A stretch of DNA of 57,147 nt, counting the filler, from Jimgerdemannia flammicorona (taxonomy: Eukaryota): assembly GCA_003990765.1 (NCBI GenBank). It is 3 parts of 3 records of this genome, joined end to end, with 100 filler letters (N's around TTAATTAATTAA, not from the genome) between each part and the next. Parts side by side here need not be neighbours in the genome. Positions count along the whole stretch, not along the records: positions 1 to 18,991 come from RBNJ01002056.1; 2 more parts are not named here. One strand, 5' to 3'. The position numbers and the translations under genes are program-made. Below, one piece after another: positions 1-57,147 of the stretch (the stretch's first letter is position 1; each line of letters begins with the position of its first letter). The notes under the pieces were generated by a model. That model was not told where the DNA came from, ran no database searches, and was given only the letters and a program-made list of their open reading frames with translations.

Positions 1-2
1 TC

Positions 3-449
3 CACACCCGCCTCAAATCCGACGTCAAGATCTTCATGCGCTCCAAAACCCAACCGGACCTTAATGTTGTCAAGGGCATCCTCTCGGACATAACCTACGC
101 CTCCAAGGCGACTGCCAACGCTAAGGAGGCCACCACGGACGCCGATATCTCGGCGTTGGTCCAGCGCGCCATCAAGAGGCGCCAGGAGTCGATCACGCAA
201 TACAAGGCCGGTGGGCGCACGGACCTGGTTGAGACCGAAGAAAAGGAGGTCGTCGTGCTGCAGAGGTATCTGCCCGAGCAGATGAGCGAGGAGGAGATCG
301 AGCTGGAGGTCAGGAGGGTGGTCGAAGTGGTCGGGGCGAAGGACCAGAAGGACCTAGGGAAGGTCATGAAGAAGTGGAGCGTGGATGGGGCGAGGGCGCC
401 GAGAAAGGCGGTGACCGATGTGGTGAAGAGGGTGTTGAGTGGGAACTAG
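3..449 (+). CDS. GatB/YqeY-domain protein (AIM41-like), 5'-partial
   Basis: Frame is open from position 3 to TAG at 449. Motifs RAIKRRQESITQYKAGGRTDL, EKEVVVLQRYLPEQMSEEEI and KDLGKVMK are typical of YqeY. Confidence 0.85.
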   Translation, partial: HTRLKSDVKIFMRSKTQPDLNVVKGILSDITYASKATANAKEATTDADISALVQRAIKRRQESITQYKAGGRTDLVETEEKEVVVLQRYLPEQMSEEEIELEVRRVVEVVGAKDQKDLGKVMKKWSVDGARAPRKAVTDVVKRVLSGN

Positions 450-1378
450 GGGCTGTAAGGTGAATAGTTCAATGCTGATGCCATAGAGATCAAGATTTAA
501 TCGCTTGGACAACAAATGCGCACGCGCCATCCCCAGACACGGGTATTTTTTCGAATTCGGGGGCTTCCCCGTTTGTGTGCATCCGTAAAAAGCAACTTTA
601 TTTTTGCTGGGCCTATCATGAACGTGAAAATTTTAGTGTACACCCAACATTAGTTCATGTCCAACATTAGTACATGTCCAACATTTTCCTCGGTGCACAA
701 AGTATTGATTGACAGCTGCATGCCCGGCATCACAAAGCCTTCGTCCCGTTTATCGGTAGATCCAAATCGCTTTTACAACGGAAATATCCGGTTTATTCCG
801 TCCGAGCGAAAATGGAATTCCAGTTCCTGGGAACTAACAAACATTATTATGCGGGACCCGTGCTCCGGGTATCGCCACTACGGTGCTACGGACGTAAGTC
901 TTTCTTTTATTTTGTGTTTATGAACCCCACATCCTCTCCGCTTTATCTCTTTCTCAAATTAGTCGCTTCGACCCCCCCCCAAAAAAAAAGTCGACGTTCC
1001 CTTTTTGTTGGCAGTAAGCATATTTTTATATTAAATTACGCTACGCTACGCCATTACAACTACTGCAACGTTTAGTTTTCGGCGCAATCCACATCATTTG
1101 ACATCTTTTCGGTATATACCTACTTCACCCAACTGATTGTGCGGAACGTACCTATTTGAGGTTAGGAAGGCCCCAAAAAGTACCGGCATACATATATGAT
1201 ATGTGTTTCTGGCATTGTTTGGATGTCTCAGGTTCATTGTTTGGATTCTAGGTGCGGGAAGTCAGCTGTATACTTGCGGAACTGCGGAGGTGAGTCACGT
1301 CGACTACACTGTCGCGAATGGAAAAAAAAAAAAATATTTAAGTCTTCCCGTTAACAACAATATTCCTCAAATCACACC

Positions 1379-2370
1379 ATGTTCAACAATTCTGTTTACG
1401 CAAACGCTTTCCCAATCGACCCAGAGTTTGTTTCCAGTTCCATAGGCCTACCTTGTCACCGTGTCTACCAGCTTTGGAAACTAAATGTTATTATTCTGCT
1501 CTTCTGCCGTCAAACAGCCTTCTTGACTATCTTGCGCGGATACCTGAAGATTACCCTGTTCAACCAGGTGGCTCGATTCAAAATGATTTCAGTAACCAGT
1601 TCGTTTTAGACGAGCTAAACTTTGGAAGCATGACGCTACCTGCCGTATCTTATCTACCGCACCAGGATATCTTCCAAGCGCTTCCGCCCGTTGGCTCACT
1701 CGACGCGGGAGTTTCTGTCAATCAATCCACCGACTTTCCATCGGGACGGCGCACAACCCATGCCTGCGATCTGTGCCACCTTGGCCATCGGAAGTGCAAC
1801 GGCCTCTCGCCATGCGGTCAGTGCGCAAAGCAAGGTAAAAATTGCACTTACATGCGACACGAACATAATTGTGTCAACAATCTGGCGTCACCCAGTTCGG
1901 TTCATCCGCCGGTCTCTCCCACCGCAGTTGATCCTGTTGCGTGGCTGGAAATATCAAATTCCATAGACGAAGGAGAAAAGCCTGCGGAGAATATTCGTCA
2001 CCAGAATGTTCTTCGCCCAACAATCGTTTTGCAGTACACTTTGACAACGTATCAAGGTCACGCACCAGCACCAGTGGCCTTTTCCGTTATACCCGCTTTC
2101 CTCACAAGTTCAACGGCCAGAGCAAGAACCCTCCGTCTTCGCCGACAACTTCGCGACGATCGCCATCTCCGGCTTCGCCATCTGATCTTCCGTCAAATCC
2201 ACCATCCTAGACGTCGGCCCAGAGAGGTACAAGACAGTGATAACTCAAGTGGCAACAACGTCCAAGACCGTGACTCCTTTGGCTCCCGCGTTCGTCGCCT
2301 GCTTCATCGGAGCGTATGTTCGGCGAAATGTTCTTTTTCGAAGGTAATAAATACTACTTCTTTCCATTGA
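1379..2370 (+). CDS. Zn(II)2Cys6 binuclear-cluster transcription factor, probably frameshifted; start and end uncertain
   Basis: ACDLCHLGHRKCNGLSPCGQCAKQGKNCTY matches CX2CX6CX5CX2CX6C. The plausible ATG at 1379 and the Ser/Pro-rich tail (ORF 1941-2210) lie in other frames. Confidence 0.7.
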
Positions 2371-2589
2371 ATATTCCATCTCATGTTAATTTAGAGGTTC
2401 GACTATACTATACCTATCTTCCGATAAATTTCCGCAGCTGGGAATTTGCAAGTCGAAGGGAGATCGAATATGAAGGCAACTCGTCCACCATGTAATTAGG
2501 TTTGTACAAACCCTTGTTTGCCTCAAAAATTGGCGCTTACAACCAAATCTTTGTCGATATTCTCTTATTCTAATTTACCTGTTTATATA

Positions 2590-2990
2590 AAGCAAATCGA
2601 TATAGGACCATTTTTAAAAAAATTGAAGACAACCCGACTACCCAGGATTCAAATCCTTCAAACATTGTACATTAAATTGCATGCACTCAGTTTTAATATA
2701 TTCGCTTCAATAAACAAAAAAGAAATTGATGCTTAGAACCATTTTAATAATTGAAGATAACCTCAAAATGATTCAAATCCTTTAAAAATATAAATTCCTT
2801 CAAAAAATAATTTTAATGTGTTCAGGTCTATCATATTCACTTCAATAAATAAAAACAATTCAATATTACTTAGGACCATTTTAAGTATTGAATATGACTT
2901 TACCTGCTCAAGATTCAAATCCTTTCAAACTACAATCATCAAATTGCATGCATTCAGTTTTAATACATTTGCTTCAATAAATAAATCGTA
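2590..2990. repeat. Three degenerate AT-rich tandem units of about 135 bp
   Basis: The blocks tagRaccatttt, gattcaaatcctt and cttcaataaa recur in units starting near 2602, 2733 and 2870. Confidence 0.7.
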
Positions 2991-3260
2991 TATTGGAGTA
3001 GGGAGATATAAATATACAATTATTGAAATCAGCTTGTATGTACTTGGGCACATATCTGCTTGAATAAAATAACGATAATAACTATGCCTTTCTTCAGGAG
3101 AACAAGAGATCCATAAAATAATAACATGAGAACTTGCAATCATTTTAGTCAAGCAATTAAACGCATTCGAGTTATTGAGAAAGAGTTTCCTGGAGCACTA
3201 GAGTGTGTTACTTCTGCCCTAAAATCTGGCCGTTCCGCCAACTGGCCCACCGGCCTCATT

Positions 3261-5592
3261 TTACAGGATGTCCTCCCTGCGGATGGCCAAGATGAGCGAA
3301 ACGGGCACAATCTGTGCCGACATGAACTTGAGGTGTCCAAAATGCTCAAAGACCTCTTCGTGGTAGTTGCAAATGACCCGCTTCCAGTACGTGCCCAGCT
3401 TGTCGCCGTTTCGGCAATACCACCCCCCGATTGGCTGGCTGGTGCAAAGGTTTAAAAAGTGAAGAAAGACGTATTGGTCGATGAGAGGAACGACTGAAAG
3501 GACACACAAACATTGGCAAATAAAATCAAGGAATGACTCATCTGCCGGCTGTTACGACCAAAAACCTCTGATCCGCGCGCCATAAATCTTCCAGTAGTGT
3601 ACTGGCTGTTAGCCACCGGAACCAAGGGCGCCAATTCCACCAGGTACGTTGTATAGTACTCTCCAAATTCTGACGTGTTCACTTTGTCGAGTTTCAAGCC
3701 TTTTCACTCACGTACCCATCCAGGACTTTCTCCAACTTCGGTGCCTCGGGTTCCCCTTCCTTTTCCATCCTCAACTGAACCGCTGCCAGCTGCAGCAGGT
3801 TACTGATAGCCAAGTCGCTCGCCATAATGAGCCAGAACAGCATTCGATTTCGAGAACCCTTGCGGCTGTAGTGAATATTCGGTGGAAATTACAGCCGCTA
3901 ACTGGGCTCACCACCTTGAGTTACCGGGGCTCATAACCTTGTAGTGGAAATTACAGCCGCTAACTGGGCTCACCACCTTGAGTTACCCGGGGCTCATAAC
4001 CTTTATAGTAACGACTGATGAATGACGTAAAACTGATGAAATCGCGTAATGTCACGTGCTGACATATCGAGTTGCCATCCCAACAGCGGCGATCTCATCG
4101 CGAAAGTGGTCCGCGACGGACCGACCGGCGCTCGAAGGGCGACCGACAACGGCGCGCACACCTTGCTGAAGCGGTAGCGGACGTAGGCATTGTACACGTT
4201 CACCTGCGATAGGATGCTGCGCGTGGACGGATCCGTCGCGCGAGTTGCTCGCGTGTATACTTCCGCCCTTCCATTTGCCGTCTCACCGGAGTCGGAGTAG
4301 GCCGAAGATTACTTCGTTTGTGGGAGTTCATCGGCACGTGGATTCGGATCCGCGGAATCGTTGGCCTTGTTGACAATGCAAGAACCGCACTTGTCCGTGT
4401 TCAGGCGGAGTCTTAGGTACGGCAACACTGTCTGAAGCGTCTTCCACCCATTGGCGACCAAGCCCGTCTCCGGATGAAACAAGACCATGTCGTCAACAAC
4501 GCGAACCAGTACGACGTGATCCATTATGGGCGCGTGGCGTGTCGTGTGGCCGGTCACCGACTCTGATGTGAATATCCGCCACAAACAGCACGACCTCATT
4601 AAATATCATCGACAGCGCGTGGTGCAGCGGCAGCCCGCGGCGAAGCGTGCGAAGCTCACGCGCCGTTGTCGCACCGCGCTTGTCGGCCGTCGCGGGAAGA
4701 TAAACCTGCTGTGTCATCATGCGCGCGAAGAAGTTTATTCAGTCGATATCGACGCCGAGGACCTCCATAATATTGAGGGCGTGTTGTCCTGGATGTCGGC
4801 GACAACTACTGTCATTCCCTTGTTCCTCAGTTCGGTCCTCCTTACGCAGAAGGTACTCTGTCGCGCACAACGTGTCGATGGCGAACTTGAGCTCATCGAT
4901 AAATTTAACGACGCCGTCGTGCACATTAGAGAGTGTGCCCTTCTCGTTTTCGAGCAGGATCTTGTCGACAACGTCGAGGTTGTACTCGGAAGCGTCGTGC
5001 GGAACGGCGAGCCTTTGAAGGAAGTTTTGAAACGCGCGGCGCCCCTGCGCCTCTTCGGCAGTCAGATTGCCCGTGATGATGTCGGTGCGGGTTCCGCTCG
5101 GTCCGAGGTCAACTTCTTCGTCGCCGTACTTGGTTCGGAGGCCAACCATTCTCGCAAGATGCTACCGAACACAAAGCCTGCCAGAGTATTGGAATAATAT
5201 ATGATAATTTTAGACATTGAATAGATCGAAAGTAGGTAGATAGATCGACGAGTTGGACTGACGAACAGAACCTTGCGCCAACCTGCTGACCCTTTCAATT
5301 TTCTTTTCCAGCCGATCGATCCAACCCTGCAGTACCGTCGGACCGACGACCTTCGGCAAGAGTGTCGTCTCCGGGTTGCCAATGTTGGGATGGTGTCCGA
5401 CGAAATCCCTGATGTCCTGTAGAAGGTCTCAACTTTCAGCCGGAGATCGTCCTGCGCGGCGGCCCTGACCAGGATGTCCTTGTAATGTGTCTGTAACCTC
5501 TTCTGTCGCTTCGACAGCTCACTGAGCTTGGAATTCGTGACGGTCTGGAGAGTGGATACTGATGTTAGCGAGGCGGATCGTTTGCTAACCAT
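3261..5592 (-). pseudogene. rvt: rvt-type cellular reverse transcriptase-related gene, degenerate (frameshifts, stop codon, internal deletion)
   Basis: Colinear rvt-like blocks across frames: STLQTVTNSKLSELSKR (ATG 5592); FGSILREWL; ATEYLL..MTVVVADIQD; LGVDID*INFF; RRGLPLHHALSMIFNEVVLF; VRVVDDMVLF..GWKTL..LRLNTDKCGS; SILSQVNVYNAY; LFWLIMASDLAISN; C-terminal YWKRVICNYHEEVFEHFGHLKFMSAQIVPVSLI ending at 3261. Confidence 0.8.
3882..4003. repeat. Near-perfect tandem duplication (62-bp period) inside the rvt relic
   Basis: gtggaaattacagccgctaactgggctcaccaccttgagttacc(c)ggggctcataacctt occurs at 3882-3940 and 3944-4003. Confidence 0.95.
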
Positions 5593-6131
5593 TGTCGAGG
5601 TAGTTTGTGGAGCTGTTATGGATGTGGATGTGTGGATGTGTGTTGTTGGAGGGAGGCGGAATATTGTACTTATACACAAAAGGGAGTGGCGAAGGCTGGA
5701 ATGTCCGGTATCTCTGGCGTACGCGATTCTAGCCAAAGCTCTGTGTCAACATTACTATCCCTCAGGTATATTCTAATGTGAAGTGATGTGGCATGGTACC
5801 GTAGCTACTGGGTTATTAATTGACACACTTGTACAGCTCTTGTTCTGCCGCAGACAGTGATTCAGATTGTGCTGGATTGAAAACATTCATTTGCCTTCCC
5901 TTCATCATTAAGGAGCATTGTCTCTTCGTATGCGTTGCTCGGCTTCCCCCACGGCGCTCTTGGAGGTTTGGCATGGTGACAGCCTAAAGAATATACCCAT
6001 TTGCATGGACCGCCAGCCAACCTTAAACCCTTTTTACCACCGCCTCGTGCATCAGATCTGGAGTTTTATTCAACACATCTAGGGATGCATGACCCATTCT
6101 CCAACGACCGAGAATCTCACAGATCTCAGCA

Positions 6132-6144
6132 GATAAATTTTATG

Positions 6145-6216
<72 letters not shown>

Positions 6217-7338
6217 GGACTCAATGTTTCACGGATTTTTATTGGAAGAGAACCTAAACTATATAGGCCAAAACCCTCCCCCACCACCCATCAAGCACTG
6301 TCTCTTTATTAACTTAGGTTAGTTATTATTCAGCAGTTTGACCATGTTAGTTGCAGCAGAGCCTATGTTGGCCTGTATCTTATTTTGCACACTATGCTCT
6401 CTCTATCATCAGGGAAAACTCAGTTATATATCAATGATCAAAAGTGCATATTCAAGAACCCAATGTATATACAAGGCTATGTTTAAGCTGAATAGAATAA
6501 CCTCTGCCACTCCAAAGAGAATGATAGGTAAAGAAAAACTCTCATCAAAGTATAATACAGTGAGTAGGGCTTGGTTTTTCCAGTTGAGGTGAGTAAAGGA
6601 CTTATACATAAGGTGGGAGGAGACCTCCAATACCCTACTACTCAAGCCTATAGGCCTTGATTATATTGCTATATCAGCTCCTGGTTCTAGTTGAGTATAG
6701 TCAAGATACTTGAAATGGGTAGCCTTAGACCCCCTGACTCCCCCAGATGACCAGGGCCCAACCCTATGAATTACCAAAAGAAGCTGAGAGTGATACCTAC
6801 TATCTAACCATACAGCATCAATCAAAAGATCTCACTGAAGCAGTATCTGTCCCAGCCCCAATGACTGCCTCCAGCCTGGTATCCTACTGGTTCACCATTA
6901 TTGCCCTTCCTCCTATCTATGATGGCCATCTCCCCTCCCATCCCAACAATACCTGAAAAGTAGTCACCATACTAGAACTATACTCACTGGGAAGCTCACC
7001 AAAGCCAGAGAGCCCTACTACAGGTACTGAGGACCTACAAATAACCTATGCTGAGCACTTGATGCCCAAGGTCAGCCAACTCTCTATGTAGCCCGAGACA
7101 CACCAAGACAACACCTTGTTGGTGATGGCAAAAGGAAGAAGGCACTACATCAAAATAGATGCACTTCAGATATAGCTGAAGGTACTAGAAACTGCAAAAA
7201 AGTGGAGAAGACACCAATCTGATACTGATAAAGGAGCAACTCATCATCATTGCCCTCCTCTCACCATGCCCATGCAGGATAAATTTTATTTTTATTTTTA
7301 TTTTTATTTTTTTTATAGTGCAGGATAAATTTTATGTC
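6132..7338 (-). mobile_element. 5'-truncated poly(A)-tailed retro-insertion (probable LINE 3' fragment) with target-site duplication
   Basis: Long T tract at 6147-6213; minus-strand AATAAA at 6238-6243; gataaattttatgtc at both 6132-6146 and 7324-7338; CpG-poor body. The remnant ORF SLPIILFG..LNIALYIHWV resembles a LINE ORF2 C-terminus. Confidence 0.65.
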
Positions 7339-7391
7339 AATTCACCATCCATCATGTCAGTCAGTCACGTGTCACTCAATATTGTAATTTC

Positions 7392-7447
<56 letters not shown>

Positions 7448-8660
7448 CGCCGTTGCTTATTGTTCCCGAGCTTAATAAAAATTTTAGATATACCGAGTGC
7501 ATTCTGATACTTGGCAAGCAACCGTCAGATAAGTTTCGATTCTTTTTACCGCGCTTTTACGTCAAACGAATAGTTCATCGGGTGCTTAAAAAAAAAACCC
7601 CCTTTTCGATTTTTCGTCGGAAGCGGCTGGGCGCAGATTCGGGAATTTGGAACTCGCGTCTTCTAGTGCAGCATTGGCGGGTAGGTCATAATTGCAAAAA
7701 TAAATAAATAAATAAAATGAAATAAACCCCTTCTAAACGTATTGAAGAAAATGAGGAGAAATGCAACAGCCACCGGAATGCCGAAAAGTTCAATGCCCCA
7801 CTAGTAAGCTTTGTTTTGCCTTTTAGCAAAAACAATATTCTCGTACTGTCCGCCGCCACACGCTTAAGAGAAGCAACAGCGAGACAGCAAAGGTAAGTAT
7901 AGCAGCGGGCGACATTCTCTCTTAGGAAGTTCGTCGCCATGTCCTGATTGTCAAGGTGATGAATTAATAGTTTATGATACCGTTTATAATTACAACCCTC
8001 CCTGGGGAGTCTAATATCAAGCCACAAAAAGCAAGGGCAGATAACAGCAACAGCATACCGGTAGTTTGTGCGATTGGTGAGCGTCCTCACTGCCCTAATA
8101 TTTAATCCGCTCGAAAGGACATCTAGCGGCGGGAAATTTTCATAAACATGGCCCCAAAATAAGCACATTTAATAATCGCAATCATGTCTCGACAGCCACG
8201 GTTGTTGGTTTCGGCGCAGTGGTCTCATAATTTGCCCATGTTGGATATGTTTTTAGGGGGTTGGTGATCTTTTGTGTTACCATTGTGTGTGTGTATGCGT
8301 CACGTGACGTTTGGTCGTTGATAAGGATTTCACATGATAGGGTCGGTTCTTTGTGGGCGCCAGATTTTTTCGCGCGCATTTTTGACCAAATCCCCTCCAG
8401 AGAGCAAATTCCTTGAGGGTTTTTAATACCTGCATCGCTGGCAGATGCACGATGCTTGTTTTGTTTGACTTTGATGCGTTTTATGGCAAACGTGGCCGGA
8501 CTTCACGCATCTTCCGATGAGATGTTCCGAAACGATGGTCACGGAATGGCCCAGTTCGGCCATGATTGTGCGACGGAACCGCGTTATTGTTTGGATTTCT
8601 AGGCGCAGTTGACAGCCCGACTCCTCTCCCTTTCTCTTCACACAACGAAACCCCGACACT

Positions 8661-9263
8661 ATGGACTCAAACGTCGCTACCAACATATTCTTCCTCTCCA
8701 AGGAGGGCATTTTCCCGCCCGATTGGATCTTCCGCGATCCAAAAGACGTAATCGTGTACAAGAAACCCAGCAAGAACACCATCACCAAGACCACCGAGAC
8801 CCTCGTCGAGGGACGGAAGGGGCGGGCGCAGTGCAATATCCACAAGCAGCCACCGTCTTTGGACGCCAGGATCACTCTCCTCCCTCGCAAGGGTTCCAAG
8901 ATGTCGGTGGAGCAAACGGTCGTCTTCCAGAAGAGGCATGCCGTTAAGGACGTTTACGAGTTTGAGTACGACGGTAGGGTGTTCCACTGGCGGTTGACCG
9001 ACGATCTACTGACGAGGACAATGCTCTGCGAGTACGAGCACGTCGATGCGGACGACCATGTAACCCACGTCAGGGTCGCAACGTACGAACATCAATCGAA
9101 CTTGGATTACCTTGGACGCCTGCTTGTTCACAAGGGCGTATTCCCAGAGGTTCGCGACCCCAAGGGTTTGGAAATCTGCATTGTAGCCTCGTTCACATTG
9201 TATGATGAGTCCATTGAACAGAGAAGGCGAAACAGCGTTTCTAGTACGCTTGGCGGGAGATGA
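8661..9263 (+). CDS. Conserved-looking fungal hypothetical protein (DUF6593-like), 200 aa
   Basis: Clean intronless ORF with coding-like composition. YEFEYDGRVFHWR...RVATY...GRLLV...LEICIVASF resembles a common fungal family. Confidence 0.65.
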   Translation: MDSNVATNIFFLSKEGIFPPDWIFRDPKDVIVYKKPSKNTITKTTETLVEGRKGRAQCNIHKQPPSLDARITLLPRKGSKMSVEQTVVFQKRHAVKDVYEFEYDGRVFHWRLTDDLLTRTMLCEYEHVDADDHVTHVRVATYEHQSNLDYLGRLLVHKGVFPEVRDPKGLEICIVASFTLYDESIEQRRRNSVSSTLGGR

Positions 9264-10523
9264 TCGAGTGATAACATACCCTTTTTTCTTTCTTTCTCGT
9301 TTCTTTCTCTGTTGCTCCAGACGGTCTTCAAGTTTGTAGATTATCGAGATGGATAGTCCATGTTTCTTTTGTAAATTTCACTTTGTCTAGAACACGTGAC
9401 TGTAGATACATTGAACATTCTATATAAACGTAAACTGATGTTTAAACATTATTCGATTACATGTTAATAGAGCCCAATCCTCTCGATTGGGATAGAAACT
9501 TTGATTTCCACCAACCCCGAACTTCACTGTTCATTCTCTTGTACTATATTCCCACGCGTCCTGTTTAGCCTTCTCAACTAGCAAGATAGTTCCACCAAAA
9601 GCCGAGTGTCCGGCGCCGTTGATCAAGCTGGCGACGAGTGACTGCAAAACGTTCTCGTGGCCCGACGGCCGTCGACGACGCAGAGCGTACAACTCTGTCA
9701 GATCACTTGCCTGCCGTTGATCAAACTTACCAAGCCCTCGGCGAGGCGGTAAAAAAGCCCTTGACGTTGGCAACACAGTGATGGGTATGACAGATTCTAG
9801 GTTCACGTCTTCTGAACGAAATAAATAAATAAATCATACAGAAAACGAATTAATACCACCAGACCCATTCAACAGCATTGTGGGAGGGCCCAAACGATAT
9901 TGAGAGGGAAGCCTATGCACGGCAAAATAAAACCAACCTGACGACTCTCTTGTAGACATGACTGTAGAAAAAAAAACCTGGTTTCTTATCTGTAAGTCTT
10001 CGTATTACCACTTTTGCTGTGATTTGTTGGGTACGACAAATAACAGGTTCGTTCTTCCCCGTTTGCTCACATCTCTCTCTCTCTCCCAGAAAAAAAAAAA
10101 AAAAAAAAAACCACAAAAATTATTCATCAAATACGTTTCCGATGCCGAGGTCAGAAAAAAGCTAGATTACCTCAAGGCTGGGTATTTATCACGTCCAAAA
10201 CCCCACTCAATGCCCTCGAACGCATCACGTTTTCAAAGCCATTCCAACACTGACGCGATTTGAAACTATACGTAGGGCTTGGGGCCGTAGCCGAAGAACA
10301 CCTTTGTCCAACCGGGTCATATACACCTAAACTTTGGGCATTTCAAGAAGGTGCTCAAGTAGTGTTGAGGATCGATTAGAACGAGGTGTCTAGTCAAGGC
10401 GGTGTATGACATGAGAAAGTATTGGGGCTTCCTGCTTCCGTATTTCGGTTGGGGTGTGCTAGTCACCTGATCCCTTCAGCTTCGACCATTCACTCAGCCT
10501 CTCCCCATTCCGAGAAAACAACA

Positions 10524-11309
10524 ATGTCTCCCGTCAACCTCCTCGCTTTTACCAACCCCATTCTCCACCTCACCGTCCATCCCTCCACGGGCGCCGCGAC
10601 CTCTGCCGCTTTCACTTCTGACTCATCGCAAGACTGGCTCTCAACCAACTCGGCAACCTACCACCCACCCACCCAACGCGTCTACGCCACCACGACCTTC
10701 AACAACCTCTGGGAGCTTGACCCTTCCACGGGCGCGGCGCGCAAGCTCTCGCACGGGTCCTGGTCGGGCTGCGTGCTAGTCTCGTGTGCGGGGCGCCTGC
10801 TCTCCTTCGGCAACAAGGTCTGCGCTGTCGACCCCAAGGACGGGTCGTACATCGAGCTCGGCGGTCAATCGCTGCTTGACGTCTGGTCCAAAGTGACCGC
10901 CGCCACTTCGCTGGGCGGGACGCTCTTCGCCACCACCGTCGCCAACACTTTGTGGGCCGTCGACCCCGTCTCGGGCGAGACGCGTAAGGTTTCCACCGAC
11001 GATTGGAGCCGGTGCAGTGCTCTTGTTGGTGTCGGAGATAAGCTGTATGCGTTCTGTTTGCATTTGTGGATCGTTGATCCGACGACAGGCGCGTGCGAGC
11101 GGTTTAATAAGGAGGGCGGGGGGTTCTTTGGTGGTGGGGATAAATTGGCGGGCGTGGTTGGGGCGGTGGCGGTGGGGACGTTGATTTATGCGGTGAATAA
11201 GAGTGGGAAGTTGTTCGAGGTTGATACTGTGGCGAAGTCCTATCGCGAGGTGGCGAGCGAGGGGTTAGGGTTGAGTAAGGCGTTGGTGGCGTTCGGCGAG
11301 GGGCTTTGA
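10524..11309 (+). CDS. Predicted six-bladed beta-propeller protein, 261 aa, function unknown
   Basis: ATG at 10524 (acaATGt), intronless. Six repeats of about 40 aa of the form LYA..LW.VDP.TG...W. Confidence 0.7.
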   Translation: MSPVNLLAFTNPILHLTVHPSTGAATSAAFTSDSSQDWLSTNSATYHPPTQRVYATTTFNNLWELDPSTGAARKLSHGSWSGCVLVSCAGRLLSFGNKVCAVDPKDGSYIELGGQSLLDVWSKVTAATSLGGTLFATTVANTLWAVDPVSGETRKVSTDDWSRCSALVGVGDKLYAFCLHLWIVDPTTGACERFNKEGGGFFGGGDKLAGVVGAVAVGTLIYAVNKSGKLFEVDTVAKSYREVASEGLGLSKALVAFGEGL

Positions 11310-11693
11310 GGAGTCGGGCCATCAACAACGTTGACGAACCATAAAGCCATAAAGACGCAGACCCTCTGTCTGTTACGAGAAATAAACCGTTTAATTATGC
11401 GCAAAGAACCGAGCATACAATTCGGCTTTCGTAAGAGACAAGGACATCGACTGTACGACAAACGAAGAATCCGACTGTGTTACAACAGAGACAAAAGCAA
11501 CATGCCATTTTCATTTACATCCAAATTTTGCCAACCAACAAAAGCAGGGTTTTAACTCCACCCTCACGTCGCGACGCGTCCAACCAATTTGCCCGGTTTT
11601 CGCTTTATTACAACGCCACCAAACCCCGGGCCGAGGGAAAGACAGAGTGGAGGAATGATTTATTGGGTCCGCATGCACGTAGCCGCACGCACT

Positions 11694-12671
11694 TTACTTC
11701 TTGGACTTGATCTTCCTGACGTAGAATTCGAGCTCCTTGCCCTCGAGAATATAACCGTCGGCGCGGCCGGATTGGCCGGGACGCGAGGAGATGATGGCTG
11801 AGGAAGAGGAAGGCAGGGCAAAAAAGGGAAATGAATATGCAGTTTTTGGGCACAAGAGAAAGAAATCAAGTTGTCAGAAGAGAGATGAAGCGAGGTAAAA
11901 CGTACCGTACAGGCGACCAGTGATGAACTGGTCATCCAGAAGAGGATCAATCTTAGCAGCCTCCTTGCGGCCGTTAATCTTGCGTTGGACGTGGTGGGAG
12001 CGCTTCTTGGCCAGCTCCTCGGATTCCTGAGGAGAGAAAAAACAAAGGACCATGTTATATGCTCAATTCTATGCATACAATCGGTAAGCGACACGACAGA
12101 ATCCGCCTTAACATGATCGGATCATTCCTCCTCCTTGTCGCCACTAACCATTCCTGCACACACACCACACCCATGCAGCCACATCCCTTCAAACCCAATA
12201 TATCCTCCTTATGACCAATCTCCATCGCCCCACCTTCCTCGTCCAACCAACCCACAAATCCTCCCAGACACTCACAGGAGCAGTAGCGCTCTTGGCCTTC
12301 CTCTTTCCCAAGGGCTGGGCGTAGTGGGCCTCGTACCACTGGCGGAAGGGTGTAGCATCGACCTGAACGACGGCGCTTTTGACAAGGGTGTTCGTGCGGA
12401 CGAGCTCGTTGTTAGAGGCATTATAGACGACGGAGATGAGGCGGGTCTTGCGCGTCACGGACTCGGAGCCCCACGCGAAGTTGCCGCTCTCGAGACGCAT
12501 CGCACGGAATTTGATGTTACCACCCCGCACTCGCACTTTGTGGATGCGCTTCGCCCCGAGCTTCGTGTGTGCAGCCTGCCGACCCAACTCGAACTTTCTC
12601 TTCTTACGGAACTGCGCGCGCTTGGCACCAGTCGCGTTGCGCTTGTGGCGGGAGTCTCTGCTAATACCCAT
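11694..12671 (-). CDS. RPS8: 40S ribosomal protein S8 (eS8); exons 12671-12276, 12026-11906, 11797-11694
   Basis: [11 protein letters not shown]...[18 protein letters not shown]...[30 protein letters not shown]. Two GT-AG introns give an intact frame. Confidence 0.97.
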
Positions 12672-12764
12672 GATTCCTGTGATCTTTTCTTACGGATGGA
12701 TGGACGGTCCCCGAAGAAATATGAAAGAGGGGATTTCAGGCTTATCTGGTAAGTGAATCAAAAA

Positions 12765-13237
12765 TGTAGCAGACTTCTCTTGAAAATAGTGACTTATTCC
12801 TTAAGCAGCAGACTTCTCTTCAAAGCTTTATATTGAACAGTGGACCAGAGTGGGAAAAGTAAGCTCACAATCTTCTAGTAGTAGTTTTAGAGTTCTTCTT
12901 AAAGTATAGTAGATAGACTTGTCTTTTGCTTTTGAACTTTTTGAACTGAGGTTTATTCACTCTTATCTATAGAGTATTTTATATAGTTGTAGTTGCTATC
13001 TGGTTGCTATCTGGTTAATTATAGAATACACAGTATAGTTAAATATAGTATATAACTTCCACTATACCCTCAGAGTACAGTACCTTCAAGGTACAGTACC
13101 TTTGAGGTTTAGTTGTCTCAATCTAGATATCTGGTACTATTTATATAGTTTCTGCAGCAACTAAGTAACTATGAGAGTAACTATGATATGTGAGGGTCAT
13201 GTCATCTAAATATCTGATACTTATGTCATACATCACA
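12765..13237 (-). repeat. 3' LTR of Gypsy element 1
   Basis: Minus strand reads TGTGATG...GCTACA (TG..CA), directly after a purine-rich tract. Contains TATATAAA and AATAAA, and is homologous to the LTR sequence at about 25150-25470. Confidence 0.7.
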
Positions 13238-13275
13238 TCAGTCTCCACTAAAGGATAGTCTGTCCTCAGACTATC

Positions 13276-13777
13276 CTTTAGTCATTATTTCAGTAGATAT
13301 AAGTATCTTCTGCACTAATGCCTATACTATCATCTATATTAGAGTCAGGGTCACTTCATTCAAGATCTGAGTCTTATTGCTCTATCTTGGAGAATAAGAA
13401 TCTTATTATAGTATACTTTGAAAGATAGCTTCATTTATCTTTTAGATGTCATTAAGATGAAACTGTACTTAGACAAGTGCTCTCTCATAGTATCTATAGA
13501 GTATATAGATCCTTCAAGTGGCTATGTCATTTTGGCAGTTTAAATATACAGGCCTTCTTGTATATATGGAGTCTTGAAGGGCTTATCCAATAAAGAAGTA
13601 GACTTATAACTGATGAATCTGTAGCAATCTCTGGACTATAGCAAGATTTTCAAGGTACTCTTGAATTTATCTGCCTGAGGTTCCTTGGGGTTGGCAAAAT
13701 ATGGGTATAGAAATAGATAGAGACTGCAGGAAACTGAGGATAAGGGTCTGAAGGCACTGGTCAATTCTCTGATTCAT
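13276..13777 (-). pseudogene. Accessory ORF remnant between the integrase and the 3' LTR of Gypsy 1
   Basis: ATG at 13777 gives MNQRIDQCLQTLIL...VYFFIG*AL...IAT*RIYILYR...FHLNDI in one frame, broken only by stops of the type expected from C>T change. Confidence 0.5.
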
Positions 13778-16700
13778 AGTGTGGGGAGATATATCTTAAA
13801 GTAATTGATATATACTGGTATTCTCAGAGTTCATTCATTCATACTTCTTAAATAGATGCTGGTTTCTCTAATATTGTATACAAGATAAGATCCTTTCCAT
13901 TTGGGCTCCAATTTGGCAGCAAAGTTTATTTTGATCATACTTCTCCAAACCAGTACTTAATCTTCAATCTTCTGATTCTTCTGCTTCTGGTCATAGTACT
14001 TCTTTTGTCTTTCTTGGGCCTTGACAATCTGGACTTGGGCTTGATTACATAACTGTTCTGTCTTCTTGAGGAGTTCTCCAAGGTTCTCATGGTCAGCAGT
14101 TTTGGTTCTCTTGATAAATATCATCTCAAATGACTTTTATTTGGTAGAGGCAGTAGGGGTGTTTCAAATTTTCCATAGGATCTCAGATAAGCAGAGGTCC
14201 TAGTTAATAAGATTGACTCAGGCAAGTTCTTTCTTGATGGTCTGATTCATTTGTTCTATTATATCATTAGTTTGAGAATAGTATGATATGGTCTATTTGA
14301 GATAGATCTTGTGAATTCAGGTATAACTTGTGATTATGTTATTGATGAATTCTGTGTCTTGGTCAGAGATGAGTTCTTCTGAGGATCTATATCTGAGTGT
14401 GAGTCCATGAAGATGGCCAATGATAGTCAGGGCATCTGTGATTTCTATTGAAAAGGCTTTGGGCCACTTGGTCAGATATTCTATAAATACTCGAATATAC
14501 TTATTTCTTCTTAATATAATTGGTAGAGATCTAATTATATCTACTCTCCACCTTTGGAAGATATTGTCTAGTAGTATGATTAGTTGTAATGATGCTTAAT
14601 AATTCTTCTTTCCTTAGTACTTCTGGCAGGTATTACATTTCTTGAGCATACCTCAGACTTGTGTTCTGAGATTGAACCAATATTAGTATATTGTTTGTAG
14701 TTTTCTTCTATATTCACCTGTCTTTGGTGGGCTTTCTGGTATTCTTTTTGGATGAGATCTTCTTGTACTTTGATGACCAGAGAAGCTTCCTTTAGAGTGC
14801 AGTTCCTTAGTACACCCTTCTTCTGGTTCATTAGGGTTGGTAGGAAAGTATATCAACATTGTTGTGAGCTTTCTCTGCTTTGTAGATAATGGTAATTTTG
14901 TAATCCTGTAGGATAAGGATCCAGCAGGCAAAAATTTCAGTAAGTTCCTTACAGTTAAATATATTTGAGGGCAGTATTATTAGTTATCAGGGTGAACTTT
15001 TTTTTGATGAGATAATATTTAAACAGAGTAACTGTCCATCTAACTGCAAGGTATTTCAATTTGGTGCTGCCATAGTTGGTTTGCTGCTGATTGATAGCTC
15101 AGCTTATATAAGCTATCATATAGTATTATTGGTCAGGCCCTTTCTGGGCTAGAACTACTCTAAGGCTATCTTTAGAAGTATCTGTATACAGGATGAATGG
15201 CTTCTGTAGATTGGGGCACACAAATATTAGTGCTGTGGTCATACAGTGCTTGAGTTCCTTGAAGGCTAGTACTTGTGATTCTATCTATTTGTATAATACT
15301 TCTTTCTTAAGCAGAGTTCAGATTGGTGCAGTAATTTGGGTAAAGTCCTTGATGAACCTTCTGTAGTAGAACACTAACATTAGAAATGATAGTGTTTCTT
15401 TTGGGGTCTTGGGTACTGGCCAGTTGTTGATCTTCTTGGTTTTCTTTGGGTCTATATGGGTTCCTTCTTTTAAAACTATGAATCTAAGGAATTCAAGTTT
15501 CTATTTTCCAAAGTAGTATTTCTTAGTATTAAATCTCAGGTAGTTCTTGCAGGTAAGCTTGAAGAATTCTTCTAGGTGGTGCAGGTATTCCTCAAAATTA
15601 GCTGAATAGATGTTGGAATCATCTATATATATATATAATCAGACAGTAGTAAATCAGTAGGCCATAGACTGAGTTCATCATTCTCTAGAAGGTGGAAGGT
15701 ATATTGCAAAATCTGAAGAGTATTCAGAGATACTCAAACAGTTTTTCTAAAGCAAGAAAGGCTGTTTTCTGAATGTTCTTAGAGTTTATGGAGATCTCAT
15801 AGAATCTTGTGAAAAGATCCATACTGCTGAGATATCTGGTATCTTGTAACTGGTCCAAGAGGTCATCAATTCTGGGCAAAGGATAGGCATCTTTCTCAAT
15901 GACTGAATTGAGTTTTCTATAGTCTACACAGAGTCTCCATCCTCCTTTCTTTGGTACAATAAGTATAGGGCTGACCCAATGGCTGATAGAGAATCAGATG
16001 ACTCTATTGTCTAAGAGTTCTTAAATGTATTCCTTTTTGAATATCTTTAGGTAGTGGGGTATTCTATAGAGTTTCTGCCAGATGGGTGTTGCATTTCCTA
16101 TATTTATACTGTAGTGATATAATGGGTTATATGGTAGGTTGCCATAATTAGTGGAGAATATATCTTGATATTTATTGAGGAGTTCTACTAGTTATTGCCA
16201 TTGCTGGAGTGTCAATTCTTCTCCAATATTAGTGTAAGGATTTACTATCTTCTGAGTTATGAGAGGTCTTTTTTTTCTTCTAGAACCTTTTGTTATTTTT
16301 TGATAGATTTAGCTCATAGACTTCTCTGTAGATTCAGTTGAGGAAGAGTACTAAATGTCCTATGATGATTCCTTTTGGCAGGATGATGCTTTTCCAGCTC
16401 TGGTTGATTGCTCAGGAGTGTACTGGATTCATCTTATCAGAAAATATATATCCCTCAATGTCCAGGTTCAGGATGTCTTTATTGAGTTCAAAGAAGTGAT
16501 TTCTGAGATTGGGTAGTATAAAGATTTCGAAGATAGTTTGCTCTCCTGGCTCCAGGATGAGGTTCTTGTACAATTTGATTGATTGGTAATATACTTGTGA
16601 GAGGGCATCCTTCTTGAGATAGTTGACCTAGAGAAGATATACTTCTTTCTTATCTGAGCTTCCAAATTCTTTGGCTTGTCTTGTTCCTTCAGTCAGTTTG

Positions 16701-18991
16701 GAGACTTCTTATAATTAAGGAGTCTTGACTTTTATGAAGACTGCTTGAGCAATCTTCTATCTTCTAAGAATTTGGTACTATTCTGTACCACTATTGTATA
16801 AGATGATGTTAATTTTGCCTATGTATTCTGGATCTATTATTCCTCCTTCTACAGTTACTCCTTGTCTGGTAAGTTCAGACCTTGAGATCAGCTGAATGTA
16901 AGTTCCTTTGGATGGCTATATGGCTAGTTCTGTCCCAAATACCAATGTTCTTCCAGGCCTATTGGATTCATCCTCCAAACTGTAGAGATCATACTCTACA
17001 TCTTCTTGGTGAGCTTTGGTTGGAGGTTTGGCCTTGAAATATAGCAGGACATACTGGGCAACATCTTTGCTGAGTTCAGGCTATTTTTGGGCTGAAGCTC
17101 CATTAGCAGAGAGCCTTCAGACTCTGAGGTTGAGGTGCAGCCATCTGGCTTTAGTAGAAGTATCTTGGAGATAGTTGATTTCTCTTTTTCCTGTGAGATC
17201 TAGGGCTTCCATGAAGTTGGTGGCATCTTCTACCCATTCTTAATGAGTTATATGTCTGATGAGAGCTAGGATATCTTCTCCCAAATCATAGATCTTAATA
17301 GTTTTTCTTCCTAGTTTCTTGGCTTGGCTTTTTTGGATCTGAGTTCTGTTATCTCCTCTCTTCAATGTATAGATTGCAATATCTTGGCTGAGGTGAATCT
17401 TCTGGTGCCTGCAGTCTCAGCAGTCTGAGTGTATTTCATAATTGTAATATTTGATTGCTTGAAAGTGCTGTTCTCAGTTATTGATCTCTTGTTATCTTGG
17501 GAATTGGTATCTATCTTAATTATAAGTTAGTAGAAGGGTAGCCAAGGGATATACTTCTGTTTGAGTATAAAGGCCTTGTCCTCTAGCTTGGCTTTGTAGT
17601 CTTATAGTGACTTCCTGAAAGATAGTTGACTATACAACTATAGTTGGGAGTTCTGGCCTTTGGGGTCTCTAGCTTTTTTATTGATCCAGTAGGTGGCACT
17701 GATAGCAGTAGTCTCAGAGAGAGTAGAAGACTATTTGATGTAGATATCTTCCTAGTCAAAAGGCTCTTTTTTGGTAGATTTCTTGCTTTAGAATAATGGG
17801 ATTTATACTGGGTCCTTTTTTGATATTCAGGGATCATTATCTTCTGGTGGTATCCAGTGAGAGTCATCCCAGAGAATGAGTTTAAGGACTTCTTCTTCTT
17901 CAGGTACTTCTTGTTCAGAAACCTCTTACTCAGAGGTTTTTTCTTCCTCAGATGACTCTTGACCCCAGATTGCTTATACTTCTGCAGCTTCAGTTGTGGG
18001 TGTCTTTGGAACATATCTACATTTCTTCTTTCTTTTTCTGTACTTGGGGCAGGCTATGCCATGCAAATTCCTTGTTTCAATGATTTTGGATGAGTGTTTA
18101 GAGTACTTATGTCTTTTGAGACAGATGAGACTTCCTTTGATCTGTTCTACAATAGCTCTGATTGTGATGGGGATGATATTTCTGACCCATATATTATCTT
18201 CTGACCTATCATCTACTAGATTGATTCAGGGATTGAGCCTGAGATCATTTCTATCTTCAGATTCTTCTTCCTCTTCTGTAGTAGACTCTTTACTATTGAC
18301 ATATTTTTTCTAGAAGATGACCTTCTTCTTCTTCTTTGATTGCTTATAGCTGGTCACCTTAACTCTGTACTTTTTGTCTTGGTAATCAAACTTGAGTACT
18401 TGTTGACCAATATCAACAACTGCATTCATTTCCTTCATCCAGTTGGTACCAAGGATTATATCATAGGTGATAGCTTAGTGACAATATTCTGTAAGATGGA
18501 AAACTAAATGTGTCCCAGAGATATAGTAATGTTTCATACTTCTCCAAAGGGTTGAGTTCAGGCTCCATCTGCTACTATGATACTGAGGTTGGATAGTCTA
18601 TTACTGGACTATTGGAGGGTGTCCAGAAATCATTTGGTAATGATACAGACAGCTACTCCTATGTCTATGAGGATTTTTGCTTTTTGTCCTTCAATATCTC
18701 TATATAGATAGGTGCTGACATATCTCTCTACAGCTTAGATAGAGGTAAGAGCTGGTTCTTGCTGTGGAATTAGAACTTGACCAGTGCTAGACCTGGTGAT
18801 TCTTAATAACTTATTTCAGACTCCAGCTGGTATCAGTTGCAGGAATAGTAGGAGACAGACTTCTATTTTGATTTTTTGAATCTTTTGCTAGGCTTCATTA
18901 TAGATATCTCTGGACATGGTCTTCAGGGTATACTTTTTTTTAGGCTTTGAGGCAGCAGGCTCTTGTTCTTCTTGCTCCATTTCTTCATTCT

Positions 18992-19091
18992 NNNNNNNNN
19001 NNNNNNNNNNNNNNNNNNNNNNNNNNNNNNNNNNNTTAATTAATTAANNNNNNNNNNNNNNNNNNNNNNNNNNNNNNNNNNNNNNNNNNNN
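18992..19091. other. Assembly gap with TTAATTAATTAA spacer
   Basis: N run with a central ttaattaattaa (stop codons in all six frames). Confidence 0.97.
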
Positions 19092-22000
19092 TTTTTTTTA
19101 TAGTCCCTTGGACTCTGTCTTTATTACCAGTCTATGAATAAGTATACAATATCACCACCCACTATCCGATCCCCATCGGGTGGCCCCACCCCACCTCATC
19201 ATGTATAAAGACTACCCTCTCACCAACAACTCCAACTCTCCCCCCACTCTGACCACACATTTTCACCACCAAGCAGTGCCTCCGACCCCCCTGCAGCCCC
19301 CAACCAAGCCACCAGCCTGTTAAGGTATCCTCCATAAGGAACTGCCACCTTACTAACTGGCTCCCCAAGCTCGCTCGCTTCTCCTTCTCAAATACAAATA
19401 GCCAGTGGCCAGCCAGCCCAACCCAAATAGCCAATGCCCAGCCTGGAGTAATCCACTCTTCCCCAACCCCTCCTATCAATTGATCCCTCAGGTCCTCCCA
19501 CCTCCCCCGTACATCATCACCCCTATGCCTTACCCCCAAGCAGTCCCCAATGGCCTGCCAAAAGTCTCCCAACACTTCACACTCCTCTAGCCAATGTTGT
19601 GGCATCTGTACCAATCCCCCTTCCTGCCTGACATTATGGCACTCCTCGCAGTCAAAGCAGCCCCCTACAACAAGGTGTCCTGAGCAGAAGTTAAGCATCA
19701 CATTCCTCCTTAGTATATGCCACCAGACTACCCAGTACTTTGGCAGCATCCAATTCTTCACTGCGGTACTCCAGGTCCAAACCCCATGCCAGTCCCACTC
19801 CTTACCAATTCCAACTCCTTGCCAACCACTAGGCCACAGATCCTGGCCTGGACCCCTTTGACATTCGATACCATCACTAATGTTGAACTCCAGTAAAGGC
19901 ATGCCTCCCAGAAGAATGCTATCCCATCTCCATATCACCGGGTCCCAAGCCCTCTCCCCCTCATCCTCTTGCCAGCAAATACCAATGCAGTGTGCCCCCT
20001 TGGCTCTCCCCCACCAGAAGCCTTTATATCTCAGTTGTGCAGTGTTCTGAAGCCCAACCAATGAAAGAAGATCACCAGTCAAGCCTCTAGGCGATGTCCA
20101 CCTCTCCCATATCTTCTGCAGTAGGGGGACCCAGCCCCCTCCATGCAACTCCACTGCCCTCCTCAGCCACCAAGCCCTCAAGCAGTGTAGTCGTTTGGAG
20201 AAGTCCACCAGCCCAAGAGCACCTCTCGCCACTGGTAGGGACAAAGTCTCCCAACCAATCTGACTCCATCTGTCAGCCCAAATCCATCTCTTGGCCACCT
20301 TCACCAATCTCTTCACTACCCAGGCTGGGAAGTCCAGATGATAGGCCAAATGCCACAGCTTCGGCAACCAGTATACATTCAAAATCAAGATCCTTCCTGC
20401 CAGAGAGAAGTGTCGACCCCTCCAATCCCGCAGGTCCTCCTCTCAAATTCCAATCCTCTGCTCCCACCACAGCCTGGGCAAAACAGACCCATAGACTGAC
20501 AAATAGATGTCCAAGTACCGCACTGCCTCTCCGGTGGGGACAATTGTTCCAATAACTTCTCTGCCCACCAAGCCATTGCCCAGCACCATTGTTTCGCACT
20601 TGTGCCAATTCAGCTTCACCCCAGAGTTCTCCTCATACCACTCCACTGTCTTCCGGAGCTCCTCGATATCTGCAGTCACTCCCAAACCAACCACCATGTC
20701 ATCTGCAAAGGCTCCAACCTTCCAGCCAATACCATAGATAGAGAGCCCCACAATCTTCCGCCGAATCCTGTCCATCAGAGGTTCCAAGGAAAGAGCATAC
20801 AAAATGGGGGACAGTGGGTCCCCCTGGGGCACTGCCCTACCCAGAGGGAAAGCCACCCCTCGATGCCCATTGCACATGAGCACAGCCCTACTCCTTTCCA
20901 GTAGGCTGACCATTGCTGACCAAAATGGGCCTGGAACTCCAATTCTATCTAATACTTTTGCCAGCCAGACTCGCCATACCCAGTCATAAGCCTTCTCCTG
21001 ATCCAAGAAGACAAGACACCCATCTAGTCCACAGGCTTGAGCACCTTCAATAACTCTATATACCCAGGCTGTGCCATCTCTAATAAGCCGACCTCCTATG
21101 AAGCCCCTCTGCTCAACACCCACAATTTGCTGAGCTACCTTCTGTAGCCTTGCGACCACCACCTTAGTCACCAACTTCCTGTCCATATCTAGCAACATTA
21201 TTGGCCACCAGTTCTTCCAATCCTCTCGCCTTCCCTTGTTCTTATAAAGCAGCATCACCAGCCCAAGGTCTTGCTCCCCCACCCATCTCCCTGACTGCAA
21301 TATAGAGTCACACAGTGCTGTCAACTCCCCCAATATGCCTGGGACTCCAACCATTCGCTTCCAGAAGTCCCAAGGGAGGCTATCCTCCCTAGGTGCCATA
21401 CCTGAGGCTGTCGCGGCAAGAACCTGGTGGATCTCTTCCTCCCTTACAGGCATCACCAGTTCACCTAGTCCCTAAGCTTGTGGTGGGTGCCAATCCTCTA
21501 ATGTTTGGTCAATGGCTGTAGCATCCACCCCACCCTCCTCCTCACTCCACAATCCACTCCATTGCACCTTCAGCGTTCCAAGGATGTTCTGTACACCATG
21601 CACTAGTACATCATCCAAGCCAAGTACCCCTTCCCACTGCTGCTGTATCCTTCTTGCTCAAAGTATCCTTGTGAGAAACTTGGAAGGCCTCTCCCCTTTA
21701 TCCAGCCCCTGCCAACGAAGCTGTGCCACCAGGCCTTGCACCTTTGACTCTTCCTCTTCCCACAGCACCTGTTGCAGTTCCCCAACCTCCATCTTCACCC
21801 TCGTCATTCTCCAATCCTCTTCTCCCTCCACTGCTGCCAGTCTCGCCCACTCCTCCAGGAGCCTAGCCAATCTAGTAGAAGCCCAATGCACTTTCTGCCT
21901 TCACTGCTTCCCAGCCACTCTGCCAGCCTCACTCCAATACATCCTGGCCATCTCTTTCAACCTCATCCACCGAACCCCAATCGCAGCCCCTTCCTGCTGC

Positions 22001-24930
22001 CAATTTGCCACCTCTAGCTGAATATCTTTCACCCACATCTCTCACCGGGCCTCATCATCCAACAAGGAGGAATTTAGGCACCAATGTCCAGACCCATCCC
22101 TACTTCCCCCAAAATACCCCTGTCCCAAGAGGCCCTAGTGATCTGACCACAGACACCATTCTACCTCTAACACCTTCCAAACATTGCAGCCCCAACAGTC
22201 GGCTGTCAGAATCCAGTCAATCCTTGTCCCTAGACCTCCAGCCCAATGCATATATACCCTCCTGTCCCCCCAGTGCTCCCTACCAGCATCCACCAGTGCT
22301 CCTAGCTGTTCAACCTCCTCCCATGTCGCCAACCCCCCACTCATGCTCTCCACACCCCATCCTCCATCAGTTCTATCCAGCTGTACATCCTGAACCATAT
22401 TGAAATCTCCTCCAAGCATATCCAACCCAGCTTCAGCAAGGATCCCACTCTCCAGGAGCCCTTTCACCCAATCCACATGCTCCCCCTGCACAGCAGGGCA
22501 GTAACAGGAGCCAATGGTGACCAGCTCCTACTCTGCATGAATCCACTCACCCCAGACCAGTCTCTCCCCCCAGCTCCTCACATCCTTTATCTCCCCTCTG
22601 CCTTTTCGAACCAGAATCCCAACCTTGCTGTTCCAAGTCGCCATACCACCCCATTCCTTAGTCCATTCCATCCTATCAGCATCATTCTTGTACCTGACAT
22701 CCTGTAAGAGGAAGAGATCAGCCTCCAATCCCTTCAACCAAGTAAAAATATTCCTGCATCGAACTGTGCCCCTCAGCCCATTCACGTTCAAAGAAAAAAT
22801 GTTAGTTATACTGTTCATAGTAAAATACGGTTTGTTCTCAATCAATCTCTACTGCTCCATGCCCCTCTCCTCCTACGCCGTGTCCAGATTATGTTCAGCC
22901 ATCACCTCCTCCTCTTCCACCCTCTGAGCCTCCAGTCCAGCCAACAGCTCATTCATCTCCTCATCAGTCTTCTCCTCAAACTCCTCTCGATACTTGATGC
23001 AAGCCTCCTGCCAAAGCTGCAACCCATGATGCCTGTTCCAACAGTACTCAGCCTTCTCCCCAGCAACCACCACCAACTCTACCTCCCTCTCCTTATCCAC
23101 CTCATACCCTTCCTCCTCCAGATATACCACGAGAATTTTCGCCTTTAGCGCCATCGCCACTCCTTCCCCCTGCAAAATTCTCATCCAGTGCTTGTCACCC
23201 ATCCCACACAAATCCACCTCCCCTAGCTCTTCTGCCACCAGGTTATTCATCATCCAGCATATCCAAAGTAGGTTCCCCACCTCCTTTCCACCAGGGGTTG
23301 CTGGCCTCCCTCCATCCAGCATTGTGGTGTCAGCTCCTGCACTCGCATCCTCATCCCATACCTCCGGGACATCCACCAGTTCCTCCTCCCCTGCCTCTAC
23401 TACTCAGTCCCCATCCAATACCTCTGGAATACTAAATTTTACCTGCTGGGTCCCCAGCATCATCACGTCCTCCCCAGACTTGTTCCTGGAAGCCAGGCCA
23501 TGCCTGATAAGAGGGGAAGGGGTGGGGGAGTTCTCCCAGACTTCATCCCAAACCTCCAAGGTGCCGTCAGCATATAGGTCGCTAATCTTCACCTCCTTAG
23601 CCTTCCCTGACTTTGCCCCCTTGTTCCCACTCCTCTCACCAGCCCAGACACTCGCTCCGGCCCCTTCTGCACCCATCTTCATGCTCGCATCCTTCTGTGG
23701 TCCACCCCCCAACTTAGCCAGCAGATCCTTCTGCCTCTTCTGCCCCTGAGCCCTTTCCCACTATACCTTGTCCACTTGAATCCTCTTTCCATCCACCACC
23801 TCCAGGAGTGTCGACTCCTTGAAAGTCTTCCAGGCCTTAGCTCGCCATTCCACAGCCCCATCCAGTTCCTCCAGCGCTTCCAATAAATCTTCCTCCTCTT
23901 CTTCACTTCCTTTCACCCATGTCACCTTGCACAGGAAAGCTCCCCAGACCAACACTGCAGGCCAGTCCCTTGTCTTCCTGGTAGCCTCTTTCCCAGCCAG
24001 CCGAATCCTCACATCCACATCCCCAGTCCTGAGTGTGGTCCCTTCCCAGACCCTGAATCTGATATCCACCACCTCTCCGTACTCCGCCATGACATCCTCC
24101 ACCCTCTTCCTCGTCTCCATCACCGTCACCATGGGTACACCTTTCACCAGCAGTTGGACCACCCTTGGATCCCATTTCAGACACCGCATCATTGGAACAC
24201 ATACCTCCCCCACCACCAACCCAACCTTCAGTGCCTCCTCCAGTGGTTTGACCTCCTCAAATCCCACCTCCACCCCCTCCAGTCCCTTCAGAAACTTTAC
24301 CGAAGCCGCTCCTGCCATCTGCTTAGCAATAAGCCCCAACACCATTTTTGCTATCACTGCTAAGCCCCGGAAGCACAGCGTGACTGCAAATGCCAAGATC
24401 GACTTCTTGAGTAATGGAGCCACCGCCAGTCCCGTTACACCATCTGCCAGGTCCCTGGGCCTCGTGCCCTTCCCACCGCTCAGCTCACCATCAGCAGTCC
24501 CATCTAGATTTTTTTCCAGATCACCCATCACACCCCCATCAGCAGTCTCCGCCCCAGCCACTACCCCCCCAGCTCCACTCCTATGGCCCTCTAGAGAGGT
24601 ACCCCCAAGAGGTTGCTGTCTGGAAGCCGCCACCGGTATCTTCCCCCCTCTCAGCCAGCTCTCCAGTCCAGCTCCCTGCCGACCCCCCTTCATCTTCTCC
24701 ACAAAGCTCACCCTGCCAGACCCTTGACCTCCAGCTCTGCCCTCTCCTCCACCATGGCCCCCCACCAGCAGGCCCCTCATGCTTCCCCCCAAGCTGGGGC
24801 CTCTCCCCACTTGTTGCCATTCAAATGCTCCAGGGCCACCCTGCCCAGTATGCACCTCCGGATGCTCGTTGGTCACCATGATACTAGTAGCTTTTCTCCA
24901 GAAACTGTGTCAAAAGTGTTGCCAAAGGGT
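19092..24930 (-). mobile_element. Near full-length L1/Tx1-clade LINE, disrupted (ORF1 about 24879-22873; ORF2 about 22818-19162)
   Basis: APE endonuclease motifs SLNVNGL, LLQD, GGDFN, RIDWI, SDH; RT motifs FLDQEKAYDWV, PQGDPLSP, FADD; LPVARGALGL; C-terminal CxxC..H. ORF1 has RRM-like YGEVVDI. T tract (poly(A) tail) abuts the gap. Confidence 0.93.
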
Positions 24931-24932
24931 TG

Positions 24933-26321
24933 TGTAACCTGAATGTTACCAGAGGGCCACACTCTTGATGCCCGCCATACTTATAATTAGCCAGGATACC
25001 AGACCAGGGTTATTTATCCATATTCTGAGGACACACCTGTGTCTGGTGGACACACTTATGTCTGGCAGACACACTCATGTCCTGCAGACACACTCATGTC
25101 CTGTGGACATATCTGTACCCAGAGGACACACCCAAACATTACCAGAAGTAGTAAATCTATAGTTAGCAACATAGTAACCAGATAGCAACCAACCTGTATA
25201 AATTACCCCAGAGACAAGAGTGAATAAACCTCAGTCTGAAATTGAATCCAAAAGTAAAAGATAAGTCTGCCTACCACACTTTGAGAGGAACTCTACAGCC
25301 ACTGTTAGGAGATTGTGAGCATTGGTCCCCTTTTCCACTCCAGTCCACTTTCCGATACAAAGCCTTGGTTTGCTTGCCAGATAAGCCTGAAGAGTCCAAG
25401 TTTGCCACCTAAGTTCAAGGAAGAACTTCACTAACTTTTGAAGAGAAACCTGCCGCTTAAGGAATAAGCCGCGCTATTGGTATGCTTGCCAGATAAGCCT
25501 GAAGAACCCAAGTTTCCGCCACCTAAGAGAAAGCTGCCAGTTTCTGACGCAACTTCACAGTGATCCGTCATGCAAACGAAGCCAGTCTTTAATGCAACTT
25601 TGCCAAGAGACCCTTTCCCAGTTAAAGCTGCCATTCCCAAGTTATCCGCATTCCCAGAAGCCCGCCGATTCAGAAAGAATCCGCGACGTCCGAGTTATCC
25701 AAGTTATCCAAGCTATCTGCGCCATCTGAGTTATCCAAGTTATCCAAGCTATCTGCGCCATCTGAGTTATCCAAGTTATCCAAGCTATCTGTGCCATCTG
25801 AGTTATCCAAGTTATCCAAGCTATCTGCGCCATCCGAGTTACTAGTTTGTTCCCAGTGAGCCCGATTCAGGAAGAATCTGCACCATCTGCCATTCCCAGA
25901 AGCATCCGCCGCCAGTATAATTCCCAGTGAACCCGCACCCAAATCGAGTCATCTGCCAAATCGCATAAGAAGTCCACCTGTGCTACACAGAGATCACCGC
26001 GCTACACAAGGAGATCGTCATGCAGAAATCGCATACTTTTGGAGATTGTCGCGCTACACACGAAATTCTACCAATTCCCAGTTGGCCCAAGAAGGAAACC
26101 CATTCACAAATTGCCGCTACACCCAGAGAACCGTCCTAATAAGGAAACCTGACGAAATCGACCATTGTATCCAGATTGACTATTATACCACTAAACACCA
26201 ACAAGGACCTTAGGAATCTTAGAACATTTTGTTGCTTTTTGACAAAGTAACTGGGGGCTCAAGCCAAACTACATCAACCCCCAACCTTGTAATTTGCCTC
26301 CATTGAGCCAGGCACGTTACA
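24933..26321 (+). mobile_element. LTR-like element (TGTAAC...GTTACA) related to the Gypsy 1 LTR, with internal repeats
   Basis: 6-bp inverted termini. agagtgaataaacctcagt, gattgtgagc and tgaagagaa..ctgc.gcttaaggaataag match the reverse complement of 12790-12965. No TSD found. Confidence 0.6.
25692..25841 (+). repeat. 36-bp minisatellite (4+ copies) built from 9-bp subunits
   Basis: gagttatccaagttatccaagctatctgcgccatct starts at 25692, 25728, 25764 and 25800. Confidence 0.95.
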
Positions 26322-27234
26322 ATATATTATGTAATTACCAAGATTTTGATATATAAAAAATTATTTTACTGATAAGATAAAAATAACAAAATTTATAAAG
26401 GATTTCTATTCTATATTTTATACTATTATTTTGAAAATATATAATAGAAATATAAATATATTTTAAATTATATTAATCAAATTTAGTTATTTTAGTAGCA
26501 ATTATGACCAATCTCATCTTACTGTCTACTATATTTAGTGGGTAGCCTGATTATAAGTGTAGTATAATTTAAAGTAGTCCAGAATATATTATAACTTTAG
26601 ACAATATCTATATAATACCAGAATGACTCTATAACTCTATGGAGATGTCTGTCAAATAAATTTATAAATTCAGAATTTGTAATTGATATTGAGCTGTAGA
26701 ATTATAAGCTATTGAAAGTTACTTTTAGTGCAGTTATTGGGTATACTGAAGCTCTATCACAGCCAATCCCAAAAATTAACACTCTTATAAAATTGAAATT
26801 TGATATATATTACTAATTTCTGCCCATTCTTAACAAATTGAAATTTGATTCATTTGACATTACTTCTCTTAACAAAATTGAATTTGATCTATGTTGAAAG
26901 TATTACCAAATTCTGCCCACTCTCAACAATATTCATAGCATTTTAAATTTCTGTTAGAGAATTATATTGATAGTGGACAGGGTCTTTTTTTTGAGAGTAG
27001 AGATATATCCTCTCAATAGAAATAGTCTGGGTCTTAAAAAAACAAACCAAAATATAGAAAATGTATAAATCATTAGTATTATTATGAATAAAATTTTTCA
27101 CTTCAGTCTTTAGAGTAATATTAGTCTTCTAGGATAAAATATCAGATCTGGCCTCATAAAATTTATATTATCAAATACACTCTGACCTTGAGAGTAACAC
27201 TAGATCAGATTTTGAAATTGTGCTATCAGGGCAA

Positions 27235-28844
27235 TAAATCAGTTATAGTTTATTTGATAATATCTTACTACTTAGATAACTATAGTAATTCTAGAGCTAA
27301 TATATACTAAAAATTCCAACTTCTAAAAGAGATATATTTATTAGATAAAAATCAATATAGGCAACCACTTCTCTGATAATTTATAATAACTTTTTAAATC
27401 ATATAACCTTGTACTAATGATGATTTATTCAAATATCTGCTCTATCAACTTTTAATATTAGATTAGAGACCTACTATGGTTTTTATAGATAATGAGAAAT
27501 TAGAGTTCAATTCTGAAGTGAGAGTCTGAGAACCAGCTACTACATTCAAAAAAGACAGCAGATATACAAATTACCCAATCTCAATATAGAGAGATAGTAA
27601 TAATAATAACAATAAAAGGCTCTTTCAGATCTTATAATTGAAATAAGTACAATTTACATATCTTAATAAGGAACAATTGGAGAATAAGTTTAATACCAGT
27701 AGTTATAATAATCTGGCTTCAAAAGTATGTATATATTAAAGTTGTTATAGGTAAAAAGCTTATAGTTGAATTTTAGATCTGGCTGAGTAGTCTGGCCTTT
27801 GGTCAGTACTACTTTCATTGGAGTTCACTTTCTGATGAGCTAGCATACTCTTTACTGGGTATGTTGGAAAATAAATAAAAAAATTAGAGAGTTTAAAACA
27901 GATATATGCTTGAATATATTAGTATGGAATAATGTAATAGAACTTTGGTTCTATTTTGTTAGTTTTTAGAACTTCTATAATGATTAATAGAAATAGTTAT
28001 AAATATTAGTATTTAATTATTAGAGGTAAAATTCTTAAAATTATAAAAGACTAACTTCAGCAAAAGTATTTACTAAGAATGTTTTCATTAATTAAGAATA
28101 AAAGTTAGAGAATCAAGGATAATCAAATACTATCATAGTCTTAATTATAAACTATACTAACTAGAGATCAAATATTATTATTTTTAGTAACTTGTTTAGC
28201 ATCTTAAGAGAAATTAATAGAAGAATACTACCAGAAGTGGAGCCTGCAGCTTAATTTGACTCAATATGGAAAAACTCATCAGATCTAGATATAGTAAGAA
28301 TTGATAGATTGAGAGCTCTTTTTTGATTTTATGAGTAGTGGTATATGGCTATTCTTAGTTAATAGAGTAATTTGCCTAATTACTTCTATTAATAAATAAG
28401 ACCTTAATCTACTTATTAGTCATCAACTTCTTAGAGAGACTATTGATATATAGTCAATGGAAGTTTGAGACAATAATAGATCTGTAATGCTCTTAGATGT
28501 TCTGGACTATATATATGCTACACTGATAAAGTTAGCAAGTTTATAACCTTGGCTAAAAGGTCTGGATAATCTTTTGAAACTTCATTATAGTAGAGATAAA
28601 TTATTACTCTTCAACAAGGAATTCTTAATAAGTATGAGTTATTAGCTTACATTGATTATATTCCTGCTCTTTGTATATATCACCTATTACTACTACTAAT
28701 TGAATAACTTAGTGAGTCTCTTGAATCAGTACCCAGAAGCTGGCAATAGCATTCAGATATTGAGAAGTTGGGCAAACTTAGTCATTTAGAGGAATTAAAA
28801 GTTGTAATAAGGTTTCTGTAGGTAAATCTGTAAAAGGATTATTA
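27235..28844 (+). pseudogene. 18S rRNA pseudogene (5'-truncated, hypermutated, internal deletions)
   Basis: Recognisable blocks taaatcagttatagtttatttgat, aattctagagctaata, gcttaatttgactcaa and gtcatttagaggaa; 3' end gtaataaggtttctgtaggtaaatctgtaaaaggattatta. Pervasive C>T/G>A changes. Confidence 0.93.
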
Positions 28845-29011
28845 AAAAATAGATATAGCCTATATATCCATCTTATGTATAAACAATAGAGAAAAAATAG
28901 AATATAGAGCACTTCTTCTTTAGAAGAGTATTGCCAACTTTTCTCTATATTTTTTTTTTTATAAATACTATCAAAATTTAAATAAAATTATTTTTAAATA
29001 AAAACTATTAT

Positions 29012-29167
29012 ACAACTTTCAACAATAGATCTCTTGGCTCTCACATCAGTAAAGAATGCAGCAAAATACAATACATAATGTAAATTGCAGAATTCAGTAA
29101 ATTATTGAATCTTTGAATACATATTGCACTCTCTGGTATTCCAGAGAGTACACCTGTTTCAGTATCA
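29012..29167 (+). pseudogene. 5.8S rRNA pseudogene
   Basis: acaactttcaacaatagatctcttggctc...ttgcagaattcagt...cctgtttcagtatca; all CpG sites are mutated. Confidence 0.93.
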
Positions 29168-29415
29168 AAATGACATCCAAAATTTGGTTTGTTTTGCTAA
29201 TCAGATAGTTCCAAATTATTGGGATTTGGGCTCTGCTGAATTTTTGTTTGGCTGACCTTAAATGATTTAGCCATATCATGAAAATTTTTGGGTGATAAGG
29301 CATAATATTTGGTACTCTTTCATATCTATCCCTTTTGCTGAAGTCTGTATATTTTGTGAAAAGTTGGCTCAATGATATAGAAAATTGAATAAATATAATT
29401 TTTTTCAACCATGGT

Positions 29416-30552
29416 TTAGATCTGAAATCAGGTGGGACTACCCGCTGAACTTAAGCATTTCAATAAGTGGAGGAAAAGAAACTAACAAGGATTCCCCTAG
29501 TAATGGCGAGTGAAGCGAGAAAAGTTCAAATTTAAAATCTGACAGATTATCCTGTCTGAGTTGTAGTTTCAAGAAGTGTTTTCGGTGCGTGTCTGAGTAT
29601 AAGTTCTTTGGGACAGGACATCATAGAGGGTGAGAATCCTGTTTATGACCCGGAACAGCGTACTATGTGATACGTTTTCTAAGAGTCAGGTTGTTTGGGA
29701 ATGCAGCCTAAAATGGGTGGTAAATTTCATCTAAAGCAAATATTGGCGAGACCGATAGCGAACAAGTACCATGAGGGAAAGATGAAAAGAACTTTGAAAA
29801 GAGAGTTAAACAGTACATGAAATTGTTGAAAGGGAAACTTTGAAATCAGTCGTGTGGGCGGGTAATCAGCTTGGCCTTTGGGTCTTGTGCACTTTCTCGT
29901 CTCGCAGGCCAGCGTCGGTTTTGTTTGCCGGATAAATGCCAAGGGAATGTAGCTCAACCTTTTACGAGGAGGGGTGTTATAGCCCTGGTAAATACGGCGG
30001 TCGAGACCGAGGTCTGCAGTCGATGCCTCTCGGGGCTGAGGACTCCATCGCTCATTCGCACCCGTGCCTAGACAGCTTGCTGACTAGGTGTGTGGTCTGT
30101 GGGTGACACGGTGGCCTACCACACATCGGCTTGGGTCGCTGGCATAATGGTTTTAAATGACCCGTCTTGAAACACGGACCAAGGAGTCTAACATATATGC
30201 GAGTGTTTGGGTGGCAAACCCATGCGCGTAATGAAAGTGAATGTAGGTGAGATCCTCACGGAGCATCATCTACCGATCTTGAAATTTTTGGATGGATTTG
30301 AGTAAGAGCATATCTGTTGGGACCCGAAAGATGGTGAACTATGCCTGAATAGGGTGAGCCAGAGGAAACCCTGGTGGAGGCTCGTCGCGATTCTGACATG
30401 CAAATCGATCATCAAATTTGGGTATAGGGGTGAAAGACTAATCGAACCATCTAGTAGCTGGTTCCTGCCGAAGTTTCCCTCAGGATAGCAGAAACTCGTG
30501 AGGTAAAGCAAATGATTGGGTTGTAAGCCTTAACCTATTCTCAAACTTTAAA
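29416..30552 (+). pseudogene. 28S rRNA 5' fragment (truncated after about 1.1 kb, lightly mutated)
   Basis: Intact ACCCGCTGAACTTAAGC (29440-29456), GACCCGTCTTGAAACACGG (30159-30177) and cgaagtttccctcaggatagc. Homology ends after cctattctcaaactttaaa. Confidence 0.93.
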
Positions 30553-30676
30553 AGCGAAAATCGGGGGTTCACACCGGTTTTTCCAATTTGAGAAGTCAGA
30601 CGTATATGAGCAGTCACGCTTCATATCCTTATAGCTCGGAAAAAGAATTGCTTGACCTTTACCTCTTCAACTCTAA

Positions 30677-31955
30677 ATGATCCCCCACCACCTTACTTCG
30701 CTGCAAGCACGCCTCCCGTCGCTCAAAAACCTGACAAATTCTGCATGCATCCAGCATCGCAAAGCCCGTTTCCCGGACCTCGACGGCACCCTTCAAATGC
30801 TCCTTACTCTACTTGGAGTCCCACAACTCGCGGGCTACATCGTTTGGATCTCACCCGACCGGTTCATAAACATCAGCTCTGTTCACGAAGGTGAATCCGC
30901 CAAGGTGTATAAAGGAACCATCGCTGCAGACATGGAGGATGCCGAGGAGTATTTGGCTCTCAAGGAATTGAATAGTAGAGAGGAGGTATGCCGTAAAAGC
31001 CAAAAAGCAGCCACTGTTACGTCATCAAATTGACCTCGCCATTTCAGCTCATGTCGCTGCTTTTTATTTCAAACTCGCCTCACACAGCTTATCATAAACG
31101 TCTGTCTCACCGCCCACGATGTAGGCTCCACCGTCCCCCTAATCGGTCTCTCTCAACATCCAACCACTAACAAATACTTGATGGTATTCGAGTTCGCTCC
31201 ACACGGCACCCTCGAAGCTACAATTTCCTCCGACTCCAATGACTGGCACCTCATCGCGCAGCTATCCTCCCGTCTTGCACACCGCCTAGCCGACCTTCAC
31301 GCGTTCGGCTATGCTCACCACGATCTCCACCCTGGAAATATCATGTACAAGACCCCACACCACCCGCTCCTAATCGATCTTGGCCTCTCCACGCCACTCA
31401 AAGAACCCGTCACCCAAACGGCCTACTGCGGCCGCCGTGAGTACCTCACGCCTGAGTTTTTCTTCAACGAACCACAAACGTCTGCAGAGGACGTATATTG
31501 CCTCGCCACCGTCCTCTGGCAATACACCACCGGCGTTCCACCGAAAGGCGATGCATCCAGAAAACACTGACGCATTGCGCGAGCGACTGATCCCTGATGC
31601 GCCGATGGAGTTTGCGTCTCTGCTCCGAGAGTGTTGGCAACCCGACCCCCATATGCGCCCATGTATGCAGCAGGTTTACGCACGGTTGGAGAAATGGCGG
31701 AAGTCGTTCAACGGAATTTCTATGCCGTTCTCGCTGCAGACGGAAGCATTTATTAAGGAACTTCGGGCGAAGCTTGATAGGGAGCCGGTGCCATGCGATT
31801 CATCATCGAGTTCCACGGAAGGAAGAGTGGTCGAATCCGCTGTTCCTTTGGATTTATCCGATGAGCTGAAGGGATGGAGCACAAATCGAGAAGCTGATGG
31901 CGAGTCAGTTGGAAGGAAATCCATATTTTCGGAAGAGAGAGCGTGGGTTTACTGA
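30677..31955 (+). CDS. Protein kinase (TKL-like fungal family); intron 30986-31087; frameshift near 31560
   Basis: EGESAKVYKG, ALKE, LMVFEFAPHGTL, HHDLHPGN, IDLG and EDVYCL. The subdomain XI segment LRECWQPDPHMRP is in a different frame. Confidence 0.8.
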
Positions 31956-32940
31956 ACACTTTATGACTGTTCCAACGTCCCCTGCACCTCTTTTTTTCCA
32001 TTTCGGTATGCGGGCTCACAAAGCATTCAGTCATTGTGTGCTAAACTAAGTCTAAAAAAACGTTCCATTCATTTAAGCTATCACTGTTGACAGCTGTCAC
32101 CATTGACAAATATACCCGGTTTTTTTTTTTTTTGACAATCAATTATGCCAGAAAGATTTATGCTGTAAATGAGTAATTCCAAAAACACTCACCCATTTAA
32201 GCTGTCAACTATTGACAATTATATGCCAGAAAGGTTATGTTGTAAATGAGTAACTTTAAGTATCGTGTTTTCTTCTTGCCCTTAAGGTGTATGTGTTCAA
32301 TTTTAATTTTCGTTTTGCTATCATCAATCGCAGTCCGTTTGTGATACAAATCACCTGACTCGTGAACCGATGCTCGCAACCTCCCTCCATCTACCTTTCT
32401 ACCTTGGAGCTTGAAGGATTCTTGGATCGAGTTGATTTTCAGTGTCGAAACAATTAGTCGAGGACAGACAGCTACAAGAAATTTTGTGGCTGGGGTCATC
32501 TCACTGTAACGGAGGACGGGCTTGACGCGCTAGGCTTAAGATGCTACAAGCCGTCTCAATACATCAGAAACCCTTTTAAAATTGGCTCCAAAGGCAGAGG
32601 CCTCGCTGATTTGTCTTTTTAGTGCCCTCCGAGCTTCCTTACATCCATTGAAACTTCAATGAGTTGGGTTTTGGAGTGGGTCGGATAGGGCCCATGGTAT
32701 GGGTGTAGAACCATCAACACAACAAGAACGCTTGGGAGAACGTATGAGGAATGAAAAACTGGCGACGTGGAACGCACATTTGAAATATCATCCACGATAC
32801 ACTTCCAACTGTCATACAAAAGAGGAATAGCAGAAAAAGGTGGCTCGAAAGCCTGGCTGTCTATTATATGCAACCCAAGTACAAGTAAGGGAAAACTCGG
32901 TCCACCGTCACCGTACAGAACCTTTCCCTCTTTAAGCTCC

Positions 32941-34279
32941 TCATCCAAACCTCGCAACCCTCCTCCTCCTCATCTCCTCGACACTAACATCTTCCTCCGC
33001 CTCTTTCCCCTCCCGTTCCACCACCTTCGCCTTCCCCTTTCGGTCATCCTCCCTCTTTCTCTTTCCGTCGCTCACTTCTTCTTCACCCGCGATGGTCCCC
33101 GCCTCTCTAATACTAGCCTCGATTGCTGCGTGCCCAATCGTCGTCCTCCAGCCCCGCGATCGGCTGCTCAGGCGTTCCCGAAAGAGTGTATCCTTGCCCG
33201 GCAAGGGTGTTCGACGCGCGCGATTTGGGAGGGGGTGGGAGCGTCGCGGCTAGGTCGTCGGCTGGGCTCGTGGGTGACGTACCCCGGATTACAAAGATTG
33301 AGTAGCCTTGAAAGAATGAGGGAAAGGAAGGTGTTTGACAATGGGTGAAAATCGACGGTAACGGTTACCGACAGATGCTGGAAAAGAATGAAGATAAATG
33401 TACCCTCAGACTCAATCTGGCGCAGCATCATGCCGAGGTAAGTCTCGCTGATCCACTCGGCACCATCGAGCATTGAATTGAGGTTGTACCAGCGCGAGGG
33501 GAGTGCGAAGCGGCGAAGCGTATACCAATGCTCTTGGAGGTTGCAGATGAAGGCGAGCTCGTCTCTGGGGTGTTGGGTGACGGGAGAATGAATACTTGCA
33601 AATAGCGCTTCATAAGTGACTAGCGGGCGAGTCAAAAAGTAAGGAAACTTACTGTGGACGGTCGCGCGCTTCGATGGCGGTTTCGGCACCGAGGGGGGTC
33701 GCTTCTGTATATATGTGTGACGATCAATGGTGACTGTTGATCAAGCACGCGGATCAACTGACCAAGGCCCATATTTTTAAAGCGTTTTGCATTACCTGTG
33801 GTGGTGTGCGAGGGCGAAATCGGACTGGTGGGTACGGTGGACCCTATGCATTGACGTCAACGTGATAATGGCGTATAAACCACAAGGTGAAAACCTGGAT
33901 TGAGAAGAACCCGGAGTCGTCGTAGTTGGCGCTCTCCCTCGGCTGTTCCCTTGGGGCGACAACGTCCTGCTCGTCCTCGTCGAGCTTGCCGGCGATCTCG
34001 GCGAGGTCGACGGCGGTAAAGTAGGGACCTTTGTGGAGGAAAGTTGTGTGGGAGATCGAACATCGTGTACGGGCTGCCGTTCGCCAAACGAAAGACAGGA
34101 CACGACGGTGAGGTTCTTACCTTGCAGCAGGGCGTTGAGGGCATGCTGGAGGCATAGGTTGCCTTCTTGCTGTGTATTATGTGGACATGCGAGTGTTATA
34201 TGGTAGTGCCAGGTTTGTTCCAAAAGTGATAGAAACTTGGTATACCTTTTCAAAGGTGGATGTGGGGAACGAGATCCAT
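32941..34279 (-). CDS. Ataxin-3 / Josephin-domain deubiquitinase with UIM-like tail; multi-exon, apparent frameshifts
   Basis: MDLVPHI; QEGNLCLQHALNALLQG; NYDDSGFFSIQ; AFICNLQEHWYTLRRF..WYNLNS; AAIEASIRE; EEMRRRRVARFG. Confidence 0.88.
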
Positions 34280-34635
34280 AGTGTGGTTTGTTTGTCAAGT
34301 TGAGGGTTCCACCGCTTGTATGTCACCTTTGAGTGCTCGCTAACAGGCCGATTTAAAGCGATCGCCATTTTGGGGTCATTCTTACTAACCTTAAGTTCAA
34401 GGCTCGCCGCCACGGGATTGCCAGGTATGATTGTAATCGATTAAAAAATATATATCATTTAATTAAATTGTGATTAACCTAGACTGAACCAGACCAAACT
34501 AGCTCATCCAGAGCTACAATTTTAATGTTATTACTATTTTTACTTAGCTTTGGCGGCTATAAATTACAGAAATCAGTGTATATTGTATATAATTTATTCA
34601 TATAAATTTATATCAAACAGCTAAAAAAATCAAAT

Positions 34636-34705
34636 CCGAGCATAGCTCAGTTGGTAGAGCGGAAGACTGTAGTGTTAAACTGTCATAGTTCGAATCTGGT
34701 TGCTC
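34636..34705 (+). pseudogene. tRNA-Tyr(GTA) pseudogene
   Basis: ccgagcatagctcagttggtagagcggaagactgtag (D arm and GTA anticodon) and gttcgaatctggttgctc (T arm and partial acceptor) are present. The 3' strand of the anticodon stem is missing. Confidence 0.7.
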
Positions 34706-35161
34706 TTTTCCGCGATTTTCTCTCTCTCACGTGATTCACAACGGAATAAACTTTATTCATTTCGTGGGAAGTTAATACGTACAAGGAATGTCAATTCATC
34801 GCTTTCGCAACGATAATGCTCTCCAAAAGGGATGGTTGCTAGCTAAGACCGCCGTGCCTTCGTCTATGACATTTTTAAAAGCATAAGTCTCGGCATAATA
34901 TTGAGTGGTCAAACCGTCATAACGACGTGATTAGTTAGTTTCAACAAACGTCCTGGCGGGGTTCGAATTTAAGGTTTGCATGCGAGACTGTTCACCAAAA
35001 AACGCCACAAGATCCAATTTTGGAGGCAAAAAAAACCTGTTTGTGTGATTTATGGTCGCTGTACATAATGAAATCTCCGTCGGCTGTGTAAAGTGTATTG
35101 CGTCGGTGGTGTCCACAATTAAAACATACAAAAAGAAAAGAAAGTGCAATGAAAGTAGAAT

Positions 35162-36547
35162 TTACAATTCGGAAAGCAAAGCCACCAGATGCGGTGGCGG
35201 AACAGGCGGCCCTCCGCGCTGCTCAATATTTCCACCCACATGCTGCAGCGGAACCGACGACGATCCGTGCCTCTCAATGTCCCATTCTTCGTTATTGGTG
35301 CCCTCAGGTCTCGCCCCGCCACGGTGCTCTGGGTCAGAGAATTCGTCGTCGATCGCCCACCCGGCGAAATCCTTATCCTCGTTCCCGGGCTTGTCCTCTC
35401 CCAGGCTTCGGATATTGTCCTTTAACCCTTTGCCAAAGTTGCGCATCACCACGACGGTGTACCCAATGTTGAGGAACGAGTCGATAACGCCGCAGACCAT
35501 CAGGACCCCCCAGGTTACGGACATATTGTTGACGCTGAAAATCAGCCCAAAGTTGACCGCAATCCCGACATTCAAAAAAATGTAAGCAATGAGCGGCCAT
35601 CGCATCTCCCGCCGCGCCGCGGTCCCAATCGTTGCGAACGCCAGCAGGTTCAATGCCGTGATCACTATGTGGAATATGGATTGACCCAAGCTGATGCCCG
35701 CGAAATTCGACTGCACGAGAATGCCCAAGAATACCGCCTCAAAGCGTATTTGGAACAAGGGCGACAGTTTCAGAAATACGAGGAAGAACTGGTACTGTCG
35801 GTACATTGTCTGTGTCGTCAGGTCGGCTCCGATGCGACGGTAGATGTTCCACCCGAACTGCTGGTACAGCTTCCACACGACGAACGCCGACGCGCCCGCG
35901 AAGGCCAACCCGAAGGCAAACTCCACCGTCGCGTAGTTTCGCTGGTATACGAGATGGTATACAGGCAAATAAATCCCGTATGCCTCGCGGAAGTAGTCCA
36001 AGTTCCGGTACCACAGCACCGCGTCGTAAAACTGCGACAACGTGAACGCCAGACAGAGTACCTGCACGGCGAGGTAGGCAAAAAGCTGGATGGAGTTTTG
36101 ATGCAGGATGGCGTCGACGGCGAAGATGAACATCATGAAAACGAAGACGATGAAGAAGATGGTGTGCAGCGCCCGCGTCTGGAAGTTCAACCCGGCTCGG
36201 GCTAGTGGGTCGTCGCCGGCGCTGATTATGTGCGAGGCGTTGATGGTCGCGAGCCACGATGCTTCCCCGAAAGTATCGTTGTCCATGATGCGGATGGCCT
36301 CGAACTCTAACACGTTGTCGCAGTAGATGGCCATTTCTAGCCCGCACGTCAAGAGCAAGTAAAGGAGCGCGAGGAGCGGGAGTGCAATGGTCCAGCGAGA
36401 TTCTGTGAGCCGCGACCTGGATACGCGGAGGAAGTTGACGGCGCGCAGTTCGGGAGGTGTGGCGGTGGTGGGAGGGGGAGTAGCCATGGTAATGGGGGTA
36501 TAGTGAACAGCACTGGGAGTGGTAGGTGCCGCAGCAGGGTGGAACAT
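35162..36547 (-). CDS. Multi-pass membrane protein, UPF0658 Golgi membrane protein-like
   Basis: 461-aa ORF with several hydrophobic segments and the family-like motifs DAILHQNSIQL, WKLYQQFGWNIYRRIGADL..MYRQYQFFLVFLKL and NFGKGLK. Confidence 0.8.
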   Translation of the reverse strand: MFHPAAAPTTPSAVHYTPITMATPPPTTATPPELRAVNFLRVSRSRLTESRWTIALPLLALLYLLLTCGLEMAIYCDNVLEFEAIRIMDNDTFGEASWLATINASHIISAGDDPLARAGLNFQTRALHTIFFIVFVFMMFIFAVDAILHQNSIQLFAYLAVQVLCLAFTLSQFYDAVLWYRNLDYFREAYGIYLPVYHLVYQRNYATVEFAFGLAFAGASAFVVWKLYQQFGWNIYRRIGADLTTQTMYRQYQFFLVFLKLSPLFQIRFEAVFLGILVQSNFAGISLGQSIFHIVITALNLLAFATIGTAARREMRWPLIAYIFLNVGIAVNFGLIFSVNNMSVTWGVLMVCGVIDSFLNIGYTVVVMRNFGKGLKDNIRSLGEDKPGNEDKDFAGWAIDDEFSDPEHRGGARPEGTNNEEWDIERHGSSSVPLQHVGGNIEQRGGPPVPPPHLVALLSEL

Positions 36548-36765
36548 GGGATGCAGAACTCTTCAGAGAGAGGGGGGCCACGAGGGGATTTAAGTGTACG
36601 ATTTTCCGACGCTAGTCTGCCTCAGATGGGCGGACTAACCTCCAGGCCCGTGTTACCTGATAAGGATGGCGATATGTCCGTTAAAGGAGGGTAGACGGGT
36701 GTTTGCCGAATATTAACATTCGTGGCTGTCGGTTTATTTTGGTGTAACTGGATTCTATTTTCCCT

Positions 36766-38019
36766 CTAACAGGTTCTCCCCCTCCTCCGCCTCCCGCCCT
36801 CATTCTCCAAACCCCTCCTGAACAGCGCCAAATCGACCATCCCCCCGCTCTCCTCCTTCCCCCAAACACCCAACGCTCTCAACCTTAAATCGACCCCGTC
36901 CACAATCACGATTAGCCACCCGACCCACCGCGCGCCGATCTCCCTCGACTGCCACGCCAGAAATTGATACGCCCTGCGTCCCGCCACACCATCGAACCGC
37001 TCACGCGCGCGTCGCACGCCAAAGCAATGTCGCTCGATTGCGTTATCTACGCTAGAAACGTAGTTGCGCCACGAGACATAGGTAATAAATATTGCAAGGA
37101 GGACGTCAAGCGTATAGTGGAAACGCGTAAAGATGATTAGGAGCGGCGAGAGCATAGGCTATCCAGGAATAGATTAGGCGGAGGCGGGAGTGGAGACGCC
37201 AGGTGATTACGCATGACATGAGGACGCAGGTGTGGCCCGAGAAAATGTTGTTTGTGCAGTTATTGTTTACCTGGGGGTTGTTGAGGCGGTGGGGTGGTGA
37301 GATAATGCCCTCGCGGAAGGTTCCGAAACGACGAAAAACACTCAAGAATCTTTCCTCTCAGAACAGAAAAGACACCTCTCATAATAAAAATAAAAAAAAG
37401 AAACCTACCCCCAACACCTCCAACAGCATCATATACATGAGCCTTTCTCCAACGGACCCGTCCAGCACGACCCTGTTAGGCGTACACCCTTGCGGTAATG
37501 GGCTTGGCAACGTTGTAACCACCAAAGCCACCCCATCAGGAAGCACCACCTCCTGAACGTAATGAACCGCACCTCCCAGTCAGGACTGAACAGCACGAAC
37601 ATTACCGCTGTGTACAGTAACGTCGCCATCAGCCATACGCAGGTGCGTTGTGTCACGCCCGTAACTTGCGTAGCGGAGATCGGAGATTTGTTCAAGTGTG
37701 AACTCAGAAGAATCAAGAGACAGAAGCAGAGGAGGACACGGAGGAAAGAGTGATTGGCAACTAGGTAGAACAGGTCGCGCGGGTGATGAATGTGTGAGGG
37801 AGGGATCAGGCAGAGGTTGAGTACATACCAATACATTGTTTTGCATGTGCGTAGGGTGTAATTTGTGTGGGAGAGGGAGTCGCGCCGTGCGTGTGAGTTG
37901 GGTGGGTAGAGGAGCCGTTGGAGGGTGGTTAGTGGGTAGGAGGTTGGAGTAGTTGTCTGGGTGAAAGCTGGGTTCTGTGGCGCATGGGATTTATCAGTGT
38001 TAATACGTGAGTCGTGCAA
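36766..38019 (-). CDS. Sphingomyelin/inositolphosphoceramide synthase-like PAP2_C protein; introns, apparent frameshifts, 5' end uncertain
   Basis: TTLPSP, CTNNIFSGHT and TRFHYTLDVLLA (catalytic H..H..D arrangement) are distributed over adjacent frames. Confidence 0.75.
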
Positions 38020-38071
38020 TTTTCTGATTTTCTGTCTGGAACGCCTCCTCCTCCTCCCCCCCCCCCCCCCC

Positions 38072-38171
38072 NNNNNNNNNNNNNNNNNNNNNNNNNNNNN
38101 NNNNNNNNNNNNNNNTTAATTAATTAANNNNNNNNNNNNNNNNNNNNNNNNNNNNNNNNNNNNNNNNNNNN
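38072..38171. other. Assembly gap with TTAATTAATTAA spacer
   Basis: Same N-run and spacer as 18992-19091. Confidence 0.97.
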
Positions 38172-38189
38172 AAAAAAAAAAAAAAAAAA

Positions 38190-38369
38190 CATTAATACAG
38201 TGAATCTAACAAGCTAAAATATGTTAAATTTAGATGAGTTTTCGTCAAGTTATTATATTTTGAAAATTAAGATTTGAGATTTGAATCAAATTGAATTGGA
38301 CTCTTGATTTGATCGAATCAAATAAAGTTTGGGCCAAATTCAATTTAATTCAATTCATTGGGAGTACTA
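38190..38369 (-). mobile_element. hAT-like terminus inserted into the Gypsy 2 integrase
   Basis: Ends in GAGTACTA at 38369 and shares gatttgagatttgaRtcaaa and pentamer subterminal repeats with the hAT end at 48080. The integrase frame stops at this boundary. Confidence 0.6.
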
Positions 38370-41300
38370 ATAACTATAATATAGTGGTTTTCTGATAGTA
38401 TTACTGGTAGTGGCCCAATGATATCAATTGTGATGTGGTGGAAGGGGATAGGCTCAATTCTTAATGACCTGGATGCCTGGTCTTATTGATCTTGTTTCTG
38501 TTTTTGGTACTTGTTATACCCTTTGACAAATTGGCACAGGTCTTCTTCCATCTTGGGCCACCACATGGTTCTTCTTGCCTTGTCATATATATTAGTTCCT
38601 CCTAAGTATTCTTGCTTGTGTACTTTCTTCATTACTTGATACTTCTTGTATTCAGGTATTATTAGCTTTCCTTCTTTTCTGAGTATAGTGTTGTCTAGTT
38701 CAAACTGTTTCTAAGTCCAGTTGATGATGGTAATTGTCCAGGGTTTGAGGTGGTTGGGCATCTTCTGCTGCCCAAGATAGTTGATTAATCCATAGTATAG
38801 CTCCTTATTCATATTGAATGGTCTTGTTGGGGGTGTTTCGGGGTATTCTTGAGAGTACATCAGCATTGGTATTGGTTCTTCCTAAGTGGTACTTGATAGT
38901 ACAGTTATACTCTTGCAGCCTGTAGATCTATCTGGCATATATTTCTTTGGGGTTCAGAGTGTAAAATAGCCAGGCAAGGGCAGAATGGTCTGTTTGAATA
39001 GTGAAGTATTTTCCAGCTAGGTAGTAGTGGAACTTGTCTACTGCCCAGACTACTGCTAAGCATTTAAGCTTGTATGACTCATAGTTCTGTTCTGCTCCAC
39101 AGATACCTTGGCTTACATAGGAGATGACATATTCATGTCCATCTTTCTTCTGAGCTAGAACTGCTCCAAGTCCTATAACACTCACATCTGTCTGCAGGAT
39201 GAATTCTAGGTTCCAATCTGGTCTTCTGAGGATAGATACTTGGGTCAACCTGATCTTGAGTTCATTGAAGATTTCTTGGCACTCCTTGGTCCATTCAAAT
39301 TTGGTTTCCTTCTTCAGTAGCTCATAGATGGGTGCTGCAATATTGGAGTATCCTTTTATGAACCTTCTGTAGTAGCTGGCCAGTCCAAGGAAGGCGTGGA
39401 CTTCTGTAGTTGTTCTGGGTCTTGGGTAGGCTGCAACAGCCTCAATCTTCATAGGGTCTGTGTGGATTCCAGTCTGGTTGATGAGATATCCTAGGTAGGC
39501 AATTTCCTGGGCTACAAACTTGCATTTCTTGGGCTTGATGTAGAGGTCATACTCCTTGAGCTTCTTGAGGACTAGCTGTATATGATTGATATATTCCTGT
39601 ACAGTATTGCTGAAGATGATCACATCATCAATATAGATAAAGAGCCATTTTCTAATCTCATTGCTGAAGACTCTATTCATTATTCACTGGAAACTTGCTG
39701 GGGTATTGCATATTCCAAATGGTATTTGCAGGTAGATATAGATAGTATTAGGTATGATAAAGGCTGATTTCTCACTGGCATCTTGAGTGAGATCAATCTG
39801 ATAGAAGTCTGAGAACAGATCCAAGGTGGTGTAGTATTTGGCTTTACTTCCAAGAATAGTAAGAATTTGGTAAGAACTGCCTATTCTTCTTGGTGATGGC
39901 ATTGAGCTTTCTGTAGTCAATACAGAGTCTTGGTGCAAACTCTCCAGGCTTGCTTCCTTTCTTCAGGACAAGGACAATGGGTGAGGCCCAGGAGCTGATA
40001 GCTTGCTTGATAATTCTGGCTTCTTCTATTTCCTTGAGTTCTGCTCACAGCCATTCTCTATAGGCAGGTGGTATGGGTCTGGCTTTTTGGTAGATGGGCT
40101 TGGTATCACCAGTGTTAACTTCATAGTAGTACTTGGGTTCTTGATTGTAGATATCCTGGAAGTTTGTAGCAAGTACTTCTTTATTCTGATGCAGGATCTT
40201 GAGAAGTTATTCCTCTAGGGGAAAGTTTTCTCCAATAGTGTATGTGTGCTTGTTCTGGTCCTTGTTTTTCTTGTACTCAAGTTCAGTAATCTTGGTGGTA
40301 GTATAGGCTCCTCTTCCAGTAGATCCAAAGCCTTATTCTCCTCTCTTGGTTTTGATGAGTTTAATGGCTTCTATGATCTTAGGTTTCTTGATTTCATAGA
40401 TTAGCATCTGACTAATCCTGTTATACTTCTTGACTTCAAATAGGGTGGTGGGGTTGTGATTCCTGACTATGAGAAAGATCTCACCAGTGTAATCAGGGTC
40501 AATTACTCCTTCTTTAACTGAGATTTTACTTTTGGCCAGACTGCTTCTGGTCTTGATAATTCCAGCATGGTTCTCTGGCAGCTTGACTCCAATTCCAGTG
40601 CCAAGTAGGGTGGTGGTCTGTGGTTTGAGAGTAGCATCTTGAATGCTGGCAAGGTCTATTCCTATGACTCCTTTAGTCTTGTATTCTAGGATCTTGGCTT
40701 TGGGGTGAAACTTTTTGATCTTGAGAGTGATGTTTGATTCTTGTTCCTCCTCATCATCACTGTCAGTCTGAAGCTCTGGGGGCTGGTCATCTTCTTTAGC
40801 TTTCCTTTTTGCTTCAGCAGCTTCTTGCTTATGTTTCTGTTGGCAGATTTTCCTGACTTCACTGATACAGAACCAGCAGTCATTCAGGTATTCAGAGCAG
40901 TACATCCTAGTACCATAGAGGCATCTTCCTTGAGGAGCATACTCATCAATGATCTTGTTATACCACTACTCATCTGTGAGCTTAGATGTCTTATTCTTGT
41001 TCTTGTTCACCAAGTGTATGAAGACCTCTGTGTTCTCTTCATCTTCTTCCTCTATATCTGGTAAGACTCCTTTGTGAACATTGATAGAGACTTATATCTT
41101 TCTTCCTCTATAGTTGATCTGCATTTTCTGGGCATTGAGGTCAATGATGGCCTTGGCCTTGTAAAGCCATTGGTTGCCAATGAGGATGTTATAGTTGGTG
41201 GCACTTGTAACAATCACATCTACTAGAATGATAGCTCCTCCTATCTTGATGGAGACTTCTTGGATTTTACCAAGGGGGGTAGCTCATGTACTATCTGCTG

Positions 41301-44300
41301 TGACATAGACCATCTTGGTGGACTCTTCAATGTCCCAGCCTAGGCAGTCAATTGTCTTCTTGCTCATGAGGCATCCTCCAGCACCAGTATCAATGATGGT
41401 ATTAAAGATATAGTCTTTAATCTGACATGGGGTATAGGCTGATGTCTTATGCTGGTCTTTAGATTCTTCATCTGAGTTCTTGGATTCTTTCTGTGCATTG
41501 TGAGCTTTTACAATCTTGTACTCTTGATTCTTGATAGTAGTTACAAGTCCTACTCTCAACTGCTGTCTAAAGGCAGAGACTTTGACTAGTTGTCCAAAAG
41601 TAGCATTGACCTTCTATTCCTTGAGATTTTTATAGATATCATACTGGTAGATCTTGGTCTTGCACAGCTTCTATTCCTTCTTGCTTTCACTTTCTCCTGA
41701 AACTGGAGTAGTGCCTTCAATAATTTGGTAGACAGCTTCATCTAACTCTATGTCTTGATCAATCTCCTTGGGTTGGGTCTTACTTTGAATAGTGATAGCT
41801 GGGGTCTTCTTTGGTCTTCCAACTGGCTTACTGTTGCTCTTCTTGGACTGAGTTCTGGTACCTTTAGTAGCAGAGTAGAATTTGAGCTTCTCATAGTATT
41901 CTTCATCATCAGTATCACCAATCTCCTTAATAACTACTACATTGGTTTGTTCTCTAGTTCTGCTAGTATTGCTTAGTTGGGCTTTGCATCTTGTTTCAGT
42001 CATGCAATTCTTTACATAGTGGCCTTTTTCTCTACATCTGAAGTATATGATATTGTGTTCTTCTGTAGCAGCTGCAAATCTCTGCACTGGTCTCCTGTTG
42101 GCACTTCAGACTTCTCTAACAACATTACTAAGGTGTGTAGTCATCTTGGTGAACTGCTTGGCGAGTTCCTCCACTGGGTCAGCTTTGGCTATCTTGGGGG
42201 TAAGTGGAGTTGGTTGTCTGTTTACAACTGTAGCAGGTATGATACTAGTTGGCTTTGATGGCTCTATCTTGATATCAGTTATTTTCTCCATTGAATGTTC
42301 AGCAGAGTGTCTGGTAGTCTAATATCTCTGTATAAAGACCACTTTCTGATCAAGGGTCAGTACAGCTGGGGTAGACCAGATTACTAGGGCAATTTCAGGA
42401 TGAACTCCTTTGAGGAAGGTTGAATCTACTATTTGTTCCTTGAGGCAGTCATCATAGCCAGCCAGGACAATCTGGTGGCAGATTCAGATATAGAATGAGT
42501 TGGGATCTTCACTAAGTCCCTGGTAGATAGTATTGAGTTAATCCTTGAGAGCTTGCTTGATCTCTTCAGTATAGTATGTTGTTCTGAGGAAGGCCTTCAT
42601 GTTGACAAGTTTGGCTACACCAGTATCAGCAATGGTGGCTATATTGAACTTGTCTCTGGTAGGTCCTCTGAGGCTGACTGGTAGAAGGGCCAATTGAGCA
42701 TCCACACCAAGGGCTCATATGGTGGCAAATTGTTCAAAGTCTTCAATGAAGGTCAGAATTGACTCTTCAGTAGTATATCCATAGAATGTGGGGGGATACA
42801 TTTCCATCTTATCTTGAATTCTTGCAGGGGTGACTCTTGTAGTCAGGGTAGTTGTTGTGGGAGTTGTTCATTTTTCAGCTTGAAAGTGAGGGATTCATCT
42901 TGAATCACCAGCCAATGGGCACCAAGTTGTCATATAGTGGTCGCTGAGTCCTTCAAATACATCAGATTCTCTTCAAGATATATCTCTTAGACTAACTCAA
43001 GTTTGTTATAAGCAAGTTCTTATTGGAGTGCCTTTCTAAGATCTTATAGTCCTCAAACTTCTTATCTTTAACTATCTTGTCTCTTAGATTGCTTGCAAGA
43101 AAGTATAAGTGAAACCAAAACTGACTTTATTTCAGAGGAAATAAGAGGAGTATTTATATAAAATATAATTCAATAGTTGCTAAGATATAAAGCTAAATAT
43201 AAATTCCAATAACTAAAACTACTAAGTTCTAGAGTCAGTACTGATGGTTGTACAGGTTCAGGATGCTGGTATAATTCAGTGTCACCTCAGAATACCAGTG
43301 CTGGCATTATACAGTGTTACATCAAATACCAGTGCTGGCATTATTCAGTGTAACAAAAAACTTAGAGCAGAAAGTTCAGGACTATGGAAGCTTCATCCTT
43401 ATCATCAGAGATCAGGATATCTTTGAAGGAGATGAGATCTGTGAATGTTTCATCAAGATTGCATAGGTTGTGCAGGATGACATCATCACTGATGATGTCA
43501 TTATGTTTGGTGGTAGGGAAATTGAGGGCTCTCCAATCTATGAGAGTTCTCTTCTACAAAATAAGAGACAAATGTGGGGTCTTGGGGAGGTCTAACCTGG
43601 ATGCTTGGGCCTTGGAATACTGAGATCAACCCTTATAGGAATTGGTCTGGATTGTCTTAGAGGATAGGATGCCAGAAGTCTTCTACTTCATCACTATTGA
43701 GGGTGATAGTGGACTAGGCTTCTGTAGCCATCCTGGCTTCTAGTGTATTGATATAGCAGAATAACAGGTCTCTGAAATCTGAGACTCTAACATACTCCAA
43801 GTTGGAGATTGACTATGGTGTATGTCTGAAGATCTGATGGATCTTCTTAGCTATCCTTGCCTTATATATGTTCATGAAAGTGGTATCTTGTAGCTCTTGA
43901 GGGCTAGCCTGGGGGAACTTCTGGTAGAGAAGGTTTCCTATTTCATACTCCTGCCACATTTGGAGGTATTCAGTGGTAATGGTGATCCTTGTTTCCATTT
44001 CATGGTAGTAGAGAATATAATGATAAAGGTCACCAGTACCCAGGTTGACACTAGGAGTTCTTCTTGAGTAGGTCCTTATGGCTCTTCTGATGTCTTGGAA
44101 CATCCTTTCTTCAACTGAGATACCTTGGTGGTTCCTTGACCTTGAGGTTTGGTGGGCAGCAGATATTTTGTTTATAGTAAGTCTTTGAGCTATTTTGGGA
44201 TTAGTGGGTCTTGTTGGTTGCTGTTACTGCAGTTCCTTGATCCTTCTTTTATATTCCTCAGAATGCTTATACTGTAGTTACAATGACTCACAGTTGGTCA

Positions 44301-44426
44301 TCATTACTCATCTCATATGCCATATAATCTTCTTGTGCTCTGATCTGGTGGCTTGCAAGAAAAGACTGTCTCCTATGCTGATGTCATCATTCTGAGGTCA
44401 CTGTTATAATATATATTTACATTACA
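38370..44426 (-). mobile_element. Second Ty3/Gypsy element with dUTPase (LTR-PBS-gag-PR-dUTPase-RT-RH-partial IN)
   Basis: PBS-like TGGTGCCC follows the LTR end at 42928; gag YPPTFYG; degenerate knuckle YFRCREKGHYVKNC; PR IIDTGA; dUTPase GIDL/TRSSLA/GVIDPDYTG/RISQ/RGE*GFGSTG; RT PFGICNTPASFQ and YIDD; RH LQTDVS and TDHSAL; IN start IDIIGPLP. Confidence 0.93.
42928..44426 (-). repeat. Putative 1.5-kb 5' LTR of Gypsy 2 containing an ORF remnant and three ~31-bp repeats
   Basis: Minus strand reads TGTAAT...ATGACA. TATATAAATA and AATAAA lie near 43125-43160; the acactg.ataatgccagca repeats lie at about 43260-43350. The outer boundary is inferred. Confidence 0.5.
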
Positions 44427-45129
44427 TCAGAGTATATTAAGTGTAATATTTCTCTACTCATATATAGATAATAATATCACTCTAATAATATTCTATATTC
44501 TAATAATAGTAGTATCTAATATGATCTTATCTATAGTATTGAGGTCCTGTTTATAGCCAACATAACTATTTTATTCTAACTGTATGACTTCTATAGTACT
44601 GTTATCTTTAAGGAGAGCTCAGATACTATAGTCATTATACTCACAATAGATAATAAGCTCATTAAGATCTGGGATCAGTAGATGGAGCAGTTTTGTAAAG
44701 ATTAAGCAGTCAGATATCTCTTTTTATAATACTAGTTTAGCTTTTTGCTAGGCTCTACTGGCCTCTTAACTCTGCTTTATAGTACTGCTAGTACAGTATT
44801 ATAGTATAAAGTCAGGGTATCTATAGGATCCAAATCTGTACTAGAATCTGACTACTTGAAGCTACTTTTTACAGTAGGTTATTGGGCTACAAATTTTGTA
44901 TACTTCCTCTAATCTAGACTTCTATACTAACTGGTAGCTTGGAGTTACCCCTTACTGCTGACAAAGGGTTATAAACTTTGCATACTCTCTTCACCAACTC
45001 TGGCCAATCTTTATTTTACTTGAGTTGCTCAGAGTTACTTCTTATAGCTAATAGAGGGCTGCAAACTCTGGTATACTCCCTCTGCCTACTATCTTATACC
45101 TCAAACTAAACTCTTTTTTTTTTTTTATA

Positions 45130-46266
45130 TACTTCTAATTATATTATATAAAAAATAATTTATTTCTGACTTATATTTAATACAGCAGAACTCACTCAAT
45201 TTTAGCAGCCTATACTCTATCAAGACTTAAGATATATATAAGTCTAGATTGCCTCAGTATTCAGTATATATCTCTTAGGAGAAATAAGATCTATTCTATT
45301 AGAAAACATCTGCTTAACTAGAGTACTGGTAACAGGAATGACTAGGTAGTCCTGAGCTATACTATATAAGTTGGAGAAGTCTGTTTGATATATCTGTAGC
45401 CATATGCTCTAGGGGTAGAATATGGTTAAAATTGGTCTAATTCTAGCAGAAAGACAATTCATCTTCTACTAATTGAGTATCTCTATACCCTCTAGTAGGA
45501 TTATATAGTTGCTGATAAGATAAATAGTAAGTTTGTCTATTGATAATAGTTCTTTTACTGATGGCTCTTTCTTTCTCTTTCTACTAAAGTAAATATGTAA
45601 TAGAAAAGATTCTTTAGTATATTCATCTAGACTTTAGCTGGAATCTTACAGCAGTATATAGTTTTTCTGATATGTTTTAATTATAACTTACTTGGCTTCC
45701 TTAATATAGTATGTAATACTTCTAGCTTTAATCTTTATGATACATATTATAGCTTTAAATATAGATTCAATACTATTTAAAAAAGAGAATAAGTTTTGTA
45801 GAGAGTTTCTCTTTTTTTTAAAGGAATAACTGTTATATTAACATACTAGTACTGATTAGGTATATAGTGATATCTGTTTTGAAGTAGTATTTTCTAAGCT
45901 TACTTAAAGTAATCTCTACAGTATCTCTTTAATCTGAGCTAAACTAGAAATCATTGCTACTCTCTAGCCTATCCTTGAGCTTATCTTTTAGTTGATCAAT
46001 TAAAAGATTATATGTATATTGATATTACTGAGCTTATTGTTGAGGTAGTTTGTTTGACTATATATTTTATATAATCACCAAAATACTAGTAGTTAAGAAT
46101 AGTGAATTGTTACATTATTATACAGAGATAGATAAAATGAATATAGAGTTAAAGAATTATCACTTACTTTCAAAACTCTGATAATATTTCTTAATATATC
46201 CTACTTACTTTTATCTATAGTTTCACCTTATATTTTCTTATCAGTAGTAATTGTAGAATTTATTAG

Positions 46267-46298
<32 letters not shown>

Positions 46299-47790
46299 TT
46301 AATTAATAATTCTCAGTCATCTGAAATAATTTACTTTAGTTGATTAAAAAAAAGAGTACATACTATAGCAAACTCTAGCATATATTGAATTATTATAAAT
46401 ATTGAGTTTTAATATATACAGATATCTAATATTAGCTTCTTTAGAACTAAACTAATTACTCTATACTATATAGTAAATTTGTCTCATCATTGTGGAATAA
46501 TTGGACCAATATAACTAGTTTGTATAGCTTGGAAACAATGCTCAGAGTTCCTTTACTTTTAGTATTTTGTATATATATAAGATAATTCTATATAGTAAGG
46601 TTCAGTATATGGGCCTAATAATATACAATAGTTTTCTATATCAAAGACCATATTTTTCTATTAAAGGTAGATTTTTAAAATGTAAAAAAATGCTGTATTA
46701 TTTGTAGTATTGTCTATTATAATGACCAAAATCTGTACTTGAAATTTTCAGTTAGTAAATTTATATAAAAATAAATAATTATTAAAATCTATTTTATTTT
46801 AAGACTTCTCTCAAAATGCTAATCAGATAGCAAGCTCTTCCTTTTTATCTTGATTATAATCTCAAGCTCATAGATATAACTAATAAAAGTATTTGCAATA
46901 TTTTCTCTAAAATAAGGATTATCAAGTTTGATGAAGTCAAGGATAAGAGATTTAAGTTGCTAATTAATATCAATCTAATAACTGATAATATCCAGAAATA
47001 AAATTGCATTGAGAGATATCTATATATTAATTATAAATGAAATTCTATCTACTGAATTCTATTTATTAAATGTAAGATTAAATTGATAAGCTCTTTATAT
47101 ATATATATAATTCAGCTTATAATATTATAATATTATTCTTATTTATTTATTTTATCTGAAATATCTGATGAAAATTATTATACTTCTTTCTATAGATCTC
47201 TAGGATATCTTTATGAATAGTATCAGTATTTGGTAGATATATATAAATCATACTTAAGGAGATCAAAGCTACTATACAATTGATTACTCTCAATAGTTAT
47301 CTATATACAATCTAGTAAATGAGTTAATTTCAAAATTCTGCTAAAGTATATGGTTAAATATTTTTGATTAAATCAGGTTATTAATATAGAAATAATCAAG
47401 CAATTAGATAAATATATCCACCATAGCTTAGATATTAATTTTATTTATTTCTATATTCTTTTTTATTTTATTAGAGTATTTGTCTTTTATATATCAATAT
47501 ATATTCAAAGTTGAACCACTAAGTATTTCGAACTTCTAGCTATATAGTATAGTATAAGAGGTTGATAGAAATAATATCATATATGTGTTAAACAAAAGCA
47601 TTAGTTGTATCATAAATATATCTTCTTTTTTTAATTTTTTATCTACAATAATTACAAATAATCTCATCTTTAGTCTTAGTATAATATTATCAGATTTCAG
47701 AATGAGAATTATATAAAAAGTATAGAACTATTAAGAGTGTTTGACTTGAAGCATTATCAGTACTATAAATTATTGAAGACTGATCTATCA

Positions 47791-47822
<32 letters not shown>

Positions 47823-48080
47823 TTATATATTTATATATTTATATATATATATTATATATAGATATATCTAATATATAAGTTATATGAAGAATTCAGATTG
47901 AAGAATTCAAATTGAAGAATTCAAATTAGATAATTTGGATTAAATGATTTGGATTGAGTAATTTGGATTAAGTAATTTAGATTGAATAATTCAGATTGTT
48001 TCAGATTTGAGATTTGAGTCAAACTGTTATATAATGAATCAAATCCAGATTTGATTTGAATTAACTTGTTCAGAGCACTA
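45130..48080 (-). mobile_element. Highly decayed hAT DNA transposon
   Basis: Minus strand near 45225-45380 reads FSNLYSIAQDYLVIPVTSTLVKQMFS...PKR..L..EAI..YIYLKS, a hAT dimerisation domain. Terminus TAGTGCTC at 48080 with subterminal repeats. Very AT-rich; the left boundary is approximate. Confidence 0.75.
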
Positions 48081-48913
48081 GTTATAGTTATCTAAAATAG
48101 TATATATATATATATATATATCTAGTATACCATATTTAGTCATAGTCTCAAATATATATATAAATACTCTCTGTACTGAGTGTGTTGTAACCTCAGCTCT
48201 GCTTTTTCAAATATAAAGATAAAGTAGTATTTCTATTACAAAACTCTCATATCTGACTTGTTAATAATTTTAAGTCTAATTAATTTAGAATATAAGTATG
48301 GTACTTTCATCAGTATAAGAATCCAAAAGTGATACCTGGACTCTGCTATAATAGACAATTAAAGCTCAGTGCTTTCTCAAGAACTAGAACCTAGGGCTGA
48401 TAGTCATCATTGACTATCTGCAATATATTAATTCTATCAGTATAGTTTTATTATAGTATATACATATAATTCAATAAAGATAATATTAATTATAAAAATA
48501 GCTTCTTAAGTTATTATATAAATATCCTATAAATAATTTAAATACTATAGTTTAGAGTAGTTTTCAGTATCAACAGGCTTAGTAAATAGCAAAAGGATAA
48601 ATCTCAGTATAATCTAGCAGATAATACTAATTATAGACCCTACAAGTGCCAGTATAACTTCAAGATAAAAGAACTCAGCCAAAGTATAAAAGTCTCAGCT
48701 CTGATTCTATTATCTAATACACACACACATATATATATATATATATACATATATATACATAGGTTTCTGACATACCTTCAAATTTCAGTAGGTAAGGCTT
48801 CAGAGACTTCGCCAGAGCACAGGACGTGTCTGTCTGTGTGTTTAACTGAAATTTTTTGCTTGCGACGTCAATGATGTCTACATCACTAGCTCGCACAACT
48901 TAATAACCCAAAC

Positions 48914-49860
<947 letters not shown>

Positions 49861-50622
49861 TCGGACAAGTCACAAAGACGGTTGCGTCATTGAACGAGAA
49901 TGGGTTTGTGGGCGGGCACTAGGTAGGTTGTGGCAGCTAGGGTTTTGGGTTCGCGAAGTCTGACGTCCTTGTGTGATGGGGTTCGTAAAAGGCGGCAGGG
50001 ATGTTGTGAGCGGCCGTGGAATATTGTTTAAGGTATGGCCGGAAAACGGCAGAAATATTAATAAAAAAGAAACATACCATGAGGCCAATGAGATTTTTTA
50101 GTCTTTGAAATCTCGACCTCGAACCAAAGAGCTTGGCCTACGCGAAGCGGTCGCTTGAACAGTGATGCATTTTACGCTGATCGCATGTTTCTTTGCCTGG
50201 AAGCACTGGAATTCTGATAGTTCAAATCCGAATCTTTATCTTCAAACTACCAGCCTTCGTTCGATGTGTATCGCATGACCAGCTTTACCAACATTAACTG
50301 CTTTGCTAGCTGGTATTGTTTATGCACAGCCATGACTTTCGTCCTCTTTGGACTTTTGCGCCGAGTTTTGGAGATACAATCGGTTATCTGGCGACCGCTC
50401 ATTTATGGATATTACAGGTCACCGTACTAAGGACATGTCGTTACACAGAGGAAAAAAATAAGAATAAAAAATAAGTATATACACCTTAACACATTGGCCG
50501 CAGCACCAGCACAGCATAGCACAGCACATGTATATATATAAGAGAGCGTCAATGTCTCTGTAAATCGATATCAAGAATTAAGAATCAAGCATCAAACATT
50601 AAGCATCAACGCTTACACAATA

Positions 50623-50990
50623 ATGAATGCCCGTGTCTTTGCCATTCTCCCCTGTTGCCTGTCACTCGCGGCCGCGCAAGCGTCAAGTGTCACAGTCACC
50701 TTCAGTTACGGAGGCTTCGTCGTGAAGGACTTTGCTGGTAGTAAACGTCACCCCACCTTGAACCTCAACACATGCCTCCGCGGTGCCGATGCTAACTTCC
50801 AAAATATTCCCGATGTCTCGGACACCTAGTATACCTCAGCCAACCCGAAGCTGGTGTCGCCTTCTACACCAGCCCGGACCACAACACCGCTTACGTATGG
50901 TACTACATTAATGGCTCTACCGTCTCCCATATGAACTTCAAATACAGGTCCCTCCAATATATCAGCAATGTGGTCCGAACAAGCCTAGCT
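50623..50990 (+). CDS. Small secreted-type protein, disrupted by a stop/frameshift near 50829
   Basis: TATATATAAG about 90 bp upstream; signal-peptide-like MNARVFAILPCCLSLAAAQA. Coding-like continuation GVAFYTSPDHNTAYVWYYING lies in another frame. Confidence 0.45.
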
Positions 50991-51793
50991 CGACGCTCCC
51001 CATGTACAACACGTCTAAGCATCATTGCTTTGGTGGTTGTTTGTGCTATGCCTAGTTAACCTCTGCAAGCAGTAACCGACTCGCATCGTTGGCAGCATCA
51101 TATAATTAGAACAGTAATTCAATTTCATTTTCTTTAAAGCTATATGGACTATTGCCCGCACATATTGTCTCCCCCCTCCTCGTAATTCCAAAGGCTTGAA
51201 ATACTGGGCGGGCATCTTCATAAAATATTGAATCGGGTGGGGTGTCGCGTTTTACGAGCATGAATACGGCTTAATTGTATCGTCAAGACTGTGAAAAAAA
51301 AACCCCCCCTTTTCCAAACCAGCTGTCAACCCCGAAGGAAGCCGCTGACCCCCTTAAGAGTAGAATCTAACAAAAGGCAATGCTGAACGATCAAGAGTAT
51401 GTGGCGTCAAATCCGTGCTTTTGGGCATTTCGCATTTCGGCCGTTTGGCAAACGCTCAGTGTTGCATCGTGGTAACATACCGTCAAACACGCACTTGATG
51501 GAATGGGCAATGCGTATATTTGTTTTTTTAGATGTTCGAGTGAGTAGCTGAATTGCAGCGTTGGCAGGCCGCATGTGCTTGTCAGCATAGCGAGTATCCA
51601 CTGTTGTCAAGGTCGTTTGCAATCACTCTGGAGGTGTCTTTAGATGCAACTTTCGGAGGTTACTGTATTCGTAGATAATGCGCGACACTTCGAGCTTCTC
51701 ATATTTGTTCGCGGCAACGTAAGAGCAATGAGGAACAGATTTTATTTATTTATACAATAATTCGATAATTATAAACATCCATTGCGGTTCAAT

Positions 51794-54700
51794 TTACCAT
51801 TCAAGTTTTTTGTCCCCACAACCAGAGCCGCCGCCACACCCGCTTGTTACAACGTCAACACCATCCATCTCACTATCCAGCTCGTTATTGACCCCCTCTA
51901 ACTCTATGGACTTCTTAGCCGTTGAACTCTTTGTAATCATTAGCTTTTTCGTCGACAATACGGAGTTCAATGCCTCCACGGACGGCATCAAGGCGTACAC
52001 CAGTCCGTCGTCGCCAACCTTCACGTCAAACGTCATCAAGCTGTATTTCTCTTCTTCTCCAGGTACCAAGCACTTGCCGCTTGTTAATGAAAAATTCTTC
52101 TTGTGCATGCCGCACGAAACGTAAGGTGTTCCGTCTCCTTGGTCCCCCAGCAGTCCTTGTGATAGAACGAACGCCCGTTTGTGTGGGCACATGTTTTGGG
52201 TGGCGTACCACTTATCTGTCGCGCTGTGGAAAATTGCAATCTGACACTCGCCATACTTAAACGTCTCACCCGAATCCTTCGGGAAGAGATGGGCCGGCCC
52301 GACCGGAACCCAACTCCGTTCGTTGATTGACGAGAAAGTCGGAGATTGCGGCGGGGACGGCAGAGAATCCTTGGGCCAGTTAGTTGGTCGTTGTTGTCCG
52401 CGTTCAGTGATGTACTCGATTTCCTCCTGCCGTTCGTCGGAGTTCACGAACTGCCGGAATTTCTCGCGCCTTACTGGGTCATTCACCACTGCCGCCCATT
52501 CGCATTGATACGTCGATACTAGGTACTCCATCTGCGTCTCCAGCTCCGCAGCGATCCCCAGGCGATCCTCGATGACGACACGCTTGAGGTGTTCGATCCC
52601 ACCTTCCATCTTCTCCAACCAGCGGGCCGTGCGCGTGAGTTTGTCGGCCGTCGAGATGTAGTACATCAGGAAGCGGTCAAGATAGCGGATGCAAAGTTCC
52701 TCGGAGATGTCCGTGGCGAGCAGAACGGCGTGTTTGGGTTTCGCGCCGCCGTTTCCGCACACGTAGAGGTTGTAACCTTTGTCGGTAGCAATGAGCCCAA
52801 AGTCCTTGCTTTGAGCTTCGGCACATTCACGAACGCATCCAGAGACGCCGCCTTTCAGCTAATATGGCGTTGAGTTTAATGGCAGCGGCATTAGATTTCG
52901 AATTTTCTTTGTTACATTGTAGAGGATCGTTTACCAACAAAATCCAAACTCACCTTATGCGGAGATCGCAAACCCTTATATCTGTTCTCGATCTTGACGG
53001 CAAACCCCACGGAATCTCCGATACCGTAACGGCACCAAGTCGAACCAACACAACTCTACGTATCGAACATGAGAAATGATTAGCTCAGAGAGCAAATCTT
53101 TCAGATTGCAGTGTCTTGTGTAATTGCAATGGATCGATGACCCACCTTTACGGTACGAATAGACTTGCCGTATGCCTGTCCGGTCTCAAACCCGCTACGG
53201 ACCAGTTTCTCCCAAATGTCTGGCAAATCTTGCTTCCTTGCGCCAAACATGTCGATGCGCTGACCGCCAGTAATCTTGGTGTAAAGTCCATACTCCTTTG
53301 CAATTTTACCTGACGAATAGGAGGTTGATACGAAATTATGAATTGGGTTCCAACCTTGTACATTTGTATTCATGTCATACAAAACGTTTAAACTTACCAA
53401 TGGCAACAAGCTTTTCCGGCGTAATCTCCCCGGCGGGGACGCGAGGAACAACAGAATAGGTTCCACCTAACAAATTAAAGTTTGTTGTTAGGTCTAACTA
53501 ACACGTAGAGATACATTGTTTGACAATGTCCTAGAAAAGCAACACATACGCACCTCGTTGGATGTTTGCCAAGAAACGATCGTTTGTATCTTGCAATGCC
53601 GTGTGATCTAATACATGATCATTGTAGAGCGATGCTAGGATGGACGCCATGGCTGGCTTGCAGACTTCGCACCCGATGGCGTTGTCAGTTTTCCCAGCTG
53701 CCTGCATGATCTCGGCAAACGTCTTGAGCTTCTTGATCTTAACGATCTCGAACAGTTCAGTGCGCGAGTACTCGAAATGATGGCAAACGTAGTTCTTCAC
53801 GGCGACGCCCATTGCTTTCATCTCGGCCTCGAAGATCTCGGTTACTTGCGGAACGCATCCGCCACATCCTTAACGTGAGAAATACAAACATGTTAAGATC
53901 ACATGGTTGGCTTCATCGAAGGCAAATATCAATAAAAGTGGTCAACCAAGAAGTAGGATGATAGCATACCAGTGCCGGCCTTGGAGCACGACTTCACCTC
54001 GCCGACGCTGGTAAGCTTTTTCTCACGAATGATTTTTCGTATCGTCCCTTTTGTGACATTGTTACACGAACAGACCTGCGCCTCGTCAGGAAGACTGTCT
54101 GCACCCTCGACAGCGCCACCCTTTATGCCAACGATAAGCTCGCCTGGCGGCATCGGAAGCGGCCTCTTCGACTTGCTGAGGGCGTGCAGCTTTGCGTAAT
54201 CGGTCGTGTCGCCGACCATCATACCACCGAGAAGGTGCTTGCCGTCCTTGGAGAAGACGTACTTCTTGTACACTCCACCAAAAGGGTCATTGTACACCAG
54301 CGGCTGCGAGATGTCGGGCCCGGCAAAGTAGTTCCCAAAGCTCGCGACGTGGATTCCGAGAAGCTTGAGTTTGGAGGAGAGGTCGCCACCGGTGAACTTC
54401 TTCTTCTTCGAGGCCAGCTGGTTGCGGTGTGTGGTGAGGTTGCGGGCTACGACTTCAGCCATTTCGTAACCAGGCGCGACGAGGCCGTAAATGGCGCCGC
54501 GGTGGAGCGCGATCTCGCCGACCGCGAAGACATCGTCAGCACTTGTTTCAAGGAGATCATTGACTTGCACACCTCCGCGAGGATGGACGTCAATGCCAGA
54601 GATGCGAGCGACATCGTCCCTTTATGAAGAAATAACAATCTTAAGTGTGTGCGGGACTTTGTTATAAGTAACAAACCAATCTGTAACAACTTAGTAATGA

Positions 54701-55576
54701 GATAAAAGGTACCTCGGACGAATTCCAATCGCAAATACAACCATCGACTCTTCAAGGAAGGTACCATCTTCCAACTTCAAACCCGCCACTGCGGCATTGC
54801 TATCGGGTATAATTTCGACCGGTGCATTACCGAGAGAAAGTTTGATGTTGAGTTTTTCAATCTCTGCTGACAGTAGTAGTGCACCGTCATCATCTAGCTG
54901 CCGCCCCATTAAACGTGGGTTACGTTCAAAGATGGTGACCTGTAGGCCGAGGTCGAGTACGGCCTTGGCAGCTTCGAGGCCTAGCAAACCTCCTCCAACG
55001 ACGGCTGCTGTCTTGACTCCCTTGGCGTATTCGATGATGGAGTCGAGGTCCTCGAGTGTGCGGTAGACGAACACACCTTTTGAATCCATATTGGGACATG
55101 ATGGTGGAAACGCGGCGGAGGATCCGGTAGCGAGAACGCAGTTGTCATAGTCTACTCGATGACCCGATGATGACTCGATCCATTTCTCGGCGTGATTGAC
55201 ATAGGTGGCCTTCTGTCCCAGGTGGACGACAACTTTGTTGGCAGCGTACCATTCGGGAGTTTGCAACAGGAGGCGGGAAGCGTCGCGATGGCTAAAATAT
55301 TGAGTCAAGCCAACACGATTGTAGGCGACTTTGGGTTCGTTCGCAAAGAACAAGTACAGTTATTATCACAAAGCAAAAGATAGAAAGAAAGTAAAAAAGA
55401 AGAATAATAGCTGCAATACCATGAGGCTCTTCACAGAAGACTTCTATCCTGTATGCCTTGTCGGTGTCATACTCTAGGATTTTTTCGATGAACGACAGAC
55501 CTACCATCCCCAAACCCACCACGGCGATAGTCCTTTGGGCTGACAGTGCAGGGTCGTCGAAGTTACTCGGAGGCAT
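51794..55576 (-). CDS. niiA: NAD(P)H-dependent assimilatory nitrite reductase with fused Rieske domain, about 8 exons
   Basis: VVGLGMVG, AYNRVGL, LATGS, VVGGGLLGLEAA, VCSCNNV, GCGGC, GCEVCKP, TNDRFLANIQR, KITGGQRID, CVGSTWCRYG, SGCVRECAEAQSKDFG, CGNGG; Rieske CPHK..CGMH. GT-AG introns. Confidence 0.96.
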
Positions 55577-55789
55577 GCCGAAATTTTTTGTATGTGAGGC
55601 TTTTCCCTAGTTGAAAGAACCCTAAAGACAGAGTTGCGGGTGCAAGGAAAAAAAAAAAAAAAAAAGGAGAACAAGAGCATTTACGCGTTTCACACAAAGT
55701 GACGTCACTCAAGGATATCGCGTGGCTGACGCGTGGCGATTGAGAATTCTTTATTAGAAACCGCCAGTTGAATTTCCTTAAACAGAAGG

Positions 55790-56730
55790 ACTAAAAGATA
55801 ACCGAGATAACAAACATTTGGCAGTTTCCCGGGTCTTGGATGTCCCGAATAGAACTCTTACTTCAGCGAACAGTGCGTGCGATCAGTAGTTTAAAGATAA
55901 CGAGCACTCCGAAACGATTAACTCAGCGCATTGTGCATTGTTTGTTAACAATAACAAGACCGACCCGATTGGCCTGTGCATGGCGTATAATGTTTGTTAA
56001 AGCTACCTTATGTTTGTTAAAAGATAACGAGCACTCCGAAACGATCGACTCAGCGCACTGTGCATTGTTTGTTACCAATAACAAGACTGACCCGATTGAC
56101 CTGTGTAATGTTTGTTAAAGTTTCTCATGTTTGTTAAAAGATAACGAGCACTCCGAAACGATCAACTCGATTGTTTGTTAACAATAGCAAGACCGACCCG
56201 ATTCGCCTGTGCATGCTGTGTAATGTTTGTTAAAGTTATCTCATGTTTGTTAGAGATAACGGTCTGCCGAGTAAACTAATCAGCGGTTCCCGGATGTTTG
56301 TTAATTCTAAAAGATAACGATAGTCCCACAGGCGGAATGTTTGTTAATTCTAAACGATAACGGTACCCCTACAGGCGGAATGCTTGTTAATTCTAAAAGA
56401 GATAACGATACCCCCACAATTGGAATATTTATTAATTCTAAAGATAACGAATACCCCTACAGGTGGAATGTTTGTTAATTTTTAAAAGATAACGATACCC
56501 AGTCAATTCCTTGATCTGTCGTGTTAACGCGATACCCCGGTTCTCCCATATTGACTAAATGAGCGCTCCGTGTAATGTTTGCTAAAGCATTTGGAAAGAT
56601 AACACCAACGCTCCTCTAAATACGGTGCTACGCGCCGAGCTTTCTACCCCAATGCGTACGTGATGGCATATGATCATCCGTGTAATGTTTGTTAAACTGT
56701 TTGGAAAGATAACATCAACGTTCATCTAAA
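55790..56730. promoter_or_regulatory. Tandem-repeat upstream region of nitrite reductase with 13 GATAAC sites (candidate AreA/NIT2-type GATA sites)
   Basis: GATAAC at 55797, 55806, 55896, 56023, 56140, 56255, 56313, 56356, 56401, 56443, 56488, 56598 and 56708, mostly preceded by TGTTTGTTAA, within repeat units of about 120, 44 and 110 bp. Confidence 0.7.
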
Positions 56731-57147
56731 TGCAGTATTACGGATATGGCGGTACCATATGGACTCCGATAGGAGCTTTACAAGATAGTACCACCTTTCA
56801 AGCTCCTTATCGCGAGTTTGCACATTTGCATTTTGCGTCACCTTAAGTGCTGAAAAGTCGCGTGGTGTCTTCCGAATAAACTAGTTTATGATTGGGTGCC
56901 TTCGGCGGCGGTCGTAATCACATGGGTCTAGGCCCAAAGTCTCCCACTATTTATTGTATATACAGTTATCTTCCGCATTCCTGCCGGACAACCCGGCGTT
57001 TGAATTAGATTCTCTATCATGTTTCAAATGTATTTTATCGGGTGTTATTAATCCAGATTTATATCATGTTTAATATCGTTAAACCTCGGATCGATTACTC
57101 GATTGCAACGACCCCTGCGGCTACTAATGTGTTCATTCTTACTGTCT

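What the first reader, a model, noticed from the sequence alone, without database searches (positions are those of the whole stretch)
3261..5592. Hidden rvt-type cellular reverse transcriptase gene with an atypical VVDD active site
Seen: short minus-strand ORF pieces that look like noise individually line up in order as one protein. They give an N-terminal coiled coil (TLQTVTNSKLSELSK), LREWL, a first catalytic Asp (VVVADIQD), RRGLPLHHALS..EVVLF, RVVDD, LNTDKCGS and a C-terminal YWK..Y..E..EHFG.L. The locus is CpG-rich like host genes, has a probable intron (~5270-5200) and has no LTR, endonuclease or poly(A). Known: rvt genes are non-mobile cellular RTs with patchy distribution and template-independent polymerase activity; their role is unresolved. 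From memory, ascomycete rvt usually has xHDD. Inference: this is a divergent rvt lineage in an early-diverging fungus. This copy is broken by frameshifts, a W>stop and a large deletion between AIDTL and ATEYLL, and an intact paralog or ortholog may exist.
Basis: partly seen in the sequence, partly recalled or inferred. Interest (0 to 1): 0.8.

Follow-up and report, generated by a model that had tools for sequence, protein, structure and literature searches.

The report
Dead rvt reverse-transcriptase gene relic
This is the broken remnant of a fungal rvt gene, a known kind of non-mobile cellular reverse-transcriptase-like gene, so it is an ordinary pseudogene whose "odd" VVDD active site is in fact normal for its family.

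Summary
Minus-strand ORF pieces from 5592 to 3261 line up colinearly with full-length (about 800-900 aa) rvt proteins. Each informative piece matches the PADLOC model RT_UG37 best, and Mestre et al. 2022 equate UG37 with rvt. The nearest relatives are two Jimgerdemannia flammicorona gene fragments (Endogonales), then chytrid genes.

The copy is dead. It has seven frameshifts that no intron explains, two in-frame TGA stops, and a loss of about 200 codons between the N-terminal domain and RT motif A. It also carries a repeat insertion with a 62-bp tandem duplication, and the invariant WPITAGGL motif reads WLIMASDL. Contigs of an independent run match the window letter for letter over the intervals holding all the frameshifts, stops and the deletion junction, so these are not assembly errors. 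A second, slightly diverged run shares them and has extra 10-nt deletions.

RVVDD is not atypical: 25 of 27 family rows have V, I or L before DD, and HDD occurs in 2.

The only splice seen (5232-5311, GT..AG) lies on the opposite strand. CpG content matches host genes, not the window's CpG-depleted transposons. Verdict: a new, decayed member of a known family; modest interest.

The parts
5416..5592 (-). Start codon (5592-5590) and N-terminal domain remnant. This is the region described as a coiled coil in rvt proteins.
   Evidence: Family HMM positions 31-106, E 1.7e-8. tblastn to Jimgerdemannia P0003 residues 36-212, 2e-18. P0003 matches RT_UG37 positions 5-100.
5420..5430 (-). Frameshift 1. 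It reads as a 1-nt loss between ..KVETFY and DIRDFVGHHP.
   Evidence: Reading of the frames against P0003. An X1 contig is identical here.
5270..5392 (-). N-terminal segment 2 (..PTVLQGWIDRLEKKIERVSRLAQG).
   Evidence: tblastn to P0003 residues 100-152; HMM positions 119-155.
5173..5269 (-). Putative ancestral sense intron 1 (97 nt, GTTCTG..GGCAG). Removing it joins LAQ-G-FVFGSILREWL in frame. The Jimgerdemannia gene model reads through an insert at the same position.
   Evidence: Inference. It is not removed in the run contigs.
5232..5311 (+). 80-nt intron of a transcript on the opposite (+) strand: GTAGGT donor, two CTGAC branch-like sites, a T-rich tract and CAG.
   Evidence: Skipped, with GT..AG ends, by one contig in X1 and one in X2. 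Sequence read. That the runs are RNA is the tool's guess.
4892..5172 (-). LREWL segment and the following helical region (..RRAFQNFLQRLAVPHDASEYNLDVVDKIL..AIDTLCATEYLL). Frameshift 2 lies somewhere between 5140 and 5060.
   Evidence: HMM positions 165-188 and 183-235. P0003 residues 216-313 and P0005 residues 149-192.
4813..4835 (-). Deletion junction. Family HMM positions 236-453 (about 200 codons) are replaced by 62 nt, with a frame change. The lost part holds the region upstream of motif A, including the variable segment taken to be loop 2a.
   Evidence: Jimgerdemannia P0003 residues 314-375 still hold part of this region.
4786..4809 (-). RT motif A remnant VVVADIQD (catalytic Asp codon 4797-4795). 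Frameshift 3 follows at about 4785.
4739..4741 (-). In-frame TGA where relatives have W (DWLAFF / KWLSFF).
   Evidence: An X1 contig is identical here.
4562..4732 (-). Motif B segment (..LRTLRRGLPLHHALSMIFNEVVLFVADIHIR). Frameshift 4, read as a 2-nt loss, lies at about 4566.
   Evidence: HMM positions 494-539, E 9.8e-9. RT_UG37 positions 404-467, E 4.6e-5. 59% identity to P0002.
4315..4539 (-). Motif C (RVVDD, 4503-4489) and motif D (LRLNTDKCGS) segment. Frameshift 5 lies at about 4317.
   Evidence: HMM positions 540-602, E 8.6e-13. RT_UG37 positions 470-528, E 2.5e-7. Pfam RVT_1, E 0.017.
4283..4285 (-). Second in-frame TGA (LLRLR*DGKW). Jimgerdemannia has R at this position.
4135..4260 (-). 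Post-palm segment (..RSILSQVNVYNAYVRY..). Frameshift 6 lies at about 4261.
   Evidence: HMM positions 626-665, E 1.2e-5. P0002 residues 180-201.
4014..4087 (.). Dispersed repeat inserted in the gene. Run contigs break here.
   Evidence: Depth 240-800 against 10-33 beside it, with many loose ends on both sides in X1, X2 and X3. There is no second copy in the window.
3882..4005 (.). 62-bp tandem duplication (two copies, 98% alike) inside the coding region.
3736..3840 (-). C-terminal domain remnant. The family's WPITAGGL (invariant in the 7-row alignment A1) reads WLIMASDL (3834-3811).
   Evidence: HMM positions 717-752. Motif table. Replacements P>L, T>M, G>S, G>D.
3536..3679 (-). C-terminal segment (..FGEYY..RFMARGSEVFGRNSRQ). 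Frameshift 7 lies at about 3700.
   Evidence: HMM positions 761-810, E 1.4e-4.
3435..3541 (-). Putative ancestral sense intron 2 (107 nt, ATGAGT..CCAG). The donor may be a decayed GTGAGT. Removing it restores the frame into PIGGWYCRNGDKLGTYWK.
   Evidence: Inference. It is not removed in the X1 contig covering 3200-3957.
3261..3407 (-). C-terminal end (LGTYWKRVICNYHEEVFEHFGHLKFMSAQIVPVSLILAIRREDIL) and TAA stop (3263-3261).
   Evidence: HMM positions 806-851, E 2.3e-12. RT_UG37 positions 730-770, E 3.4e-6. tblastn to P0007, 2.4e-10.

Best explanation
The locus 5592-3261 (minus strand) is the decaying remnant of a single-copy rvt gene, the class of non-mobile, reverse-transcriptase-related cellular genes that prokaryote classifications call UG37. 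The host is a fungus related to Endogonales (Mucoromycota).

The ancestral gene encoded a protein of about 850-900 aa. It had an N-terminal multimerisation (coiled-coil) domain, an RT fingers/palm with a long variable segment before motif A, and a helical C-terminal domain with the WPITAGG and YW.W..YG motifs.

From the literature, not tested here: such proteins multimerise, prime on protein, and polymerise nucleotides without a template. [quoted passage not shown]

This copy cannot make that protein. It has seven frameshifts, two premature TGA stops, a deletion of about 200 codons upstream of motif A, a repeat insertion plus a 62-bp duplication, and replaced invariant residues. The decay predates the split between the two sequenced strains or close relatives. 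What is still expressed from the locus appears to be an RNA spliced on the opposite strand.

Shown: homology, colinearity, the lesions, and their presence in independent contigs. Inferred: the ancestral introns, the taxon, the biochemical role, and that the runs are RNA.
For: 1. An all-against-all HMMER search with the read-through of 4496-5161 (TGA read as X) gave 4 proteins at E <= 0.001 out of 1.84 billion. Three are family members:
- P0002 and P0003, from Jimgerdemannia flammicorona (3e-14 and 5e-9);
- P0005, from Gonapodya prolifera (894 aa).
The fourth, P0004, is a repetitive protein matched over 41 residues, and I set it aside.

2. tblastn and a 27-row family HMM place 13 pieces in strict colinear order from HMM position 31 to 851.

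3. PADLOC RT_UG37 scores: P0005 3e-123; the Herpetosiphon aurantiacus ORF 1234 bits (E reported as 0); P0007 2.5e-80; P0016 1e-93. Four window pieces score 4.6e-5, 2.5e-7, 0.049 and 3.4e-6, in colinear order, and RT_UG37 is the top model in each. 'UG37 corresponds to rvt elements' (PMC9226505, passage read).

4. In the careful tree, window + Jimgerdemannia has support 100/99, inside a 7-row clade of the named eukaryote rows plus P0017 (unnamed ENA protein) (100/99) that is separate from 22 bacterial rows.

5. X1 contigs show 0 differences and 0 gaps over 3200-3957, 4112-5231 and 5312-5614. These intervals hold all seven frameshifts, both stops and the deletion junction. X2 shares them and adds 10-nt deletions at 3782 and 4473.

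6. Of 63 family columns that are at least 90% conserved, the window keeps 37, replaces 11 and lacks 15.

7. CpG observed/expected is 1.22, like host genes (1.17, 1.16) and unlike the LINE (0.20) and gypsy (0.01) elements. There are no flanking repeats and no extra domains.
Against: - Whether a second, intact copy exists in this genome could not be tested, because no genome is held. 'Single copy' is therefore shown only for this 57-kb window.
- Several family-HMM pieces are individually weak (E 0.05-4). They count only because they are colinear.
- The catalytic Asp codons of motifs A and C are still intact, and the locus is covered by contigs of runs guessed to be RNA. Some transcript-level role therefore cannot be excluded.
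- The link between UG37 and Herpetosiphon RVT, and the Neurospora biochemistry, rests on passages of secondary papers and on recall. The defining paper (PMC3251080) is not held.
- The bacterial rows were fished with a WPITAG pattern, which biases the motif counts.
- X1 may be the sample the window was assembled from, so it may not be fully independent.
Confidence: 0.9

Rival explanations
1. The gene is functional. The apparent lesions are assembly indel errors, unrecognised introns, or programmed recoding.
For: The start codon, the stop codon and all three catalytic Asp codons are preserved. The locus is covered by contigs of two runs guessed to be RNA. Two frame changes are explained by plausible introns (5269-5173 and 3541-3435).
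Against: X1 contigs reproduce the window letter for letter over the stretches they cover. X2 adds two 10-nt deletions, which are not multiples of three.

Frameshifts 1 and 4 fall inside stretches aligned residue by residue to Jimgerdemannia, with no room for an intron.

About 200 conserved codons are missing, with only 62 nt in their place. WPITAGGL is replaced at 4 of its 8 positions. Other genes in the window have long clean exons, for example nitrite reductase with 354, 230 and 222 aa.
Confidence: 0.03
2. It is the remnant of a retrotransposon RT (LINE, Penelope-like, group II intron) and not of a cellular rvt gene.
For: The window does carry retroelements: a LINE-type RT at 20446-21471 and a gypsy RT/RNase H at 38931-39683. 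The RT palm gives weak generic RVT_1 and DRT hits.
Against: RT_UG37 is the best model for each informative piece.

Homology extends through the rvt-specific N-terminal and C-terminal domains, which lie outside the RT palm.

Family queries do not hit the window's LINE or gypsy at E <= 0.01. There is no endonuclease domain, LTR, target-site duplication or 3' poly(A). CpG observed/expected is 1.22, against 0.20 and 0.01 for the transposons.
Confidence: 0.02
3. The relic has been taken over as a non-coding RNA gene. A spliced transcript from the + strand, antisense to the old rvt frame, is the present product. It may act on an intact rvt paralogue or have an unrelated role.
For: One contig in X1 and one in X2 skip 5232-5311, with GT..AG on the + strand. 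The skipped stretch has a textbook fungal intron layout. The X1 contig is 1948 nt long and runs beyond 5614.
Against: That the runs are RNA is a guess by the tool. The same skip could be an 80-bp deletion polymorphism. Contigs carry no strand or abundance information.

The 223-aa + strand ORF has no Pfam match and is the kind of open frame often seen opposite GC-rich coding DNA. No function is implied by transcription alone.
Confidence: 0.1

Closest known systems
rvt genes (RT-related cellular genes of Gladyshev and Arkhipova 2011; UG37 in Mestre et al. 2022), e.g. the Herpetosiphon aurantiacus DSM 785 ORF at L015:2977-5337
   Same: Same domain order along the full length: N-terminal domain, motifs A-D, then a C-terminal domain with WPITAGG and YW.W..YG..FGSF. 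RT_UG37 is the best model. The locus is non-mobile in context and looks like a host gene by CpG content.
   Different: This copy is a pseudogene: seven frameshifts, two stops, a deletion of about 200 codons and an insertion. rvt genes are described as evolving under purifying selection (PMC10680173, passage read). The region that should hold loop 2a is deleted.
Jimgerdemannia flammicorona RUS12704.1 (P0002, 254 aa) and RUS24566.1 (P0003, 429 aa)
   Same: These are the closest relatives: 59% identity over motif B, 41% over motifs C-D, and 36% over the N-terminal half. They share RVVDD, the same start (MV..) and probably the same first intron position. They are sister to the window in the tree, with support 100/99.
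   Different: The Jimgerdemannia pieces show no frameshift or stop over the aligned parts. They keep residues 314-375, which the window has lost. They are fragmentary gene models on short contigs of 1.2-4.9 kb, so whether the gene is intact was not established.
Gonapodya prolifera M427DRAFT_155281 (P0005, 894 aa) and Nowakowskiella sp. HK098_000124 (P0007, 985 aa)
   Same: Full-length intact members of the same eukaryote clade, with motif C RVVDD.
   Different: 25-45% identity to the window pieces; intact. Gonapodya also has a second paralogue (P0016) with RQHDD.
Telomerase RT and LINE/R2 RTs
   Same: They share only the RT palm. The profile of A1 matches about 130 residues of group II intron, retron, R2 and TERT chains at E 6e-11 to 2e-4. 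The protein atlas lists TERT clusters at score 0.91-0.93, below the rvt-like clusters at 0.96-0.98.
   Different: P0005 has no Telomerase_RBD, endonuclease or RNase H domain. The N- and C-terminal domains are unrelated.

Membership tests
rvt (UG37) RT-related cellular genes | Best and colinear match to an rvt-specific profile over the whole protein, not only the RT palm | tested here: met
   RT_UG37 is the top model for four window pieces, at model positions 404-467, 470-528, 554-585 and 730-770. The N-terminus is linked through P0003 (RT_UG37 positions 5-100; tblastn 2e-18). The 27-row family HMM is matched in order from position 31 to 851. UG37 = rvt per the PMC9226505 passage.
rvt (UG37) RT-related cellular genes | RT palm motifs A, B, C and D, with catalytic aspartates | tested here: met
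   VVVADIQD, RRGLPLHHALS..EVVLF, RVVDD and LNTDKCGS fall on the family columns. The Asp codons are retained, although the frame around them is broken.
rvt (UG37) RT-related cellular genes | [quoted passage not shown] | tested here: inconclusive
   A homologous N-terminal region is present (HMM positions 31-106, E 1.7e-8). The coiled-coil conformation was not tested, because the structure job had not finished.
rvt (UG37) RT-related cellular genes | [quoted passage not shown] | tested here: inconclusive
   Intact relatives have a variable segment of about 60-150 residues between the invariant G299/R301/W302 and E390 of P0005. In the window this whole region (HMM positions 236-453) is deleted, so the feature cannot be seen in this copy.
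rvt (UG37) RT-related cellular genes | Single copy; not part of a retrotransposon or virus | tested here: met
   Tested within the window only. There is no second hit. There is no LTR, target-site duplication or inverted repeat. There is no endonuclease, RNase H or integrase domain. CpG observed/expected is 1.22, like host genes, against 0.20 and 0.01 for the transposons. Genome-wide copy number could not be tested.
rvt (UG37) RT-related cellular genes | Open reading frame kept under purifying selection (PMC10680173 passage) | tested here: not met
   Seven frameshifts, two stops, a deletion of about 200 codons and an insertion. 26 of 63 conserved columns are lost. The locus is therefore filed as a relic of a member, not as a working member.
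rvt (UG37) RT-related cellular genes | Occurs in both bacteria and eukaryotes, with patchy distribution | tested here: met
   This is a property of the family. There are 25 bacterial loci, from Chloroflexota, Planctomycetota, Myxococcota and Armatimonadota. Eukaryote members come from chytrids, Endogonales and the amoebozoan Vermistella.
non-LTR (LINE) / Penelope-like retrotransposon RT | Endonuclease domain, 3' poly(A) or repeats, target-site duplication, multiple copies | tested here: not met
   The T runs at about 6147-6213 and 7395-7447 lie upstream of the gene's 5' end, not at its 3' end.
telomerase RT | Telomerase RNA-binding domain (TRBD) N-terminal of the RT | tested here: not met
   Pfam finds only RVT_1 in P0005. 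Only the palm matches TERT chains (E 1.5e-4 to 2e-4).

The most novel reading that the evidence does not exclude
The dead rvt locus is kept as a gene for a spliced antisense RNA that regulates, or is a by-product of silencing, an intact rvt paralogue elsewhere in the genome. This would be a first hint of RNA-level control of this enigmatic stress-linked polymerase. A weaker variant: this relic catches in the act the lineage-specific loss that produces rvt's patchy distribution, in a plant-associated Endogonales-like fungus.
Probability: 0.07. Interest if true: 0.5.

Novelty: new member of a known kind. Interest (0 to 1): 0.25.

Why it matters
[quoted passage not shown] Their distribution is patchy and their cellular role is unresolved.

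This locus adds three small points:
- An Endogonales-type lineage is documented, with a copy caught in decay. That is direct evidence that loss contributes to the patchiness.
- The residue before the catalytic DD is variable (V/I/L or H) even between paralogues of one chytrid. VVDD therefore marks neither a special chemistry nor a deep lineage.
- CpG content cleanly separates this host-derived RT relic from true retroelements in the same window, which is a useful annotation criterion.

It does not open a new mechanism.

Tried and rejected
- **Word-index protein search.** Searching with the motif C piece against longer proteins found nothing. The word index is too insensitive for this, and the full HMMER scan was needed.
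- **Window pieces against Pfam and NCBIfam.** Only weak generic RT hits.
- **Whole genome.** Not held, so no search for an intact paralogue was possible.
- **Defining rvt paper.** Not held under its DOI or PMC id. I read passages of PMC3520738, PMC5718144, PMC9226505, PMC10680173 and PMC8381367 only.
- **Supplement of PMC9226505.** It gave only accession labels for UG37 and no Herpetosiphon entry (the file was cut when stored).
- **PMC8934634.** It uses 'RVT' only for the Pfam domain and says nothing on rvt genes.
- **Metagenome scans.** P0002 alone gave 142 pattern matches and no relative. Alignment A3 gave one locus, L026. It matches only 39 residues of P0002 and none of the 8 other family queries, so I rejected it.
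- **My frameshift-aware dynamic-programming alignment to P0005.** It reproduced the lesions from 4813 to 4261 but wandered into wrong frames in the C-terminal third (9 stops). Only its RT part is used.
- **X2 joints.** The joint 3450/3541 (depth 4.9, side 29, TT..CA) and the joint 3871/3915 are not used as splice evidence.
- **RNA evidence.** No RNA holder is listed. X1 and X2 are 'RNA?' by guess only. X3 (soil metagenome) covers only small parts.
- **Rfam.** No match in 3100-6300.
- **Inverted repeats.** None around the insertion.
- **Structure prediction of P0005 with A1.** There is therefore no fold or coiled-coil test and no fold search.
- **Earlier findings of this scan.** Nothing by place, by words or by sequence.
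- **RIP-like mutation as the cause of decay.** Considered because 7 of the 11 replaced conserved residues fit single C>T or G>A changes (my reading of the codons). Not claimed, because the locus keeps 54% GC and CpG observed/expected of 1.22.
Full report
**What is there.** The minus strand between 5592 and 3261 carries a string of short open pieces in alternating frames. Taken alone, the pieces give almost nothing in Pfam or NCBIfam. The piece with RVVDD reaches RVT_1 at E 0.017 and Drt5 at 0.015. A word-index search found no relative.

I read 4496-5161 through its one TGA as X and scored it with HMMER against 1.84 billion representative proteins. This gave 4 hits at E <= 0.001:
- P0002 (3e-14, 59% identity);
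- P0003 (5e-9);
- P0005 (1.4e-4);
- P0004, a repetitive protein matched over 41 residues, which I set aside.

P0002 and P0003 are fragmentary gene models of Jimgerdemannia flammicorona (Endogonales). P0005 is a full-length 894-aa protein of the chytrid-grade fungus Gonapodya prolifera.

**Colinearity.** tblastn with nine family proteins hits only this locus in the 57-kb window, and the hits are in order:
- P0003 residues 36-313 on 5610-4826;
- P0005 residues 149-192 on 5041-4910;
- P0005 residues 424-487 on 4777-4565;
- P0005 residues 494-623 on 4518-4150;
- P0005 residues 848-889 on 3398-3273.

I built a family HMM from 27 rows. Nine are proteins. Eighteen are bacterial ORFs, kept from the 25 loci because each held an ORF over 700 aa; the other 7 loci were dropped. 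Searched against all stop-to-stop pieces of the three minus frames, this HMM places 13 pieces in strict order from HMM position 31 to 851. The best are at E 8.6e-13, 2.3e-12, 9.8e-9 and 1.7e-8. Several others are weak (E 0.05-4) and count only through colinearity.

**Which family.** The PADLOC model RT_UG37 scores as follows:
- P0005: 3e-123 (residues 10-717 on model positions 9-674);
- P0007 (Nowakowskiella): 2.5e-80;
- P0016 (a second Gonapodya paralogue): 1e-93;
- the 786-aa ORF of Herpetosiphon aurantiacus DSM 785 (L015:2977-5337): 1234 bits over model positions 1-774.

The window pieces themselves hit RT_UG37 at 4.6e-5, 2.5e-7, 0.049 and 3.4e-6. The hits are in order along the model, and RT_UG37 is the top family each time.

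Mestre et al. 2022 state that 'UG37 corresponds to rvt elements'. [quoted passage not shown] Arkhipova 2017 adds the big loop 2a between RT motifs 2 and 3, and the presence in both bacteria and eukaryotes (PMC5718144, passages).

The defining paper is not held. A meeting report gives the Neurospora data: the gene is non-essential, it is induced when translation is blocked, and the protein has terminal-transferase activity (PMC3520738, passage). Another reports a role under amino-acid starvation or antibiotics, non-templated polymerisation and purifying selection (PMC10680173, passage).

No solved structure of the family turned up by sequence. Only about 130 palm residues match group II intron, retron, R2 and TERT chains.

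**Place in the family.** In a careful IQ-TREE run (29 rows, 838 columns), the window's read-through (X at each break) is sister to the Jimgerdemannia fragment with support 100/99. Both sit inside a 7-row clade of the named eukaryote rows (Gonapodya twice, Nowakowskiella, the amoebozoan Vermistella) plus P0017, an unnamed ENA protein, with support 100/99. This clade is separate from 22 bacterial rows (the quick tree agrees). P0017 and L010 have long branches, and the root is arbitrary. No Dikarya, animal or plant RVT was available.

**The 'atypical VVDD'.** In the 27 family rows, the residue before DD is V in 20, I in 4, L in 1 and H in 2.
- Exactly RVVDD occurs in 3 rows (Gonapodya a, Vermistella, Nowakowskiella), and also in Jimgerdemannia P0002 and in the window.
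- Herpetosiphon has RFVDD.
However, P0016 pairs with the VVDD paralogue of the same species (support 82/96).

The position is therefore simply variable. One caveat: the bacterial loci were fished with a WPITAG pattern, so the counts are not an unbiased census.

**The lesions.** The frame order of the pieces, a frameshift-aware alignment to P0005 (reliable from 4813 to 4261 only) and residue-level reading against Jimgerdemannia give:
- seven frame changes that no intron explains, at about 5425, between 5140 and 5060, and at about 4785, 4566, 4317, 4261 and 3700;
- a junction at about 4835-4813 where HMM positions 236-453 (about 200 codons) are replaced by 62 nt;
- a TGA at 4741-4739 where relatives have W;
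- a TGA at 4285-4283 where Jimgerdemannia has R;
- extra DNA between 4135 and 3840, made of a dispersed repeat (4014-4087) and a 62-bp tandem duplication (3882-4005);
- WPITAGGL (invariant in the 7-row alignment A1) reading WLIMASDL at 3834-3811.

Of 63 columns at least 90% conserved in the family, 37 are kept, 11 replaced and 15 absent. A few of the 'absent' ones come from my choice of segments.

Two further frame changes fit ancestral introns:
- 5269-5173 (97 nt). The Jimgerdemannia model reads through an insert at the same place.
- 3541-3435 (107 nt, donor now ATGAGT).
Both introns are inferences.

**Not an assembly artefact.** Contigs of run X1 match the window with 0 differences and 0 gaps over 3200-3957, 4112-5231 and 5312-5614. 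These intervals hold all seven frameshifts, both stops and the deletion junction. Run X2 differs by 8 base substitutions and shares the lesions. It adds 10-nt deletions at 3782 and 4473 and a 1-nt deletion at 3221. The gene was therefore already dead before these two strains or close relatives diverged, and it is drifting. X1 may be the sample behind the window. No contig bridges 3958-4111, because of the repeat.

**Expression.** Both X1 and X2 are listed as 'RNA?' by guess only. In each, one contig skips 5232-5311, with GT..AG ends on the + strand. The skipped 80 nt reads GTAGGT...CTGAC...CTGAC...TTTTCTTTTCCAG, a canonical fungal intron on the strand opposite to the rvt frame. The inferred sense introns are not removed in these contigs.

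I read this as a spliced antisense transcript, with about 85% confidence that it is splicing and not an 80-bp deletion polymorphism. Its longest ATG ORF (223 aa, 4526-5197) has no Pfam match.

**Host-gene character.** CpG observed/expected is 1.22 in the locus. It is 1.17 in the nitrite reductase gene and 1.16 in the ORF at 35162-36562. It is 0.20 in the LINE-type element and 0.01 in the gypsy element (domains). There are no flanking repeats, no other domains and no RNA family.

**Verdict.** Novelty: a new (dead) member of a known kind. Interest is modest.

Noticed in passing
window 5232-5311 (+), contig span 4112 to beyond 5614: Contigs of two runs skip an 80-nt stretch that has a canonical intron layout on the + strand, antisense to the rvt relic. 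This suggests a spliced antisense transcript. Its 223-aa ORF (4526-5197) has no Pfam match.
   Followed up: partly
window 4014-4087 and 3882-4005: A 70-odd-nt dispersed repeat lies next to a 62-bp tandem duplication inside the pseudogene. The repeat has depth 240-800 against 10-33 beside it, with many different flanks in three runs. It has no inverted repeats, no Rfam match and no second copy in the window.
   Followed up: partly
window 19162-22527 and 38928-44223 against the genes: The two retroelements are extremely CpG-depleted (observed/expected 0.20 and 0.01), while the genes sit near 1.2. This points to repeat-targeted cytosine methylation and deamination, or a RIP-like process, in this early-diverging fungus.
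   Followed up: no
window 19001-25000: Strong, sustained GC skew (-0.32 to -0.50 per kb on the + strand) across the LINE-type element and its surroundings. Many overlapping open frames lie on both strands.
   Followed up: no
window 40336-40965 (-): The gypsy-type element carries a dUTPase domain (Pfam E 1.7e-22) upstream of its RT/RNase H.
   Followed up: no
window about 6147-6213 and 7395-7447: Two T runs of about 50-65 nt lie on the + strand upstream of the relic's 5' end. Each is preceded by a similar ATAAATTTTATGT motif. They may be tails of short retroposed elements on the minus strand.
   Followed up: no
window 2646-2985: AT-rich repeats of about 132-135 bp (three copies, 61-82% alike) lie just downstream of the relic's 3' end.
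   Followed up: no
proteins P0005 and P0016 (Gonapodya prolifera): Gonapodya has two rvt paralogues, recorded on contigs of the same length (394051 nt), so possibly on the same contig. One has RVVDD and the other RQHDD.
   Followed up: partly
window 18992-19091 and 38072-38171: Four runs of 44 N flank the starts of the two retroelement regions (masked or gap stretches).
   Followed up: no

Follow-up and report, generated by a model that had tools for sequence, protein, structure and literature searches.

Bounded C-to-T hypermutation beyond CpG in an rDNA orphon of the Mucoromycotina fungus Jimgerdemannia flammicorona

What process can turn about 4 in 10 C and G letters into T and A across a sharply bounded stretch of about 3 kb of an rDNA copy, and leave the adjoining 28S part of that copy lightly mutated? 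The locus that raises this question lies in the genome of Jimgerdemannia flammicorona (Endogonales, Mucoromycotina), a host that agrees with the probable non-Dikarya origin proposed in an earlier, sequence-only reading of this DNA. The window includes an exon of a nitrite reductase with 100% identity to a protein listed by NCBI under that species. Cytosine-directed mutation of this kind has so far been credited mainly to ascomycetes. In the available text of a 2025 kingdom-wide screen (PMC12543289), RIP-like signatures are unique to ascomycetes, J. flammicorona is scored "no_rip" by k-mer, its genome is given as 231 Mb with 73% repeats, and in a table of 4-mers the AT-rich ones stand out in non-coding DNA (TATA 4.0-fold) and lack enrichment in annotated repeats (0.76). 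In the literature on Jimgerdemannia together with RIP we found incidental mentions only, and PMC10538959 does not mention the taxon.

A partial rDNA unit among genes and transposons

The window, by which we mean the whole stretch of DNA that was analysed (57,147 nucleotides, filler included), is made up of three contigs joined via linkers at 18992-19091 and 38072-38171, in each of which a 12-base spacer with stops in all frames sits between two runs of 44 N. The features to which we refer are as follows.

19092..38071, no strand, middle contig, with artificial linkers on either side; holds the entire finding
19162..25000, minus strand, LINE-like retroelement on the left side of the locus, with GC 53% and CpG o/e 0.21-0.33 (Pfam RVT_1, E=2.8e-27 on 20443-21471, minus strand)
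26317..27176, no strand, left flank of the 18S, AT-rich (GC 23%) and free of CpG; left part of the hypermutated core
27177-30552, plus strand, rDNA pseudogene 18S-ITS1-5.8S-ITS2-28S (5' third), from collinear Rfam matches
27177..28844, plus strand, hypermutated 18S rRNA pseudogene (Rfam RF01960, model 1-1831, 615 bits)
28845..29013, plus strand, ITS1, GC 18%, no CpG, between the Rfam SSU and 5.8S matches
29014..29167, plus strand, 5.8S rRNA pseudogene, transition zone (Rfam RF00002, 126 bits)
29168..29440, plus strand, ITS2, GC 31%, no CpG, strong CA+TG excess; CpG-decay shoulder, from composition
29441..30552, plus strand, lightly mutated 5' fragment of 28S rRNA (Rfam RF02543, model 24 to about 1070 of 3401)
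30677..31955, plus strand, protein kinase gene of at least two exons (ORF from M at 30677, glycine-loop-like motif; Pfam Pkinase, E=2.3e-17 on 31034-31570)
44000..48600, no strand, second AT-rich, CpG-free block on a different contig of the same genome, GC 26%, from its residual-C footprint

The locus is an rDNA orphon, that is, one partial rDNA unit amid ordinary genes and transposons. The SSU, 5.8S and LSU segments lie in order on one strand, outside an array and with non-rDNA flanks, and Rfam gave no further rRNA match anywhere in the window. The copy carries disabling lesions. Its 18S has lost 56 bases near 28206, in a universally conserved stretch that is present in 5/5 outgroups covering that position, has a mutated 3' end, and scores 615 bits against 1813-1825 for intact outgroup SSUs, with a GC content of 27% versus 44% in an outgroup 18S. 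The 5.8S scores 126 bits versus 169-170 in the outgroups. The 28S is cut off at about model position 1070 of 3401 (the LSU match covers 29441-30461 in Rfam, and looser thresholds extend it to model position ~1070 at about 30552 in the window); close to its 3' end it has two internal, helix-breaking deletions, and then abuts unique DNA. The ATG of the kinase gene, which has a CpG o/e of 0.83-1.08, follows 125 bases downstream of where the 28S remnant stops.

On the other side, the final CpGs before the core stand at 26159 and 26315; across 26000-26400, GC drops from 45% to 20%. The left flank, which has no similarity to the remainder of the window and whose remaining C are distributed as CG 0, CA.39, CC.14 and CT.46, may have been 5' external spacer before hypermutation, or may be a relic of greater age.

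Spectrum and limits of the hypermutated core

Ancestral bases were inferred from seven outgroup rDNAs, and changes were scored at outgroup-invariant columns. The outgroups, found by means of a degenerate 5.8S pattern, are metagenome loci, all of them distant (identity of 70-72% with the mutated 18S and of 77-86% with the 28S part) and none of them conspecific rDNA. The polarised sites are those of the 18S, 5.8S and 28S parts; the tail of one outgroup, L007, was misaligned by MAFFT, and 30452-30552 is covered by no outgroup. L007 was also considered as a second orphon and rejected, as its LSU is normal in Rfam up to model position 1355 and carries an insertion past 1551. The metagenome scan gave 0 exact matches to 30 bases of D1 from the window, and none of the 12 public sequencing runs listed (soil, root, air and unspecified metagenomes) contains the stretch, the word share being 0.05-0.07. 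Within the window, self-BLAST for a second example with a known ancestor gave no large repeats, and comparison of the AT blocks with the remaining window (sensitive blastn, tblastx) gave only short AT-rich matches.

Against the inferred ancestor, 316/1322 invariant columns of the 18S were found to be changed (24%), 244 of them by C>T or G>A, 16 by A>G or T>C and 56 by transversion. Both strands are affected, as claimed earlier, with C>T at 97/237 invariant C and G>A at 147/335 invariant G. In a leave-one-out control the seven outgroups showed no C>T excess (for example 10 versus 36, or 32 versus 29), the corresponding counts for the window being 281 versus 38. The two stretches that the sequence-only reading had offered as examples of transitions, at 28815-28833 and 27298-27306, are real, since T or A in the window stands against C or G in all outgroups. 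Its observation that the 18S-ITS-5.8S part lacks CpG before 29443 is likewise exact: there is no CG between 26315 and 29443, and the 3,126 bases of 26317-29442 contain 0 CpG versus 53.6 expected from base composition. GC is 19-31% in 200-base steps across 26400-29399.

The rDNA serves as a reporter of the mutation spectrum, as had been suggested, with both the direction and the context of change resolved against the inferred ancestor. In the 18S and 5.8S together, the changed sites amount to 80/101 for CpG, 64/141 for CpA, 56/121 for CpC and 15/134 for CpT (CpT versus CpA, p=2e-10; CpC versus CpA, p=0.9). The broad context previously ascribed to the C>T changes stands in that they reach well beyond CpG, but the contexts are ordered, CpG > CpA = CpC >> CpT, and a pyrimidine at +2 raises loss (CAY+CCY 71/111 versus CAR+CCR 41/115, p=3e-5), CAA (12/35) being as low as CAG (9/27). 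CHG sites changed less than CHH sites (17/75 versus 107/272). The 5' base is without effect, with a loss of 0.40-0.45 for all four bases; among the NCG classes TCG is lowest (18/26, versus 25/27 for ACG, 16/21 for CCG and 21/27 for GCG), although CpG loss is saturated and this is a weak test. The CpG dyads of the 18S have become TA in 29 cases, CA in 12, TG in 5 and other in 2, and 0 remain CG. We found no strand-coordinated runs of C>T versus G>A (119 runs versus 114.7 +/- 5.9 expected), and so no trace of processive single-strand events, though saturation could hide such runs.

Classical RIP indices are a high TpA/ApT, a low (CpA+TpG)/(ApC+GpT) and a composite above 0. For the window 18S these are 1.16, 0.99 and +0.17, compared with 0.97, 1.10 and -0.13 for an outgroup 18S, and the composite lies between +0.15 and +0.20 in the core, positive yet weak. 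A composite above 0 is also the criterion used in the accessible part of PMC11105155. In the 44000..48600 block the composite is +0.11 and the residual-C profile is CG 0, CA.32, CC.12 and CT.56, the profile of the 18S copy being 0/.31/.12/.56.

Beyond the 18S the picture changes in stages. In the 5.8S the changed sites are CpG 7/11, CpA 5/19, CpC 0/3 and CpT 0/10; all 6 of the 6 scorable CpG dyads are gone (CA 3, TG 2, TA 1), and non-CpG loss is below the 18S level. (CA+TG)/(AC+GT) reaches 1.77 in 29000-29499. In the 28S part, invariant columns show change at 8/38 CpG cytosines and at 2/160 other C/G (CpG dyads: CG 12, TG 5, CA 3), and the CpG transitions are spread along its length. Together with the two deletions and an end at about one third of the 28S, this contradicts the earlier description of the 28S part as nearly intact. 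Non-CpG loss is 135/396 in the 18S and 5.8S versus 2/160 in the 28S (p=6e-21), and CpG loss 80/101 versus 8/38 (p=4e-10); transitions are thus confined to CpG in the 28S shoulder and extend well outside CpG in the core. The steep, fading gradient described earlier was correct in that hypermutation ends within about 0.5 kb and spares both the 28S and the kinase gene, but its shape is that of a plateau followed by a step, as CpA/CpC loss is about 50% in 7/7 18S bins (225 bases), CpA loss about 25% in the 5.8S, and loss about 0 from 29441. The hypermutated domain is therefore sharp, with a shoulder of about 0.5 kb, and ends about 1.2-1.5 kb upstream of the kinase gene.

The 18S and 28S parts have the same background age. 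Changes at A/T sites are equally frequent in the two (27/597 in 18S bins 2-7 versus 22/371 in the 28S bins), so the extra divergence of the 18S is cytosine-specific and does not reflect greater age. Expressed per site, loss is about 0.6 for core CpA/CpC and at least 1.5 for core CpG, compared with 0.24 for 28S CpG and 0.0125 for other 28S C/G. Core CpA/CpC would then have mutated about 50 times faster than unprotected neighbouring C, and faster than neighbouring CpG, a ratio made imprecise by its baseline of 2/160. Methylated CpG usually mutates 10-20 fold above other sites, and the rates in the core are difficult to reach by passive decay.

A wider footprint is seen across the window, where CpG o/e is 0.77-1.51 in 27/29 kb bins of the gene regions, falling to 0.00-0.04 in the 1-kb bins of 13001-19000 and 39001-47000, with (CA+TG)/(AC+GT) at 1.3-1.6 across 14001-19000 and 38001-44000. 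CpG-poor repeats with a TpG/CpA excess beside genes with normal CpG are the mark of 5mC decay. No non-CpG footprint is seen in the LINE-like element (GC 53%) or in two other repeat stretches free of CpG (GC 37-40%), implying that the intense process does not strike all repeats.

A candidate mechanism and its rivals

The spectrum of this locus is neither that of canonical RIP, since there is no CpA preference, nor that of plain CpG decay. From the sequence we give about an even chance to a locally targeted cytosine mutator that acted atop CpG-methylation decay. The first of these processes would be ordinary methylation-type decay of CpG to TpG/CpA, which would also strip CpG from other repeats in the window and extend weakly across the 28S piece. 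The second, a far more intense C>T process restricted to the core of about 3 kb (about 26.3-29.2 kb), would have taken every CpG, about half of the CpA/CpC cytosines and about a tenth of CpT, equally on both strands. It would be enzyme-driven and locally targeted, RIP-like in its outcome but with a specificity unlike that of Neurospora RIP. The dependence on the 3' neighbour, but not on the 5' one, makes a DNA-methyltransferase-type activity the likely agent. The boundary may be set by open promoter chromatin at the kinase gene, which looks active, or by the end of a segment duplicated elsewhere. Targeting by homology to the rDNA array should have led to mutation of the 28S piece as well, which counts against such targeting.

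The main rival, which we consider rather unlikely, is purely passive 5mC decay in CG and non-CG contexts: a densely methylated heterochromatin island, with 5mC at CG and non-CG (CHH-type) sites, would have deaminated spontaneously over a long time, the 28S being less methylated beside an active promoter. The lower loss at CHG than at CHH sites, the lack of strand clustering, the classic methylation footprint of CpG-free repeats beside genes that keep their CpG, and the graded order core > 5.8S/ITS2 > 28S > gene, which resembles a methylation-density profile, are all as expected from such decay. However, a per-site loss at core CpA/CpC above that at 28S CpG, and far above that at other 28S sites, would require of passive decay either nearly complete methylation of non-CG sites or a 5mC:C mutability ratio far over 10-20 fold; the +2 effect separates purines from pyrimidines, with CAA as low as CAG, and gives no clean CHG/CHH split; and the other CpG-free repeats lack comparable non-CpG loss. 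Published descriptions point both ways, since in the available text of PMC11258239 the transposon 5mC of Phycomyces (Mucoromycotina) is enriched in CG and CHH, not CHG, and DIM2 and DNMT1 are encoded, yet DIM-2 is described as CpT-preferring in the accessible portion of PMC13297926, and CpT is spared in the core. There is a slim chance that the contrast is instead one of age, in an old decayed orphon whose 28S end, from about 29.2-29.4 kb rightwards, was overwritten later by ectopic gene conversion from functional rDNA or by a second insertion. rDNA is a plentiful donor for gene conversion, the mutation load shifts abruptly, within about 0.5 kb, and the uniform plateau of the core fits a discrete old segment; but an older 18S should exceed the 28S in A/T-site and transversion divergence, which are the same in both, the collinearity of the unit is perfect and its spacers are of normal length, the 5.8S and ITS2 hold a middle position (CpG gone, non-CpG partly changed) and fall cleanly into neither class, and the 28S is itself decayed at its CpG cytosines and by two deletions.

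Canonical homology-dependent RIP, in which a premeiotic scan of duplicated DNA would make the core a stretch with a second genomic copy, has in our view a slimmer chance still. In Neurospora, RIP treats a duplicated segment in a similar manner, with sharp ends, a plateau and leakage, and also acts on rDNA displaced from the nucleolus organiser. The block at hand has sharp ends, a flat plateau and about 0.5 kb of 'leakage', its composite index is positive, and the 24% divergence of the 18S is close to the level at which RIP ceases to recognise copies. RIP is nevertheless described as CpA-preferring in the available text of PMC12543289, whereas here CpC equals CpA and CpG is highest; the whole duplicate is not affected, as the 28S, homologous to the rDNA array, has only 2/160 non-CpG changes; and the adjoining LINE-like element is untouched in a genome reported, in that same text, to be 73% repeats. 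Although a RID-type enzyme is reported in Glomeromycotina in the accessible part of PMC8298701, other (non-AMF) Mucoromycota clades are there said to have lost RID and DNMT5, Endogonales not being named in that part, and RIP is described as seen only in Dikarya (PMC11105155) or as restricted to ascomycetes (PMC12543289) in the available portions of those papers. We regard as very improbable an assembly artefact, either a short-read mis-join of a decayed relic with functional rDNA reads or an AT-rich 18S that in truth belongs to a divergent but working rRNA gene. rDNA is well known for collapsing in assemblies. The present assembly is also highly fragmented, with 35,354 contigs and an N50 of 10,860 in the available data of PMC12543289. 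The 28S is, however, not functional rDNA, being truncated, with two helix-breaking deletions and CpG transitions throughout, and it continues into unique DNA of the kinase; the mutation load shifts by stages through 18S, 5.8S, ITS2 and 28S and not at a single point; and an 18S that lacks 56 bases of the universal core, has a mutated 3' end and scores 615 versus about 1820 bits cannot function.

Significance and comparison with known systems

What sets this locus apart is C>T hypermutation that is bounded and reaches beyond CpG, in a Mucoromycotina fungus, with a context rule unlike that of known RIP and a 28S part that provides an internal control of the same age. If the mutator reading is true, the rDNA orphon would be the first site-resolved footprint of such a mutator, and mutagenic genome defence in fungi would go back further, or have been reinvented more often, than the 'ascomycete-only' view holds. 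It is possible, and we put this forward tentatively, that Endogonales possess an active, locally targeted C-to-T genome-defence mutator, evolved or retained outside Dikarya, which would act on C before G, A or C but not T, favour a pyrimidine at +2, and make AT-rich relic blocks that are missed by standard RIP indices and k-mer screens. The weak composite index (about +0.2), together with the 4-mer enrichment that the 2025 screen lists for non-coding DNA but not for annotated repeats, may explain why composition-based screens can overlook such relics. The signature CpG > CpA = CpC >> CpT, with its pyrimidine at +2, lends itself to searches in the genomes of J. flammicorona and other early-diverging fungi and to comparison with their DNMT repertoires. 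A published copy-number estimate found only one 28S in the public J. flammicorona genome (bioRxiv 10.1101/2020.05.14.095489); if that single copy is the present pseudogene, the estimate needs revisiting.

Set beside the RIP of Neurospora and other Pezizomycotina, the core shares a massive and near-pure C:G>T:A change on both strands, a discrete, sharp-ended block with short leakage, a susceptibility governed by the 3' neighbour of C, and an AT-rich relic beside intact genes as the outcome. It differs in its order of contexts, in a composite index of only +0.15 to +0.20, in the sparing of a homologous 28S stretch and of a neighbouring retroelement, and in its Mucoromycotina host. A TpCpG-type hypermutation of transposons was reportedly described in Microbotryum by Hood in 2005, and is said to occur also in rust fungi. 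Like the changes described here, it is a repeat-associated C>T process outside Ascomycota that favours CpG; unlike it, the core has no 5' T preference (a weak test, with CpG saturated) and has extensive non-CpG changes.

The CpG-methylation decay of Basidiomycota and of Phycomyces blakesleeanus, which in the available text of PMC11258239 carries CG and CHH 5mC on repeats, is matched by the genes of the window, which keep CpG, by its repeats, which have lost CpG with a CA/TG excess, and by the CpG-only transitions of the 28S. It is not matched by the core, with non-CpG changes at 135/396 sites, a GC of 19-31% and rates above those of neighbouring CpGs, nor does CpA = CpC >> CpT with a +2 pyrimidine follow a simple CHG/CHH rule. 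Finally, in the accessible part of PMC11105155, Zoophthora radicans (Entomophthorales) has a RIP signal over 24.2% of its genome by composite index, which likewise hints at AT-rich, RIP-like DNA outside Dikarya. As described in that part, the Zoophthora signal consists of composition indices only, whereas the inferable ancestor of the rDNA orphon gives the direction, context and limits of the changes site by site.

A dead rDNA unit in the middle contig

An artificial linker, present twice and built of 44 N, a 12-base all-frame stop spacer and 44 N, accounts for the four runs of N in the window, and the rDNA locus lies entirely within the middle contig (19092-38071). Rfam searches gave three rRNA matches, all on the + strand and ordered as in an rDNA unit (SSU, 5.8S, LSU), with no further rRNA genes elsewhere in the window.

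Features of the window
1-18991, 19092-38071 and 38172-57147 (.): three contigs; adjacency across linkers is not genomic
18992-19091 and 38072-38171 (.): artificial linkers, from N runs
27177-28844 (+): eukaryotic SSU rRNA, full-length (Rfam)
29014-29167 (+): 5.8S rRNA (Rfam)
29441-30461 (+): LSU rRNA, 5' part (Rfam)
start 30677: protein kinase gene, right of the rDNA, 125 bases past the 28S remnant
51794-55359 (-): nitrite reductase [NAD(P)H] gene, several exons, third contig

Under looser thresholds, the LSU match extends to model position ~1070 of 3401 (window ~30552), with unique DNA beyond its end, and this 28S piece carries two helix-breaking deletions. The 18S copy scores 615 bits in Rfam, as against 1813-1825 for intact outgroup genes, and has a 56-base loss from a stretch near 28206 that is universally conserved. 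Given the truncated 28S and the low-scoring 18S with its deletion, the locus is therefore a dead, truncated rDNA unit, an orphon. An excerpt of a preprint (bioRxiv 10.1101/2020.05.14.095489) describes the public J. flammicorona genome as having only one 28S, with a depth-based copy number of 2; if that single 28S is this truncated pseudogene, the copy-number estimate is not about functional rDNA.

The orphon is preceded on its left by 860 bases of AT-rich DNA and, further out, by a LINE-like retroelement (RVT_1 domain, E=2.8e-27). The coding strand of this element (19162-25000, -) is extremely skewed in composition (G 38.7%, C 15.2%, A 23.5%, T 22.6%), and the CpG o/e is 0.21-0.33; its long open frames encode products with many W, G, R, V and E residues. 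The skew could be native to the family or reflect a strand-specific process such as sense-strand A>G. The first and second contigs also have 213 bases in common (12821-13025 and 25156-25367, inverted, 76% identity), probably a dispersed repeat family.

On the third contig, a nitrite reductase exon (51797-52858, -; 354 residues) matches an NCBI protein of Jimgerdemannia flammicorona at 100% identity, the next-best matches (55-60%) being from Mortierellomycotina, Glomeromycotina and Mucoromycotina. Judged by this match, the host is an ectomycorrhizal Endogonales fungus, in agreement with an earlier guess, made from the sequence alone, that it lay outside Dikarya; the three contigs are assumed, given the make-up of the window, to belong to a single genome.

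Spectrum and context of the cytosine losses

The sequence-only reading had described a dispersed rDNA copy with RIP-like hypermutation that is CpG-free before 29443. The feature is real, with some details corrected: between 26315 and 29443 (3,126 bases) we counted 0 CG dinucleotides where 53.6 would be expected. Ancestral bases were taken from a MAFFT alignment with seven Mucoromycota-like rDNA contigs from metagenomes (the outgroups), and were accepted only where at least three outgroups were present and all agreed. Among 1322 such invariant columns in the 18S, 316 differ in the window copy, including C>T at 97 of 237 C and G>A at 147 of 335 G; the remaining differences comprise 7 A>G, 9 T>C and 56 transversions. 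Two examples of such transitions singled out in the same reading held against all outgroups covering them. When each outgroup in turn served as the test sequence, a C>T excess was seen in 0/7 (for example 10 vs 36, 16 vs 35 and 32 vs 29, compared with 281 vs 38 for the window copy). In one outgroup contig (L007:1552-2086), similarity to the window's 28S ends after position 1551 while the Rfam LSU model still aligned to 1355 at the contig end, a pattern suggestive of an insertion, perhaps an intron, into a conserved site of the LSU.

Mutated sites by context (18S+5.8S, strands collapsed)
CpG: 80/101 (79%)
CpA: 64/141 (45%)
CpC: 56/121 (46%)
CpT: 15/134 (11%)

Loss depended on the 3' neighbour (CpT vs CpA, p=2e-10; CpC vs CpA, p=0.9), and the 5' base was without influence on the mutated share (0.40-0.45). 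Although CHG sites were mutated less than CHH sites (17/75 vs 107/272), the rule at position +2 is really one of purine versus pyrimidine: triplets with a pyrimidine (CAC 22/28, CAT 14/23, CCT 21/33, CCC 14/27) exceeded those with a purine (CAA 12/35, CAG 9/27, CCA 14/32, CCG 6/21), pooled 71/111 vs 41/115 (p=3e-5). All scorable CpG dyads of the 18S were lost (TA 29, CA 12, TG 5, other 2, CG 0), and the double hits, 60% of the dyads, are compatible with a first CpG change followed by a CpA-type change on the opposite strand. Both strands were mutated alike, and C>T/G>A events formed no strand runs (119 runs vs 114.7 +/- 5.9 in context-preserving shuffles). From what is established of these enzyme families, the combination of a 3' neighbour that matters and an indifferent 5' neighbour argues for recognition by a DNA-methyltransferase-type activity rather than an APOBEC-type deaminase.

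Spatial limits and rival explanations

In a profile of 225-base bins, CpA loss was 10/18, 8/20, 8/17, 8/14, 10/19, 12/26 and 9/16 along the 18S, 5/20 around the 5.8S, and 0/12, 0/19, 0/10, 0/18 and 0/13 along the 28S. CpG loss was total up to 29442 and then 4/12, 1/8, 0/0, 0/10 and 3/12 in the 28S bins; at 29000-29499, (CA+TG)/(AC+GT) was 1.77, with the look of pure CpG decay. The profile is a plateau, a shoulder of ~0.5 kb, and a 28S with light CpG decay, followed by a gene whose CpG is normal. Between 18S+5.8S and 28S, both non-CpG loss (135/396 vs 2/160, p=6e-21) and CpG loss (80/101 vs 8/38, p=4e-10) differed. A/T sites diverged from the outgroups alike in both parts (27/597 in 18S bins 2-7 and 22/371 in 28S bins, the first 18S bin, 25/124, being excluded for poor alignment at the 5' end); the extra 18S divergence is therefore cytosine-specific, which argues against the 18S part being merely much older.

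Per-site losses, converted from the context counts of 18S+5.8S (core) and 28S
Core CpG: at least ~1.5
Core CpA/CpC: ~0.6
Core CpT: ~0.12
28S CpG: 0.24
28S other C/G: 0.0125 (baseline; 2/160 sites)

Ordinary CpG methylation raises loss 10-20 fold, and the 28S ratio of CpG to other C/G loss (~19) is of that kind. Purely passive decay of 5mC is a possible explanation to which we give appreciably less weight than to a locally targeted, enzyme-driven process superimposed on CpG decay, for which we see an even chance, because core losses are ~50 to >100 times the local baseline and above the neighbouring CpG rate; since that baseline rests on 2/160 sites, the comparison supports this view but does not prove it. 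A mosaic produced by gene conversion is unlikely, as background divergence is equal in both parts and the 5.8S/ITS2 zone is intermediate. Canonical RIP is somewhat less probable still, given the missing CpA preference and the spared 28S. We attach very little probability to an assembly mis-join, the 28S piece being itself truncated, with deletions and CpG decay, or to functional AT-rich rDNA, the 18S being clearly dead.

The core ends before the kinase gene, at 1.2-1.5 kb from its ATG. From this position, promoter chromatin of the kinase gene may protect the DNA beyond; alternatively, the core could be the sole part duplicated elsewhere. The earlier interpretation, of a repeat- or heterochromatin-directed C>T mutator of broad context fading at a chromatin boundary, is as a whole supported in part. 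The locus represents cytosine hypermutation of the kind associated with repeats or heterochromatin; its occurrence in this lineage, and its context rule, had no earlier description.

Other repeats and known systems

Across the window, CpG o/e is ~1 in gene regions and ~0 in repeats. The repeat stretches at 13.0-19.0 kb and 38.2-44.0 kb have no CpG and a GC content still at 37-40%, and the LINE-like element adjoining the rDNA locus is still at 53% GC. On another contig, the block at 44.0-48.6 kb (GC 26%, no CpG) has residual C contexts (CG 0, CA.32, CC.12, CT.56) that match those of the hypermutated 18S (0/.31/.12/.56); sensitive searches found no similarity between this block (44000-48600) and the rest of the window. 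The matching block and the repeats of higher GC therefore place the intense process also outside rDNA, yet not on every repeat. A Gypsy-type retrotransposon remnant (38928-40965, -), with RT/RNase H and dUTPase domains, has no CpG at ~40% GC, that is, CpG decay only.

Excerpts of one survey (PMC12543289) call RIP-like signatures unique to ascomycetes and rate J. flammicorona (Jimfl_AD_1: 231 Mb, 35,354 contigs, GC 42.8%, 73% repeats) 'no_rip' (enriched k-mers: 23 in non-coding DNA, 0 in repeats; TATA enrichment: 4.0-fold in non-coding DNA, 0.76 in transposons). Among publications that bring together Jimgerdemannia and RIP, a literature search turned up none on such hypermutation. According to an excerpt of PMC8298701, AMF retain RID, whereas both RID and DNMT5 are lost in the remaining clades of Mucoromycota. 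In Phycomyces (Mucoromycotina), which has DIM2 and DNMT1, repeats are methylated in CG and CHH contexts (PMC11258239, in excerpt), which shows this capacity to exist within Mucoromycotina. DIM-2 prefers CpT in a table of one review (PMC13297926, in excerpt) and RIP prefers CpA (PMC12543289, in excerpt); the context rule of the core matches neither.
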